Source: an uncultured Alphaproteobacteria bacterium (GTDB lineage Bacteria; Pseudomonadota; Alphaproteobacteria; Rs-D84). From it: a stretch of DNA of 64,000 nucleotides. Below, one piece after another: positions 1-64,000 of this stretch (its first letter is position 1; each line of letters opens with the position of its first letter). Under the pieces are notes generated by a model. That model was not told the origin of the DNA and did no database searches. It saw only the letters and a list, made by a program, of their open reading frames with translations. The position numbers were made by a program, and so were the translations under genes. The stretch is from contig CALXXV010000010.1 of NCBI GenBank assembly GCA_944392775.1, positions 12,966-76,965 on the forward strand, in the 5' to 3' direction.

Positions 1-2807
1 GTTGGATTAGCTGTTCCGTTGCCGGATGCCTCATATCCGGAATTACAACTTACATTATATGTACATGCTGGGTATGCTGAACCGTTATAGTAAACTTTTG
101 CACTTACAACAGTTGTTGTGCCGCCTGTAATAGTTTTTCCACCACAAGTTTTATAGCAACCAGTCGCTGCTGTAGAACCTGTATCAGATCCGTTATATCC
201 TGAAGGGCATGTTGTCGAGCATCCTGCCTGACCAATGTTTGCAAAACCTGTACCCGGACAGAATGAACCAGATGGACAATCTACATGACTTGTACCGTTA
301 TAATATTTACCTGCTTGACATTGTGTTGTTTGTTGTGACCAACATGCATATATTGTTTTTGCTGCTGTGAACGTCATCTTATTTACACCACTTGTGCATC
401 CAGAAGATTCGCCCCATCCAGTAAAAGCAAAACCTGTTCTTGTAAGACCGCTTGACGGCAAATCGCATGAAACGCCATGTTTACATGTCTGTGTTGCATT
501 TGCGGTGCCTGATGAACCGTTTATAGAGCCTGTACCACCATTTTTGTTAAGGGTTATGGTATATTCATCAAGCTCGCAACCAGTTTTGTCGCTTGATAAA
601 TGATAGTGTTCATTACATTGTGTTGCTGTACAAGTATTTGTTCCGCCCTTAGTTACAGTACCAGAGACAGCAGAAGAGTTTGGAATATCGCTTGTTGTAC
701 AATCTCTATAACAGATGCTATTTGTCTGAGATTTACATACATCGTATGTCCCTTTTGTGTATCCTGATACGCTGCTACAAGAAACACTACAGTTTGAACA
801 GCCTGAACCGTTTGGATATTGTGTTGCGCTACATCCGCAAGTTCCGGCACCAGCTGTGCTTGCAGCGCAGGCGGTCCATTGCGCAGTAAATGTAATGTCT
901 TTTGTATAAGTCCAAGTTATTTGTCCTGGTTGTTTAAGTGCGGAACCATCATTCCAACCAGCAAATGTATAACCTGGCTTTGAACATGTGTTAGATGCAA
1001 TTACATAAGAAGCGCCATATTGTTGAGATGTACCACCTGGTGCATTACCGCTACCGGTACCGCAAGAGTATGAAACCTCATAAGTATTTGGGATACACGT
1101 ATCCCCACTCTTTTGATATCCCGTTTCGCAGGTAAAGGTCATAGAGCAGGTAGGAGCACTTGCACTACATGTTTGTGTTACCTGATTCATTGTGCCGCTT
1201 GCGGTTTCTGATCCAAAACTGCAAGATGTAGAATGTGCAGGACACGATGGGCGCGTACAAGGAACGCTACAGGATTTTGTACATTGCGTTGCTGACGTTG
1301 ATCCAGGTGATGAAGAGTAACCAGAATCGCATGCCGTACAACTTTCTGCACCAGAATTTGAATAAGTATTATTTGGACATGTTTGACAACTGTCTGTATC
1401 CAAAATTCCACTTGGCAAATCCATATAATATACCCTATGATCTGTACTATAGGTTCCTGGGGCACAAGCTTCTAAATCCATAGTCTCCTCTGATGCATAA
1501 AAACCACCAGATAGAATAGCATAACAATCTTCATCAGAACTTGATCCCGCATCAGATTGATCATAATTTATACTTCCGCCCCAATCAAAATGACAACGTT
1601 CAATATAACTTGTACTTCCTTGTGATACTGTATGCGCTTCTTTAAAATACCCAGCAGGGACAGTTTCACAAGCTTGGAAAGTTTCTGCAACAAACTCTCC
1701 ACCATCACAATATGTTACACAATCTGTCGACGCATCATGATCGCCTGATTGTCTTGAGTTAGGAGTAGAATAATTCGTCGCACAGGACTCCACATTCGTC
1801 CCTGATGTCGATCCCGCTGATACTGTATGCGCACTTGTATACCAATTTCCCTGCGGTGTTACACATGATTTATCAGCAGTTACTACACGTGTTCCCGCCG
1901 CACATGTTATCTTACAATCTGACTTCGCATCATGATCAGACGCAGCCGTTCCACTTATCGTATAGTCCGTCGGACAACTATATTGTACGCCACTTAAACA
2001 ATATGTGTTACCAGTACATTGTTCTTGTCCCGTTCTTGTCCTATTAGTTCCACCAACAGAATAATACCCAGGATCTACGTCATATTTTATTCCACCTGTA
2101 CAATATACAGAAGAGTTTCCGCATGCCATTCTGCCTGTACATCCGTTACCAGATGTGTCACATCCTGTTGTAAAATATCCTTCTTCAACAGTTGTACATG
2201 ACGTAGCCCCTTCTTCTGAAGTGTATTTCGTCCTGCCAGAACATAAATTACAAGTAGAAGTGTCTCCATAATAGACAAGCGTTGTGCTTTTATAGCTTCC
2301 TTTGGCGCACGGAGTAACCGTTTCATCCCCCGGAGAAGCTATATATCCGCCACTAAATAGAGCAAAACATTTGTTTATAGAAGTAACTGCTATCCCAGAA
2401 GCGTCTTTATATCCTGCAGGACAGTCATATAATCCTTGGTCTTGGGTTGAAGATGGAGAAAACGTTCCGCCTGGACAATAATTTCCTTTAGTACATGGAG
2501 AACAAGATGTTCGCCCTGCTGCTAAATAACGACCTGCACTGCAGGTTACATTATTTGCTTTAGGACAGGCGGTACCACCAGCACACGTATAACCACTGCC
2601 CATTACGGAACATGGACGACATGCATTGCCAGATTTTACGGTTGTATCACAAGTTGTAGACGTTGATGACGCCGTCATATAGTACCCTTCTGAACAAGAT
2701 GTATATTGCTTATATGAGGGACACGTATAATCAGCTAATGCGTTTCCAGCAAAAACGAAAACAAATAAATATACAAAAAAACTAAGGAAACCAAGTCTTT
2801 TTCCCAT
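1..2807 (-). CDS. giant secreted cysteine-rich repeat surface protein; 3' part runs past the window start; frame locally disrupted near 1021-1083
   Basis: Hand translation of the minus strand from ATG at 2807. An SD-like AAGAGGGAAAG precedes it. The product starts MGKRLGFLSFFVYLFVFVFAGNALA, a signal peptide with an AxA cleavage site. It continues with no stop to 1083 as Cys/Gly/Ser/Thr-rich tandem C-x2-C-x2-G-x-Y repeats. After a local frame disturbance the same frame stays open from 1079 to position 1 and includes GYTFAGW-type repeats. The region is not in the supplied ORF track. Confidence 0.6.
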   Translation of the reverse strand, partial: MGKRLGFLSFFVYLFVFVFAGNALADYTCPSYKQYTSCSEGYYMTASSTSTTCDTTVKSGNACRPCSVMGSGYTCAGGTACPKANNVTCSAGRYLAAGRTSCSPCTKGNYCPGGTFSPSSTQDQGLYDCPAGYKDASGIAVTSINKCFALFSGGYIASPGDETVTPCAKGSYKSTTLVYYGDTSTCNLCSGRTKYTSEEGATSCTTVEEGYFTTGCDTSGNGCTGRMACGNSSVYCTGGIKYDVDPGYYSVGGTNRTRTGQEQCTGNTYCLSGVQYSCPTDYTISGTAASDHDAKSDCKITCAAGTRVVTADKSCVTPQGNWYTSAHTVSAGSTSGTNVESCATNYSTPNSRQSGDHDASTDCVTYCDGGEFVAETFQACETVPAGYFKEAHTVSQGSTSYIERCHFDWGGSINYDQSDAGSSSDEDCYAILSGGFYASEETMDLEACAPGTYSTDHRVYYMDLPSGILDTDSCQTCPNNTYSNSGAESCTACDSGYSSSPGSTSATQCTKSCSVPCTRPSCPAHSTSCSFGSETASGTMNQVTQTCSASAPTCSMTFTCETGYQKSGDTCIPNTYEVSYSCGTGSGNAPGGTSQQYGASYVIASNTCSKPGYTFAGWNDGSALKQPGQITWTYTKDITFTAQWTACAASTAGAGTCGCSATQYPNGSGCSNCSVSCSSVSGYTKGTYDVCKSQTNSICYRDCTTSDIPNSSAVSGTVTKGGTNTCTATQCNEHYHLSSDKTGCELDEYTITLNKNGGTGSINGSSGTANATQTCKHGVSCDLPSSGLTRTGFAFTGWGESSGCTSGVNKMTFTAAKTIYACWSQQTTQCQAGKYYNGTSHVDCPSGSFCPGTGFANIGQAGCSTTCPSGYNGSDTGSTAATGCYKTCGGKTITGGTTTVVSAKVYYNGSAYPACTYNVSCNSGYEASGNGTANP

Positions 2808-2877
2808 ATCTTTCCCTCTTTTATATTTCATATTAGAAAAAATAGAGCCCTATGTGCAAGAGAAAAAATTAAAATAA

Positions 2878-2906
2878 AAAAGCACGTCATTGACGTGCGT
2901 ATTTTA
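2878..2906 (-). terminator. intrinsic terminator downstream of tRNA-Met
   Basis: Hairpin gcacgtc-att-gacgtgc, followed by a T-run on the minus strand. Confidence 0.4.
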
Positions 2907-2909
2907 AAG

Positions 2910-2986
2910 TGGTGGGTTAGGTAGGACTTGAACCCACGACCAAAGCGTTATGAGCGCTCCGCTCTAACCAACTGAGCTACTAACCC
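2910..2986 (-). tRNA. tRNA-Met (anticodon CAT, elongator or lysidine-Ile type)
   Basis: The reverse complement folds as a cloverleaf: acceptor GGGTTAG/CTAACCC, anticodon loop CTCATAA, T-loop GTTCAAGTC, encoded CCA. Confidence 0.8.
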
Positions 2987-3073
2987 ACGGCGTGCATTAT
3001 ATAGTTATTTAAAAATATATGCAAGCTTTTTTTATTATTGTACTTTATTTTTTATTTTAACTGTGACAACATA

Positions 3074-4363
3074 ATGAATGATATGTCAGTAAATATACCG
3101 ATTTTAAACGATATTCAAATGTCCGCATTTAATACAATAGAACATACACATTCTAATGTTTTAATTTTAGGTCAGGCCGGAACAGGCAAATCTACTTTTA
3201 TAAATTATGTAAAAGCAGTTTCAAATAAACGGGTTATATGCGCATGTCCAACGGCTGTATCTGCTTTAAATGTAAGTGGTCAGACGATCCATTCCCTTTT
3301 TCAAATTCAGCCACGTGATTTTATTATGCCAGAGCTTTTGAAATTAAAGGCAAAACCAAGGAATATTTTAAATGCAGCTGATGTTTTAATAATAGATGAA
3401 ATTTCTATGGTCGCACCCGATTTGCTGGATGCAATCGATATCCTTGCCAGACTGGCGCGCCATAATAATGATCCTTTTGGAGGATTACAAATAGTTGCCA
3501 TAGGCGATTTGTTTCAGTTACCACCAGTAATTACAAATGATGCGAAGGATTATTATGTGCAAACATATGAACATGCAAATGCCTATTTCTTTGATAGTAA
3601 TGTTTATAAGCGTGCCCAGTTTTTACGTTATGATTTTGATTTTGTTTATCGTCAGTCTGATAAAAAATTGTTAGAAAATTTAAAACGTTTACGTAGAAAT
3701 GATTTAAGTGCTTTAGATTTTTTTAATTGCTGTAAAATAGATGATGTATTTAAACGAGAAAACGCGGTTATTATAACTCCATTTAGATCTGTTGCGGAAA
3801 AAATAAATTTTGATAAATTAGCACAAATAGAGTCTACGGAAATTTCGTATACAGGCGAATTGACGGGAACATTTCAAGAACGTGATGTTCCTGCACCTTT
3901 GAATTTAACTTTAAAAGTGGGGGCATTAGTTGTCTTTGTAAAAAATGGGGATAAGTGGTATAACGGTTCTATGGGAATTGTTCGTAATTTAAATGCAAGA
4001 GAGATTCAAGTAGAATTATTAAATTTAAAACATGATATAGTAAATGTAAAACCAGAAAAGTGGTCAAAAATAGAGTATGTAAGAGATGAAAACGACAGAT
4101 TGATAGAAAATGAAGTTGGTAGTTTTAAACAGTTTCCGTTAAATCTTGGTTATGCTATGACTATACATAAAGCACAAGGCAAAACATTAGATGCTGTTAC
4201 TGTTGATATTTCGCGTGGCGCATTTACACATGGTCAAACATATGTGGCTTTATCAAGAACAAGAAAAAGTTCAGATATTCATGTCCTTACGCCGTTAAAA
4301 CCACAAGACGTCATTTTTGATAATCGGGTTTTAGAATTTGTTGACTTAAATCTTTTTGCATAA
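3074..4363 (+). CDS. PIF1/RecD-family SF1 DNA helicase
   Basis: Walker A GQAGTGKST and DExx-like LIIDEISM are present. The C-terminus has HKAQGKTLD and YVALSRTRK motifs typical of PIF1/RecD-like helicases. The TTG at 3038 is probably not the real start. Confidence 0.7.
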   Translation: MNDMSVNIPILNDIQMSAFNTIEHTHSNVLILGQAGTGKSTFINYVKAVSNKRVICACPTAVSALNVSGQTIHSLFQIQPRDFIMPELLKLKAKPRNILNAADVLIIDEISMVAPDLLDAIDILARLARHNNDPFGGLQIVAIGDLFQLPPVITNDAKDYYVQTYEHANAYFFDSNVYKRAQFLRYDFDFVYRQSDKKLLENLKRLRRNDLSALDFFNCCKIDDVFKRENAVIITPFRSVAEKINFDKLAQIESTEISYTGELTGTFQERDVPAPLNLTLKVGALVVFVKNGDKWYNGSMGIVRNLNAREIQVELLNLKHDIVNVKPEKWSKIEYVRDENDRLIENEVGSFKQFPLNLGYAMTIHKAQGKTLDAVTVDISRGAFTHGQTYVALSRTRKSSDIHVLTPLKPQDVIFDNRVLEFVDLNLFA

Positions 4364-5345
4364 CTTTAATTAAAAAATCACCGTTACTTTTAAGTTCTTT
4401 GAAATCAACGCCTGAACCTGAAACAATTTTTTCAATACTTGGTAATTCACCGCCTTGGATGGATTGGTTGGCACTATTTATTAAAGCGTTTCTTTCAGCA
4501 TTAAATATTATTTCTCCATCTTGTGTTAGTGCACCATATTTTTCGTCTGTTTTTAATAATCCACGATGGTCATGTTCTTGAAAACTTGTTTCTTTTAATT
4601 TCCCCGCGATAAAAATATTTCCGTAAGGTTCAGCAAAAAAGCTAGGAACGATGTCACCAGAGTTTTCATATAAATATTCAGATAAAGTATTATTTTTATT
4701 GGTCATAGTATCTTCTGCTGAGGCAAAAGACAAAGTAGTAAATTTAAACGAATTCATCGGTGCAATAGGGCTGTGTTGTATGACTAATAAATTTTTTTGT
4801 ATTTTTTGAATTTCAGTTTTTTTATAACCTAAATATAGCATTTTTTCATACATTAAGTTTGACATTTGCCATATTGTAGCGGCACCATGACAGTGTGCAT
4901 AAAATTTTATTAATCTAATTCTTTTTATTGCTTCTTCAATAGTTAGTCTTTTACCTAAAGAATTTGTAATTCTTGGATATAATAATATGTTAAATAGCGT
5001 GTTTACATAATTAGGGGTATTATTTTCTTGTATTTCGATAAGTTTTTGTTGTGCTTTAAGGAACAGCGCATTGCGTTCTGCTTTCGTGTCATGTGTTTTG
5101 AAGCTATAAACTACAGAATAAATACTTATTTTGGTTATATTATTTTCTTTAAATAACGTCTCTAACATTTTCGCATAAGAATTTGCGCGCCTATCAGAAT
5201 TTGTCAGTTCTCCACCAAATGCAACAATCGCAGGTTCGTTAATAGGTATGTTATCAACACGTATGCATCCATGATCTTCTACAGATTCACTAGGAATTCT
5301 TTTTATTAAAAAAGCATCTGTTTTTAAATCATGATCTTTTTTCAT
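4311..5345 (-). CDS. hypothetical protein (344 aa), last gene of the lon-tsaB-rimI operon
   Basis: Long ORF whose start overlaps the rimI stop by 4 nt. No recognisable motifs apart from an HCHGAAT stretch. Confidence 0.5.
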   Translation of the reverse strand: MKKDHDLKTDAFLIKRIPSESVEDHGCIRVDNIPINEPAIVAFGGELTNSDRRANSYAKMLETLFKENNITKISIYSVVYSFKTHDTKAERNALFLKAQQKLIEIQENNTPNYVNTLFNILLYPRITNSLGKRLTIEEAIKRIRLIKFYAHCHGAATIWQMSNLMYEKMLYLGYKKTEIQKIQKNLLVIQHSPIAPMNSFKFTTLSFASAEDTMTNKNNTLSEYLYENSGDIVPSFFAEPYGNIFIAGKLKETSFQEHDHRGLLKTDEKYGALTQDGEIIFNAERNALINSANQSIQGGELPSIEKIVSGSGVDFKELKSNGDFLIKVMQKDLSQQILKPDYQK

Positions 5346-5728
5346 ATTTCTTTCTCCAATAACAATGCATCGATATTATCATAATAATGGGGCCTAATGC
5401 CAATTTGTTTATACCCATTACTTTCATATAGCTTACGCGCTGGGATATTATTTTCTGCAACTTCTAAGAATATTTTTTTCCCACCACGTTTTTTTACATC
5501 GTTTTCAACCAGTATCAACATAGCACTAGCAATACCGGATTTTCTAAATTCAGGACGTACACCAATTGTTATAATTTCTGCTTCATCTGCGACGACACGC
5601 CAAATTATAAAACCATTTTGACTTGCGATAATATCGCACCCAGATTTTTTTAAATCTTCAAAATCTTTTGACGACCATGGCTTGTTTGGAAAACATTCCT
5701 TGTGAAGATTTTCTAATTCTTGATACAT
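5342..5728 (-). CDS. rimI: ribosomal-protein-alanine N-acetyltransferase RimI (GNAT)
   Basis: GNAT motif RKSGIASAMLI, and the conserved position next to tsaB. Confidence 0.75.
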   Translation of the reverse strand: MYQELENLHKECFPNKPWSSKDFEDLKKSGCDIIASQNGFIIWRVVADEAEIITIGVRPEFRKSGIASAMLILVENDVKKRGGKKIFLEVAENNIPARKLYESNGYKQIGIRPHYYDNIDALLLEKEI

Positions 5729-6264
5729 TTAAAATTCTTTTCCGCATAACTGGGTTTTAAATACATTGGTACAGCAGAAGGGATATTACCAGATTGAAGT
5801 TTTTCTTGTACTATTTTTAAAGCAAATCTTAAATTAAAAGGTTTGTGTCCAACTGTTTTTGGCCATTCCATTTGTTTGGTTTCAATTTCTTCTATTCCCA
5901 TAGTACAAGGTTCCAGACCATCCGCTGCGACAAAAAAATCTCCTTTGCCAGAATCTATTGCAACAAATGCATTTGGGGTTTCGGCCAGATAAATTTCAAA
6001 AGCGTTTATAGGTATAACGGGTATATTTAGTCCTACAGAAAGACCTTTCGCATATGCTATTCCTATTCTAATACCAGTAAAGCTTCCCGGGCCTACAATA
6101 ATCCCTATTGCTGATAGATCGGTCCATTTTGTATTGTTTTCTGATAAAAACTTTTCGGTTTCTATGGGTAAGCTCAAAGATTGCTTATCTGTTAAAACGT
6201 GTTTATATTTATCGCCTAATAAAAACTCTAAATTATTACCAGAAGTACTTATTATAAGAATCAT
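5713..6264 (-). CDS. tsaB: tRNA t6A37 biosynthesis protein TsaB (YeaZ)
   Basis: MILIISTSGNN... is a YeaZ/Kae1-fold N-terminus. The gene lies in the rimI-tsaB pair. The start is chosen at the internal Met. Confidence 0.7.
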   Translation of the reverse strand: MILIISTSGNNLEFLLGDKYKHVLTDKQSLSLPIETEKFLSENNTKWTDLSAIGIIVGPGSFTGIRIGIAYAKGLSVGLNIPVIPINAFEIYLAETPNAFVAIDSGKGDFFVAADGLEPCTMGIEEIETKQMEWPKTVGHKPFNLRFALKIVQEKLQSGNIPSAVPMYLKPSYAEKNFKCIKN

Positions 6265-6280
6265 ATTATAAAATCCTGTT

Positions 6281-8038
6281 TTATGCATTTATGCCGAAGC
6301 CTATACGTTTTGATATGGTCGCGGATTTTCTTACTGCTAATAACTCATCTATTTTTTGTGGTGTAAATTCCGTTTTTACATCTTCTCCGTCGTGCTCTAG
6401 CAAAGATCGACGTAAAATAGCAGTTATTTCACGTTGCAATTCGCGTACTCCCTGTTCAGATGTATAATTACGAATTATATGTTTTATTGCCGCATCTTTC
6501 ATTATTATTTTATCAACAGCCCAACCGGTATCTTTGGCAGCGCGCTCTATTAAGTGTTCTTTCGCTATTTGAATTTTTTCTTCTTCGCTATATCCGGGGA
6601 TTTCTATGATTTCCATTCTATCTTTTAATGCGTTTGACATATTTAAACTATTTGCCGTTGCAATAAATAAAACGTTAGATAAATCGAAATCAACTTCTAA
6701 ATAGTGATCACGGAAAGATCTGTTTTGTTCAGGGTCTAATATTTCCAGCAGGGCAGATTCTGGATCTCCGCGCCAATCGCGTCCCATTTTGTCTATTTCG
6801 TCTAATACTATCACTGGATTATTAGACTTGCTTCGTTTAAGAGCATCCATAATTCTGCCGGTCTGGGCACCAATATAAGTTTTTCTGTGACCTCTGAAGT
6901 GAGCCTCATCAGAGATTCCACCAAGAGAAATTCTTTGATATTTTCTACCTAAAGCTTCAGCGATGGACTTGCATAACGAAGTTTTTCCAACACCTGGGGC
7001 CCCGACAAAACATAATATACTGCCTTGATTTTTGCCTGTCTTTTTCATTACAGCAATATGTTCTAATATGCGTTCTTTCACGCCTTGCATTCCAGAATGT
7101 TGCGAGTCTAGTACTTTGCGTGCAGATTTTAGGTCTATAGTTGTTTTGTCATATTTACCCCATGGCATTGATAAAAGTTCGTCTAAATAAGTTTTTAATA
7201 ATCCGCCTTCATTTGACATTGGGGACATTGTTTTCATTCTTTTCCATTCAGATAACGCTTTTTCTTTTGCTTCCGTTGACATTTCGGAACGCTCGATTCT
7301 TTTTCGTACGTTTTCTGTATCCATTTCTTCACTGTCTTCACCCATTTCGCGTTGGATTGCACGCATTTTTTCTTGCAGAATAGCTTCTCGTCTGCCATTC
7401 TCCATTTGTTGGTGTATACGACGGTTTATAGAATCTTCTATTTTAGCTGTCTCTGCCATAAGATTAATTTGTTCTAACAGCAAGACCATTTTTTCGCGCC
7501 ATGAGGTTGCGCTTAAAATTTTTATTGCATCATCAGTATCTATACCGGCAGTTTGTATTACAGAATCGATAAATGCGGGCAATGGATAGTTTTGTATTAT
7601 TGTACGCAGTTTATCTATTTTAAATTTCCTAGCAACCGATAAAATCTGCATATTTTCTGCAACTTTATCACGCAAAGCTAATGTTTGTTCAAAAGCGCTG
7701 TCGTCCAAGATTTCTATTGGTGTAGTTTCTGCCATGAAAATGCCATTTTCCAGACTTATGTCATTTAATTTTACAACATCAGTTGTTTTTATTATGGCGT
7801 GTAAAGCACCATCAGGCATACGTAATACTTGTGCGATGTCACCAATTGTTCCGACATCATATATATCTTCGGGCAAAGTCGGGTATGCCCAACTATGTTG
7901 CGCAGTAATTATTATTTTTTTTTCGGCATTTGCTGCTGCTTCTATGCAAGCAACAGACATTGGATTATCTATATAAACCGGAACTGTTAGCCCCGGATGA
8001 ACTACTAAATCTCTAAAGGGTAAAATATATTGTTTCAT
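6281..8038 (-). CDS. lon: Lon-family ATPase (LonA N domain plus AAA+ module) lacking the C-terminal protease domain
   Basis: LON N-domain is present. Walker A GAPGVGKTS and Walker B VIVLDEIDK are present, as is sensor-2 GVRELQREI. The ORF stops at ...KRIGFGINA, exactly where the S16 peptidase domain normally begins. tsaB follows 16 nt later. Confidence 0.75.
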   Translation of the reverse strand: MKQYILPFRDLVVHPGLTVPVYIDNPMSVACIEAAANAEKKIIITAQHSWAYPTLPEDIYDVGTIGDIAQVLRMPDGALHAIIKTTDVVKLNDISLENGIFMAETTPIEILDDSAFEQTLALRDKVAENMQILSVARKFKIDKLRTIIQNYPLPAFIDSVIQTAGIDTDDAIKILSATSWREKMVLLLEQINLMAETAKIEDSINRRIHQQMENGRREAILQEKMRAIQREMGEDSEEMDTENVRKRIERSEMSTEAKEKALSEWKRMKTMSPMSNEGGLLKTYLDELLSMPWGKYDKTTIDLKSARKVLDSQHSGMQGVKERILEHIAVMKKTGKNQGSILCFVGAPGVGKTSLCKSIAEALGRKYQRISLGGISDEAHFRGHRKTYIGAQTGRIMDALKRSKSNNPVIVLDEIDKMGRDWRGDPESALLEILDPEQNRSFRDHYLEVDFDLSNVLFIATANSLNMSNALKDRMEIIEIPGYSEEEKIQIAKEHLIERAAKDTGWAVDKIIMKDAAIKHIIRNYTSEQGVRELQREITAILRRSLLEHDGEDVKTEFTPQKIDELLAVRKSATISKRIGFGINA

Positions 8039-8081
8039 GGTGAATATAATATAAGTTATTTTTATAATTTTTCAAGAGATA

Positions 8082-8112
8082 TAAAAAAACCCCGATAATT
8101 CGGGGATTTAAA
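8082..8112 (-). terminator. intrinsic terminator
   Basis: Hairpin ccccgaattatcgggg, followed by a T-run on the minus strand. Confidence 0.5.
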
Positions 8113-8128
8113 AAAGTCTTTTATTATT

Positions 8129-8362
8129 TTAACGACGGCGAGAGTTACCGAAACTATTGTATTGTGCATTATTGCTAGAACGTTTTGATAAATAGCGCGC
8201 AGAAATCAAAACAAGCCATTCAATAGATAATAATCCAAGATAAATTAATTTATTTTCTAATCCTGGTACCCAACCTAAAATATAAACTAATTGAGCCACA
8301 AATGAAATATATAATAATCCAAAAATACTTGTAAAGAATACTTTTTTTACTTTTCCAAACAT
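8129..8362 (-). CDS. small membrane protein
   Basis: 77-aa ORF with two hydrophobic helices. Confidence 0.4.
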   Translation of the reverse strand: MFGKVKKVFFTSIFGLLYISFVAQLVYILGWVPGLENKLIYLGLLSIEWLVLISARYLSKRSSNNAQYNSFGNSRRR

Positions 8363-8399
8363 ATTTTACCCTTTTATTAAAACGTTATAAATAAAATGC

Positions 8400-8715
8400 T
8401 GGGTTTCTGTTGCCGGGTACCCAGCGACCCCGCAATAAGCTAAGATGAATATAATCAACAATTGCCAATTATATTCTAAGCCTAATTAGGCAGCCATTGC
8501 AAGGCGAACGTTGTCGTTCGCAGCGATTCTATCGCCATTCAGTTTTTATTTAGCTTTTTACGACGCCACGTCGGATTCAGCCGATTTGCCTTTACTGCGC
8601 CTGTCGAAACTATGTCAGCCCCATATGTTTTATTGGTGGAGCTGTGGGGTACCGCCCCCCAGTCCAAAACGTCTATTTCGCAACGGTTTCAGAATCATCA
8701 TCGTTTATACGACGG
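8400..8715 (-). ncRNA. ssrA: tmRNA (ssrA), circularly permuted two-piece form
   Basis: On the minus strand, a T-arm plus CAGCUCCACCA acceptor 3' end finishes at 8634. It is followed 11 nt later by GGGGCUGACAU..., the tmRNA 5' end, at 8622. GUAAAAAGCUAAAUAAAAA is then followed by the tag reading frame GCG AAC GAC AAC GUU CGC CUU GCA AUG GCU GCC UAA, giving (A)ANDNVRLAMAA. The 5' and 3' boundaries are approximate. Confidence 0.75.
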
Positions 8716-8768
8716 TTTTCATTATATAATATTTGCGGTGGAAATTGCAAGTTTTTAAGTTATAATGA

Positions 8769-10281
<1,513 letters not shown>

Positions 10282-10359
10282 TCAAAGATTTGCTTTTTAC
10301 AGTTTTATCTGCTAAGATTTTTTGCATAATCACAATATAACCCATAAAGGAGAATAAAA

Positions 10360-10986
10360 ATGGCATTGTCATTAAAGGGTACTCAGACTGAAAAAAACTT
10401 GTTAATTGCATTTGCAGGTGAATCTCAGGCTCGTAATCGTTATAGTTTCTTTGCGTCTAAGGCAAAAGATGAAGGTTATCAAGCAATTTCAAAAATTTTC
10501 TTGGAAACTGCAGAACAGGAACGTGAACATGCGTCTCGTTTGTTTAAGTTTTTAGAAGGTGGTGATTTGGAAATTACCGCTTCATATCCAGCAGGGAAAA
10601 TCGGTACAACTTTAGAAAATTTGCAGGCAGCAGCATTCGGTGAACATGAAGAAAACACAGTAATGTATCCAAAGTTTGCTCAAATTGCTGCACAAGAAGG
10701 TTTTGACGCAATCGCGGAAGTTTTGAAAAATATCGGTTATGCGGAACGTTATCACGAATCACGTTATCGTGCTTTGATTGATGCGATTGAAACGGGCACA
10801 TTGTTCAAACAGGACAAGATTGTTATGTGGCGTTGCACAAATTGTGGTATGTGGCACATTGGAACAGAAGCCCCAAAAGTATGCCCTGCATGCTTGCACC
10901 CACAGGGATATTTTATCAGTGAAGGAACAATATCTCGTTGTGATACGAATGAAGGTTTCTGCGAATATGCAAAAATCGACGAATAA
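10360..10986 (+). CDS. rubrerythrin with C-terminal rubredoxin-like domain
   Basis: Ferritin-like diiron E..H motifs (EQEREHA, EHEENT) and C-terminal CTNCG...CPACL zinc-ribbon cysteines. Confidence 0.8.
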   Translation: MALSLKGTQTEKNLLIAFAGESQARNRYSFFASKAKDEGYQAISKIFLETAEQEREHASRLFKFLEGGDLEITASYPAGKIGTTLENLQAAAFGEHEENTVMYPKFAQIAAQEGFDAIAEVLKNIGYAERYHESRYRALIDAIETGTLFKQDKIVMWRCTNCGMWHIGTEAPKVCPACLHPQGYFISEGTISRCDTNEGFCEYAKIDE

Positions 10987-11004
10987 TATTGTTCAATCTA
11001 AAAA

Positions 11005-11036
11005 AAGGCGGGATAAAATCCCGCTTTTTTATTGTT
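11005..11036 (+). terminator. intrinsic terminator
   Basis: Hairpin ggcggga-taaaa-tcccgc, followed by TTTTTT. Confidence 0.5.
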
Positions 11037-11454
11037 CTATTTTACCAGTATATAATTCTTCGCCAATATAAAATTTATAAGATTCTGGTATAAAGTGGAG
11101 TAGGGCGAAATTGGGGTCCGCAGTACCGGAAAAACCGAAACGAGCATATTTGTCTTGCCAATATTTATTTTTTTCATTTTGGTCATCTATATTTTCCATT
11201 TTCCCGAACAGGCGTACTGCATATCTGGTTGTAGGGTTGAAATAATATAAGCAACAGTTATTGTTTTTTTCTAGTTGCTTAAATTTTGGTGAAGATTTCA
11301 TGGTCAAAAAATGCAAGTCAATATAATCTATATTCTGATTCATACCGTTCATAACATGACGAGTTTCAGGATATTCTTCTAACCCGAAAGTGCACAATTG
11401 TACATCATCACAAGATTTTATAATATCGATAATAGATTTAATTGTTTTGTTCAT
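11029..11454 (-). CDS. pyridoxamine 5'-phosphate oxidase-like (split-barrel FMN-binding) family protein
   Basis: Its size and weak resemblance to general stress protein 26 and PNPOx-like proteins. Confidence 0.35.
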   Translation of the reverse strand: MNKTIKSIIDIIKSCDDVQLCTFGLEEYPETRHVMNGMNQNIDYIDLHFLTMKSSPKFKQLEKNNNCCLYYFNPTTRYAVRLFGKMENIDDQNEKNKYWQDKYARFGFSGTADPNFALLHFIPESYKFYIGEELYTGKIEQ

Positions 11455-11915
11455 TTCCTTTCACCTCCATTTCATCAAGAATATCATCAAACATACGCAG
11501 AGAGCTATTCTGACAACCACGCCCGCGCCACGTCATAAGTTCTTCACCTGTCACTTGGTCAGCAATAGATATATTAAAATTCCACCACCAAAATCCGTTA
11601 AACGGACACCAGAAAGGGTTGAATCTTTCTTTGCGTTCACTTACCTTTACAATATAACGAGTATTTTTTGGAATGGAAGATGAGTCTATTTCTATATTTG
11701 TATCATCAGCAATAAAATCTCTGCTGGCGGTGGCCTTGCCGACAAGCACTTTTATTCCGCGTTTTTCCAAGTGTTCTTTTACACTTCTTTGCATACCATA
11801 ACCACCACGAGACGCATAAAAAGTTTGTGTTGTGTCGATGGAATTCGGTTTAACATATACACTATTACATGCTGACATAAGTAGTGTCATTAAAGATATT
11901 ATATAAAATTTCATT
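11438..11915 (-). CDS. hypothetical lipoprotein
   Basis: Signal peptide MKFYIISLMTLLMSAC with a lipobox Cys. Confidence 0.5.
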
Positions 11916-12039
11916 TTATTCCCATTTGTTATAAGAAAGATTTTATACATTAAATGTACATAAAAACAAGTTTATTTATATCTTGATAAATGGATTTTGT
12001 TCCTATAAAATCAAGGATGAACTTTGTGGGAATAAAGTT

Positions 12040-12250
12040 CGGGGACGTAAGAATCCTTAATACACCACGGCACAGTACGTGTCGTAATCCACGGTATTGT
12101 GTATACGATACACTGTGCCATATGTGTTTCTCGGCTTAAAAGGGTCGGGAAGCTGTGCGTCATAAGATTTACGTTGTATCAAAAGCGCATAGGGTCATAT
12201 GGTGTATGATTTTCTTAACTTCCCGACCACCTAGTTTAGGTGGTTTTTAT
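12040..12250 (+). ncRNA. candidate structured small RNA with intrinsic terminator
   Basis: Non-coding about 200 nt with long inverted repeats: ccacggcacagt.../...acactgtgcc and gtcgggaag/cttcccgac. It ends in the hairpin ccacc-tagttta-ggtgg plus a T-run at 12218-12250. Identity unknown. Confidence 0.25.
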
Positions 12251-12375
12251 TTTTTCTGCTTAGTTCTTTGTTCTTTCGGGCGGATGTGACATATCGTAAG
12301 ACTGTCAGAATCGGTTGTCTTAAAAACCGATTGTTTGAACTCCGCCCATCATATAAATTTAAAGGAACTTTGGAC

Positions 12376-13476
12376 ATGGGAAAAATTGATAATTTAATTG
12401 TGGGATGTGGAATTTCTGGGGCATCTTTGGCAAGAATGTTAGCCGATGCAGGTAAAAAGGTTGTAGTTATTGATTCTAAAAATCATATAGCAGGAAATAT
12501 TTTTGATTATTATCAAGACGGTATATGTGTACATAAGTACGGAACACATATATTCCATACATCAAATAAGGAAGTTTGGGATTTTGTAAGCAGGTTTTGT
12601 CAATGGTATCCTTATCAACACAAAGTGCGCGGTTTAATTGATGGGCAAATAGTCCCGATACCATTTAATTTAAATACTTTACATGCTGTTTTCCCAAAGA
12701 GTTTGGCAGATAAGATAGAACAAAAATTACTTGATAATTTTGGGCTGAATGTAAAGGTTCCAATATTGGAATTGCGTAAAAAAGATGACAAAGATTTGCA
12801 GTTCTTGGCGCAATACATTTATGAAAAAGTTTTTTTAGAATACACTTTGAAACAGTGGGGGCAAACGCCTGACGAAATAGACCCATCAGTATCTGGTAGG
12901 GTTCCTGTTTATATTTCTCGTGATGATAGGTATTTCCAAGATAAGTATCAAGGCATTCCAATTGGCGGTTATACAGCAATGATAAAGAAAATGCTAATGC
13001 ATAAAAACATTACTGTAAAACTTAATACTCCATTTAATAAAAACATGAAGTATGACAGATTGTTTTGGACTGGAAGTATAGACGAATTTTTTGATTATAA
13101 ATATGGCGAGTTGCCTTATCGTAGTGAACGCTTTGAGTTTATAACTTTCCCTTATTCAAAGTTTCAAGATGTTGCGGTAGTAAATTATCCTTGTAATTAT
13201 GATTTTACTCGTATCGGAGAATACAAATATTTTTTGAATGATATATCTAATAAAACTATTGTTTCATATGAATATCCAGAAAACTTTCAACGCGGTAAAA
13301 ATGATAGATATTATCCAATAGCTAATTCAGATACTACAGCGCTTTATAACAAGTATATAAAGGAAACAAAAAGAATGACTAATGTCCATTTCTTTGGACG
13401 TTTGGGAGACTATAAATATTACGATATGGATAAAGCCGTAGCTCGTAGTATGGATTTATTTAAAGAGGTAAAATAA
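12376..13476 (+). CDS. glf: UDP-galactopyranose mutase
   Basis: N-terminal FAD Rossmann motif IVGCGISGASLA and Glf-like GNIFDYY...GTHIFHT motifs. The start is set at MGKIDN rather than the upstream ORF extension. Confidence 0.8.
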   Translation: MGKIDNLIVGCGISGASLARMLADAGKKVVVIDSKNHIAGNIFDYYQDGICVHKYGTHIFHTSNKEVWDFVSRFCQWYPYQHKVRGLIDGQIVPIPFNLNTLHAVFPKSLADKIEQKLLDNFGLNVKVPILELRKKDDKDLQFLAQYIYEKVFLEYTLKQWGQTPDEIDPSVSGRVPVYISRDDRYFQDKYQGIPIGGYTAMIKKMLMHKNITVKLNTPFNKNMKYDRLFWTGSIDEFFDYKYGELPYRSERFEFITFPYSKFQDVAVVNYPCNYDFTRIGEYKYFLNDISNKTIVSYEYPENFQRGKNDRYYPIANSDTTALYNKYIKETKRMTNVHFFGRLGDYKYYDMDKAVARSMDLFKEVK

Positions 13477-13477
13477 A

Positions 13478-14560
13478 ATGCCTATATTATCTATTTTAAT
13501 ACCTGTATATAATGTAGAAAAGTATTTAGCGCAATGCTTGGAATCTGTTATAAATCAGACATTGTCAGATATAGAAATAATAGTTATAAACGATGGGTCA
13601 AAAGATAATAGTTTAAATATAATTAAAGATTTTGCTGCAAAAGACAAACGTATTATCGTTATTGATAAAGAAAATGAAGGATATGGTAAGTCTATGAACC
13701 GTGGCTTAGACGTTGCATCAGGTAAGTATATTGGTATCGTAGAATCAGATGATTGGATTGAACCAAATATGTATGAAAAGCTTATATCAACGGCAGAAAA
13801 ATATAAGGCGGATATTGTTAAGGCAAATTTCTTTTCATATACTACTAATAACGGAGAAAAAAATGAGAAGATAAATTTGTTCCCAGAAATTTATTCTGAA
13901 CGCCCTTTTTCGCCACGAGAAAAAACATTTGTATTTTTTTGTCAGCCGTCTATTTGGAGCTCTATTTATAATAGAGAATTTCTAAACAAAAATGATATCA
14001 GATTTTTAGAATCCCCCGGCGCCAGTTATCAAGATATTGGTTTTAGTTTTAAAGTATGGGTTTCTGCAAAAACGGTTGTATTATTAAATGATGCTTTTTT
14101 ACATTATCGATGTGATAATGAAACCGCATCTGTGAAATCTAAAGGTAAGGTTTTCTGCGTCACAGATGAATGGAATGAGATTGAGAAATATTTAAAAGAT
14201 AGAAATAAATTAAATAAAAATTTAGAAAAAATAATCGCACACGTTAAACTTGGTAATTATTTATGGAATTTTAAACGTTTAGATGGCGAAGAGCAAAAAG
14301 CTTTTTTAAAACAATTTCAAAAAGAATATTCAAAATATATATCAGAAAACATACTAGATAAAATTTATTTTGATGATAAATCATGGAATAAATTATTACG
14401 AATAATTTATCCTAAGTCTGTATCAAAAATGATTAGGAAAGCTGTATTTGATTTAGTTCATCCTATTTATAAAACACAAGTAATGGGCAATTATAAGAAA
14501 AAATATTTATTTGGCAAAATAAATATAGGGAATAAAGAAATACCGGCCTTAAAAATATAA
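13478..14560 (+). CDS. family 2 glycosyltransferase
   Basis: GT-A N-terminus ILIPVYNVEKYL...VINDGSKDNS...ESDD. Confidence 0.8.
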   Translation: MPILSILIPVYNVEKYLAQCLESVINQTLSDIEIIVINDGSKDNSLNIIKDFAAKDKRIIVIDKENEGYGKSMNRGLDVASGKYIGIVESDDWIEPNMYEKLISTAEKYKADIVKANFFSYTTNNGEKNEKINLFPEIYSERPFSPREKTFVFFCQPSIWSSIYNREFLNKNDIRFLESPGASYQDIGFSFKVWVSAKTVVLLNDAFLHYRCDNETASVKSKGKVFCVTDEWNEIEKYLKDRNKLNKNLEKIIAHVKLGNYLWNFKRLDGEEQKAFLKQFQKEYSKYISENILDKIYFDDKSWNKLLRIIYPKSVSKMIRKAVFDLVHPIYKTQVMGNYKKKYLFGKINIGNKEIPALKI

Positions 14561-14579
14561 AAGAATAAGGAGTTTTATA

Positions 14580-15719
14580 ATGACAGAAAACCCAAAAGTA
14601 TCAATAGTTGTGCCTATTTATAAAGTTGAAAAATATTTAGAACAATGTATTGATTCTATATTAGCTCAAACTTTGAATGATATAGAAATCATCCTTGTTG
14701 ATGACGGATCTCCTGACAGATGTCCTGAAATTATTGATAAATATGCAAAAAATGATAAACGTATTGTTGCCATACATCAAGAAAATGGTGGTTATGGTGT
14801 GGCTGTAAATCATGGAATTGCTATAGCACGTGGTGAATATATAGGTATCATAGAATCAGATGATTGGATTGAACCTAATATGTATGAAAAACTATACAAA
14901 AAAGCTAAAGAAGATGATTCAGATGTAGTTAAATGTGGCTTCTTTGTTTATGATTCTACAAAGCCTAAAGAAAAACAAAATAAAAAATATAAATATAATC
15001 CAAGGCAAAATATAGAAGCATGGCCAGACAAATGTTTTACTGCGTCTGAATATCCTTTGTGTGTATCAATGCATGCTAGTATTTGGGCCGCTTTATATAA
15101 ATCCGACTTTGTAAAAAACATTAAATTGATAGAAACGAAATCTGCATCGTATCAAGATTTTCCATTTTTAATAGAAACTATGTGTACAGCCAAACGTATA
15201 AGTGTTGTAAAAGAATATTTAGTTCATTGGCGAGTAGAAGCAACAAATAATTCTTCGACAAATAATTTCGGTGAAAAAACTATGGTAATGGCAGATCAAT
15301 GTAAAATATGTTTTGATTTGTTAAATAAGTATGGTTATGCGGAAGCTTTTAAAGAAGAATTTTGGGCACATGCAGCAGACGCAAATTATGGATTTTTTTC
15401 TAAGATAAAATGGCAATATAAAAATATATATTTTGATAAACTACGTGAATTATTCAATAACATAAAAAATTATGATAAATTTCAATATAAATATTTTAAT
15501 AAAACATTAAGTATTTTTGTTAAATGTGTTTTAAATGACGATTTTATTGGGGCTACAAAACGTAGATCTAGATTCTGTTTAGCAAATATTAGGCGCATGT
15601 TTATATCAATTCGTTTCCCTTCTTCTTCGTTTGAAGGTTGGAGAATTCAATTATTAGGAATTCAAATCGGGTCTAATTTAGATTTTTTTATTCCGGCTTT
15701 TTTAAGAATAAGGTTATAA
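14580..15719 (+). CDS. family 2 glycosyltransferase, tandem paralog of 13478..14560
   Basis: Same GT2 motifs. It shares an identical stretch ESDDWIEPNMYEKL with the upstream gene. Confidence 0.8.
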   Translation: MTENPKVSIVVPIYKVEKYLEQCIDSILAQTLNDIEIILVDDGSPDRCPEIIDKYAKNDKRIVAIHQENGGYGVAVNHGIAIARGEYIGIIESDDWIEPNMYEKLYKKAKEDDSDVVKCGFFVYDSTKPKEKQNKKYKYNPRQNIEAWPDKCFTASEYPLCVSMHASIWAALYKSDFVKNIKLIETKSASYQDFPFLIETMCTAKRISVVKEYLVHWRVEATNNSSTNNFGEKTMVMADQCKICFDLLNKYGYAEAFKEEFWAHAADANYGFFSKIKWQYKNIYFDKLRELFNNIKNYDKFQYKYFNKTLSIFVKCVLNDDFIGATKRRSRFCLANIRRMFISIRFPSSSFEGWRIQLLGIQIGSNLDFFIPAFLRIRL

Positions 15720-15720
15720 A

Positions 15721-16623
15721 ATGAAAAAAGATTTACAATCAATAGAATTGTTATTTGGGGCTACATCAAATTTTTTACCTTATGCTGTTGTGACAGCTCT
15801 TTCTGTGATAGAAAATGCCGAAGGCAGGCCGGTAAATATATATTTTTTATATGCTGATATAGTTACTCCTATTTCAGACGAATATAGAAACAATATATTT
15901 GAAATTACAAAAACCTTTTTTAAAGACTTAAATGTAAGAATTTATTTTTATGATGTGTCCGATAAATTATATCTTTTAGAAGGTCAAAATATAGGCATGT
16001 GGGGGAAAGAAGTATCTTTAACACATTACTTTTATTTACTTGCACCGCTATTTTTGCCTAAAAAAGTTGAAAAGGTAATATATTTAGACACAGATATGAT
16101 TGTAAATTGTAATATATCAGATGCATTTAATATAGATATGGAAAATTTTTTAATTGCTATGGGGGCACCACGTGGTTATGAAGAAATGGGGGACGATGTT
16201 TCAAACTCTGGTTTCGTAATGTTAAATTTAAAACAATGGAGAAAAGAAAATACTTTAAGTACGATATTAGAATTTGGTCGTAATTTACCGCGCGGGAGAT
16301 TTTGCGATCAATTTTTATTATATAACTATTTTACTAAAAATAATTCAGAAAGATTGATGTTGTTAGATAAAAATTATAATATTTTTCCTCAGTTATTTAA
16401 TGACATAGACATAAAAGATATAAAAATATTACATTATACAGGATATAATTCTATAAAGCCTTGGAATGATAAAAATTTTGTGCAACGGGGCGGATTTTTA
16501 TGGTGGAAATTTGCACGAAAAACCCCATTTTATGAATCCTTTATATGTTCGTTATTAAAAAAAGAAATTAAAAAACAACATAGACATGGATTTTGGTGGC
16601 ATTTAAAGCATATGAAGTTTTAA
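15721..16623 (+). CDS. family 8 glycosyltransferase (LPS glycosyltransferase-like)
   Basis: GT8-like layout with YLDTDMIV (DxD) and a C-terminal HYTG... region. Confidence 0.6.
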   Translation: MKKDLQSIELLFGATSNFLPYAVVTALSVIENAEGRPVNIYFLYADIVTPISDEYRNNIFEITKTFFKDLNVRIYFYDVSDKLYLLEGQNIGMWGKEVSLTHYFYLLAPLFLPKKVEKVIYLDTDMIVNCNISDAFNIDMENFLIAMGAPRGYEEMGDDVSNSGFVMLNLKQWRKENTLSTILEFGRNLPRGRFCDQFLLYNYFTKNNSERLMLLDKNYNIFPQLFNDIDIKDIKILHYTGYNSIKPWNDKNFVQRGGFLWWKFARKTPFYESFICSLLKKEIKKQHRHGFWWHLKHMKF

Positions 16624-16650
16624 TAAATAAATGTAAATCGGAGTTTAACT

Positions 16651-17847
16651 ATGATAAATTATTTAATAACAGGAGGTGGTTTCGCTAATAAGGGGGCGGA
16701 GTCTATGTTATATACATTGATTTCTGAGCTAAAGGCAAAAAGTGATTGCAATATAATAGTGCAGGTTGTACATGGATTTGAGTTTGTAGATCATGATGTA
16801 AAAGGAATTTCTTTTATACCTCTTTCTTATAAAGAAAGAAAAAAAATATTAAATCCAGTAATTCATACATATAATATGATTGTTTACGGATTGAATAAAG
16901 TTTTAGGATTAAATAAAAAAAAGAACTTGTTATTATATAAAGCAATTCGCAAATCAGATGTTGTGATAGATATTTCTGGATATTCTTTATCTTCTCAATG
17001 GGATCCAAAAGCTGCAAATCATATTCCTCAGACAATAGAATTGGCTAAAAAATATAATAAAAAAGTTATATTATTGCCACAGTCTTTTGGACCTTTAGAA
17101 TTCCCGAAAAAATACAATTTAAGTAAAAAATATTTAAAACGAATTTTAAGTTATCCAGAGGCAATATTTTGTCGAGAGCAAGATGGCTATAACTGTATGA
17201 AAGCCCTTGGACTTTCAAATGTTTTTAAGTCTCATGACATAGTTATTCAAAGTACAAAATCTATAAACTTCAGGCTTACTAAAAAACAGACATCACAAAA
17301 AATAGTAATAAAAGAACACAGCGTTCTGATTGTTCCTAATATAAGAGTTTTTGAAAGAACAAATAAAAATGAAATTTTAAAGTTATACGAACAAACAATA
17401 AATTTTTTATTAAAAAATAATTATAACGTTTATTTAACATATTATGATTTATCAGATTTTAGTATTTGCAAAGAAATAAAAAATATTTTTGAAAATGAAC
17501 CAAAAGTCGTATTTATAGAGAATAATCTTAATTGTATAGATTTTGATAATTTGTTGCTTAAATTTGATTTTATTATATCTTCTAGGTTTCATTCTATAGT
17601 ACATGCTTACAAGCATGGTATACCTGCTGTGGTTATTGGTTGGGCAATAAAATATAAAGAATTATTAGAATCTGTAAATCAACAAAGTATGTTGTATGAT
17701 GGACGAATAGAAATTTCACAAAAAGATTTTTTAAATTCAATAAAATATTTAATAAAAAATAGAAAAAAAGAGTCCAATATAATAAAAGAAAATGTAAAAA
17801 AAATACAGAAAAAAAACTGTTTCGATAAAATGTGGGAGTTTATTTAA
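16651..17847 (+). CDS. polysaccharide pyruvyl transferase family protein
   Basis: CsaB/WcaK-like organisation with a GGGFANKGAESML N-terminus. It is paired with an FrhB-like gene, as in pyruvylated polysaccharide loci. Confidence 0.55.
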   Translation: MINYLITGGGFANKGAESMLYTLISELKAKSDCNIIVQVVHGFEFVDHDVKGISFIPLSYKERKKILNPVIHTYNMIVYGLNKVLGLNKKKNLLLYKAIRKSDVVIDISGYSLSSQWDPKAANHIPQTIELAKKYNKKVILLPQSFGPLEFPKKYNLSKKYLKRILSYPEAIFCREQDGYNCMKALGLSNVFKSHDIVIQSTKSINFRLTKKQTSQKIVIKEHSVLIVPNIRVFERTNKNEILKLYEQTINFLLKNNYNVYLTYYDLSDFSICKEIKNIFENEPKVVFIENNLNCIDFDNLLLKFDFIISSRFHSIVHAYKHGIPAVVIGWAIKYKELLESVNQQSMLYDGRIEISQKDFLNSIKYLIKNRKKESNIIKENVKKIQKKNCFDKMWEFI

Positions 17848-17851
17848 TATT

Positions 17852-19117
17852 ATGAATATAGAAAAAGTTAGAAAAAATAATTTATGTATTCAATGTGGCA
17901 TATGTAATGCAGTTTGCCCATTAAAATGTATTTCAATAAAAAAAATAAAGAATGATTATTTGCCTTTTATAGATAAAAGAAAATGCGTTAAATGTGGAAT
18001 ATGTTATCAAATTTGCTCTTTTTCAGAATTGAAAGAATATGATTTTTCAAAAGATATCGAAGATTTTATATTAGGAAATTATTTGTCTATTTATAAAGCT
18101 CAGTCTAAAGACAATTTAATTTTAAATAATTCTACTAGTGGAGGGGTCGCAACAACTTTAATAAAAACATTACTTTCAAACAAAGAATATGATTGTGCTT
18201 TTGTGGTTGACGGTTATGAATATGAAACGCAGTTAAAAACGAAAAAGATCGATATAAATTCTGATTTATTAAATTCTCAAAAATCTAGATATTTAACCGT
18301 TTCTCATTGTGATGCAGTAAAATATATAAAAGAAAATCCGAAGCAAAGAGTTATAATAATAGGAACAGGATGTATAATAACGTCTTTTTTAAAGGTGATA
18401 AATTTTTTAAATTTGAATAAAGATAATTATTTATTTATCGGTCTTTTTTGTGACAAGACTATGAATTATGGGGTGTGCGAATATTTTAAACAACACAAAG
18501 TTTCTAAAGGTAAAAAACTAAAAAAACTTTTTTTTAGATCCAAAGAAATTAGTGGATGGCCGGGGAATGTAAAATTAGAATATTCTGATGGGGCTTGCGA
18601 ATTTTTAGATAGAACTGAAAGAATGAGAATTAAAGATTATTTTGTACCAGAAAAATGTTTGTATTGTTTAAATAAATTAAATAGAAATGCAGATATCGCT
18701 TTAGGAGATAATTATATTGACTCTAATGAAGACAAAAAAGGTATAAGTAGTGTAATAATAAGAACCGATTTAGGTAAACGTATATGGGAAATGTGTAAAG
18801 ATAAATTCATTTTTGATGTTGATAAAGTAGACTCTTTCATTAAATCGCAACATTTAGAAACAAAAAGAATAAATGTAGCTTTTGCAAGTATAAAAGGTCT
18901 ATTAAACGGTAAATTTACTAAAAACGATAAAAAGCTTTATACAAAAGCACTAAAAAAGATAAAGATAGGTCAAAAGAAAAATGTTTATAATGCAATTAAT
19001 GGTAGAAATTTAATAAAAAGCCTTTTTCATAATATTTTTTCTATAGATAGAGAAAACGTATCCGGAAAAGATATTAAAGTTATAACGATATTATGGATAA
19101 AGATAAAACTTTCTTAG
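17852..19117 (+). CDS. coenzyme F420 hydrogenase/dehydrogenase beta subunit-like 4Fe-4S protein
   Basis: Two ferredoxin-type CxxCxxC.CP motifs at the N-terminus (CIQCGICNAVCP, CVKCGICYQIC), followed by an FrhB-like domain. Confidence 0.55.
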   Translation: MNIEKVRKNNLCIQCGICNAVCPLKCISIKKIKNDYLPFIDKRKCVKCGICYQICSFSELKEYDFSKDIEDFILGNYLSIYKAQSKDNLILNNSTSGGVATTLIKTLLSNKEYDCAFVVDGYEYETQLKTKKIDINSDLLNSQKSRYLTVSHCDAVKYIKENPKQRVIIIGTGCIITSFLKVINFLNLNKDNYLFIGLFCDKTMNYGVCEYFKQHKVSKGKKLKKLFFRSKEISGWPGNVKLEYSDGACEFLDRTERMRIKDYFVPEKCLYCLNKLNRNADIALGDNYIDSNEDKKGISSVIIRTDLGKRIWEMCKDKFIFDVDKVDSFIKSQHLETKRINVAFASIKGLLNGKFTKNDKKLYTKALKKIKIGQKKNVYNAINGRNLIKSLFHNIFSIDRENVSGKDIKVITILWIKIKLS

Positions 19118-19121
19118 CTTG

Positions 19122-19155
19122 AAAGAGCCTCTATTTTTTGAGGCTCTTTTTTTAT
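19122..19155. terminator. bidirectional intrinsic terminator
   Basis: Hairpin aagagcctc-tatttttt-gaggctctt, flanked by T/A runs between convergent genes. Confidence 0.55.
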
Positions 19156-19670
19156 TCCGCAGATACCCCAGAAACAAACCATGTTATATAACCAGAAGAC
19201 GTGTAGTTCCCGCTACTTTGAAAATTCCATATCGCTAAATTTACACTTGTTGTGTCTCTAACAATTGCAAAAGAAATTCCGGCATAAGAACCACCTATAC
19301 TATTTAATGAAATCTGGGCAGTATAGTCCGTACCTGCCATTGTAATGGGCAACGTTTTTGTTATTGTCTTTCCCTTAGTCGCATTTAAAGGTTCCCATTC
19401 ATACCAAGTTCCGCCTTGTTCAACCCAACCGCTTTTATATTTTCTGTACCATGTATAATCATTTTCTGCGGTTGGTGTTTGGTATTCTATTACATAGTCT
19501 GCAGTATCAAGGTCTTCTTGCTTTGCCAAGGCTACACCACCAGCGGTTTCCCCGTCATGTATTCGTAAAGTTTTGTTTGTTGTGTCCATAGTGACTTCAC
19601 CAAGAGCACCTGTAAAATTCTCGTGTTGTTCAGATGTGCCACGACGAATTTGAATTTGACGTGATGACAT
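19152..19670 (-). CDS. phage tail fibre / hyaluronidase-type N-terminal domain protein
   Basis: QIQIRRGTSEQHENFTGALGEVTMDTTNKTLRIHDGETAGG matches the conserved N-terminal motif of prophage tail-fibre proteins. The start is set at the internal Met. Confidence 0.5.
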   Translation of the reverse strand: MSSRQIQIRRGTSEQHENFTGALGEVTMDTTNKTLRIHDGETAGGVALAKQEDLDTADYVIEYQTPTAENDYTWYRKYKSGWVEQGGTWYEWEPLNATKGKTITKTLPITMAGTDYTAQISLNSIGGSYAGISFAIVRDTTSVNLAIWNFQSSGNYTSSGYITWFVSGVSAE

Positions 19671-19777
19671 AAAATTACTCCGATTTTTTAATAATTTGTT
19701 AAAACAAAAAAACCGCAATAAATGCGGTTCGTTTATTTTAATATTATATCATAATTTAAATATAAAAGCAAGCATAT

Positions 19778-19853
19778 TGGCGCACCCAGCAGGATTCGAA
19801 CCTGCAACCTTGTCCTTCGGAGGGACACGCCATATCCAGTTAGGCCATGGGTG
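19778..19853 (-). tRNA. tRNA-Arg (anticodon CCG)
   Basis: Cloverleaf on the minus strand: acceptor GCACCCA, anticodon loop CTCCGAA, T-loop TTCGAAT, encoded CCA. Confidence 0.8.
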
Positions 19854-19910
19854 CAAAGCTTTTTTATTATAATTATTTATATGATAATTGCAAGATTTAA
19901 GCGGTTCTAT

Positions 19911-20976
19911 TTATTTGTTTCTTCCTAATAAAGCCAACATAAAATCATCTAAATCACCGTCAAGTACGGCATTAGCATCTGTTTTTTCGACGCCTGTACG
20001 AACATCTTTTACAAGTTGGTATGGATATAGAACATAATTACGAATTTGGCTGCCCCATTCGATTTTCTTTTGTGCGGCAAGAGCCGCGTTTTCTTCTTCC
20101 GCGCGTTTTTGTAGTTCTAATTCATATAATTTACTACGTAACATTTTCATAGCCATTTCTTTGTTTTGAATTTGACTGCGCTCATTCTGGCACGTAACGA
20201 CGGTATTTGTTGGTATATGTGTTATGCGTACTGCGCTATCCGTTTTATTTACGTGCTGACCGCCTGCACCTGATGAACGATAAGTGTCTATGCGCAGATC
20301 TTTTTCATTTATTTCTATTTCTATGGTATCGTCTATATCTGGCCAAACGTCAACGGATGCAAAACTAGTTTGACGCTTGCCGTTAGCATTAAAAGGAGAA
20401 ATTCGAACTAATCTGTGAACCCCAATCTCGTTTTTTAACCATCCGTATGCACGATCCCCCGAAATTCTATAAGTTATATTCTTTATTCCAGCGGTATCAC
20501 CTTCATGTTCTTCAATTACTTCACAAGAAAAATTGTGGCGCTCGGCCCATCTCGAGTACATTCGTGCTAACATTTGAGCCCAATCTTGCGCTTCTGTCCC
20601 CCCAGCACCCGCTTGAATAAACAAGAATGCGCCATTTTTATCTGCAGGTTCATTAAATAAGGTTATGAATTTTGCTTTTGCTACTTTATCTTGCAGGCTT
20701 TCTATTGCTTTTATAACATCTGGATCTTCTGGTGCTAATTCATATAATTCGTATAAATTTTTGTATTCCGATTCAATTTCTTTTATTTCATCTAAAGATT
20801 TTTCTAGACCAGCTTTTTTTTGCAATAAAACTTTTGCGTTTTCTGGGTTAGACCATAAATCAGGATTGTTTGTTTGTTCAGTAAGGATGTTTATCTCCGC
20901 AATTAATTTTTCTGGGTTAAAGGAACCCCCTTACGGCAGCAATGTCGTCAGCTATTTGTTTGAAAATTTCGTTTAA
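19911..20976 (-). CDS. prfB: peptide chain release factor 2 with programmed +1 frameshift
   Basis: Frame 0 encodes MMLLNEIFKQIADDIAAVRGFL, then stop. The slippery site is AGGGGG UUC CUU UAA C. The +1 frame continues NPEKLIAEIN... through GGQ (SGAGGQHVNKT) and the RF2-type SPF tripeptide motif. Confidence 0.85.
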
Positions 20977-21102
20977 CAGCATCATTTTATTTCATAATAT
21001 CAATTCATATTTTTAAATCAATATTTTTATAGATTTTACGTTAAATGAACCGTTGCCTTTTTTTTTACAATATGTTAAAATTTCTTTAACGAGAGGGATT
21101 TT

Positions 21103-22350
21103 ATGAAAAAAACATTCTTTACATATGGATTAGTTTCATTGTTTCTTTGTACATCAGATGCGTTTGCTGTATCTGCAGGAACCGTAAGTGCATCAGATGT
21201 TTCGCGTGGGGTTGCAATAACGACAACAACTACTACGACAGGGACTCGGGGTAATCAGGGGCTAGCAAATGCCTATAAGACTAATCAAAGAAATACTTAT
21301 TATATGGTAACTCAACCAGATGTAGATTCTGCATGTCGTGAAAAGATTTATAATTGTTTGGCAGATTATTGCGGTGATGTTACTATCGTACCTGGACAGC
21401 GGTCAAGTCGTTGTCAATATGCGACCGAAAGCGAGTTATATAATTATGCTTTATTATGTTTGCAGAAAGACACATCTATATTATTGCCACAATATAATAC
21501 GAATACCATATCAAGTTCTGGTGGACTAAATACTGCCGCAAGATTATGCCCGCCATATGTTCAACAAGAAGTTATGTCATATTTATCAATGGCTAATATG
21601 GCAGATCAATTATCAAAATCGCATTCGGATCTTTGTTTGCAACGTAGGCAAGAGTTAGAAGCTGCAATGGCCTGTTATTCAGTTGCACTTGCTTATGGAA
21701 ACGAAACTACAAGCATGCTTACAACTCAACTTACAGATGCATGTGGGGCAGGTGTCCCTGGTGGATCTGCAGAAATGGTTACTCGGTTTGCAAATGCTGG
21801 AAATGTCGGTGCAAATATTTGGGGTTGGGCCGAAAAAATTATAAATTTAGATATGAATCAGAAAGGAGAAGATTGGCAGGCAGCAGTTGATGCGGTTTTG
21901 GCTAGTTATACTAACAGAATGAATCTTGCCTGTGGTGATGATTTACAATTAAATACAGTATCTCATACTTCGTCTAGTTCTTCACAACCAACAACTCTAC
22001 AGACGGTTGCCGCATTAGCAACAGGGGTAGCATTCCCTACTACGACACAGACAGTTGAAAATCCTTATGAAAATTGGAGTATTTATATGGAGGTTCAATC
22101 AATGTCTGAATTAAATGATTATAATACGGCCTATCAAGTGATTCAGGCGGGTTTATCTAATCCTGCAACTACACAGAATGCTTTTTTAACTAGTGCGCAG
22201 ATGGATAACATGCAAACTGCATATAAGCGTGGAACAAAAGTATTTATTATTCGTGATAGTGCAAGATGCTTTTTAATACCAGTTGCATCTATGACTTCTC
22301 AAGAAACGTCTTTGATCGCGCAATTATTTGCAAATTGCATTAGTAAGTAA
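21103..22350 (+). CDS. secreted protein with Thr-rich linker and conserved Cys motif, paralog of 56671..59127
   Basis: Signal peptide MKKTFFTYGLVSLFLCTSDAFA, a TTTTTTTGT run, then DSACREKIYNCLADYCGD, which resembles ATCREAYATCMDQIC in the other gene. Confidence 0.6.
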   Translation: MKKTFFTYGLVSLFLCTSDAFAVSAGTVSASDVSRGVAITTTTTTTGTRGNQGLANAYKTNQRNTYYMVTQPDVDSACREKIYNCLADYCGDVTIVPGQRSSRCQYATESELYNYALLCLQKDTSILLPQYNTNTISSSGGLNTAARLCPPYVQQEVMSYLSMANMADQLSKSHSDLCLQRRQELEAAMACYSVALAYGNETTSMLTTQLTDACGAGVPGGSAEMVTRFANAGNVGANIWGWAEKIINLDMNQKGEDWQAAVDAVLASYTNRMNLACGDDLQLNTVSHTSSSSSQPTTLQTVAALATGVAFPTTTQTVENPYENWSIYMEVQSMSELNDYNTAYQVIQAGLSNPATTQNAFLTSAQMDNMQTAYKRGTKVFIIRDSARCFLIPVASMTSQETSLIAQLFANCISK

Positions 22351-22373
22351 CAAAGCAACAAAATAAAAATAAT

Positions 22374-22397
22374 AAAAGCGCCATAATGGCGCTTTTA
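22374..22397. terminator. bidirectional intrinsic terminator
   Basis: Hairpin aaaagcgccat-aa-tggcgctttt between convergent genes. Confidence 0.55.
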
Positions 22398-23285
22398 TTA
22401 TTCATTTTTTATAATATGTTTTGTTCCGATGTTTATCCCGAATAAATAATATCTGATTTTATTTTTAAATATCGATTTTTTTATTATAGGAAAGTTAAAT
22501 ATTTTTAACGTTTCTATTAAAATAGGCTGGTCTTCCATTTCCATAAATTCCAATGCGTTATATTTAACAAAAATGTCGCGCAAACTGTTTTCTGCATTAT
22601 AAATATCTTTCTGATTATTTCGTTGCTTTATCAATTCTTTTGATTTGCCTAAAGCAGTTTCTGTGTTTACAACATTATAAACTGCAGCAGGAACAGTTGC
22701 GATTGTTTCTGCCAAAACAACGGCTGTTTTTGTAAAAAATAAATCTTGGGCGCCAAATAATTTAGAATTAAATATTAAGTTATTCTCATTTAAAAATGAT
22801 TTTTTATATACATACCTCCATGCAGGGTTAAATTTATTTGCTTTTGTCTTTAAGATTTTATCCTTCATAGATGTACATATCTCAATAGCATTAAAAGTAG
22901 GAAAATTATATTCAGGTTGGTTAACTTCGCCACATAATATATCTGCACCTGTTAAATTTGCCGCTGCAGCCATTTTTTCAAAATAATCTAAATTTACAAA
23001 ATCGTCATGATCATGAAAATGAACATATTCACCTTTAGCTATTTTTAGACCCGCATTTGATGCAGCAGCAGGACCCGCATTGTTTTGTTTTATTATTTTT
23101 ATACGGGAATCTTTTTTTGCATAATTTTCACATTTTAATACAGAGTTATCTGTACTGCCATCGTCTACAATTATTATTTCTAAATTTTTATATGTTTGAT
23201 GAATTAAATGTTCTAAGCATTTTGATATAAATTTTTCTGCATTATACATGGGGATAATTGTTGATATAAGAATTTCGTTTTTCAT
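22398..23285 (-). CDS. family 2 glycosyltransferase
   Basis: IIPMYNAEKFI...IIVDDGSTDNS...HDHDD GT-A motifs. Confidence 0.75.
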   Translation of the reverse strand: MKNEILISTIIPMYNAEKFISKCLEHLIHQTYKNLEIIIVDDGSTDNSVLKCENYAKKDSRIKIIKQNNAGPAAASNAGLKIAKGEYVHFHDHDDFVNLDYFEKMAAAANLTGADILCGEVNQPEYNFPTFNAIEICTSMKDKILKTKANKFNPAWRYVYKKSFLNENNLIFNSKLFGAQDLFFTKTAVVLAETIATVPAAVYNVVNTETALGKSKELIKQRNNQKDIYNAENSLRDIFVKYNALEFMEMEDQPILIETLKIFNFPIIKKSIFKNKIRYYLFGINIGTKHIIKNE

Positions 23286-23396
23286 TATACGCCTTTTTTG
23301 TGATTATAAAATAAATTTTCTTCTTAGCAAGTCAAAAGGAATATATGTCCTGTTACGACTTGAACGTTTGTTAAAAATTTGATATAATTATATGAA

Positions 23397-24551
23397 ATGA
23401 AATTATCAAGAAGAACCGTTTTAAAAATAACAGGCGTAAGTACTGCAATTATAGCTTTTTTACCTAAAATTGCCTTTGCAGCACCAAATTCTTTACGCAG
23501 CATTAGAACAGGAATTCAACCTGGAAACAAAACAAGATTGGTAATAGAAACTGCACAACGACCAAGTTATTCTTTGTCTTATCCAACAAATCAATTAATA
23601 ATAACATTGTCTAATTCTACGGTAAATTCTGGTTTGATACCAAAATTAGCTGATGGAACATTGGTTAGTTCTATAAAGCAAACACAAGTTGGTGATAAAG
23701 TTCAAGTAATAGCTAATTTGACTAAACCTATAAATACAATTTCAAAAGATCAGATAATGGTATTATCCCCAAATGGTGATAATGATTATAGATTGGTTTT
23801 GGATTTTGTAGCTGGACAATCTAGAACAGCAGTTTCTGATGAAAAAAATCTTTCTAAAAAAGATTTACCGACGAAGAAATACATTATTGTAATAGATGCA
23901 GGTCATGGTGGTAAGGATCCTGGGTGTATTGGTAAAGGCGGAACCCAAGAAAAAAATGTTGTTTTATCAGTTGCTAAAAAATTAAAATCAAAATTAGATG
24001 CGTCAGGATTTCAAACATATTTAACACGTAGTAACGACACGTATTTAAAGTTAGGACAACGGGCTTCAATCGGGGAAAAGAAACATGCTGATCTATTTTT
24101 ATCTTTACATGCGAATGCAAACCCTAGCAGATCTATGAAAGGTTTTTCAATATATACACTATCTGAAAAAGCATCTGATGAAGAGGCTCAAAAACTTGCT
24201 GAGGCAGAAAATGCGGCGGATAAGATAGATGTCAGTGGATTTGAACAATTCTCGAAAGACATTCGTATTGCTTTATCTGCCTTACAACAACATGCAGTTG
24301 CAGAAATGTCTGTAGAATATGCAACAGGTTGTGCAAAACAATTTAAATCTATGAAAATCACGCAACAACCAGGGCCAGATGTAAGACACGCACCATTTGC
24401 GGTTTTACGGTCAACCGTTCCGGGCGCGCTTTTGGAGCTGGGGCATTTATCTAATGCAACGGAAGAAAAATTATTAACCAGTGCGTCACATCAAAACAAA
24501 TTAGTAGATGCAATTGTAAAATCTGTAAAAGCGTATAATTTTGACGTATAA
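23397..24551 (+). CDS. N-acetylmuramoyl-L-alanine amidase (AmiC-like, AMIN domain, Tat-type signal)
   Basis: N-terminal SRRTVLK twin-arginine-like signal. Amidase_3 motifs IVIDAGHGGKDPG and LSLHANA. Confidence 0.8.
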   Translation: MKLSRRTVLKITGVSTAIIAFLPKIAFAAPNSLRSIRTGIQPGNKTRLVIETAQRPSYSLSYPTNQLIITLSNSTVNSGLIPKLADGTLVSSIKQTQVGDKVQVIANLTKPINTISKDQIMVLSPNGDNDYRLVLDFVAGQSRTAVSDEKNLSKKDLPTKKYIIVIDAGHGGKDPGCIGKGGTQEKNVVLSVAKKLKSKLDASGFQTYLTRSNDTYLKLGQRASIGEKKHADLFLSLHANANPSRSMKGFSIYTLSEKASDEEAQKLAEAENAADKIDVSGFEQFSKDIRIALSALQQHAVAEMSVEYATGCAKQFKSMKITQQPGPDVRHAPFAVLRSTVPGALLELGHLSNATEEKLLTSASHQNKLVDAIVKSVKAYNFDV

Positions 24552-24605
24552 ATTTCTTTTTATATACTTGCAAAACATGTTCTGTCTTGTATAATAACGT
24601 TCTCT

Positions 24606-24695
24606 GGAGACGTGGCAGAGTGGTTGAATGCGCGCGACTCGAAATCGTGTATACAGGCAACTGTATCAAGGGTTCAAATCCCTTCGTCTCCGCCA
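24606..24695 (+). tRNA. tRNA-Ser (anticodon CGA)
   Basis: Cloverleaf with a long variable arm, anticodon loop CTCGAAA, T-loop TTCAAAT, encoded CCA. Confidence 0.8.
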
Positions 24696-24718
24696 GATTT
24701 ATAAAACATATAAAATTT

Positions 24719-25060
24719 ATGAAATCCTTTAACGAGCAAGTTTATGATATAGTGGCAAAAATACCAGCAGGTCGCGTTGCGACATTTGGTCAAATTGCAA
24801 ATATGATTGGTCGCCCACGTATGGCACGTTTTGTTGGTTTTGCTTCAAACAATAAAAATAGTTGGCATTTGCCTTGGCATCGTGTTGTTTTTAAAGACGG
24901 AAGTTTATGTTCTGGTTTTTTTGATGAACAGTACAAGCAATTAAAATCCGAAGGTATAAAATTTGATAAAGATAAAAAAGTAAAAATGGAGCAATTCCAA
25001 TGGGATCCAGATCGTGACGGGATTACTTTGGATATTCATGATTTCCCGTTAGTGTTTTAA
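24719..25060 (+). CDS. alkyltransferase-like protein (Atl; MGMT fold with Trp replacing the active-site Cys)
   Basis: MGMT DNA-binding domain with PWHRVV instead of PCHRV. The start is at MKSFNEQ, because the upstream ORF extension overlaps tRNA-Ser. Confidence 0.6.
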   Translation: MKSFNEQVYDIVAKIPAGRVATFGQIANMIGRPRMARFVGFASNNKNSWHLPWHRVVFKDGSLCSGFFDEQYKQLKSEGIKFDKDKKVKMEQFQWDPDRDGITLDIHDFPLVF

Positions 25061-25066
25061 TAAAAA

Positions 25067-25095
25067 AGAACGGCGAGATATCGCCGTTCTTTTTA
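25067..25095. terminator. bidirectional intrinsic terminator
   Basis: Hairpin agaacggcga-gata-tcgccgttct plus a T-run. Confidence 0.55.
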
Positions 25096-25818
25096 TTTGG
25101 TCTTTTTATCTGTTTTTTTTATTTTATTAAAAATATCTTTTGAATCCAATGATTTAAATGTTAAAAACCACGCCTTTACATCAAGGTCTTTATCAATATT
25201 TTTAATTCTTTGATTCATTGTTTCGGTTGTGCTGGGGGCAGGCACAACAACAGGTTGTCCCGCTTGCCAATTAGCGGGGGTTGAAACATGAAAATTATCT
25301 GTAGTCTGCAGAGCTATTATTGTACGTTTTATTTCATCAAAATTTCTTCCTGTCGTTAAAGGATAATAAAGTATGGTTCGTATTATTCCTTGTGGATCTA
25401 TTATAAATACAGCTCTGACAGTTTTCCCGTCAGACTCATTATTATGTATCATGCCGTATTTTTTCGCTATTTCCATATTCATATCATCTATTATAGGGAA
25501 TGTTATTTCTATATTCTTTTGCTCATCATATTCTATGTTTTTTATTGCTTCAATCCACGCAAGATGACCGGTTAGTGTCCCGATCGACAAGCCTATTATT
25601 TCTGTGTTCATGTCGCTAAATTCTGCTAACATCTTTTGAAACGTTATGAATTCGGTTGTACATACTGGTGTAAAATCTGCTGGGTGCGAGAAAAGTATTA
25701 CCCATTTCCCAGAATAATCAGAAGGGAAAGAAACCTTCCCGTTAGTTGTGTTTGCTATAAATTCGGGTGCAGGATCACCTATTAGAGGTATTTGTTTTTT
25801 TGCTTCTTGAAAATTCAT
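25093..25818 (-). CDS. peroxiredoxin (Prx6-like 1-Cys type)
   Basis: The PADFTPVCTTE peroxidatic Cys motif is conserved. The start is probably the internal MNFQEA. Confidence 0.75.
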   Translation of the reverse strand: MNFQEAKKQIPLIGDPAPEFIANTTNGKVSFPSDYSGKWVILFSHPADFTPVCTTEFITFQKMLAEFSDMNTEIIGLSIGTLTGHLAWIEAIKNIEYDEQKNIEITFPIIDDMNMEIAKKYGMIHNNESDGKTVRAVFIIDPQGIIRTILYYPLTTGRNFDEIKRTIIALQTTDNFHVSTPANWQAGQPVVVPAPSTTETMNQRIKNIDKDLDVKAWFLTFKSLDSKDIFNKIKKTDKKTK

Positions 25819-25991
25819 ATTATTGCAACATTCACACATTTTTTACTCCTTTATACATATCATATTTTTTATTATATTATTTATATGCAGGTTTTATTAA
25901 CAGGTATGCATTCTTATCGGTAAAAACTTTGTTCTTGATAAAAAGCTTAAAGATATAAATAATATACGTAAAATAAAAAAGGGAAAAATAT

Positions 25992-26270
25992 ATGAAACGT
26001 TCTGATATAGTTCGATCAATACAAGTACAATTTAAGCATATGCATACATCAGATGCGGCATCGATATTAGATTGTATTTCAGATCAGATGATAGAATCTG
26101 TTGCTGCAGGAAATAGAATAGAAGTAAGAGGATTTGGTACTTTTCAACCACGTCCAAGGGCAACAAAACTTGGTTATAACCCTTGTACAGGTCAGCCTAT
26201 GCATCTGGATGCAAGTACAACAATATTATTCAAGCCAAGTCGTGAATTAACAAAACAAATGAACGAGTAA
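25992..26270 (+). CDS. ihfB: IHF/HU family DNA-binding protein (IHF beta-like)
   Basis: RIEVRGFGTF...KPSRELT arm region typical of IHF/HU. Confidence 0.6.
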   Translation: MKRSDIVRSIQVQFKHMHTSDAASILDCISDQMIESVAAGNRIEVRGFGTFQPRPRATKLGYNPCTGQPMHLDASTTILFKPSRELTKQMNE

Positions 26271-26273
26271 GAA

Positions 26274-28016
26274 ATGTTATTTGGGAAAAAATCGGGAATT
26301 AAAAATCGTAATCGCGAACGTTACGAAAGAATTAGACGTTTAATGTGGATAAAATGCGAAGCATGTGGTCGACTTGTTTATTATAAAGATTATAAAGCAA
26401 ACCATTATATTTGTCCTAGATGCGGGCGTGCTTTTATAATGACTCCAAAGCAACGATTTGATTTGTTGTTTGATAATAATGAATGGACAAAAATCAAATT
26501 GCCGACAGTTTCTGATGATCCGTTAAATTTTGTTGACCGAATTTCTTATAAAGATCGTTTGGCAGAGGCTAGATCTGAAACCGGTTATAAAGACGCTATT
26601 ACAACTGCAGACGGTGTAATAGGCGGAATACCGGCAACAATTTGCGTCTTAAATGGTGATTTTATGCTAGGATCTATGGGGCGCGCTGCTGGTGACGGTA
26701 TTGTATCCAGCATGGAACATGCCATAGATTTAAAACAACCTTTTATAATGGTTACGTGCAGCGGGGGCGCACGTATGCAAGAAAATATATTATCTCTTAT
26801 GCAGATGGCAAGAACAACCGTTGCTGTAAATAAGTTGCACGCAAATGGCATTCCCTATATCGTATTGCTTACAGATCCTACTTTTGGAGGTGTAACGGCT
26901 TCGTTTGCTATGCTTGGGGATATTCATATAGCAGAAAAGGGCGCTAGAATTGGTTTTGCAGGCAGGAGAGTAATTGAACAAAATATACGAGAAAAATTAC
27001 CTTCTAATTTTCAAACTGCAGATTATTTATATGAACACGGAATGGTAGATCTAGTAGTGCCAAGAAATGAGCTAAAGGATAAATTAGAAAAAATACTAGC
27101 AGTTCTAACCAAACGAAAAAAAGAACCTAAAAGTATAAATGTTTCTACACCTGTTTCAGATAGCAAAAAAGTTCGTGGAATGGGAGAAAATGAAGCATAT
27201 GACAAAGTGCTTTTGGCACGTAATGAAAATAGACCACATTTCTTAGATTACGTAAACGGTATTGTTGATGACTGGACGTACCTAGCCGGGGATAGAGTAT
27301 ACGGTGAAGACCCTGCTATGTGTGGCGGAATCGGTTTTTGGCGTGGTATACCAGCCGTAATCATAGGCCAAGAAAAAGGTCGAACAATAGAAACGCGTCA
27401 ATTTCATCGATTTGGTATGCCAAATCCAGAGGGATATCGTAAAGCCCAAAGGCTAATGCGATTAGCAGAAAAATTTAAATTACCTTTGATATCATTATTT
27501 GATACGGCAGGTGCTTTTGCGGGTAGTGCTGCAGAAGAAAGGGGGCAATCACAAGCCATTGCCGCAACAATTGCGACTGGGTTAGATATAAAAACACCTT
27601 ATGTTGCAGTAAATGTCGGAGAAGGAGGCAGCGGAGGGGCTATTGCGGTCGGTACGGGTGATAGAGTTTTAATGTTAGAAAATGCTATTTATTCAGTTAT
27701 TGCCCCAGAATCTTGTGCAAGTATTTTATGGAAAGATAATAAATACAAGGCCGTCGCCGCATCGGCAATGAAACTTACAGCGAAAGACATGGCTAATTTT
27801 AACATAGTAGATCAGATTATTGATGAACCAGCAGGTGGAGCACATACAGATTGGCAAACAACGATGGAATTGCTTGCAAGCGCTGTTGCAAATCAAATAG
27901 AAGATTTACAGAAATTACCAGCCGAAGAAATGGCGCAGCATCGTGCAGAAAAGTTTATAGCTATGACGCGTGATGTAGAAATATATCAGCCAGAGCATAA
28001 AACAGAAGAACATTGA
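26274..28016 (+). CDS. accDA: acetyl-CoA carboxylase carboxyltransferase, fused beta-alpha (AccD-AccA) polypeptide
   Basis: The N-terminal half has the AccD zinc ribbon CEACGR...CPRCGR and the carboxyltransferase beta fold. The C-terminal half has AccA motifs FGMPNPEGYRKAQRLMRLAE, AEERGQSQAIA, GEGGSGGAIA and SVIAPESCASILWKD. It is a single 580-aa ORF. Confidence 0.8.
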   Translation: MLFGKKSGIKNRNRERYERIRRLMWIKCEACGRLVYYKDYKANHYICPRCGRAFIMTPKQRFDLLFDNNEWTKIKLPTVSDDPLNFVDRISYKDRLAEARSETGYKDAITTADGVIGGIPATICVLNGDFMLGSMGRAAGDGIVSSMEHAIDLKQPFIMVTCSGGARMQENILSLMQMARTTVAVNKLHANGIPYIVLLTDPTFGGVTASFAMLGDIHIAEKGARIGFAGRRVIEQNIREKLPSNFQTADYLYEHGMVDLVVPRNELKDKLEKILAVLTKRKKEPKSINVSTPVSDSKKVRGMGENEAYDKVLLARNENRPHFLDYVNGIVDDWTYLAGDRVYGEDPAMCGGIGFWRGIPAVIIGQEKGRTIETRQFHRFGMPNPEGYRKAQRLMRLAEKFKLPLISLFDTAGAFAGSAAEERGQSQAIAATIATGLDIKTPYVAVNVGEGGSGGAIAVGTGDRVLMLENAIYSVIAPESCASILWKDNKYKAVAASAMKLTAKDMANFNIVDQIIDEPAGGAHTDWQTTMELLASAVANQIEDLQKLPAEEMAQHRAEKFIAMTRDVEIYQPEHKTEEH

Positions 28017-28023
28017 AAAAAGT

Positions 28024-28056
28024 AAAAATCCCCGAAAACGGGGGATTTTTTTATTA
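28024..28056 (+). terminator. intrinsic terminator
   Basis: Hairpin aatccccg-aaaa-cgggggatt, followed by TTTTTTT. Confidence 0.6.
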
Positions 28057-28112
28057 TTTTCAGGCTTGCATTTATGAAACTGTTTTTATATAATGACAGA
28101 CGCAACCACAGC

Positions 28113-28201
28113 GGAGCGTTGGCAGAGTGGTAATGCAGCGGATTGCTAATCCGTGACCGTGTTATAGCGGTCCATAGGTTCGAGTCCTATACGCTCCGCC
28201 A
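28113..28201 (+). tRNA. tRNA-Ser (anticodon GCT)
   Basis: Cloverleaf with a long variable arm, anticodon loop TTGCTAA, T-loop TTCGAGT, encoded CCA. Confidence 0.8.
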
Positions 28202-28397
28202 GTTATCCCCAAATGTAGTTTTTATATGTTTGACACAGCGGGCTTTTTTAAATATAATATTTAATATGGTTTTATATAATTTTAATATTTGTTGTTGTTG
28301 CTGTTGTCACTAAAAATATTTTTTAGCCGTACGTGGCTTGATTTACAAAATTCCATAAAAATCAACCAAAAACAAAATTACATTGAAGAGGAAAACT

Positions 28398-29816
28398 ATG
28401 ACCGTAAAACTTTTTAATACAATGTCTAGAAGAATCGAAGAATTTAAACCACTAGTAGAGGGAAAAGTTGGTTTCTATAGCTGCGGTCCTACAGTTTATT
28501 GGGATCAGCATATCGGAAACATGCGCAGCTTTGTAAATAGTGATATATTAAAAAGAATGTTTATAGAAAATGGCTATGAAGTACGTCATGTTATGAACAT
28601 AACAGATGTCGGTCACCTTACAAGTGATGAAGATACCGGCGAAGATAAAATGGAAAAAGGTGCCAAGCGTGAAAAAATGTCGGTATGGGATATTGCTCAA
28701 AAATATATAAATTCATTTTTACGTGATATAGATTCATTGAATATAATCAGACCAACCGCGATGCCGCGTGCAACAGATTATATAAAAGAACAAATAGAGC
28801 AAGTGCAAAAATTAGAATCACTGGGATTTACATACGAAATCCCAGAAGACGGTATTTATTACGACACAAGCAAATTTCCTGATTATGGTGCGCTTGGTGG
28901 GCAAAATTTAAACGAATTACGCGGAGGAGCTCGTATTGACGATAGCGGCAAGCGTAACCCAACGGATTTTGCACTTTGGAAGTTTTCTCCAAAAGACAAA
29001 AAAAGAGCAATGGAATGGGAAAGCCCATGGGGAATTGGCTTCCCGGGTTGGCATATAGAATGTAGTGCGATGAGCATGAAATTATTAGGACCACATTTTG
29101 ATATTCATGTTGGAGGGCAAGAACATATAAAAGTTCACCATAGCGATGAAATCGCTCAAAGTGAACCAATCGTTGGTAAACCATGGGTGAACTATTGGGT
29201 TCATTATGAATGGTTGCTGTCAAAAGATGGAAAAATGTCAAAATCTTCCGGGGATTTTTTAACCGTTCAAGACCTGATTGATCGCGGATATGATCCTATG
29301 GCATTCAGATATATGTTGCTTATGGGGCATTATAGACAACCAATGGATTTTTCTTTTGAAGGCTTAGATGCAGCAGCGACAGGATATAAAAACATCATAA
29401 AAAAAGTAGCTGTTTTGTTGCAAGATAATACCACAGACACAATAGATGAAGAAGCTTTTGATAGATGGCACGACAAAATTCTTGGGGCCGTTTCAGACAA
29501 TATGAAAACTGCGGAAGCGTTGGTTTATATTCAAGAATTATTGAAATCTACTGATGTGAACGTGGCAACGAAAATAAAATTGTTTGAGTTTATTGACCGA
29601 TTGCTAGGTTTACAATTTATAGATCGTGCACACAAACTAGTTGTAATAGAAACAGAAATCGCACCCGCAGAGGTACAAGAAATGGCAGATTTGCGTGCAA
29701 AAGCAAAAAGCGACAAAAATTGGGCTTTGGCAGATGAACTGCGTACAAAAATAGATGAAGCAGGGTGGACAATAGTCGATACAAAAGATGGCGGTAAATT
29801 GGTAAAAAAAGCCTAA
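28398..29816 (+). CDS. cysS: cysteine--tRNA ligase
   Basis: Class I HIGH motif (GPTVYWDQHIGN), KMSKS, and zinc-binding Cys (YSCGPT). An SD GAGGAAAA lies before the ATG at 28398. Confidence 0.9.
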   Translation: MTVKLFNTMSRRIEEFKPLVEGKVGFYSCGPTVYWDQHIGNMRSFVNSDILKRMFIENGYEVRHVMNITDVGHLTSDEDTGEDKMEKGAKREKMSVWDIAQKYINSFLRDIDSLNIIRPTAMPRATDYIKEQIEQVQKLESLGFTYEIPEDGIYYDTSKFPDYGALGGQNLNELRGGARIDDSGKRNPTDFALWKFSPKDKKRAMEWESPWGIGFPGWHIECSAMSMKLLGPHFDIHVGGQEHIKVHHSDEIAQSEPIVGKPWVNYWVHYEWLLSKDGKMSKSSGDFLTVQDLIDRGYDPMAFRYMLLMGHYRQPMDFSFEGLDAAATGYKNIIKKVAVLLQDNTTDTIDEEAFDRWHDKILGAVSDNMKTAEALVYIQELLKSTDVNVATKIKLFEFIDRLLGLQFIDRAHKLVVIETEIAPAEVQEMADLRAKAKSDKNWALADELRTKIDEAGWTIVDTKDGGKLVKKA

Positions 29817-29840
29817 AAAAATTTGAATAACAAGAAACAA

Positions 29841-29875
29841 ATCTGCGTTTAGTACATCTAATCGCAGATTTTTAC
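29841..29875 (+). terminator. intrinsic terminator
   Basis: Hairpin atctgcg...cgcagat, followed by TTTTT. Confidence 0.5.
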
Positions 29876-29888
29876 AAAAAAGTCTTGA

Positions 29889-29925
29889 ATCTAGGGCAAA
29901 TTTGGTGTATATTGCCCCCAGCAAC
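29889..29925 (+). promoter_or_regulatory. sigma70-type promoter upstream of the DUF1013-like gene/rpoD pair
   Basis: TTGAAT, then a 17-nt spacer, then TATATT, ending about 10 nt before the SD AAGAGGA. Confidence 0.35.
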
Positions 29926-29932
29926 AAGAGGA

Positions 29933-30457
29933 ATGTTCATGAACTATCCATATATGCCAAAATCCACGGCGCTTTGGCTGATTGAAAATACGGCCTTAAC
30001 ATTTGAACAAATCGCAGATTTCTGTGGTTTGCATGAATTAGAAGTAAAAAATATTGCTGATGCAGAAACATATAAAATCCAAGGGTTAAATCCTATATTA
30101 AATGGACAACTGACTCGTGAAGATATTGAAAAATGCGAAGCAGATCCTAATGCGCGTTTGACTTTGCGTGAAGAAATTGTTGTTGCACAAAAGGCACAAA
30201 ATAAAAAAGGCGTTGGTTATACACCGAAACTTCATCGTCAAAATCGTTTAGGTGGTATTTTATGGATTTTAAAGAATTATCCAGAATTGTCTGACGGGCA
30301 GGTTGCACGTTTAATGCGCAGCACAAATCCGACAGTTGCATCCGTTCGTAATAAAACACATAAATCTTATTCTTTAATTCAAATCCAAAGCCCTATAGTT
30401 TTAGGTTTGGTTTCTGAATCTGCTTTACATGATGCAGTTGCTAAAGCAAAAAAATAA
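29933..30457 (+). CDS. conserved alphaproteobacterial protein (DUF1013-like) upstream of rpoD
   Basis: About 175-aa ORF immediately 5' of rpoD, the same gene order as in many alphaproteobacteria. The start is chosen at the Met after the SD. Confidence 0.45.
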   Translation: MFMNYPYMPKSTALWLIENTALTFEQIADFCGLHELEVKNIADAETYKIQGLNPILNGQLTREDIEKCEADPNARLTLREEIVVAQKAQNKKGVGYTPKLHRQNRLGGILWILKNYPELSDGQVARLMRSTNPTVASVRNKTHKSYSLIQIQSPIVLGLVSESALHDAVAKAKK

Positions 30458-30485
30458 AAATATACTATAAAATTTTAAGGTTTTA

Positions 30486-32573
30486 TTGATGGCTAAGAAA
30501 TTAGACGAAGCGACAAAATTATTGATAGAATCTTTACCAGAAAACTTGCAAAAGCTTGCAACGTCTTCTGTTGAAATGGGCTATTTGTCACAGATGGATT
30601 TTAATGCTGCTACTGAAGCCGATGAAATCCCTGCAGAAGAACAAGATGAAGTACTAGATTTTTTTCAACAAGATTTAGGATTAGAAATTCTAGAAACTGA
30701 TAACTTTTCTCAAGACATAGAAAAGTATTATGACGACGACTCTGACGAGCCACGTGATAAAACCAGAAATTTATTAAACGCAGACGCAGAGCAGGTCGAT
30801 GTTAATGAAGATGATTATGAGCATTATGCTAAGCAACTTGAACGTAGTCAAACAGGCAACTTGGTCTTAGGTGTACAAGACTCTGTACAATCGTATTTAA
30901 AGCAAATTGGTACAGTACAACTACTAACTGCAGCCGGAGAGGTTGCAATTGCTCAACGTATAGAAGCCGCATCAAGACTTATGGTTTACGGACTTTGTGA
31001 AAGTCCTATGACAATAAAAGCTATGTTGGATTGGTATCAACAGCTTTTGAATGAAGAAATTAGATTGCGCTATATAGTAAACCTAGAAGTTATGTATTCT
31101 AGTGACTCTGAACAAAAATCTTTGGCTGCATTATCTGAAGCCTTGAAATCAAAGGGCGTTGATCATGTTGATGAGCTTGACGATGATGATCTAGATGATC
31201 TTGAAGAAAGTACTGTATCAGAAGACGAGGATGATGACGACGACGATTTAGAAGATGAAGACGGATTAAAAAAAGAAGATACTCCACGTGGAACTTCGGG
31301 CGTTCCTATTCCTGTAATGGAAGAGGCTTTGATGCCGATGGTTATGGATTTATTTGGCAAAATAAAACGCATATTTAATAATATGCAAAAATTGCAGGCA
31401 AAACGCCTGGAAAATTTACTTATTTCCTCAAAACCGGATGAAGCATTAGAAAAAAAATATACAAAAATGCGCTTGGAATTGTTTGAACATGTAAGTAAAA
31501 TTCGTTTAAACGATGACCGTATCGCAGAAATTCTTGAACAATTAACTAAGCGAGATCAATTGCTTATGGGGCTAGAGGGTAAATTATTACGTCTTGCTTT
31601 AGCAAATAAGATTAAACGCGAAGACTTTTTAGCAGAATATGCCGGCAATGAATTAAACAGAAATTGGGTAAAAAAGTTGGCGAAACATAAAAATCCGGCG
31701 TGGGCTTCTTTTGCAAAAAAGCATGAAAAAGACATTTTGAAAATTCAAGAAGACATTACAGCGATTGCACAAGAAACAGGCCAGCCAACCGCAGAATATA
31801 AAAAAGTAGTTGAATTGGTTCGCCGTGGTCAAACCGAAGCGGCACGCGCAAAACGTGAAATGATAGAAGCGAACTTGCGCTTAGTTATAAAATTTGCAAA
31901 GAAATCCAGCAATCGTGGTCTTGGTTTAGATTTTTCTGATCTGGTTCAGGACGGAAATATTGGTTTAATGAAAGCGGTAGACAAGTTTGATTACCGTTTA
32001 GGTAATAAGTTTTCTACATATGCAACGAACTGGATTCAACAAGGAATTTCTCGTAGCATTGCAGATCAGGCTCGTACAATACGAATACCGGTTCATATGA
32101 TTGACAATATCCATAAAATTCAACGTGCTACACGACAATTTATGCATAAATACGGTCGTCAACCAACAGCTGAAGAATTATCGAAGATAATTTATTTGCC
32201 TGTTGATAAGATACATAAAGCAATGAAGGTAAATTTGAAACCAATTTCATTAGAAGCCCCCGTAGGGACAGAAGATGATAGCAGTCGTATTGAAATTATT
32301 GCCGACGAAACAGCTAAGAATCCATTTGTTTCGGCTGCCCAAAAAAATCTTAGGAAAATCGTTACTCAGATTTTGTCAGAGTTGGATCCTAAAGAAGAGA
32401 CTGTATTACGTCAACGTTTCGGTATGAGTACAAATAAAACAAGTACGTTAGAAGAAGTCGGAGAATATATTGGCGTTACACGTGAACGTATACGACAGAT
32501 CGAGCAAAAGGCTTTAAACAAACTAAAACACCCAACTCGTGCACGTAAATTACGTAGTTTCTTAGAAGATTAA
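30486..32573 (+). CDS. rpoD: RNA polymerase sigma factor RpoD (sigma-70)
   Basis: Regions 2-4 are conserved: [26 protein letters not shown], and the C-terminal [23 protein letters not shown]. It has an acidic [10 protein letters not shown] non-conserved insert. Confidence 0.95.
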
Positions 32574-32581
32574 TATATAAA

Positions 32582-32612
32582 TCCCGCTTAATTTGCGGGT
32601 TTTTATTTTAAC
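32582..32612 (+). terminator. intrinsic terminator
   Basis: Hairpin cccgc-ttaatt-gcggg, followed by a T-run. Confidence 0.55.
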
Positions 32613-32629
32613 AACAAAGGATTATTAAT

Positions 32630-33229
32630 ATGAAAAATATTATTCTTTTTTGTACGGGGATTTCTGGTAGTGGCAAAAGTTATTTTATTAAGCACTATTT
32701 GCCATCAAATTTATTTTATAGTTTAAAATCCGCAACTACCAGACCTATGCGGGAAGGTGAAAAAGACGGTCGCGATTATTATTTTCGAGATGAGCAATAT
32801 TTTTTCACAGAAAAACTAGCAACATTATTATGGGTAAATGAAGAATTTTGGGTGCAAGGTCAGCCCAAATGGCTGTATGGGGTCCCAGAATTTGAAATAT
32901 ATAATAATCTAAGCAAAAATTTAGTATACGACGTAATTCAGCCTAAATACATACGCCAAATGATAGATTGGTTCAAAGCCAATAAATTAAGTAGATATTA
33001 TGACTTTAAAACTATTTATTTTATTCCGCCAGAAAACACCATACAAACCATACAGAATCGCGCGAATATGCCAGATGATAAATTAGTCAGACAAAAGAAC
33101 ACCTGTAATCCCGAAGACTTTTTGCGTGCTGGCATCGATATTAATTTCTTGACTAAATGTAGTGCATCAGAAACTATAATTAGCCCTAAACTATTAAAAT
33201 TCTTATCAAAACAAATAAAAACAAAATAA
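32630..33229 (+). CDS. guanylate kinase-like protein (divergent Gmk homolog)
   Basis: P-loop GISGSGKS plus the GMP-binding signature SATTRPMREGEKDGRDYYF. The remainder is divergent. Confidence 0.45.
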   Translation: MKNIILFCTGISGSGKSYFIKHYLPSNLFYSLKSATTRPMREGEKDGRDYYFRDEQYFFTEKLATLLWVNEEFWVQGQPKWLYGVPEFEIYNNLSKNLVYDVIQPKYIRQMIDWFKANKLSRYYDFKTIYFIPPENTIQTIQNRANMPDDKLVRQKNTCNPEDFLRAGIDINFLTKCSASETIISPKLLKFLSKQIKTK

Positions 33230-33230
33230 A

Positions 33231-33266
33231 AAAGCTTTCTTTTTAGAAAGCTTTTTTATCAAATAT
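33231..33266. terminator. bidirectional intrinsic terminator
   Basis: Hairpin aaaagctttct-tttt-agaaagctttt between convergent genes. Confidence 0.55.
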
Positions 33267-35172
33267 GTCCTTTAAGTGCTACATATATCTGCCCTAAATC
33301 TGTTTTTATCAATGTAGCGGTTATCTTATCTGAATTATCCGTTTGTTGTGCCCCTGACAGAATTTTATCAAAACTGCGTACAAATTGTGTTGCTTGTGAA
33401 CGAAATACCGCATCCGTTTTTAATAAATCACGAATTTGTTTCTTTTCTGCAGCGGATAACATTTTTGCTAACCATTTAGAAAAAATTGTTTTATCGCCAT
33501 TATGGTATTTTTTCCAAACAATATCTGGGATTTCAGCGCCTATAGCTTTAGTAAGGTCCAAAGATTGATCATGCATTTTTTCTAATAGACGTTCGCTTTG
33601 TTTTAAAAAATCTTGACTGCTAACACGTCCAAAAGATGCGCTTGGTGCAGTACTTATTGCATCCATAGGCGCAGTAGCTCTGGCAACCATCATTTGCTTG
33701 TTCAGTGTTTGCATGGTGTTTACCGCTTTGGCATAATCGGACATAAGATCTATCATTTGCTGACGTGATTGATCTGCCAAATCTTCTAACTTTACAGCCG
33801 AATCCGCTATGGTTGAAGTTGACTCTGAAACAGTGCTTTTCATCAAAGCCAATTTTTCATTCAGTGATGCAACAATCTTTTCTAGGTTTTCACCTGTTGC
33901 GATAGAGGTTTCTGACAAATCCGGCAAAGCAGAATAATATTTTTCTATCAATTCCGATAATGGTTGTAATTGTGCTGTCGTTTCTGCAGACATTTTTATA
34001 AGATTAGCAGATTGACCGGACAATTGCGTATGTGCCGTATTCATCTCAATTAACGTCTCTCTTACCCCTGTTGCCATAGCTTTTACAGACTCAGAGAAAG
34101 CATTGGCAGCACTTCTTGTATTCTCTAGTGTCGTGTTTGCCACGCCAGAAACCGTTTTTAGTTCAGAAACCACGCCTGTAGTAAAATCTTTTATTTCTCC
34201 GTTAAATTTATTTGTAAGGCTTGAAAGCTCGGTAGATATATTTCTGACTGAAGATTCCGTTGCAGTAGCAGAGCCCATAAGGCTTTCTACAACATCCGTC
34301 AATTTGCGCGTCTGCTTTTCTATAGATGATTCTGCCAAACGAACTTGACCACCTACAACATTAGCCGTATTAGTTAACGTATTCATTTGAGCCGTTAATT
34401 GCTTTTTAGAAGCTTTGCTAAACGCGTCCATTTTTAATAAGTGTTCATTCAACAACTTATCATTTTTTGCCATTAAAGCTTCATAATCTGTAGCAGCCAC
34501 CTTTACATTGTCAAAACCTTCAGCAGTACTTTTTGCAAGTTCTATAAGACGTTGTTGCATTTTTTCATATTCTGAATTTATCTGTGACATTTGTGTTTCA
34601 TTGCTACTAAAAACATTTTGTAAATTTTCAGATAGTTTTTCACTGGTTCCTAACCAACTATCTATATCATTTTGAATTGAAGATGTTTTATCCGTAATGT
34701 CACGAGAAGTTGCATCAATTTTTGATAATAACTCATTGATAGTAGAACTAAATCTATCGGTGGTTGCACCTACGTCTTGCCAACCATTTGACCCAACTAC
34801 AGTGGTTAAATCAGAAACAGTATTTTCAAGCCGCTGTGACATAATCGCCATTTTCTTTGTCGCATCATCCGCCAGTGCAACTAACCCGTCATTTTGTTCT
34901 GATAACGCCTGTTTCAGTTTTTCTGCTGCTGATATTTGAGAGTTTAGGGTATTGCAAATTGTCTGAAAGCAAGATTCTATTTTCGCTACTTCATCAGCTA
35001 AAAAAGATTGCAAAACCCTGCTTGCATCATATAATTTTGCACGTTCTGGCTTAGTCATAAAAACAAGCAACGATTCCATAACTTTTTGCGATCTTCTTGA
35101 TACAAAAAACAGCGATATTAAAGATAAAATTAATAATACAGACAGAATACTTATAATTATCAGAAATGTCAT
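33259..35172 (-). CDS. membrane-anchored long coiled-coil protein
   Basis: N-terminal TM helix MTFLIIISILSVLLILSLISLFFV, then about 600 aa of low-complexity alpha-helical/coiled-coil sequence rich in Ala/Ser/Thr/Gln/Glu/Leu. Confidence 0.5.
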   Translation of the reverse strand: MTFLIIISILSVLLILSLISLFFVSRRSQKVMESLLVFMTKPERAKLYDASRVLQSFLADEVAKIESCFQTICNTLNSQISAAEKLKQALSEQNDGLVALADDATKKMAIMSQRLENTVSDLTTVVGSNGWQDVGATTDRFSSTINELLSKIDATSRDITDKTSSIQNDIDSWLGTSEKLSENLQNVFSSNETQMSQINSEYEKMQQRLIELAKSTAEGFDNVKVAATDYEALMAKNDKLLNEHLLKMDAFSKASKKQLTAQMNTLTNTANVVGGQVRLAESSIEKQTRKLTDVVESLMGSATATESSVRNISTELSSLTNKFNGEIKDFTTGVVSELKTVSGVANTTLENTRSAANAFSESVKAMATGVRETLIEMNTAHTQLSGQSANLIKMSAETTAQLQPLSELIEKYYSALPDLSETSIATGENLEKIVASLNEKLALMKSTVSESTSTIADSAVKLEDLADQSRQQMIDLMSDYAKAVNTMQTLNKQMMVARATAPMDAISTAPSASFGRVSSQDFLKQSERLLEKMHDQSLDLTKAIGAEIPDIVWKKYHNGDKTIFSKWLAKMLSAAEKKQIRDLLKTDAVFRSQATQFVRSFDKILSGAQQTDNSDKITATLIKTDLGQIYVALKGHI

Positions 35173-35286
35173 AAAATCCCCCCGCGGTATATTGTAATTT
35201 CCTGCAACTTTTAAAAGGTCTTTTTTATATAGCTTGCAGTTCTATGAAATTTATACTAAAATCCCTGCAATAAAGCAAGAGCATAT

Positions 35287-37914
35287 ATGAGTAAAAAACA
35301 TAACTTATCTCCAGAACAAGATAATGCAGCTAATCCTACAGAAAACGTATGGGTTCAGGCAAATGCGGGTACGGGAAAAACAAGCGTTCTGGTACAAAGA
35401 TTATTAAGAATTCTTTTTCGAACGAATGAATTACAAGAATCTGGCATATTGTGTTTAACATATACAAATGCAGGGGCAGGTGAAATGCGCAATAGAATAC
35501 TTGCTTCTTTACGAGAATGGGCGATAGCTTCAGATGAAGATTTAAAAGAATTGCTTTCTGGAATTTCCGTAAATACCCCACCCACCAGTTTTGATATAGA
35601 ACACGCAAGGCAAATCTTTTTCAGGTACATAGATATGCCTGAAACATTGAAAATAAAAACAATTCATGGTTTTTGTGAAGAAATACTACGCAAATTTCCA
35701 TTAGAAGCAGGGATTTCGCCTTCTTGGTCTCTTGTTTCTGAGGTGAATCAACGTGTATTATTACAAGAAGCCTTTTCAAAACTTGTAAACACATCAAGCA
35801 ACATTCAAGTGAACAGCGCGTTTTCTCATATATTAAATAAAATTTCAGAAACTTATATAGAATCTCTTTTGGATATTCTTAGTCAACAATATAAATACTT
35901 TTTTCAAGTTGATAATATTTCTAGTTATAGAGAATATTTTATTGATACAATTAGATATTTTTTTAATCTAAACACTCCGGTAGAAACGTTTTTTTCTAAA
36001 CAAAAACTAGAAGATATTATAAAAAAATTAGAAAGCGAGATAAAAGCAGCAAAAAAACCGGCTCAATACTTAATAGATATCTTAAACAACACAAAACAAT
36101 TTATTGATAATAGCATAGATTTTGAAAAATATAAAAACGCATATTTAAAACAAGACGGTGAAAAAAAACAAAATATTCTAAAAAAGGATTATTTAATTGA
36201 AGAACAAGATCGCGTATATGTTTTAAATCAAAATAATATCGCACAAAGAATACTAGAAGACTCGATAGCACTTTTTGATTTATCGGCCGCATTTGCGGAG
36301 AAATACAAAGAAATAAAAAGAGCAAAAAATATTTTAGATTTTGAAGATCTTATTTTATATACAAGAAAACTTTTTTCTTCGCCGGAAAACATGGGATGGG
36401 TTTTGTCACAACTAAATGTGAATTTAAAGCACATATTAGTAGATGAAGCCCAAGACACCAGTCCTGCCCAATGGGACATTTTGCGTATGCTTTCAGGAGA
36501 TTTTTTTACAGACGGAGATACAAAAGACCTTCCAAAATCATTGTTTGTTGTTGGAGACACGAAGCAATCAATATACGGGTTTCAAGGAGCAGACCCTAAG
36601 GCTTTTACGAATAGCCGACTTGATATATCCACACAGATACAACAAAATTTACGTACAATACACGAAATACCATTAGAACAAAGTTTTCGTTCTTTGGCAC
36701 CGATTTTAAAAACAGTCGACTTCTTTTTTAACAATAAAGACGTCGCAAACACAACCGGTTTTTTGAACAATCCGCATAAAGTATTCCGGCAAGAAAAGGG
36801 CGGTTTAGTAGAAATAAACAGACTTGTTTCAAAACAAGAAGATGAAGTATCTGTAGAAAAATATGTATCTATTATAGCAGATGAAATAAAAAAACTGATA
36901 GACACAAAACAATATCAAGCTAATGAAATAATGGTTCTTGTGCAAAATAGAATCCCTATGGCAGCCCCATTGGTAAAAGAATTAAAGAAAAGAAGTATAG
37001 ATGTTGCCGGTAGCGATAGAATTATTTTACCCAAATTTCCCGCAATCAAAGACCTGTTATATTTGATAAGATTTTGCATAGATTCTACTGACGACTATAG
37101 TTTATGTTGTGTATTAAAAAGTCCAATTTTCAGATTGAAAGAAGCAGATATTTTTGAATTGTGCAAAATTAAAAATGTTACTTCAGAGCGTATAACCGTC
37201 TTTGACGTATTGCGAGAAAAAGAACAAAATATATATAATACATTATCAAAATTTATAGAGCTGTCCAAAATTGCCGGGCCTTATTCTTTCTTTTCTTATG
37301 TCTTAAACGAATTCCGTGTTCGAGATAGTATGATAGCCGCCCTCGGTAATCAAATAATAGATCCTTTAGAAGAATTTATGACAATATGTTTATCCTATGA
37401 AAGAACACAAACCGGAACACTAAAACATTTTTTAAAATGGTTTATTACCGGTGGCAGCCAAATAAAACGAGACATGGACGCATCTTCTGGTGTAAGAATA
37501 GCTACGATACATGGCAGTAAAGGTTTAGAAGCTCCGGTAATTTTTTTAATAGATACAGTAAAAACGCCTCGACAAGAACAAATACTAAATTTGCCCCTAG
37601 AAAAATTGCCAACTCATTTAAAAAAACGTGGAGAAAATCTACCACCTTCTTGGATATGGTCTGCTCCTAATGGAGAAATTTGTGAACCAAAAAAATATAT
37701 TGAATCAATAACAGAAAAAGCAAGAATTGCAGAATATTATAGATTATTATATGTCGCCATGACGCGCGCGCGCGATAGATTATATATATACGGTCATTCA
37801 ACATATAAAAACGCCCCCGAAATATCATGGTTTTCGAAATTGTGGAACGTACTATCTTATATGCCTGGGGCAGATGTAAGTACAGAAAAAATAAGGATCA
37901 CAAACAATGAATAA
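35287..37914 (+). CDS. addA: AddA-type SF1 helicase (UvrD-like), helicase part
   Basis: Alphaproteobacterial AddA N-terminus ...WVQANAGTGKTSVLVQRLLRIL (Walker A). UvrD motifs DEAQDTSP and LLYVAMTRARDRLYI. Confidence 0.75.
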   Translation: MSKKHNLSPEQDNAANPTENVWVQANAGTGKTSVLVQRLLRILFRTNELQESGILCLTYTNAGAGEMRNRILASLREWAIASDEDLKELLSGISVNTPPTSFDIEHARQIFFRYIDMPETLKIKTIHGFCEEILRKFPLEAGISPSWSLVSEVNQRVLLQEAFSKLVNTSSNIQVNSAFSHILNKISETYIESLLDILSQQYKYFFQVDNISSYREYFIDTIRYFFNLNTPVETFFSKQKLEDIIKKLESEIKAAKKPAQYLIDILNNTKQFIDNSIDFEKYKNAYLKQDGEKKQNILKKDYLIEEQDRVYVLNQNNIAQRILEDSIALFDLSAAFAEKYKEIKRAKNILDFEDLILYTRKLFSSPENMGWVLSQLNVNLKHILVDEAQDTSPAQWDILRMLSGDFFTDGDTKDLPKSLFVVGDTKQSIYGFQGADPKAFTNSRLDISTQIQQNLRTIHEIPLEQSFRSLAPILKTVDFFFNNKDVANTTGFLNNPHKVFRQEKGGLVEINRLVSKQEDEVSVEKYVSIIADEIKKLIDTKQYQANEIMVLVQNRIPMAAPLVKELKKRSIDVAGSDRIILPKFPAIKDLLYLIRFCIDSTDDYSLCCVLKSPIFRLKEADIFELCKIKNVTSERITVFDVLREKEQNIYNTLSKFIELSKIAGPYSFFSYVLNEFRVRDSMIAALGNQIIDPLEEFMTICLSYERTQTGTLKHFLKWFITGGSQIKRDMDASSGVRIATIHGSKGLEAPVIFLIDTVKTPRQEQILNLPLEKLPTHLKKRGENLPPSWIWSAPNGEICEPKKYIESITEKARIAEYYRLLYVAMTRARDRLYIYGHSTYKNAPEISWFSKLWNVLSYMPGADVSTEKIRITNNE

Positions 37915-38347
37915 TTTGCAAAACATTTATGCCGAATACGAAAAGAAAAATTTTGCAAAAAAGCTTGGCGTTGACAAGCATATAAAAATGCAAAACATTT
38001 TGATAACCGATAACAAAGAAGTAGGAGATCCTGAAATAATAAAAGAAATAAAAAAACACCCCGAACTATACAGTTTTTTTTCAGACGATACAAAAACAGA
38101 GGTCCCAATTGCAGGTTTTTTAAACGGTAAATTCGTAAGCAGACGAATAGATAGATTAAAAATAGATCATAAAAAAAAACATATAGACATTATTGATTAC
38201 AAAACAGACACAGAAAAAAATGAATATATAGATCTTTATTTTAATCAAATAAACGAATATAAAGAGCTTTTTCGTAATTTATATCCCGAATACACGATAA
38301 GTGGCTATATATTGTGGTTACACGATTTTAATCTACAAAAAATTTAA
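37907..38347 (+). CDS. RecB-family nuclease domain ORF (AddA C-terminal nuclease as a separate or frameshifted ORF)
   Basis: RIDRLKIDHKKKHIDIIDYKTD and QINEY match RecB nuclease motifs II and III. It overlaps the addA stop by 8 nt in a different frame. Confidence 0.55.
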   Translation: MNNLQNIYAEYEKKNFAKKLGVDKHIKMQNILITDNKEVGDPEIIKEIKKHPELYSFFSDDTKTEVPIAGFLNGKFVSRRIDRLKIDHKKKHIDIIDYKTDTEKNEYIDLYFNQINEYKELFRNLYPEYTISGYILWLHDFNLQKI

Positions 38348-38410
38348 CAATAGATAAGTCTTGCGTAAAAAAACTTGAAAAAACAAAAAAAATCCAGTTA
38401 TAATTCGCAC

Positions 38411-40066
38411 ATGCTAACAAATCTTTATATTTCTAATATAGTATTAATAGAAAAACTGAATATAGAGTTCAGTGCGGGGCTAAATATTTTAACCGGTGAA
38501 ACGGGCGCTGGAAAAAGTATTTTATTAGACGCTTTGGCTCTGGCACTTGGTGCCCGATCAGACACATCTTTAATCAGACATGGTTGCAGTCAAGCGACTA
38601 TTACAGCAGAATTTGATACAATAGGTGACAATTTACACGCCATACTTAACGACAATGGAATAGACGCAGACGGTCAAATAATAATACGAAGAACACTTGC
38701 TGAAGATGGGAAAAGTCGTGCATGGATAAACGACGTTCCTGTGTCAATAAAACTTTTAAAACAGGTTGGTGACGAATTAGTTGAAATACATGGCCAATTC
38801 GCAAATCATGCTTTATTAAATCCGCAAACACATAGGAATGCGTTGGATCAGTTCGCACTTTCTTATGATAAAAAATATTCTGAATTATTAAATAAAGTAA
38901 AAAATGCTTACACAGAATATCATTTATCAGAAAAACATTTAAAAGATTTACAAGAATTGTTGAAAAAATCAGAATCTGAACGCGATTTTTTGCAACATAA
39001 TATATCAGAATTACAAAAGTTAAATGTAAAAATTGGCGAAGAAGAATACTTAACCAATCGTCGTACTATACTGATGAACGCAGAAAAAGACTCTGCCATT
39101 TTAAAAGAGGCGATAAATGTATTAACAGAAAACGGTGAAAATTTAGATGCAAAACTTTTTTCTGCTGCACATATACTACAACGAATAAAAACCGAGCCTA
39201 ATCCATATCAAGAACAAATAGATACTCTTTATGATATAGGTCAGTCAATATCAGACATAACAGACAAATTAAAACCAAACGACGATATAGACATAGAAGA
39301 TCTGGACGCATTAGAAGAACGCTTGTTTACAATTCGTGCCATGGCACGCAAACACAGAGTTACAGCGGATGAATTGCCAAAAAAATTGGAAGATATGCTA
39401 TATCAACTAAATACAATTGATAACTCCGATGCTGAATTAAAGAAAACAAAAGCAGATGTAGAAGAAAAAGAAAAAATCTTCCAAGAATATTCAAATCAAT
39501 TATCTATTGCTAGGAAACAAATATCCGATGAATTGCGAAATAAAATTTTATCGGAATTACCAGATTTAAAGTTGGGTCAGGCCGATTTCTTAGTAGAAAT
39601 AACAGAAACTTTGCCCTCTGGCACAGGTAAGGACAACGTTTTGTTCATGATAAAAACAAATCCAGGAATGCCGTTTGCACCGTTAAACAAAGCCGCATCT
39701 GGTGGCGAACTTGCGCGTTTAATGCTGGCGTTACGCGTGGTATTATCTAACAAACAATCTTGGCACACCTTTATATTCGATGAAGTTGACACTGGAATAA
39801 GCGGTTCCACAGCAAGTGCGGTAGGCTTACGTCTAAATAATTTATCAAAAAACTCACAAACAATTGTAATAACACATTCCGCGCAAGTAGCGGGGTTTGC
39901 GGACAAGCACTTTAAAATAGAAAAAATTTCAGACGCAGAAAGAACTGTAACAACTGTATCAGAAATATTAGGGCAAGACCGATTAAATGAAATCGCACGA
40001 ATAATAAGTGGGGCCGAAATAACCCAAGAAGCAATAGCGACAGCAAAAACTTTAATTAAGTCTTAA
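38411..40066 (+). CDS. recN: DNA repair protein RecN
   Basis: SMC-like layout: N-terminal Walker A GETGAGKS, central coiled coil, C-terminal signature and Walker B FIFDEVDTGISG. Confidence 0.9.
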   Translation: MLTNLYISNIVLIEKLNIEFSAGLNILTGETGAGKSILLDALALALGARSDTSLIRHGCSQATITAEFDTIGDNLHAILNDNGIDADGQIIIRRTLAEDGKSRAWINDVPVSIKLLKQVGDELVEIHGQFANHALLNPQTHRNALDQFALSYDKKYSELLNKVKNAYTEYHLSEKHLKDLQELLKKSESERDFLQHNISELQKLNVKIGEEEYLTNRRTILMNAEKDSAILKEAINVLTENGENLDAKLFSAAHILQRIKTEPNPYQEQIDTLYDIGQSISDITDKLKPNDDIDIEDLDALEERLFTIRAMARKHRVTADELPKKLEDMLYQLNTIDNSDAELKKTKADVEEKEKIFQEYSNQLSIARKQISDELRNKILSELPDLKLGQADFLVEITETLPSGTGKDNVLFMIKTNPGMPFAPLNKAASGGELARLMLALRVVLSNKQSWHTFIFDEVDTGISGSTASAVGLRLNNLSKNSQTIVITHSAQVAGFADKHFKIEKISDAERTVTTVSEILGQDRLNEIARIISGAEITQEAIATAKTLIKS

Positions 40067-41290
40067 TATGCCATCGGCAAATTCTATAGTTTCTGGTACT
40101 TTGTTTTCTGCTTTTTTGCTGATTATTTTATTGTCACGATCTCGTACAATTGCATAACCTCTTTGCAAAACGTTTTTATAACTAAGTGAATTTAACATTT
40201 GATCCAAGTGGATCATAGATTGATTTAATATCGACAATTTCGTTTTAAAAGTATTTTTAAAATTATCAAAAAGATTCATCTTTTGCTTCGCTGCTTCCAT
40301 TTTTCCCGTAATTATTATGTTCAAAGTTCTAGTTAAATCATCTATTCGTTGTGCTTGTTCCATTACAAACTGTTTAGGATTTTTTATAGCTACCGAATCT
40401 AACCGACTTTTTGCATTTCCAAGACGTGTTGTAAAAGAGCTAGACAAGCGATGATGTAAGTTTTCTAATTCTTGAACCAAAGATAATTTTGTTGGCACCA
40501 CCATTTCTGCTGCTCCGGTAGGTGTTGGCGCACGTACATCTGCCGCAAAATCTATAAGCATCCAATCAGGTTCATGACCCACCCCCGAAATCAACGGTAT
40601 TTTACTTGCTGCAGCAGCACGAACAACTATTTCCTCTGAAAACGGCAATAAGTCTTCTAGGGCACCACCGCCACGCGCAACAATAATAACGTCAACATTT
40701 TTTTCCCGATTAAAATATTCAATGCCTGCAGCAACTTCTTTGGCGGCAGTCGCACCTTGTACAGTTGCAGGATACAAAAGAATTTTTACGGGGAATCTTT
40801 CACGCAACCGGTTTTGTATATCTTGAAAAGCGGCACCCGTAGGACTTGTAACAACGCCTATGGTTTCTGGGAACCTAGGTAAAGATTTCTTTTTAGATGC
40901 ATCAAAAAGCCCTTCTGCTGCAAGTTTTTGTTTGCGTTCTTCTAACATTTTTAATATTGCGCCAATACCAGCCATTTCTATATCGCTAACTATGATTTGA
41001 TAGTTGCTGCGGGCAGGATATGTGGTAAAACGACCTGTTATTATTACTTCCAAACCGTCTTCCAACTTAAACGGAATAGGGGTACCACGCCATATAATTA
41101 AAGATATTGCGGCGTTTGTATCTTTTATTGTCATATAAACATGACCAGATGTAGCACGTGTTATCTGAGATAACTCACCACGAATTTTTATTCGTGGGAA
41201 AGCTGTTTCAACGACAGTTTTTAACAATGCTGACGCATCTGATACACTAAATATATTGTCTGACTGGACAAAAGGCTCTGGTTTTTGCAT
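40052..41290 (-). CDS. xseA: exodeoxyribonuclease VII large subunit
   Basis: N-terminal OB-fold region and XseA catalytic core (VIIVARGGGALEDL). It is convergent with recN and overlaps it by 15 nt. Confidence 0.85.
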   Translation of the reverse strand: MQKPEPFVQSDNIFSVSDASALLKTVVETAFPRIKIRGELSQITRATSGHVYMTIKDTNAAISLIIWRGTPIPFKLEDGLEVIITGRFTTYPARSNYQIIVSDIEMAGIGAILKMLEERKQKLAAEGLFDASKKKSLPRFPETIGVVTSPTGAAFQDIQNRLRERFPVKILLYPATVQGATAAKEVAAGIEYFNREKNVDVIIVARGGGALEDLLPFSEEIVVRAAAASKIPLISGVGHEPDWMLIDFAADVRAPTPTGAAEMVVPTKLSLVQELENLHHRLSSSFTTRLGNAKSRLDSVAIKNPKQFVMEQAQRIDDLTRTLNIIITGKMEAAKQKMNLFDNFKNTFKTKLSILNQSMIHLDQMLNSLSYKNVLQRGYAIVRDRDNKIISKKAENKVPETIEFADGILRLN

Positions 41291-41337
41291 GGCTTTTCTG
41301 ATATAATTTTATATTATTAAGTTACGGAGTTTATATT

Positions 41338-42345
41338 ATGAGCAAACTAGATAATTTGCAACAAATAAATACTAACATTCCCAGAGAAACACTTGTCTTC
41401 CTTGCAGACGGTCTTGTAATCAAGCGCCCCGTAGATAAAACAAACAAAAAGATTCTAGACACTTGGCTAGGCAAACAAAAACAAGCAAAAGAGGTATCGG
41501 ATTCTCTTTTAGAACGTAAAAACAAACATTATTTTATTCCTCGTACTTTAGAAATTTCTTCAAATGAGTTCTTTTCTGTAGAAGAACGCGTATTTGGAAA
41601 ACCTTTAACTTCATCTTTTTTTGAGCAGCTTTCTGACAAAGAAAAAAATATCATTTATACTAGTTTTGCGCATTTTATAAATGATATAAATCAATCGCGA
41701 CAGGTTTTAACACAAAAAGAAACCTTTGATAATTTCACTAGCATTGAATATTTAGGTGAAGTTTCTATAAAAACATTAGTAGACAAATTAAAAAAACATA
41801 TACCAGAAAAAGATTTACAAATCGTATTAGACGCAAAAGACTGGTTTGATGTAGCTTCAGATAAAGACGCCAGTGTTGTTTTCGCACATGGCGACATGAA
41901 TGAACATAATATATTTTTTAATCGGGAAACTTTAACTTTATCAGTTATAGACTTTGCAGATTCAAAATACCAAAATGCAGATTATATGTTTAATGTAGAT
42001 TTAGCTAGACTTGGGTGGTTAGATGTAGAACGTCTGATAAAAGAATACGAAAAACTACCTAAAAAACAACACGTAAACATCAGTAATAGTCAAGAAATAA
42101 AAAAAATGAGAAACGCATTGTATAATTTTAAGAATGCGGCCGGTGAATTTTTACACAACCCCAAAATTGCCACTAAAATACGTATAAACATAATAAAACA
42201 AGAAATAGAAAAAATAAAACAATTATATAAACAAATTCATGGCACAAACCAATTTCAAAAGGGCAAAGATACTTTAAAAAAGTTAGCTAAAAACAATGAA
42301 TTTAAACAAGTGCTTAAAACAAAATATAACGAAAACAAACGCTAG
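41338..42345 (+). CDS. aminoglycoside phosphotransferase (APH)/choline-kinase-like kinase-fold protein
   Basis: Catalytic loop HGDMNEHNIFF and the following IDFADS motif. Confidence 0.55.
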   Translation: MSKLDNLQQINTNIPRETLVFLADGLVIKRPVDKTNKKILDTWLGKQKQAKEVSDSLLERKNKHYFIPRTLEISSNEFFSVEERVFGKPLTSSFFEQLSDKEKNIIYTSFAHFINDINQSRQVLTQKETFDNFTSIEYLGEVSIKTLVDKLKKHIPEKDLQIVLDAKDWFDVASDKDASVVFAHGDMNEHNIFFNRETLTLSVIDFADSKYQNADYMFNVDLARLGWLDVERLIKEYEKLPKKQHVNISNSQEIKKMRNALYNFKNAAGEFLHNPKIATKIRINIIKQEIEKIKQLYKQIHGTNQFQKGKDTLKKLAKNNEFKQVLKTKYNENKR

Positions 42346-42346
42346 T

Positions 42347-42748
42347 CTATAAATGAATATTAGAAAATATCGAATTTATAAATACGGTATCTTCCAAATT
42401 GATCCCGATGTATTTTGCAAATTTGTATGCTCGTTGAAAATCAAAATTAGAATTTACATAAGTACCAATGTCATAAGGAATTTCTATATATTTACCATAG
42501 TCATCAATAGATTGCTCAAAAGACAAATCAAGAACAGATCCATCAAAAACATTCTCTAGCCAAACATGTGACTTTAAAATGCCAATATTTTCATTATTTG
42601 AAAATTGTTTTAATCTCCAAACCTCAGTTTTATCCGGCATACGAAATAAAAGGTTCCATGTATAACTGGCAATCCCACAAAAACCCGCAGAAAACAAGCC
42701 TTTCTGCATACGATTTTTTTCGTATTTTATATAGAAAGTCGACGGCAA
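42347..42748 (-). CDS. hypothetical protein
   Basis: 133-aa ORF. No motifs recognised. Confidence 0.35.
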   Translation of the reverse strand: MPSTFYIKYEKNRMQKGLFSAGFCGIASYTWNLLFRMPDKTEVWRLKQFSNNENIGILKSHVWLENVFDGSVLDLSFEQSIDDYGKYIEIPYDIGTYVNSNFDFQRAYKFAKYIGINLEDTVFINSIFSNIHL

Positions 42749-42825
42749 AGAAATATTTTTTATTTGTTCTACTAGTTTTTTAGTTGCTAAATCATAATAT
42801 TAACATATTTTCAATCCATTAACTT

Positions 42826-43953
42826 TTATAATTCCGTTAACGGCCAACGCGGGCGGGGTGCAATAGGTTCTTTAACAACACGTCCTAAAAGGTAATTTTC
42901 AATTCCTGCCCATGCAATCATGGCGCCGTTGTCAGTACATAAGTTCATAGGCGGAGCCGCAAATAACATGTTTTTTTCAGAAGCTAAATTCTCCATAGCT
43001 GCCCGAATTGCACTATTTTTTGCAACACCTCCTGCTACAACTAAAGTTTTTGGTGCGGCTTTTATAACTCTTTCATCTTGCAACGCGTTACTTAATCTAT
43101 CAATTATACAATCTACTACCGCCGCCTGAAAAGACGCGCAAAAATCGTTTATATACTCTTCTGAATACGGGGCAGATTGTTTGCCTAAAAAAGTTCGTGC
43201 TGCGGTTTTTATACCGCTAAAAGAAAAATCACACCCTGGTTTATCACATAAAGGTCGTGGAAATTTAAACGTCTTAGGGTTTCCAAGAGCAGCCCGTTTG
43301 TCCACCACAGGTCCACCTGGATAGCCAAGACCAAGCATTTTTGCAACTTTATCAAAAGCTTCTCCGGCGCTATCATCTAATGTTTGACCTATCATTTCAT
43401 ATTTTCCAACGCCTTGAACTAACAATATCTGACAATGCCCACCAGAAGCCAACATTAATAAATAAGGAAAATTAACGGATATCGCCCCATCAGTGCCGTT
43501 TGCAGCAGCAGCATGCAAACGCGGTACCAATGCATGTCCCTCAAGGTGATTTACCGCAACCAACGGTTTGTTTGTTGATTGTGCGATACCTGTTGCAGCC
43601 ATCCACCCAACCAAAACTCCACCTATTAAACCAGGACCTGCAGTTGCGGCAACAACATCTATTTCAGAAATATTTTTTCCAGCTTTTTCTAATGTTTGTT
43701 TTATAACTTCGTCTATAGCTAATATGTGTGCGCGCGCCGCTAATTCTGGTACAACCCCACCATATTTCTGGTGTTCTGGTATTTGTGAATAAATTATATG
43801 TGAAAGAATATTTCTATCAGAATCAACTATTGCAGCACTAGTTTCATCACAAGACGATTCAATGCCAAGGCACAATACGGCCCGATTAGTTCCTGTGTGT
43901 GCTTCGCCATCAAGTTGTCCCATATCTAAACGAATAATTTTTTCTTCACTCAT
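42826..43953 (-). CDS. tsaD: tRNA N6-adenosine threonylcarbamoyltransferase TsaD
   Basis: Kae1/TsaD family with metal-binding HxxxH-like HLEGHA, GVAKNSAIR, and the expected length. Confidence 0.9.
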   Translation of the reverse strand: MSEEKIIRLDMGQLDGEAHTGTNRAVLCLGIESSCDETSAAIVDSDRNILSHIIYSQIPEHQKYGGVVPELAARAHILAIDEVIKQTLEKAGKNISEIDVVAATAGPGLIGGVLVGWMAATGIAQSTNKPLVAVNHLEGHALVPRLHAAAANGTDGAISVNFPYLLMLASGGHCQILLVQGVGKYEMIGQTLDDSAGEAFDKVAKMLGLGYPGGPVVDKRAALGNPKTFKFPRPLCDKPGCDFSFSGIKTAARTFLGKQSAPYSEEYINDFCASFQAAVVDCIIDRLSNALQDERVIKAAPKTLVVAGGVAKNSAIRAAMENLASEKNMLFAAPPMNLCTDNGAMIAWAGIENYLLGRVVKEPIAPRPRWPLTEL

Positions 43954-44642
43954 TTTATTCTCACCAATGTTATACCCAAGTTATTGTTATTCTTTTCCTG
44001 CTTAGCAACATAATCCATAAAATCAACATCTACAACCTTGCCAGCAGCAGAAGACGCATGTCTAAAAACACCATCAGGCAGTAAAAAACCCATATGTGTG
44101 ACCGCCAAGTCAGTACCTATTTTATCATTTTTTCCAGAATTTCCAGCAATAAATAAAACTATTAGACTTTCATTTAGTTTTAGATTATTTAAATCCCTAT
44201 ATGGGATATATTCTATATTTACTGTTTCTACGGCACAATCATAATTTAAGTCATGGATTTTTTTGAGCCATTTTTTCTTATCTACAACTACTGTACGTAC
44301 GCTTGTTTTACCGTACTTAGCACTAACATTTTCAACAATATCTGAATTATTTTGCAGCCAATCAGATTCTATAAAATGGTTTCTGTTCAGAAAAGAAATT
44401 TGACCATTTTTATATCTTATTTTCGTTAATTTATTTTTATCTCCGCCTGCTAGAACAGTTTCCACAAAAGTTACACAGTCAAAGGCGTCAAATCTAATCA
44501 AAGGATCTGGGTCTGGTTTTTGTTCTTCACCCAATGGGTCAGACAAATATGGAACACCCAAATAATTTTCACCCATAGAAACATTTTTATTGCTTGCAGA
44601 ACAAGCAGTTAAAAATAGCAACAAAGGAAGAACAAATCGCAT
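43950..44642 (-). CDS. putative lipoprotein
   Basis: Signal peptide with lipobox LLFLTACS. The start overlaps the tsaD stop. Confidence 0.5.
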   Translation of the reverse strand: MRFVLPLLLFLTACSASNKNVSMGENYLGVPYLSDPLGEEQKPDPDPLIRFDAFDCVTFVETVLAGGDKNKLTKIRYKNGQISFLNRNHFIESDWLQNNSDIVENVSAKYGKTSVRTVVVDKKKWLKKIHDLNYDCAVETVNIEYIPYRDLNNLKLNESLIVLFIAGNSGKNDKIGTDLAVTHMGFLLPDGVFRHASSAAGKVVDVDFMDYVAKQEKNNNNLGITLVRIK

Positions 44643-44643
44643 A

Positions 44644-44964
44644 TCAGTTATTTTCTTTCAATTGTATACCCGTATAGCATAAAGAAACCGCATCTTTTAC
44701 AGCCATCTCGCCAGATTCAGGCAAAGAAGCTATTTTATCAACACATTTTACCAATAGTTCAGAATATTTATCTGATGCAACTAATATTTGCACTGCGGCT
44801 GTACGACGTTCTATATCAGCACCACGCCATTTTTTTAGGGTTGAACCTTCTAAATCCCCAGAGCGTTGCGCAATAAAAAATACAACTATTGTCAACAGTA
44901 AAACGGCGATACCTATAAAAAATTTAAGATATTTTTTAAAAAAAGTCATTGTTATCACCCCCAA
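44644..44964 (-). CDS. small membrane-anchored protein
   Basis: Single N-terminal TM helix FFIGIAVLLLTIVVFFI. Confidence 0.4.
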   Translation of the reverse strand: MGVITMTFFKKYLKFFIGIAVLLLTIVVFFIAQRSGDLEGSTLKKWRGADIERRTAAVQILVASDKYSELLVKCVDKIASLPESGEMAVKDAVSLCYTGIQLKENN

Positions 44965-44992
44965 AAAAGAATAAAACTATTACAAATTCGTT

Positions 44993-45351
44993 TTATTCAC
45001 ATTTTACTAACCAAACATCATAATCTGCATTTTGTAACGGATTTTTACCAGGTTCATTACCATTCATCCAACCGCTAAAAATTTTCCCTTCATCTGCCTT
45101 TGTTATTTCAATAAAAGAAAAAAAATTTTCTGCATCAAAAGGGTTTGTTTGTTTACAAGATCGAACAAGAACAGATAACTTTTCAAAACTGATCGTCTGG
45201 TTTACCGGCACAGAAAAAGTTTGAACCTTACCAGCGGCCTTATTCATTATACGAATAATTGCGTTGTTTTTTTCAATGTATGCATCAGCACTATTTGTCT
45301 GCAGACAAATAAAAATAAATAAAAGAAGGAAAGAACAAACAAATTTTTTCA
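44993..45351 (-). CDS. small secreted protein
   Basis: Signal peptide MKKFVCSFLLLFIFICLQTNSADA. The longer ORF call would overlap rplS. Confidence 0.45.
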
Positions 45352-45431
45352 TACCAAATATTTTACAAGTCCTATTAAACAATGTCAAATTGTTTAAAAA
45401 AAATCCTGCAAACATGCAGGATTTAATTACT

Positions 45432-45824
45432 TTATTCTTCTGATTTTTTATCCGACGCGTTTGTAGACAAATCTTCAACAATACGCGCTTTTTTGCCTGA
45501 CAATCCACGCAAGAAGAACAATTTTGCACGACGAACCTTACCTGTACGAACCTTTTCAATTTTTTCAATTGCAGGGCTGTACAATGGGAATTTGCGTTCT
45601 ACGCCAACACCATAAGATTCACGACGTACAGTAAAGGATGCATTATTTCCTTCGCCACCATCACGTGCGATTACAACGCCTTCAAAAACCTGAATACGGA
45701 ATTTATCACCATCTTTAATCTTTACGTGTACTTTTACTGTATCACCAGATTTAAATGTTGGGATTTTTTTATCACCTTTCAGTTTTGCAACTTGCGCTGC
45801 TTCAATTTTTTTAATAATGCTCAT
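45432..45824 (-). CDS. rplS: 50S ribosomal protein L19
   Basis: L19 sequence ...[28 protein letters not shown]... downstream of trmD. Confidence 0.9.
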
Positions 45825-45825
45825 T

Positions 45826-46506
45826 TTACTTTTCCTTTATTAAATCCGGACGACGCTGTTTTGTTATTTCGTCCGATTGTTGTTTCCGCCATCTTTCTAT
45901 ATTGCCGTGATGACCGGACAGCAGGACTTCTGGGACATTCCGTCCACGCCATGCCGACGGGCGGGTATATAACGGCCATTCCAACCCCCCGATTTCGAAA
46001 CTTTCATTAGCGGTCGCTTCCGCGCCACCACCCAAGACATAATCCATCACGCGAACCACACTGTCAACAAAAACCTGTGCGGCAATTTCGCCACCAGACA
46101 ATATATAATCACCAATGGATAATTCCTGTATATCATATTCATCTATAACTCGCTGGTCTATACCCTCGTAACGACCACAGAGCAGGGTATAAGTTGCGTT
46201 TTTATCACTCGCAAAATCGCGTACCATATGCTGATTAAGCGTTGGCCCACGAGGCGAAAAATATATAATTTTTCCTCTGTTTTTAACAGAATCTAATGCA
46301 TTACCCAGAACATCAGGACGCATAACCATACCTGCGCCACCACCAAACTGTTCATCATCAACACTGCCATAATTATTTATTGCAAAATCACGGATATTTA
46401 TAGCATCAAAAGACCACACGCCTTTTTCCATGGCACGACCAACCACCCCACCAGACAAGGTTCCAGGAAACATTTCAGGGAAGATAGTCAATATATTAAA
46501 ATGCAT
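45826..46506 (-). CDS. trmD: tRNA (guanine37-N1)-methyltransferase
   Basis: TrmD motifs [10 protein letters not shown] and [17 protein letters not shown]. Confidence 0.9.
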
Positions 46507-46509
46507 AAT

Positions 46510-46848
46510 TTAATCTCGTTCTCTAGCACATGTATAGACTTTGCATAAAGATTGCATACCACGATCATAAGTTGTAAAAACCCCGTTACCTTTCAAAATA
46601 CGAAAGACGAAATTACCGGCGCAATATCTTGGATAACCTCTCAAAGTTTTAACATATGGGCATATTGTTCCCGCGGGAATTATTTTACGCCCCCATCTAT
46701 CTACCGGATATTTCATAAACTGACTACAAACATAAACGCAACAACAATATCTGTTTTTAGCATTAACAACAGGTTCTTTTGGCACAAAAATCCTCTCGTC
46801 GTTTTCTAAGGCAAAAGTTTTTGGTGTCGTTTTTAATTTTTTTTTCAT
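46510..46848 (-). CDS. hypothetical Cys-rich small protein inserted between rimM and trmD
   Basis: 112-aa ORF with a Lys-rich N-terminus and several Cys (CCCVYVC, CPY, CAG). No known motif. Confidence 0.35.
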   Translation of the reverse strand: MKKKLKTTPKTFALENDERIFVPKEPVVNAKNRYCCCVYVCSQFMKYPVDRWGRKIIPAGTICPYVKTLRGYPRYCAGNFVFRILKGNGVFTTYDRGMQSLCKVYTCARERD

Positions 46849-46858
46849 AATTATACTC

Positions 46859-47323
46859 TTATAAGTTTATAACATTATTTTTCAAATCAACTTCTGCACC
46901 AACGAAAGAAACCAAGTCACCGTTATCTAGTTCCAATATATCACCACCGCCATAATTTTGAATATTATCAACCACACCCAAAGTTATACCAGAACGCATA
47001 ACTTTCATACCTATTAAATCTGCTTGATAATATTCACCGTCTTTCAATTCTGGCAAATCTGCACGATTAATAAAAAGCTCTATGCCACGCAATAATTCTG
47101 CAGCATTACGATCATTTACACCGTCTATTTTTGCTATTACAACTGTTGATTTTGGATTTAATTGACGCACAAAATGAAAAGAATTATCTGCCAATTTATC
47201 GCTATATAATTTTAAAGTTTTCAAATCTGTCGGATTCTGAGTATAAGTTTGAACACGCACCTCGCCACGAATACCTTGTGGCGCAACAATTTTTCCAACT
47301 AAGATTTTTTTAACATCAAACAT
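46859..47323 (-). CDS. rimM: 16S rRNA processing protein RimM
   Basis: RimM N-terminal GKIVAPQGIRGEV and a PRC-barrel C-terminus, positioned between rpsP and trmD. Confidence 0.85.
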   Translation of the reverse strand: MFDVKKILVGKIVAPQGIRGEVRVQTYTQNPTDLKTLKLYSDKLADNSFHFVRQLNPKSTVVIAKIDGVNDRNAAELLRGIELFINRADLPELKDGEYYQADLIGMKVMRSGITLGVVDNIQNYGGGDILELDNGDLVSFVGAEVDLKNNVINL

Positions 47324-47377
47324 TTTATTCTTTTAATCTTGACTCGCCAAAAGACGAGTCAAGATCTAAAGCAAAAA

Positions 47378-47896
47378 TTATTCTGCGACAGGCTCTACTG
47401 ATGTGTCTTCAACAACGGCTTCTGCTGTTGCTGCTTCTTCATTTTTTTCTGCTGCAGCATTATCTTCTGCTACAGGAGCCGCTTCTTCTACTGGTGCTGT
47501 TTCAGCTTCTGCTTTTGCAGCGGCTTCTGCAGCCGCTTTTTCTTCAGCTATTTTAGCCAACTTTTCCTGTTTATCTTTAATTTTCATCTGTGTTTTTTCG
47601 GACTGCAAATGTTTTTTTGTTTGAACAGGTATCGGTTTTTTTTCAACTAAGCCAGCATTTGCCAAGAATTTATAAACACGATCTGACGGTTTTGCCCCCT
47701 TTGCCATCCAAGCCTTAACAGCGTCAATATTTAAAACTACGCGTTTTTCGCTATCACGAGGCTGCATTGGATCATATTTCCCAACTGTATCTAAAACATT
47801 ACCAGAATTACGTGCATTACGAGAATCTGTAACGACCACGTGGTAATAAGGACGTTTTTTTGCACCAAAACGTGCTAATCTAATAACTGTTGCCAT
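47378..47896 (-). CDS. rpsP: 30S ribosomal protein S16 with Ala/Glu-rich C-terminal extension
   Basis: MATVIRLARFGAKKRPYYHVVVTDSRNARNSG... S16 core, followed by an alphaproteobacteria-style low-complexity tail. Confidence 0.85.
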   Translation of the reverse strand: MATVIRLARFGAKKRPYYHVVVTDSRNARNSGNVLDTVGKYDPMQPRDSEKRVVLNIDAVKAWMAKGAKPSDRVYKFLANAGLVEKKPIPVQTKKHLQSEKTQMKIKDKQEKLAKIAEEKAAAEAAAKAEAETAPVEEAAPVAEDNAAAEKNEEAATAEAVVEDTSVEPVAE

Positions 47897-48141
47897 AATT
47901 TTTGCTCCTTAAAAAATTTTATTTTTCCAAAAACGCCACAACAAGAACCAATCATCAAAAGCGAAACTCGCCGGTTGATGTACCACGTGCATACCGCACA
48001 CTGGGGTTATGAAAGATGGCAATCTTTGGGATTTGCTGTATAATTATTAACAAAAAATCTTCAAAAGTCAATTTTTATTTAACAAAAACCTTTTTATACT
48101 GGACTTTTGCGCAATAACAATATAAAATACGAGCCATATTT

Positions 48142-48215
48142 GCGGGCGTGGTATAATGGTAGCACGTCAGCTTCCCAAGCTGAAGACGAGGGTTCGATTC
48201 CCTTCGCCCGCACCA
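48142..48215 (+). tRNA. tRNA-Gly (anticodon CCC)
   Basis: Cloverleaf: acceptor GCGGGCG, anticodon loop TTCCCAA, T-loop TTCGATT, encoded CCA. Confidence 0.8.
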
Positions 48216-48385
48216 AAAATAAAAAACGGGCTCACAGCCCATTTATTTAATTTTTCATTTCTCTATCTTTATAATTAGTGCTTTATATACTTCATATTTC
48301 TTCTATAAAGATTTTATTAATTTTCTATTAAAATCTTTCCTTAAAGCATAACTTTTTAACGTTTTATATTGTCTTTTTTCTTTAA

Positions 48386-49531
48386 TTATTTACCTACTGG
48401 AATTTGCAAAATCTGCTTAGGAAATATCAAATCTGGATTTTCAATATTATTACGTTCTGCAATTATGCTAAACAATATACCTTTGCGTAAAAAATTGCGC
48501 GCAATAATCCATAAACAATCACCTTGTCTAACAGTATAATAAGTATCATCGTCGCCAGTCATTTCTGGCATAACAAAAGTATGTCCAACCTGAGCAATTG
48601 TACGGCCGTCCCCATCATGCAGACGGATTGTTAAAGTATATTTTTTACCGACTTTCAATTGGCCTACATCAGCACCCAGACCAAAATGTTTATGATCTGA
48701 AACCTTTGCGAAGCCAAGATATTTATCATTTAAAGATAAAGACACACGCAAACGAGGCAATGCGTCACCAGTGACAACAATTCTACCAGTATCTAAATAA
48801 TCTATTTTAGACACCAACAAATCCCCATTGGCTAACAAAGTCGGGGCTTGCAACAATGTGCTGCCATCTTTCGTCATTAGTAAAGAAACAGAATTTTTAT
48901 ACCCACGAGGAGAAATGTAAATAAATACATTTTCTTCAGATTTTATTTCTGGATCAACACCTATCAAAGAAATTGTATAATTTCCTGGTTCAAACGCACG
49001 TGTAGGAGAATAAACAAACTCGCCATTAGCATCTGTTCTTTCTGTAGCCACAACTTCACTATCTATAAGTATAGAAATATTTCTATTTGCCATCCAACGC
49101 CCTGCAATAACAACATTACCAGACGGCTCTATACGAACGATATCAAACATTGGAATAGTATTTTCTTCAACAATACGAACTTCTGGATCTGGAACATCAG
49201 AAGCGACAACAACTGTCGGTGTCGAACTAGAACGAACAAAAGCCACCCATACTGCAACAAATATAACAAGCAATGCACAAAGAATAGGGAACCAATATGC
49301 AGCAATTCCTGTACGAACATTCTGTTTCTTATTTGCTTCGGTAATTAAAACATTTGAAGCCCCCTCATCTTCTTTCTTTGGGGCAGGTCTTGCAAAAATA
49401 TTCAATGTTTTTAAGAATTTTCTAGCAAAAGTACGACGCTTTTCCATCCAATTATTTTGTTGTTCTATGGCACTATCAATTAAATCATCTGTAGAACGCT
49501 TAACCTTTACCTTATAATTCTTTTTAACCAT
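48386..49531 (-). CDS. LysM peptidoglycan-binding domain protein with N-terminal membrane anchor
   Basis: TM helix WFPILCALLVIFVAVWVAFV and a C-terminal LysM YTVRQGDCLWIIARNF...IFPKQILQIP. Confidence 0.7.
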   Translation of the reverse strand: MVKKNYKVKVKRSTDDLIDSAIEQQNNWMEKRRTFARKFLKTLNIFARPAPKKEDEGASNVLITEANKKQNVRTGIAAYWFPILCALLVIFVAVWVAFVRSSSTPTVVVASDVPDPEVRIVEENTIPMFDIVRIEPSGNVVIAGRWMANRNISILIDSEVVATERTDANGEFVYSPTRAFEPGNYTISLIGVDPEIKSEENVFIYISPRGYKNSVSLLMTKDGSTLLQAPTLLANGDLLVSKIDYLDTGRIVVTGDALPRLRVSLSLNDKYLGFAKVSDHKHFGLGADVGQLKVGKKYTLTIRLHDGDGRTIAQVGHTFVMPEMTGDDDTYYTVRQGDCLWIIARNFLRKGILFSIIAERNNIENPDLIFPKQILQIPVGK

Positions 49532-49647
49532 ACCGTATTCTCCTGAATTTATGCAAGAAACTTAGTTTGGACAAATTATTACAAAAATAATTTCTTTGTC
49601 AATTTATTTGTGATATAATTTGCATGATGTTTTAATAAAGGAAAAAA

Positions 49648-50727
49648 ATGAAAAAAATTGGTATTATGACAACTGGCGGAGATTGTTCTGGTTTAAATAC
49701 AGTTATAGAAAGAATTTATCATGGTGCAACATTACGCGGTTGGAAAGTTATCGGAATACTTGACGGCACAGACGGTCTATCTGCTAATCCACCACGAGTA
49801 ATAGAGTTCAAAAACAATACATTACCAATAGAAAATGCGCGCCTTGCAGGAAGCTTTTTACACAATGGACGTGCTGACGCTTTAAATTTTGAAACAGCTA
49901 TAGAACGCGGAAAAATAGAGCAATTTAATAAAAAATTACGTCAATCACTATTAGATTTAAAATTAGATGCCCTTATTCTTATAGGTGGAAACGGTAGTTT
50001 GTCTCTTGCGTGGTGTAATAAAGAAATATATAAAGGATTACAATTAATTTGTATTCCCAAAACGATTGATATGGACATACCATTAACATCCAAGACAATA
50101 GGTTTTGATACCGCTGTTCAGCAATTAACAAATTTTTGCGACCAATTACTATTGACTGCACGCAGTCATCATAGATGGTTTATTGTTCAAACAATGGGAC
50201 GTGAATGCGGTCAGTTGGCTTTAAATGCGGGTATAGCGATTGGCGCCAGTGCTATCATTATACCAGAAATCAAATATGATATAAATTCTCTTATTTCTCA
50301 CATAAAATCTCAGACAAATGACTATGGTATAATTCTTGTTTCAGAAGGTGTATACTTGCGGGGACATTCTGGTAAACCGGCAGAGATAATTTCTAGAAAA
50401 CTAACCGCTGCAGGAATAGTTAATAGAACAGCATTTCCAGAGCATACTCAACGGGCAGGGGACACAACCGCATCTGATCGAATACTGGCAACGCAGATGG
50501 CCGATTGCGCATTAAAAGCAATTTCGAACAAAGAAACCTACGTTATGACGGCTATAAATAATTGTGAATGCAAAACGATCGGTTTAAACGATTTTTTTGC
50601 AGCAGGCGAAATATCTGATGATCCTAAAATTCTTGGTGTAAAAACATCAGACGCATATGTTTCACCAGAAGAACCTTTATTACAAGTTGCTGCAGATATG
50701 GGCATTTACATTGGTGAAACAAAATAA
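49648..50727 (+). CDS. pfk: 6-phosphofructokinase (PFK-A family)
   Basis: GIMTTGGDCSGLN, GGNGS, PKTIDMD and MGRECG motifs. Confidence 0.8.
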   Translation: MKKIGIMTTGGDCSGLNTVIERIYHGATLRGWKVIGILDGTDGLSANPPRVIEFKNNTLPIENARLAGSFLHNGRADALNFETAIERGKIEQFNKKLRQSLLDLKLDALILIGGNGSLSLAWCNKEIYKGLQLICIPKTIDMDIPLTSKTIGFDTAVQQLTNFCDQLLLTARSHHRWFIVQTMGRECGQLALNAGIAIGASAIIIPEIKYDINSLISHIKSQTNDYGIILVSEGVYLRGHSGKPAEIISRKLTAAGIVNRTAFPEHTQRAGDTTASDRILATQMADCALKAISNKETYVMTAINNCECKTIGLNDFFAAGEISDDPKILGVKTSDAYVSPEEPLLQVAADMGIYIGETK

Positions 50728-50732
50728 ATAAA

Positions 50733-50762
50733 AACCGCCTATAATGGCGGTTTTTTATTTAA
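50733..50762. terminator. bidirectional intrinsic terminator between pfk and dnaK
   Basis: Hairpin aaccgcc-tataa-tggcggtt, followed by a T-run. Confidence 0.6.
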
Positions 50763-50778
50763 TTGAAGACAATTTTCT

Positions 50779-52674
50779 TTATTGCTTTTCAGAAAAATCG
50801 GCATCTCTTGTACCGTCTTCATTTGTTTTTTCTTCGGCATTTGCAGAACTTGCGGAAGCTTCTTGGGCCGCCTTATAAACAGCTTCACCTAATTTCATGG
50901 CTTTTTCCGCAAGAGCGTCTGTTTTTGTTTTTAGTCCCTCTGCAGTTACGTCCGATTTCGCTAATTCATCAGCAAGATCTTTCTTTGCATCTTCTATGGC
51001 TTTTTTCTCATCTTCACTTATCTTATCGCCATGTTCTTTCAAAGATTTTTCTATACTGAAGATAGCTGTTTCTGCATTATTTTTAGCTTCTGCTAATTCT
51101 CGTTTTTTCTTATCAGCATCTGCATTAGCCGCAGCTTCATCTACCATACGTTTAATATCTTCTTCTGACAAACCGCCGTCTGATTTAATGGATATTGCTT
51201 GTTCTTTACCTGTCCCTTTATCTTTTGCCGAGACATGAACTATACCATTTGCATCAATATCAAATGATACTTCTATCTGTGGCATACCACGCGGTGCAGG
51301 GGCAATACCTTCTAAATTAAACTGTCCCAACAATTTATTATCTGCAGCCATATCACGTTCGCCTTGGAATACACGGATTGTGACAGCCGACTGATTGTCT
51401 TCTGCAGTACTGAATACTTGGGATTTTTTGGTAGGAATAGTTGTATTACGATCAATTAAACGAGTAAATACACCACCTAATGTTTCTATACCCAATGACA
51501 AAGGAGTAACATCCAACAACAAGACGTCTTTTACATCACCCTTTAAAACACCACCTTGAATTGCTGCACCCAACGCAACAACTTCATCAGGATTTACGCC
51601 TTTATGGGGTTCACGACCAAAAAATTCTTTTACAGTTTCAACAACTTTTGGCATACGTGTTTGACCACCAACCAATATAACTTCATTTATTTGAGATTTA
51701 TCCAAACCAGCATCTTTAAGAGCTTTACGACAAGGTTCTATTGTTTTTTGGATTAAATCATCAACAAGAGATTCTAACTTCGCGCGTGTAAGAGTTGTAT
51801 TAAAATGTTTCGGTCCAGAAGCATCTGCCGTCAAGAACGGCAAGTTTATATCTGCAGAAGTTTTTGAAGAAAGTTCTATTTTTGCTTTTTCTGCAGCTTC
51901 TTTTAAGCGCTGCAAAGCTAATTTATCATTAGATAAATCTATTCCTGTTTGAGCCTTAAATTCATCTATCAAATACTTTAATACACGGGCATCAAAATCA
52001 GATCCACCTAAAGCGGTATCACCGTTAGTAGACTTTACTTCAAAGACCCCGTCAACTATTTCCAGTATAGAAATATCAAATGTTCCACCACCTAAATCAT
52101 ATACAGCAATAGTTCCGTTTTTATCTTTATCCAAACCGTAAGCCAATGCTGCCGCTGTAGGTTCATTTACTATACGCAAAACGTTCAAACCAGCAATACG
52201 TCCAGCGTCTTTTGTTGCCTGACGCTGAGAATCGTTAAAATATGCAGGAACAGTAATAACTGCATCAGTTACTGTTTCACCCAAATAAGCTTCTGCATCT
52301 TTTTTCAATTTTGCTAAAATCATTGCAGAAATCTGAGATGGAGCATATTTTTTACCTTCCATTTCTACCCAAGCATCCCCGTTATCGCCAGCAACAATTT
52401 TATAAGGGACTCGTGCTGCTATTTCTTTTACAGCAGGGCTATCGAAACGCAATCCCATAAGCCTTTTAATTTCATAAATTGTATTCTCTGGATTTGTAAC
52501 GGCTTGGTTCTTTGCGGTAATGCCGACCAACTGTTCTCCATTAGCAGTCAAAGCTACCACTGATGGAGTAGTACGCTGTCCTTCAGAATTTTCTATAATT
52601 TTTGGTTCATTTCCGTCCATGAAAGCCATGGCAGAATTTGTTGTACCCAAATCGATACCTAATACTTTTCCCAT
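50779..52674 (-). CDS. dnaK: molecular chaperone DnaK
   Basis: Hsp70 signatures [17 protein letters not shown] and [11 protein letters not shown], with a full substrate-binding domain. No dnaJ lies adjacent. Confidence 0.95.
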
Positions 52675-52708
52675 TTTTCACTCCTTCAAAATCTTTTACT
52701 AAGATAGC

Positions 52709-52737
52709 ATATAGTGAATACTAAAAAAGATTTCAAG
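52709..52737 (-). promoter_or_regulatory. candidate sigma-32 (RpoH) heat-shock promoter for dnaK
   Basis: The minus strand reads CTTGAAA, then a 14-nt spacer, then CACTATAT, which resembles CTTGAAA-N13-15-CCCCATnT. It lies about 35 nt upstream of the dnaK start. Confidence 0.35.
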
Positions 52738-52751
52738 ACTATAGGAAAAAA

Positions 52752-52786
52752 AATAATAAAGCGCCCAGATTTTCAAGGGCGCTTTT
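52752..52786 (-). terminator. intrinsic terminator downstream of rplY
   Basis: Hairpin aagcgccc-agattttca-agggcgctt with a T-run on the minus strand. Confidence 0.5.
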
Positions 52787-52810
52787 AAATGACACAACAC
52801 CAAACGCATT

Positions 52811-53455
52811 TTACTTTTTTGCCGCTGTATCTGCGGATGCGTCTGCTGCAGTCGCAGGTGCAGCCGTTGCAGCACTAGGAGTATCAACTTCATCAGGCAT
52901 CTTACCACCAATTGTAGCAAAAGCTAACTCTGCTTGATGTAAACCCAATTGAACTCCTTCTGGCAACACAAGATCTACACCATGAACGGAATCACCAATT
53001 GTTAAATTTGTTAAATCAATTGTTATTTTTTCTGGAATATCATGAACAAGTCCACGCAAAGCAACTTTACGAACAGCGAAATTCAATACACCACCAAGTT
53101 TGATTCCTCTTGATATTTCAGCATTTATTACTTCTACTGGAACACTAACATTAACGGGCGTCTTTACGTCTATACGTTTAAAATCGGCATGAATAACCGC
53201 ATCGGAAACAGGATGATATTGAACGTCCATCAACATTGCATCTTCAGTACCATTTGCTGTTTCTATTTGAAATAATTTCGTACGCAAACTAGGTGTTTTT
53301 AACAAAGCTTCAAAATCACGTCCATTTAATTCGATAGCAACGGGTGCCTTTTTTTCACCGTATATAACTGCGGGGATATTTTTTTTATTTCTAATGCTAC
53401 GAGCGGCCCCCTTGCCAGCAACGTTACGAATTTCTGCTTTTATATTTATAGCCAT
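52811..53455 (-). CDS. rplY: 50S ribosomal protein L25 / general stress protein Ctc
   Basis: L25/Ctc N-terminal beta-barrel (RNVAGKGAARSIRNKKNIPAVIYG) with a C-terminal extension. Confidence 0.8.
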   Translation of the reverse strand: MAINIKAEIRNVAGKGAARSIRNKKNIPAVIYGEKKAPVAIELNGRDFEALLKTPSLRTKLFQIETANGTEDAMLMDVQYHPVSDAVIHADFKRIDVKTPVNVSVPVEVINAEISRGIKLGGVLNFAVRKVALRGLVHDIPEKITIDLTNLTIGDSVHGVDLVLPEGVQLGLHQAELAFATIGGKMPDEVDTPSAATAAPATAADASADTAAKK

Positions 53456-53553
53456 TTTTTGTCCTTTTATATAATCTTATTTTATTTACGTGACCTCCAA
53501 GGGTGCCACGCAGGCGACATTATTTACTAAAAAACTTGGAAAATCAAGGTTTT

Positions 53554-54120
53554 TTATTTTTCTTTTAATTTTAAAATCAAAAATCTTGCTCTTCCGTATA
53601 TTTTATCTTTTAAAACCACCCATTTATCTGAAGGCATAATAAAATTTTCTTTTTCCTGTTCCCATACAACAATTGTTCCCTGAAGAGCCTCTTCTTCAAA
53701 TTTTTTCATAAAAATATCCCCAGCATCTTTCATAACATATGGCGGATCAAGAAATAAAACTTTCGTTTTATTTGCATACTTTTTTATAACAGAAAAAGCG
53801 TCGACTTTTTCAACGTAACTTTTTGAGTTAGAACCAATTCCAATTAAATTTTTTTGAATTGCCTTTACGGCATCATCTGAAGAATCTGTAAATACAACAT
53901 AAGAATTAGGATATCTTGATAAAAATTCTATACCCAAAGCACCGCTGCCTGCAAACGCATCCCATGCAAAATAAGGCTCTGACGTATCACTTAATACATC
54001 CGATGCAAGCATATTAAAAATTGCACCTCTGGCCTTATTTTGGGTAGGGCGAGCACTATCCGGCAACAAAATTTTTCGTCCTCGAAAATTTCCTGAAATT
54101 ATTTGCAATTTTGATTTCAT
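53554..54120 (-). CDS. rsmD: 16S rRNA (guanine966-N2)-methyltransferase RsmD
   Basis: RsmD motifs ...ISGNFRGRKL..PDSARPTQNKARGAIFNML...DAFAGSGALGIE...FLDPPY. Confidence 0.75.
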   Translation of the reverse strand: MKSKLQIISGNFRGRKILLPDSARPTQNKARGAIFNMLASDVLSDTSEPYFAWDAFAGSGALGIEFLSRYPNSYVVFTDSSDDAVKAIQKNLIGIGSNSKSYVEKVDAFSVIKKYANKTKVLFLDPPYVMKDAGDIFMKKFEEEALQGTIVVWEQEKENFIMPSDKWVVLKDKIYGRARFLILKLKEK

Positions 54121-54137
54121 ATTATAAAGTGTATAAC

Positions 54138-54596
54138 ATGTCATTTATGAAGCAAGCTTTAAATTTAGCAAAAAACGCTTTATCTCACGAAGATGTTCCT
54201 ATTGGCGCAGTAATAGTAAAAGATAATAAAATAATTTCTAGGGGCGAGAATCAGGTGCAATTACGAAAAAACCCCACGTTACACGCAGAAATTATCGCTA
54301 TAAATAAAGCCTGCAAAAAACTTGGCACAAAATTTTTAAACGATTGTGATATTTATGTAACGCTTGAACCGTGTGCTATGTGTGCAACAGCAATATCTTT
54401 TGCCAGAATAAAAAACGTATATTTTGCAGCAGCAGATTTAAAGGGTGGTGGAATAACCGCAAACGCACGAATTTATGACACAGATCGACATCTGTGGCAT
54501 CCTAAAGTACACCATATGCAAGAATTTAGCGACGAAGCTGCGGAATTGCTAAAAGATTTTTTTAAAAACAAAAGATCCAACAAAAACAACGTATAA
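54138..54596 (+). CDS. tadA: tRNA adenosine(34) deaminase TadA
   Basis: CDA zinc motifs HAE and PCAMC. Confidence 0.85.
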   Translation: MSFMKQALNLAKNALSHEDVPIGAVIVKDNKIISRGENQVQLRKNPTLHAEIIAINKACKKLGTKFLNDCDIYVTLEPCAMCATAISFARIKNVYFAAADLKGGGITANARIYDTDRHLWHPKVHHMQEFSDEAAELLKDFFKNKRSNKNNV

Positions 54597-54604
54597 ATAG
54601 TCAG

Positions 54605-56080
54605 TTACAAAATAAGACTACTGCCCGTCATCTCTGCAGGAATTGGTATATCTAATATTTTTAAAATCGTCGGTGCAACATCTGCCAATCCACCATCTCT
54701 GACTTTAAACTCTGAATTTGAGACCACAATAAAATTTACTGGATTTGTGGTATGTGCGGTCCAAGGAACCTTATTTTTTTCATCCCACATTTTTTCCGCG
54801 TTTCCATGATCTGCTGTAATGAGTATAGTTCCTCCCAAACTTAGAACAGCAGGAACCAATTCTTTTAATTGTGAATCAAGAAATTCCATTGCTTGAATTG
54901 CAGCTTTTTCATTTCCTGTATGACCAACCATGTCGCCATTTGCATAATTTAAAATTATAACATCAAAATTATCTAAAATTGGCAAAAGAGTATCTGTTAT
55001 TTCTTTTGCCGACATTTCGGGTTGCATGTCAAAAGTTGCAACAGCAGGCGAGTTTATCAATATTTTCTTTTCTTTTGGCAAATCAATATTTCGTTCTGCA
55101 TCAAAAAAATATGTAACATGATTATACTTTTCTGTCTCTGCTATGCGCAACTGAGAAAGCCCATATTTTGCCAAAACATCACCCAATGTATTTTCAACCG
55201 GTATATCTGGTAACAAAGCAGGGCATTTTTCATTCAGCCCCTCACCATACTGAGAAAAACAAAGAATCGTAGCATTTGTAACCAATATCTCACGGATAAT
55301 TTGTCTGGCTCTATCACTACGATAGTTTCCGAATAAAAAACCATCTTTTGAACTTATAGGGACATCTCCAGCTATTACCGTAGGTTTTATAAATTCGTCT
55401 GTTTCCCCGCGTTCATATGCTTTTTTTAATGCTTCTTCTATAGAATTTGCAACATATTCTGATTTTGCATCTGCTATTGCAGATACAGCTAAAGCAGTTC
55501 TATCTAAATTTTTATTTCTATCCATCGCATAGTAACGTCCAGACAAAGATCCGAAAAATGCCTGGCCAGAAGAAATGTATTTCCCAAGTTCTTGTCGTAT
55601 AAAATTTATATATATTTCAGCAGATTGCGGTGATGTATCTCTTCCATCTGCAATAAAATGGATACATAATTTTAACCCAGATTTTAAAACGAATGATGCT
55701 ATAGTCATAATGTCTTTTATATCCGCATGAACTCTACCATCAGACATCAGCCCCGCAATATGCACAATGCCTTTATTACGTTTAACCGTATCTATAAAAT
55801 TTTTCAGGGGTTCATTTTTAACCCAATTTTCTAATTGAAACCGTCTTAAAAACTGATTTACGATACGCCCAGAACCAATGGTAATATGACCAACTTCTGA
55901 ATTTCCCATTGTCCCGTCAGGCAAACCAACCGCTGCTCCACTGGCATTTAAAACAGAATGCGGATATTTTCTCAACAAATCGTTAAAAAAAGGCATTTTT
56001 GCCTGTGCAACAGCATTATGTTCTTTATTTGCATCTATACCTACACCATCCATTATACATAAAAGCAAAGGTCTATTCAT
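54605..56080 (-). CDS. gpmI: 2,3-bisphosphoglycerate-independent phosphoglycerate mutase
   Basis: iPGM motifs ...ILDGVGI-like MDGVGIDA, GNSEVGH and TADHGN. The start is set at MNRPLLLC. The longer ORF call adds a spurious hydrophobic leader. Confidence 0.85.
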   Translation of the reverse strand: MNRPLLLCIMDGVGIDANKEHNAVAQAKMPFFNDLLRKYPHSVLNASGAAVGLPDGTMGNSEVGHITIGSGRIVNQFLRRFQLENWVKNEPLKNFIDTVKRNKGIVHIAGLMSDGRVHADIKDIMTIASFVLKSGLKLCIHFIADGRDTSPQSAEIYINFIRQELGKYISSGQAFFGSLSGRYYAMDRNKNLDRTALAVSAIADAKSEYVANSIEEALKKAYERGETDEFIKPTVIAGDVPISSKDGFLFGNYRSDRARQIIREILVTNATILCFSQYGEGLNEKCPALLPDIPVENTLGDVLAKYGLSQLRIAETEKYNHVTYFFDAERNIDLPKEKKILINSPAVATFDMQPEMSAKEITDTLLPILDNFDVIILNYANGDMVGHTGNEKAAIQAMEFLDSQLKELVPAVLSLGGTILITADHGNAEKMWDEKNKVPWTAHTTNPVNFIVVSNSEFKVRDGGLADVAPTILKILDIPIPAEMTGSSLIL

Positions 56081-56211
56081 GTTTCCCCCATAAAAATTTT
56101 TCAACGAAATAAGGTTATCATAAGGCTTTTTTGATTGCAAAACAAAAAGAAAAATTGTATAAATTATTATGAATATAGGAAGTATTTCATAAAATAGTAA
56201 GAGACGAGAAA

Positions 56212-56625
56212 ATGAGTGGGAAAACATTTACTCCGACATCAGTCGACGAACATATTGGACAACGAGTTCAATTACGTCGAATAATGATGGGGTTATCACA
56301 AAAAGATTTAGCAAAAATATGTGGGGTTACATTCCAACAAATTCAGAAATATGAAAGTGCAGGCAACCGTATTTCTGCATCTCGTTTGTTTGAGCTAAGC
56401 ACAGCTTTAGAAACTCCTGTTTCTTTCTTTTTCTCTGGCTTACCTGGAAATATGCCAGAGCCGACTAGGAATGGAAGAATATCAAGGGTATCAGAACAAA
56501 AAAACGAAGATCCTTTATCAAAAAATGAATCATTACAATTAATAAACCTTTATTGGAAATTACCAAACGACGACCAAAGAAAAATGGTTATGAAAATGCT
56601 AAAAACGTTAAACGGATCAGACTAA
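56212..56625 (+). CDS. XRE-family helix-turn-helix transcriptional regulator
   Basis: HTH LSQKDLAKICGVTFQQIQKYESAGNRIS. Confidence 0.7.
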   Translation: MSGKTFTPTSVDEHIGQRVQLRRIMMGLSQKDLAKICGVTFQQIQKYESAGNRISASRLFELSTALETPVSFFFSGLPGNMPEPTRNGRISRVSEQKNEDPLSKNESLQLINLYWKLPNDDQRKMVMKMLKTLNGSD

Positions 56626-56626
56626 A

Positions 56627-56654
56627 AAAACGCTTTAAAAGCGTTTTTTTAGTC
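56627..56654. terminator. bidirectional intrinsic terminator
   Basis: Hairpin aaacgcttt-aaa-agcgttt, flanked by A/T runs. Confidence 0.55.
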
Positions 56655-56670
56655 TTATTACAAAACACGG

Positions 56671-59127
56671 CTAATTTATAACTTGTTCTGTTATATAGCA
56701 AATATCATCTTCGCCATAATAACCATTTCCTAATATATTACATTGTTGCTCATACCATGCATTTGTAAACACGCACTCATCATTTATTACATCATATGTT
56801 GCAACGGGCTCTTCACCATCTATATTATACCCAAGGCAAGCAACCCTCTTTGTATTTTCCACACAACGTCCCCAATTTGTATTTTGATTCCCACCATATA
56901 CATTTCTATAAAAGGCCGTCAATAATGTTCCTTCGTTTGTATCTCCTATAGACAACCAATATCCGCCCAATTCTTCGCACTCTTCTAACATAGCATAATC
57001 CATCTGATCAACAATATCTTCAAAAGATTGTTCTATTTCTAATCTTGTCTGTTCTGGTATTTCATCATAAGATGTAGCCCCAACTGCACAATTATTTATT
57101 GCGAACTGTTTTATATTGGCAGCTAAAGAAGCACTGGATGCTGCAGAAGCAGTAACATTTATATCTCCTGGAATCTTTCCTACACAATTCCACGGATAAC
57201 CACGTGTACCAGTTGTAGGCGTACATGTATCCGTAAGGTATGATTCTACTGCACTAATACAACCTTCCGATATACGAACATCATCTACCGATGCAACAAA
57301 ATCTAACAAAGATGTTAAACCACATAATTGATTTGCCTCTGCTGTCCCGACAGAAGAATTTCCTGTTGTTAAATGCCCATTACCATCAAATTTACAGCCA
57401 CTTGTATTACCATACAACGAAGCACAAGCGATTACTTTTTCTTGACACATATCTCTGGCAGCAATTGCACTTATAGCACCAGCATATTGAGCGGTTGTAT
57501 TATCAAAATTTTTTAAACCATTAGTTTGCGTATCATAACATTCTGCCATCGTACTTACACAAGACATTTTTACTTCTTCTATTTTTTCATCTTGTGCCTG
57601 TGCTATTTCTATCAAAGCTTGTCTTTTAAATTCTTCCCAAACAATTTCAGAAATATCGCGACAAGAATCCAGGGCACTTTCTGCGAAAATTCTTTTGTCA
57701 TTTAAAAAAGAATTAAACGAAGAATTTTGCCCCAAAACATCATCAGACGTTCCGTCCAATGTTATCAAGTTTTCTAATTGGAACAAACGAGGAGAATAAA
57801 TTACTTCACCAGTACTTGAGTTTATATAAGCCCCCGTATAATCCAAACATTTTTTATAACCAGCACCACAAGCACTGTCTGCAGTAATAGCATTTTTTAC
57901 ATTCGCGATACATTCATTTACATCTGCAGAATTGTGCGCTCTATATTCTTCAAGGCGTGCTTCCCTTAGATATTTTTCAGCAGTTCTAACAGTTTGTTCT
58001 ATTTTTTCTTTCTGAGAATTTATATTTTTTTCATAAATATTACAATCTTGGGTTATTAAAACACTATACGCGCTTTTAGCCATAGCTAAAACGGCATCAT
58101 TTTCGCAAGAATCCGCAACAACCTGCAAACACTGCTTATTAGCCTGATTATATAATTCTTGTCCTTCCAACGAAGCCAAATCAACACCAGAATCCGTTTC
58201 AAACAATGACGATCCCTGATTAGACCAAATATCATCTAAATCAGAAGTAAAATCTACAGATAAAAGCCCAAGTGACGCACTAGAATCTTTTGTTGAACTA
58301 GATTTTCCCGATAATAAATTTCCAATTTCTGTTAACATCGCCGATGCGGCACTAGTATCATTTTTTATAGCAGCTTCCCCTTCTGTTGCACTATACATCG
58401 CAGCAACTTCTTCGGCAGTTTTATCAATAGCATTTAAGTTATTATCTTCAAATTTTGCTAACAAAGTTATTGCTTGATCAAAAGCATCTTCCATATTACG
58501 AAATTCTGTATATTTTGAACTACACAAACATCTACGATAAGAATCATTAGCCGTAGCACAAATCTGATCCATACATGTTGCATACGCTTCTCTACAGGTT
58601 GCATACCCACCACCAATTTTAGAAATATCATTAAAAACCGCCGTAGCCCTAGCACTAGCGGCCCTAGAAACACCAGCCACCGAAGAAGCGGCACGCGCAA
58701 CACTAGAGTTATTTGTTCTTACAACATTTGAAGATGCTGCCCTAGAGGTAGTTCCTGTAGAAACAGAAGTTGTAGAATTTTGATAAGTAGCACTTCTTCC
58801 GCTACCAGAAATATTTTTTGTTGTTTGCGAAACCGCACTTCTAGAAACTGTTGAAGAAGGTCTTTGAGTGGCACTTCTAGAAACGTTCGTTGTGGCGGCA
58901 CGTCCAGTAGAATTTACGCCAGAATTAATATCATTATCTTCAGCCCCAATTTGTATAACATCACGACTATTTGAACGTTGGGGTGCAATATTTACCGAAG
59001 AATTATCATCACCAGAAACAACGACCGTCCCCGATCGTGGATTTGGTGCCTGCGCAGAAAAAGCGTCCACAGCAAATAATAATGCTGTTATTAAAATAGA
59101 ACTTTTATACAATTTTTTTGTACGCAT
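56671..59127 (-). CDS. large secreted protein with Ser/Thr-rich region and Cys-containing domain, paralog of 21103..22350
   Basis: Signal peptide MRTKKLYKSSILITALLFAVDAFSA, then about 150 aa of S/T/N-rich low complexity, then ATCREAYATCMDQICATAND, followed by a Cys-containing domain of about 600 aa. Confidence 0.6.
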   Translation of the reverse strand: MRTKKLYKSSILITALLFAVDAFSAQAPNPRSGTVVVSGDDNSSVNIAPQRSNSRDVIQIGAEDNDINSGVNSTGRAATTNVSRSATQRPSSTVSRSAVSQTTKNISGSGRSATYQNSTTSVSTGTTSRAASSNVVRTNNSSVARAASSVAGVSRAASARATAVFNDISKIGGGYATCREAYATCMDQICATANDSYRRCLCSSKYTEFRNMEDAFDQAITLLAKFEDNNLNAIDKTAEEVAAMYSATEGEAAIKNDTSAASAMLTEIGNLLSGKSSSTKDSSASLGLLSVDFTSDLDDIWSNQGSSLFETDSGVDLASLEGQELYNQANKQCLQVVADSCENDAVLAMAKSAYSVLITQDCNIYEKNINSQKEKIEQTVRTAEKYLREARLEEYRAHNSADVNECIANVKNAITADSACGAGYKKCLDYTGAYINSSTGEVIYSPRLFQLENLITLDGTSDDVLGQNSSFNSFLNDKRIFAESALDSCRDISEIVWEEFKRQALIEIAQAQDEKIEEVKMSCVSTMAECYDTQTNGLKNFDNTTAQYAGAISAIAARDMCQEKVIACASLYGNTSGCKFDGNGHLTTGNSSVGTAEANQLCGLTSLLDFVASVDDVRISEGCISAVESYLTDTCTPTTGTRGYPWNCVGKIPGDINVTASAASSASLAANIKQFAINNCAVGATSYDEIPEQTRLEIEQSFEDIVDQMDYAMLEECEELGGYWLSIGDTNEGTLLTAFYRNVYGGNQNTNWGRCVENTKRVACLGYNIDGEEPVATYDVINDECVFTNAWYEQQCNILGNGYYGEDDICYITEQVIN

Positions 59128-59195
59128 ATTTGAAATACTTATTCTCTCGTTTTTTTATTTTAGCACTTTAACGGCAATTGAATCAACTAAGAAAT

Positions 59196-59822
59196 TCATT
59201 CTATACAACAATTTACAGCATTTCTAACCCAATCGCCCAATTTTTTTACCGCAGATTTTGATTCCTTTAAATTCGGCTCTGTTTTTTGTTGGTCTTTTTT
59301 TAACTTTTTACTTTGTTTTTCTTCTTTTCCTGTTGAATTAAAACGTGACAACATTGCTTTATCATAAACATCAGCAGCAACTGTTTTAACCCCTGTTAAA
59401 TCAATTAAATCCATATTTAATCCCCAGAACAAAGAATACAATTCATATGACTTATTAAACAAATCATACGCTTCTTTAGCATTTCCCGCAGAAAGAGCCT
59501 TTGTTCCGACTTCCATTACGCGCATAGATGCAGCTAATAAATGTTTCGAAATACACCAAATTTCCCCATTCTCTGCAGTAGATTTTTTTACTATTTTAGC
59601 CATTAAATCTTTTCGCATATCACGAACGGTATTTATCAAATCATAAAAACCGTTTTTTTGTGTTTTTGCCCCACTAAAAAAGAAATGCTCTTCTAAAGAA
59701 ATAAGATTCATCAAAGCAATAGATAAATCCTGATCTGAAGATAAATCCAAAGGATTTACTTTCTTTGATGCGTCAACTTTTTCAATCATCTCTTCCATTG
59801 TAAGTTTTTTATTAGCTTTCAT
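59196..59822 (-). CDS. hypothetical protein
   Basis: 208-aa ORF with a Lys-rich C-terminus. No motifs recognised. Confidence 0.4.
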   Translation of the reverse strand: MKANKKLTMEEMIEKVDASKKVNPLDLSSDQDLSIALMNLISLEEHFFFSGAKTQKNGFYDLINTVRDMRKDLMAKIVKKSTAENGEIWCISKHLLAASMRVMEVGTKALSAGNAKEAYDLFNKSYELYSLFWGLNMDLIDLTGVKTVAADVYDKAMLSRFNSTGKEEKQSKKLKKDQQKTEPNLKESKSAVKKLGDWVRNAVNCCIE

Positions 59823-59838
59823 AATGCCATTCCTTTAT

Positions 59839-60348
59839 TTATTTTGTAATCAACCAAAAAATCAACGTTGCAATAAGTAAAAAGAACAGGGGAACAACAA
59901 CTTTTTGAAATGCAAACTTCGCATGACCACCGTTATCTCGTTTTATTTTTACATACCAACGTGCGCCCAAATAAAAAGCAATAGTACCAACGATTGTTCC
60001 TAATAAAAACTTATCGATCCCCCACAAAGTATTTGCCCCAAAAACAACACCGGGCAAAGCATATACTCCTCCCAACAAACCATAATAAAAAATGAAAGGT
60101 ACGACAATTTGCCAAAAAGCGTTTTTTACCCCATGCCTTTTTAACCAACCGGCTGTCCAAAAGAACAAAGATAAAGTTAATCCGCCTGCCCAAATTCCAG
60201 TAATCACATCATCTACACCCAACAACCGCGCACCTTCTAAACCTGCGCCCACCGCAACAGTACAAACTGGACATACCGCCATAGCCACAGGCATCAACAA
60301 AAAAGCAGCAAATGATGCAGATAAAAAAACAAAAAAAACTTTTTTCAT
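59839..60348 (-). CDS. integral membrane protein
   Basis: Four to five hydrophobic helices, with a CPVC pair in the first. Confidence 0.45.
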   Translation of the reverse strand: MKKVFFVFLSASFAAFLLMPVAMAVCPVCTVAVGAGLEGARLLGVDDVITGIWAGGLTLSLFFWTAGWLKRHGVKNAFWQIVVPFIFYYGLLGGVYALPGVVFGANTLWGIDKFLLGTIVGTIAFYLGARWYVKIKRDNGGHAKFAFQKVVVPLFFLLIATLIFWLITK

Positions 60349-60409
60349 TATACAAACCTTCCTTATATTTACTTACAACACAAATCGTACAAAAATACTA
60401 ACATATTGG

Positions 60410-61255
60410 TCAATATGATTTTATAACGCCTCTCATATGAGCACTACGCGCACGCAGATTTACATTTAACTCTTCTTCTGTCGGCACTTCTGTTTTTATG
60501 CTTTTAAATTTAGCCTCTTCAATTATTGGTAACCGAGGATCACCAACAGGCGAAGTCCATTCTCTAAAAGTATTTTTAACAATTCTGTCTTCCAAAGAAT
60601 GAAAAGTCACACATATACATTTCCCACCAACTTTTAATAAATCTGGTACCGCACTTAATGCTTTTTCTAACTCGCCCATTTCATCGTTTACTGCAATTCG
60701 CAAAGCCTGAAATACTGGTGCAACATCTTTTGAGTTGTGTATCAAATTTTTCAATTCTAATGTAGTTTTGGGTCTTTCATTTTTCAAAATCCTTGCAAGA
60801 ACGCCAGCTTTTTTTATATCTCCATAGTCACGTAAAATTTTTGCTAAATCTTGTACCGACAAATTTTCTATTAAATCTGCTGCGGATTCTCCTATTTCTG
60901 ACATTCTCATATCCAAAGGTCCATTTTCTCTAAAAGAAAAACCTCGTTCTGGAATATCAATTTGCATAGAAGAAATACCCAAATCAAAAATTATTGCATC
61001 AAAAATTTCGGTTAACTCCGCAATATTAGAGAATGGTTTATGCACAAATACAAATCTATCTTTATATTCTGATTTTAAAATATCTGTATCAGGAATTACA
61101 TTAGGATCTCTGTCAAAAGCAATCACTTCTGCGCCAGCTTCTAAAAAAGCACGAGAATACCCCCCGGCACCAAAAGTTGCATCTATAACCCTTTTTCCAT
61201 GTAAATCGCCAAGGGCTTTTAAAACTTCTTTTAACATCACAGGTATATGCTTCAT
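60410..61255 (-). CDS. rsmH: 16S rRNA (cytosine1402-N4)-methyltransferase RsmH
   Basis: MraW/RsmH motifs HIPVML, DATFGAGGYS and DLGISSMQID. Confidence 0.85.
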   Translation of the reverse strand: MKHIPVMLKEVLKALGDLHGKRVIDATFGAGGYSRAFLEAGAEVIAFDRDPNVIPDTDILKSEYKDRFVFVHKPFSNIAELTEIFDAIIFDLGISSMQIDIPERGFSFRENGPLDMRMSEIGESAADLIENLSVQDLAKILRDYGDIKKAGVLARILKNERPKTTLELKNLIHNSKDVAPVFQALRIAVNDEMGELEKALSAVPDLLKVGGKCICVTFHSLEDRIVKNTFREWTSPVGDPRLPIIEEAKFKSIKTEVPTEEELNVNLRARSAHMRGVIKSY

Positions 61256-61256
61256 A

Positions 61257-64000
61257 TTACTCAATTCCAACTTTTATTCCTAAATTTACTAAATCATTAG
61301 CTGTATTTGTCCCTAATTCTACACCGCTAGGCAAGGCCATAGCCGCAACCTTATCAACAGCATGTAAATTTAAAACAACTTTTGTAAAACCTGGTTTCAA
61401 AGCAGTAATCGCCTTTTTTACATCCGCTAAAACATCTTTATTGTATATATCCAAAGTAATTTTTTTTGCTATCTTGGCAACCCACTGATTCAAGGGAATT
61501 ATATTATCAACAAAAACAGAAACCCTATCATCTCGATTAGAAGTTTTTCCGGAAATTAAAACAACTGTTTCAGAAGAAAGAATTTGAGCAAATTCTGCAG
61601 CAGAATCTCCAAAAGCTACGGCATCAATATTACCAAAACTATCCGACGCGTTTATTGTTATCATATCTTTTCCTGTTTTCGTTCTTCTACGAGAAAAAGA
61701 ATTTACATTTACGGCAATTCGAACAGGTTTCCTATCTCCTAAAGACTCCAATGTTGTGCTAGTAGCCAACTTTTCTCTTGCAATCAAATGTTTATACTGA
61801 TCCAACGGATGGGCAGAAATATAAAAACCTAATGCAGATAATTCATTCTCTAACCGTTGTCCAAAAGTCCAAGATGTTGTATTCGGTAAATTCTTTTTTA
61901 ATCTATCTTCCGCAACATCATCTTCAACAGTGTTTGCAAACAAAGATAATGTATTACCGCCTTCTTTTGATTTTGACGCATAAGACAAAATAGCATCAGC
62001 ATTCATAAATATTGCCGCACGATTTGGCTCCAGAGAATCCAACACGCCAACTTTTGCAAAAGCTTCTAAAATTCTTTTATTCATAATAGGAGCACAACGT
62101 TTTGCAAAATCTGTTAAATTTTTAAATTTACCGTTCGCATTTCTTTCTGCGACTATTGCATCTGTTGCAACAGTTCCGACTCCTTTAATTGCGGCCAAAC
62201 CATATATAATTTTACCGTCCCGCACAGTAAACAAAGATTCGCTAAGATTTATATCGGGTGCAATAATTTGGATACCAAAATTAGCCTTTGCATCATCTAC
62301 AAACAACGCCAACTGATCAGTATCATTTAAATTACTAGACATAGATGCAGCGATAAATTCCGGTGTATAATTTGCCTTCAAATACGCACATTGATTTGCA
62401 ACGATAGAATAGGCGATAGCATGAGATTTATTAAACGCATATTTTGCAAATTCCTTAAACTTTTCCCAAAGTTCTTTTGCTTCTTCTCGGTTCAAAGTTT
62501 GTTCTTTTTCACAACCTTCATAGAATTTACCTTCTAATTCATCCAACATTTTGGCAATTTTTTTACCCATCGCCTTACGCACGTTATCTGATTGTCCACG
62601 AGTAAACCCAGCCAAAGCACGCGTCAACTGCATAACCTGTTCTTGGTAAACTATGATACCATAAGTTTCTTTTAATATGGGTTCTGCACGTGGATGTACA
62701 TATTCAACTTTTTCCTCGCCATGCATACGCGCAATAAATTGTGGAATAAAAGCGATAGGCCCCGGTCGATTCAGCGCATTCAATGCAGAAATTTCCAAGA
62801 AACTTGTCGGGTGCATTTTACGCAAAGTCTGCTGTACAAACGGGGCATCGAATTGGAATATACCTTCTGTCATACCAGACTGCCAAAGTTTCATAGTTTT
62901 TTCATCATCAGTCGGTATTTTATCCAAATCAACATTTATACCGCGTGTTTGTTGGATTAACTTCAACGCATATTTTAAAACCGCCAACGTTTCTAATCCC
63001 AAGAAGTCAAATTTAATCAGTCCTGCAGATTCCAGATAATGCCCATCAAATTGACAAGACGGCAATTGGTTCGCAGGGTCACGATAAACAGGTGCAATTT
63101 TTGTAGTAGGGCGATCACCAATAACGACACCGCAGGCATGTTGCCCAAGATTTCGCAAAGAACCTTCCAAATCTTCCGCCACCCTTACAACTTTATCCAT
63201 ATCTTCATCATTTTTCAAAATTTCTTGAATTTCAGGCGAAGAATCTACCGCAACTTTTAAAGTTTTTGCATCTTGTGGTATTAACTTAGAAAGTCTATCA
63301 GATTTAGAGTAGGGAATTCCATAAACTCGCCCAATATCACGAATTGCTCCACGGGCTTGCAAACTACCAAAGGTAATAATACGGCAGACAGAATCATGAC
63401 CATATTTATCACAAATATAAGCTAAAACCCGTTCAATACCAGTTGGTTCAAAGTCAACGTCAAAATCCGGCATTGAGATACGGTCGGGGTTTAAGAAACG
63501 CTCAAACAGCAACCCATACTTCAAAGGATCAACATGAGTAATACCCAACGCCCATGCAACAATAGAACCGGCACCCGAACCACGACCGGGCCCTGTTAAA
63601 ATATCATTTTTTCTGCACCAATCAATATAGTCCGCAACAATTAAGAAATATCCGGGGAACCCCATATTTATAATTACGCCTAATTCAAACTCTGCCTGTT
63701 CATAGTATGGTGCGGTATCTTTTATACCATGTTGCGCCAAATTTTTTGCCAGTCCTGTCATTGTATGATCACGCAACATCTGACATTCCTGTTCCAAGTC
63801 GTTACCAAAACGTGGCAACAATGGCTTTTCATGAACATTAACAAAAAATCCGCAACGTTGCGATATTATAACGGTATTTTCTATTGCTTCTGGCAGATCC
63901 GAAAATAACTCTGTCATTTCATCAGGGGATTTAAAATATTGCTCTGACGATTTACGTGGTCTATCTGGATCAATTACTTTCGTCTGCCCCAAAACACAAC
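61257..64000 (-). CDS. dnaE: DNA polymerase III alpha subunit (C-terminal about 910 aa; the 5' end lies beyond the window)
   Basis: PHP/Pol IIIalpha core motifs (GVIGDRPTT, FDFLGLETL, IVYQEQVMQ), a fingers/HhH region and an OB-fold tail. The ORF stays open to the window edge. Confidence 0.9.
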   Translation of the reverse strand, partial: CVLGQTKVIDPDRPRKSSEQYFKSPDEMTELFSDLPEAIENTVIISQRCGFFVNVHEKPLLPRFGNDLEQECQMLRDHTMTGLAKNLAQHGIKDTAPYYEQAEFELGVIINMGFPGYFLIVADYIDWCRKNDILTGPGRGSGAGSIVAWALGITHVDPLKYGLLFERFLNPDRISMPDFDVDFEPTGIERVLAYICDKYGHDSVCRIITFGSLQARGAIRDIGRVYGIPYSKSDRLSKLIPQDAKTLKVAVDSSPEIQEILKNDEDMDKVVRVAEDLEGSLRNLGQHACGVVIGDRPTTKIAPVYRDPANQLPSCQFDGHYLESAGLIKFDFLGLETLAVLKYALKLIQQTRGINVDLDKIPTDDEKTMKLWQSGMTEGIFQFDAPFVQQTLRKMHPTSFLEISALNALNRPGPIAFIPQFIARMHGEEKVEYVHPRAEPILKETYGIIVYQEQVMQLTRALAGFTRGQSDNVRKAMGKKIAKMLDELEGKFYEGCEKEQTLNREEAKELWEKFKEFAKYAFNKSHAIAYSIVANQCAYLKANYTPEFIAASMSSNLNDTDQLALFVDDAKANFGIQIIAPDINLSESLFTVRDGKIIYGLAAIKGVGTVATDAIVAERNANGKFKNLTDFAKRCAPIMNKRILEAFAKVGVLDSLEPNRAAIFMNADAILSYASKSKEGGNTLSLFANTVEDDVAEDRLKKNLPNTTSWTFGQRLENELSALGFYISAHPLDQYKHLIAREKLATSTTLESLGDRKPVRIAVNVNSFSRRRTKTGKDMITINASDSFGNIDAVAFGDSAAEFAQILSSETVVLISGKTSNRDDRVSVFVDNIIPLNQWVAKIAKKITLDIYNKDVLADVKKAITALKPGFTKVVLNLHAVDKVAAMALPSGVELGTNTANDLVNLGIKVGIE

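Follow-up and report, generated by a model that had tools for sequence, protein, structure and literature searches.

A conserved LonA without peptidase domain in 'Candidatus Enterousia' carries a C-terminal IGF motif that may dock on a separate peptidase

Introduction

Lon is the textbook AAA+ protease in which unfoldase and peptidase are joined in one chain; the textbook examples of two-component machines are ClpXP and HslUV. A lon gene that has kept the unfoldase and lost the peptidase raises the question of whether its product is still a working machine and, if so, with which partner. Such a gene is found in 'Candidatus Enterousia', gut Alphaproteobacteria of the order Rs-D84 with genomes under 1 Mb (roughly 0.9 Mb for the one studied here). 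An earlier note on this DNA had pointed to the missing protease domain and had offered two alternatives, a protease-less Lon ATPase retained by the lineage or a deletion of the 3' part of lon. We found no description of a natural protease-less Lon in the literature, and the databases give such proteins no name. Three features described below go beyond the earlier note: an IGF motif conserved at the C-terminus, a parallel case in Bacteroidales and a heat-shock promoter. The first two are new here.

Results

The gene codes for a LonA motor without the S16 peptidase domain

The gene, here called lon-deltaP, lies on the minus strand of the window, that is, the whole 64-kb stretch of DNA that was analysed. 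Its parts are the following.

6281..8038, minus strand: lon-deltaP, coding for a 585-aa LonA without S16 peptidase domain (ORF list and sequence, domain content, AF2 model)
7466..8026, minus strand: LON N-terminal substrate-binding domain, aa 5-191 (Pfam PF02190 LON_substr_bdg, E 2.9e-21)
6605..7015, minus strand: AAA+ ATPase core, aa 342-478 (Pfam PF00004, E 2.9e-22)
6395..6532, minus strand: Lon lid (small alpha) domain, aa 503-548, with sensor-2 R532 (PF22667 Lon_lid, E 6.8e-13)
6284..6394, minus strand: C-terminal tail, aa 549-585 (alignment to full-length Lons; pLDDT)
6281..6283, minus strand: stop codon TAA (position kept in 80 genomes)

The AAA+ core contains Walker A (GAPGVGKT), the pore-loop residue Y388, Walker B (D413/E414), sensor-1 N463 and the arginine finger R474. 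The best solved structure is that of E. coli LonA (6U5Z), aligned over residues 13-556 of 784 with 40% identity. In this alignment E. coli K362, D423/E424, Y398, N473, R484 and R542 correspond to K352, D413/E414, Y388, N463, R474 and R532 of lon-deltaP, and all of the latter are invariant in an alignment of 80 Lon sequences. The AF2 monomer model (mean pLDDT 85.4) matches LonA structures, its AAA+ part superimposing on PDB 6n2i with a TM score of 0.93 and an rmsd of 1.7 A. Pfam and the 6U5Z alignment therefore agree with the earlier description of a 585-aa product with LON N-domain, Walker A/B, arginine finger and sensor-2.

The peptidase domain, on the other hand, is missing, as had been claimed. 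Lon_C (PF05362) gave no Pfam match in the 585-aa protein, and TIGR00763 ('endopeptidase La') matches only at profile positions 2-567 of 795. The whole protein misses the curated equivalog cutoff for endopeptidase La both with TIGR00763 (544.6 bits against 608.05) and with NF008053 (465 against 891). It was further claimed that the product ends exactly where the protease domain should start; the loss of the domain stands, but the exact end point does not, since a few residues run into the former peptidase beta-strand 1. The C-terminus reads ...AVRKSATISKRIGFGINA* (stop TAA).

LonB and LonC both have a peptidase and are without the LonA N domain, LonB with a membrane insertion in the AAA+ module and LonC with a degenerate ATPase. 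With its LonA N domain present, its ATPase motifs intact and its peptidase domain missing, lon-deltaP is neither of them. A Clp/Hsp100-type AAA+ domain is likewise absent: the best families are Lon, and ClpA matches at the generic AAA level only (E 3.6e-12, 45 bits against a cutoff of 993). Without the S16 Ser-Lys peptidase domain of about 200 aa, the product cannot be a protease on its own.

The peptidase domain was lost by deletion of the 3' part of lon

Three neighbouring features bear on the origin and the context of the gene.

5713..6264, minus strand: tsaB (TsaD-family Pfam match), directly downstream of lon (ORF list, Pfam)
5342..5728, minus strand: rimI-like acetyltransferase, which completes a lon-tsaB-rimI synteny common with the full-length-Lon sister lineage
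8395..8754, minus strand: two-piece alphaproteobacterial tmRNA upstream of lon, context and not part of the gene (Rfam RF01849, 159 bits)

The likely start of tsaB is the ATG at 6264, 16 nt past the lon stop; were the upstream ATG at 6288 used instead, the two genes would overlap. Because tsaB adjoins immediately, there is no room for a peptidase domain 3' of lon, as the earlier note had it. The permuted tmRNA was found by Rfam and not called by ARAGORN; its tag, read from the sequence, is ANDNVRLAMAA, and the tmRNA is conserved in 66 loci.

A sister lineage (P0125) has a full-length Lon of 769 aa in the same lon-tsaB-rimI arrangement, and in an NJ tree the protease-less sequences form a clade adjoining this full-length protein. 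The shared synteny indicates that lon-deltaP is the housekeeping lonA, and the loss of its S16 domain by a clean 3' deletion in the ancestor of the clade is strongly supported.

The peptidase might instead have moved, so that an S16 domain encoded as a separate gene elsewhere reassociates with the ATPase, or a second full-length lon replaces it. Some room for this is left by the extent of our view, which covered about 64 kb of a roughly 0.9-Mb genome together with the lon and tig neighbourhoods of relatives. However, tblastn with the S16 domain of E. coli Lon (aa 560-784) found none in the 64-kb window (best E 0.5) and none in about 1 Mb of related loci (roughly 90 loci), the only Lon_C similarity being in the two full-length control loci (L085 and L093), both of which the search does detect. 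An adjacent protease-domain gene, which would have undone the earlier reading, is thereby excluded as far as these loci reach. Moreover, the syntenic full-length sister indicates deletion, not fission with an adjacent gene. A split Lon is thus quite improbable.

The truncated gene is conserved in 80 genomes and keeps an RpoH-type heat-shock promoter

We found the 584-587 aa version of lon in 80 species-level 'Ca. Enterousia' genomes. The position of the stop is fixed across them and the codon varies (48 TAA, 22 TGA and 10 TAG). An identical lon-deltaP protein occurs on 8 contigs from independent samples, assemblers and assemblies. The dN/dS is 0.067 overall, 0.13 in segment 1-200 and 0.044 in segment 301-548, the AAA+ module. 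These ratios indicate that lon-deltaP is under strong purifying selection in the 80 species.

Upstream of the gene a pattern search over the 80 loci detected a promoter of the RpoH type.

8049..8076, minus strand: RpoH (sigma-32)-type promoter CTTGAA-N15-CTTATAT

It ends 10 nt before the lon ATG and resembles the RpoH1 consensus of S. meliloti, CTTGAA-N15-16-CCTATAT (PMC4843759). The strict pattern was found at a fixed distance in 38 of the 80 loci, against a background of 0.003 per 150 nt, and -35 CTTGAA together with [CA]TTATAT is seen in nearly all of them (one locus, L073, reads CTTGCA). The dnaK gene within the same window carries CTTGAA-N16-ACTATAT, which resembles the lon promoter. The pattern indicates that lon-deltaP keeps a heat-shock promoter of the RpoH type, conserved in essentially all 80 loci.

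An in-frame stop within lon in one of the 80 genomes (L053, the only such case) could be taken to mean that the truncation is an assembly or sequencing artefact, or that lon is a decaying pseudogene. This reading has practically no probability left: it is refuted by the identical protein on the 8 contigs of independent origin, by a truncation point common to 80 species despite differing stop codons, by the dN/dS of 0.067 and by the conserved promoter. The two alternatives of the earlier note are not exclusive and both hold, the lineage having retained a protease-less Lon ATPase after the 3' part of lon was deleted. What remains is, on the strong support of the conserved motifs and promoter, an apparently ATP-driven hexameric unfoldase/translocase, heat-shock-regulated, with an N domain that would still recognise substrates.

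A conserved IGF motif lies in the C-terminal tail

Aligned to full-length Lons, the tail of lon-deltaP is the remnant of the linker from lid to peptidase plus the start of peptidase beta-strand 1. A MAFFT alignment of RIGFGINA to the internal 'FGINSD' of the peptidase domain was rejected as spurious, other species reading GFGVRA. Near the end of the tail the following motif was found.

6293..6310, minus strand: IGF motif K577-R578-I579-G580-F581-G582, with two basic residues before IGF (conservation, codons, relatives)

Among 79 unique Enterousia sequences the motif is K-[KR]-I-G-F-G, in which I, G and F are 100% conserved and the flanks 46-84%; the codons of IGF vary synonymously across Enterousia. 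The last 15 residues (571-585) are predicted to be disordered (pLDDT <50 in the AF2 monomer). IGF is also present in two distant protease-less relatives (P0121 and P0122, 51-52% identity), in which what follows the motif differs in both sequence and length. Across the protease-less Lons the distance from motif to C-terminus varies from 4 to 7 residues. In contrast, the full-length sisters read VGI and PGV at this position, and none of 225 full-length Lons has Phe at the place of the IGF Phe.

The S16 domain was also lost from a syntenic lon in an unrelated lineage of Bacteroidales, a clade of five metagenome-derived sequences whose protease-less Lon ends in G-[RH]-V-G-F-S plus 4 residues. Judged from these sequences, the [I/V]-G-F tail arose independently in a second bacterial phylum. 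The argument from convergence is weakened by the ancestral strand, which was already hydrophobic-Gly-hydrophobic, so that one or two substitutions were needed.

The tail resembles the ClpP-binding tripeptide of Clp ATPases

Clp ATPases bind the H-pockets of ClpP through a tripeptide (L/I/V)-G-(F/L), namely IGF, VGF or IGL (PMC8745299). The motif is required for ClpP binding, and a ClpA loop with it, grafted on ClpB or Hsp104, sufficed for working with ClpP (PMC5540906). E. coli ClpX reads GSGIGFGATVKA and ClpA reads ERKSIGLIH. A predicted flexible, exposed element of lon-deltaP carries the same (L/I/V)-G-(F/L) tripeptide as the unfoldases that partner ClpP.

Three observations suggest that the tail is a docking motif. 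First, IGF does not vary, although its codons turn over synonymously and the tail around it is variable and predicted to be disordered. Second, it is kept in relatives of 51-52% identity and recurs as VGF in Bacteroidales. Third, Phe is never there in full-length Lons (0 of 225). We therefore consider, with a probability of about 0.4, that lon-deltaP is a functional Lon unfoldase that delivers its substrates to a peptidase encoded apart from it, most probably ClpP, through a putative docking of the tail. The former linker and strand 1 of the peptidase would have been reshaped into a flexible basic-[I/V]-G-F hook, and this hook would seat the Lon ATPase ring on the separately encoded peptidase by entering the hydrophobic ClpP pockets in which ClpX and ClpA normally insert their IGF/IGL loops. 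Proteins selected by Lon might then be degraded by ClpP. With the same reserve we propose that this may be a natural hybrid AAA+ protease, a peptidase-less Lon placed on ClpP via an IGF/VGF hook. It would have had at least two separate origins, one in Rs-D84 and one in Bacteroidales, both of them gut lineages.

In the known ClpP partners the hook belongs to a loop inside a Clp-type AAA+ domain and not to the C-terminal tail of a Lon-type one, an observation that speaks against docking on ClpP.

The partner of the tail could also be something other than ClpP: HslV or FtsH, for example, a so far unrecognised peptidase, or a molecule without proteolytic function (an adaptor or DNA). A conserved motif in a disordered tail argues for some binding partner, ClpP in these genomes is presumed, and the pair of basic residues ahead of IGF could make contact with nucleic acid or with an acidic surface. 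Nevertheless the motif is an exact match to the ClpP-binding consensus in both clades. In HslU and the proteasomal ATPases docking is by the residues at the very C-terminus, and it is these that vary here in sequence and number. With 4-7 variable residues following the motif, an internal tripeptide hook is a better fit than a tail anchored by its carboxylate, as in the HslU/proteasome type. Another partner is, in our view, unlikely.

ClpP was not found in the sequence sampled

We searched by tblastn with E. coli queries. No ClpP gene was found in the window or in about 1.2 Mb of related loci (roughly 100, mostly redundant), which represent a fraction of the genome, and the ClpP and ClpX queries returned generic AAA matches to lon itself only. 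No multi-copy gene family exists that could sample more of the genome. An AAA-like match in one related locus (L073) is shikimate kinase. Between tig and the Bacteroidales lon lie two small ORFs that were considered as degenerate ClpP. Neither is: one codes for a DUF4405 membrane protein, and the other is without match.

The trigger factor gene tig usually precedes clpP-clpX, and tig-clpP-clpX is a common cluster. In the Enterousia loci examined clpP never follows tig, the order being rplM-rpsI-tig and then variable genes. This suggests that ClpXP may have been relocated or lost. Both the missing clpP and the gene order at tig speak against docking on ClpP. Should lon-deltaP nevertheless dock there, it might in Enterousia even have replaced ClpX as partner of ClpP.

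The main rival to docking on ClpP is that lon-deltaP is a stand-alone ATP-dependent chaperone or unfoldase without any peptidase partner, its N domain and AAA+ ring remodelling or holding misfolded proteins. The IGF tail could then act inside the Lon hexamer, for example by filling the former peptidase-ring surface, by stabilising the hexamer or by gating the exit pore. The ATPase, the pore residues and the N domain are all conserved under selection, the heat-shock promoter is like that of dnaK, and ClpP is absent from all sampled sequence, all of which agree with such a role. Yet AF2 shows no confident intramolecular docking of the tail (pLDDT <50 at 571-585, monomer model), and a chaperone leaves unexplained why [I/V]-G-F occurs in two unrelated lineages when Phe is never there in full-length Lons. 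We regard the chaperone as a real but doubtful possibility.

Discussion

A Lon that is strictly conserved without its peptidase implies that the Lon ATPase does essential work which can be separated from proteolysis by Lon itself. Should the tail dock on ClpP, this would be the first natural Lon-family motor that drives a Clp-family peptidase, and AAA+ proteases could swap partners by no more than a truncation and one or two substitutions. Genome annotations would also have to be read differently with regard to proteolysis, since genes of this kind readily receive the wrong label 'Lon protease' or are set aside as fragments.

Compared with canonical LonA (E. coli 6U5Z, TIGR00763), lon-deltaP has the N domain, the long helix, the AAA+ module and the lid in common, to which are added orthology by synteny with a full-length sister Lon and the heat-shock promoter; it differs in being without the S16 domain and in having a derived IGF tail, which none of 225 full-length Lons has. 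The ATPase module of Lon is known to act on misfolded proteins without proteolysis in human LONP1 and yeast Pim1 (PMC8368198). LONP1 and Pim1 retain the peptidase domain, whereas in lon-deltaP evolution has removed it.

With ClpX, ClpA and ClpC the likeness lies in the same (L/I/V)-G-(F/L) tripeptide, which in lon-deltaP is on a flexible element leaving the peptidase-side face of the ring; the local context is also similar, with GSGIGFGA in ClpX, ERKSIGL in ClpA and SKRIGFG in lon-deltaP. The differences are that the AAA+ domain is Lon-type and not Clp-type, that the hook is on a C-terminal tail and not on an internal loop, and that ClpP binding is putative. In HslU and in PAN/Mpa/Rpt a C-terminal AAA+ tail engages a separate peptidase ring, as is proposed for lon-deltaP; their motifs are anchored at the extreme C-terminus, whereas lon-deltaP has 4-7 variable residues past the tripeptide. 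The engineered BAP and HAP are ClpB and Hsp104 carrying the ClpA loop, and lon-deltaP, if its tail does dock on ClpP, would be a candidate for the natural counterpart of these chimeras.

A Lon protein with an intact ATPase module and no peptidase domain

The lon gene of the window encodes a protein of 585 aa ending in ...AVRKSATISKRIGFGINA, with the following features.

6281-8038, minus strand: lon, stop codon TAA
aa 5-191 of the product: LON substrate-binding N domain (Pfam)
aa 342-478: AAA core (Pfam)
aa 503-548: Lon lid (Pfam)

No Lon_C was found in the Pfam search of the 585-aa protein, which confirms the claim of the earlier note that the gene stops before the protease domain; tsaB begins 16 nt past the stop, as also stated there. 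After tsaB comes rimI. Only positions 2-567 of 795 of the NCBIfam profile TIGR00763 ('endopeptidase La') are covered, with a score of 544.6 bits against a cutoff of 608. Among solved structures, E. coli LonA (6U5Z) comes closest, matched over its residues 13-556 of 784 at ~40% identity. The alignment to E. coli Lon recommended in that note shows that K352 (Walker A), Y388 (pore-loop), D413/E414 (Walker B), N463 (sensor-1), R474 (Arg finger) and R532 (sensor-2) match their E. coli equivalents, and none of them varies across an alignment of 80 Lon sequences. The AlphaFold2 model (mean pLDDT 85.4) resembles LonA structures, its AAA+ part superimposing on 6n2i with a TM of 0.93 and an rmsd of 1.7 A. 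With the E. coli Lon peptidase domain as query, no peptidase domain was detected in the 64-kb window (best E 0.5); elsewhere in the genome, a separately encoded S16 domain or another lon is possible but unsupported.

The truncated lon is authentic and under selection

The identical protein was found on 8 contigs of independent origin (both sample and assembler), with tsaB and rimI next in every case, which excludes an assembly error. With one genome scanned per species, relatives turned up in 235 genomes. The best 80 of these, all titled uncultured Alphaproteobacteria/proteobacteria or 'Candidatus Enterousia', include one complete chromosome of 958,618 bp; Enterousia is placed in the order Rs-D84, in which most genomes are < 1 Mb (PMC12306168). 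Save for two partial or interrupted copies, Lon in the best 80 has 584-587 aa and the same end point. Stop codon identity differs among the loci (48 TAA, 22 TGA, 10 TAG), which makes the truncation an old one. Median pairwise dN/dS is 0.067; by region, it is lowest in the AAA+ part (0.044) and higher in the N domain (0.13) and the tail (0.14). The 8 contigs, the shared end point and this dN/dS rule out an artefact or a pseudogene. The suggestion that a protease-less Lon ATPase is retained was borne out by the 80 loci, the dN/dS and the intact ATPase residues, and we put the probability that the window lon encodes a functional protease-less Lon at about 0.9.

Two irregular loci were noted. In one MAG (L053) an in-frame stop lies at the sensor-2 motif (~7597-7599, GVR*IQRE), after which the frame runs unbroken to KKIGFGVRL*; this stop reflects a sequencing error or else a nonsense mutation of very recent origin. 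On contig JAIDWS010000009.1 (24 kb) the lon region is present twice (L025 and L026; 99.7% identity over 5.3 kb), through a recent duplication or an artefact of assembly.

The gene arose by deletion from a housekeeping lon

Three nearest neighbours emerged when 1.8 billion representative proteins were searched exhaustively: the protease-less P0121 (593 aa, 52% identity) and P0122 (580 aa, 51%), and P0125 (769 aa, 49%), a full-length LonA. P0125 lies in the order lon-tsaB-rimI, as in the window, and tsaB likewise follows the P0122 gene. By neighbour joining, the protease-less sequences group as one clade with P0125 as sister, and neither a peptidase remnant 3' of lon nor an adjacent protease-domain gene was found in any truncated locus searched. 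Therefore, the window lon is a housekeeping lon that cleanly lost its 3' ~600 bp in an ancestor of the clade, in agreement with the 3' deletion considered in the earlier note.

An invariant IGF motif in the C-terminal tail

Past the lid, the model has a short strand and a helix, and residues 571-585 have pLDDT < 50. All 79 distinct Enterousia sequences have the same I579, G580 and F581 in this tail; K577 is conserved at 94%, position 578 holds a basic residue (K or R) throughout, G582 reaches 90%, and the other nearby positions only 46-84%. The constraint is on the protein, since synonymous changes are seen in all three IGF codons (ATT/ATC/ATA, all four GGN, TTT/TTC). IGF is kept across ~50% overall divergence in P0121 (GRKIGFRTTSVRI) and P0122 (GKKIGFSERF), and the residues behind it differ in sequence and number. 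Judged from the full-length sister P0125, which reads ...DFGKPADKDVVGIVNGLAYSETGG at this site, the tail derives from the linker and peptidase-domain strand 1, in which VGI has become IGF. Not all truncated Lons have the motif: P0209, a short Lon of 577 aa that is one of the nearest cluster representatives and comes from a very AT-rich organism, stops directly past the lid (…KKKELVLILKILNNI) with no IGF-type tail, and may be a decaying copy.

A parallel case in Bacteroidales

P0190 (615 aa, 38% identity to the window Lon) groups with Bacteroidales Lons and forms, with P0271-P0274 (626-627 aa, without Lon_C), a small protease-less clade whose nearest kin are full-length Bacteroidales Lons of ~799 aa, including Muribaculaceae (49-57% identity). 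The five proteins end in ...RRVFGHVGFSVRAQ, ...RRTFGRVGFSAQTF, ...GRVGFSAPVR, ...GRVGFSASAR and ...GRVGFSTPAH; the full-length sister has ...EGNEFPGVVTGLAWTQAGG at the same site. Since the truncated (tig-(DUF4405)-orf-DUF179-lon) and full-length (tig-orf-DUF179-lon) genes share their context, this is an orthologous replacement. The third position of this xGx is V in 172 of 225 full-length Lons, L in 14, I in 13 and others in the rest, and Phe in none (0/225). Independently of each other, the two lineages thus truncated Lon inside one and the same strand, and in each the sequence basic-[I/V]-G-F-[G/S] plus 4-7 free residues became fixed.

A heat-shock-type promoter is retained

The region upstream of lon contains the following.

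8049-8076, minus strand: CTTGAA-N15-CTTATAT, ending 10 nt before the ATG
~8083-8106: terminator-like hairpin
8129-8362: 77-aa hydrophobic ORF
8395-8754, minus strand: two-piece (permuted) alphaproteobacterial tmRNA (Rfam; missed by ARAGORN)

The strict promoter pattern occurs in 38/80 loci at a constant distance to lon and essentially nowhere else (1.9 Mb, both strands counted). CTTGAA is present in nearly all of the 80 loci (CTTGCA in one), and the -10 element is [CA]TTATAT in all but a few. This agrees with the S. meliloti RpoH1 consensus, CTTGAA-N15-16-CCTATAT (PMC4843759). The window dnaK has a similar RpoH-type CTTGAA-N16-ACTATAT (52709-52737, minus strand), with a normal GGAG ribosome-binding site behind it. 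From its sequence we infer that the lon promoter is an RpoH promoter, and lon appears to be still wired as a stress gene. Because the -10 element ends only 10-11 nt before the ATG, a spacing fixed across 80 species (window 8039-8076, minus strand), and no Shine-Dalgarno sequence lies between them in the window, the lon mRNA may be nearly leaderless.

The tmRNA tag, ANDNVRLAMAA, is nearly invariant in 66 related loci. Its Ala-Ala end is the usual one, recognised by ClpX, and as a pointer to ClpP in these genomes is only weakly informative.

Other features of the window

Positions 1-2770 (minus strand), apparently ORF-free and of higher GC (43%), are the end of a giant gene leaving the window; in related loci it encodes > 2189 aa (L086, 6502-13028) and 3647 aa (L095, 12489-21308), with weak Flg_new repeats, and such an ~11-kb gene is remarkable in an ~0.9-Mb genome. 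By eye, 12268-19117 (plus strand) carries glycosyltransferase, pyruvyl-transferase and UDP-galactopyranose-mutase genes; GC falls to 0.26-0.28 at 14-18 kb against ~0.35 elsewhere, and the run may be a horizontally acquired surface-polysaccharide locus. A 580-aa ORF at 26274-28016 (plus strand) reads by eye as a fusion of AccD (beta) and AccA (alpha), the carboxyltransferase of acetyl-CoA carboxylase.

ClpP as a candidate partner

Neither clpP nor clpX was found in the window or in ~100 fetched loci, and clpP never follows tig in the Enterousia loci examined, where tig lies in rplM-rpsI-tig. Near tig in L099-L101 (~18.5-20.1 kb, 5.1-7.1 kb), a GcrA homologue and a response-regulator/histidine-kinase pair are kept. 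ClpXP and Lon control cell-cycle regulators of this kind in Caulobacter, which adds to the interest of how proteolysis stands in this lineage.

A stand-alone chaperone would fit everything observed apart from the convergence on IGF/VGF, for which it does not account; in its favor, anti-aggregation by LONP1 needs ATP hydrolysis and not proteolysis (PMC8368198). Because the tail resembles a Clp docking motif and exits the lid on the ring face where the peptidase normally sits, we think it most likely that the Lon ATPase would deliver substrates to ClpP. Actual docking of the tail on ClpP, the candidate partner, is proposed tentatively, at somewhat less than even odds. Three things go beyond the earlier note: the tail with its invariant IGF, the case of parallel evolution in Bacteroidales, and a heat-shock promoter that the gene has kept. 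In combination they make what was a curiosity of genome reduction into a specific hypothesis, open to testing, in which Lon and ClpP form a hybrid.

The Clp ATPases attach to hydrophobic pockets on ClpP by means of flexible loops whose tip is a conserved (L/I/V)-G-(F/L), commonly IGF, VGF or IGL (PMC8745299), and the tripeptide is needed for the association (PMC5540906). When the ClpA loop carrying it was put on ClpB or Hsp104, ClpP-dependent degraders, BAP and HAP, were obtained (PMC5540906). The tail of the window Lon, SKRIGFGVRA, is similar to the corresponding sequences of E. coli ClpX (ETGSGIGFGATVKAK) and ClpA (ETERKSIGLIHQDNS).
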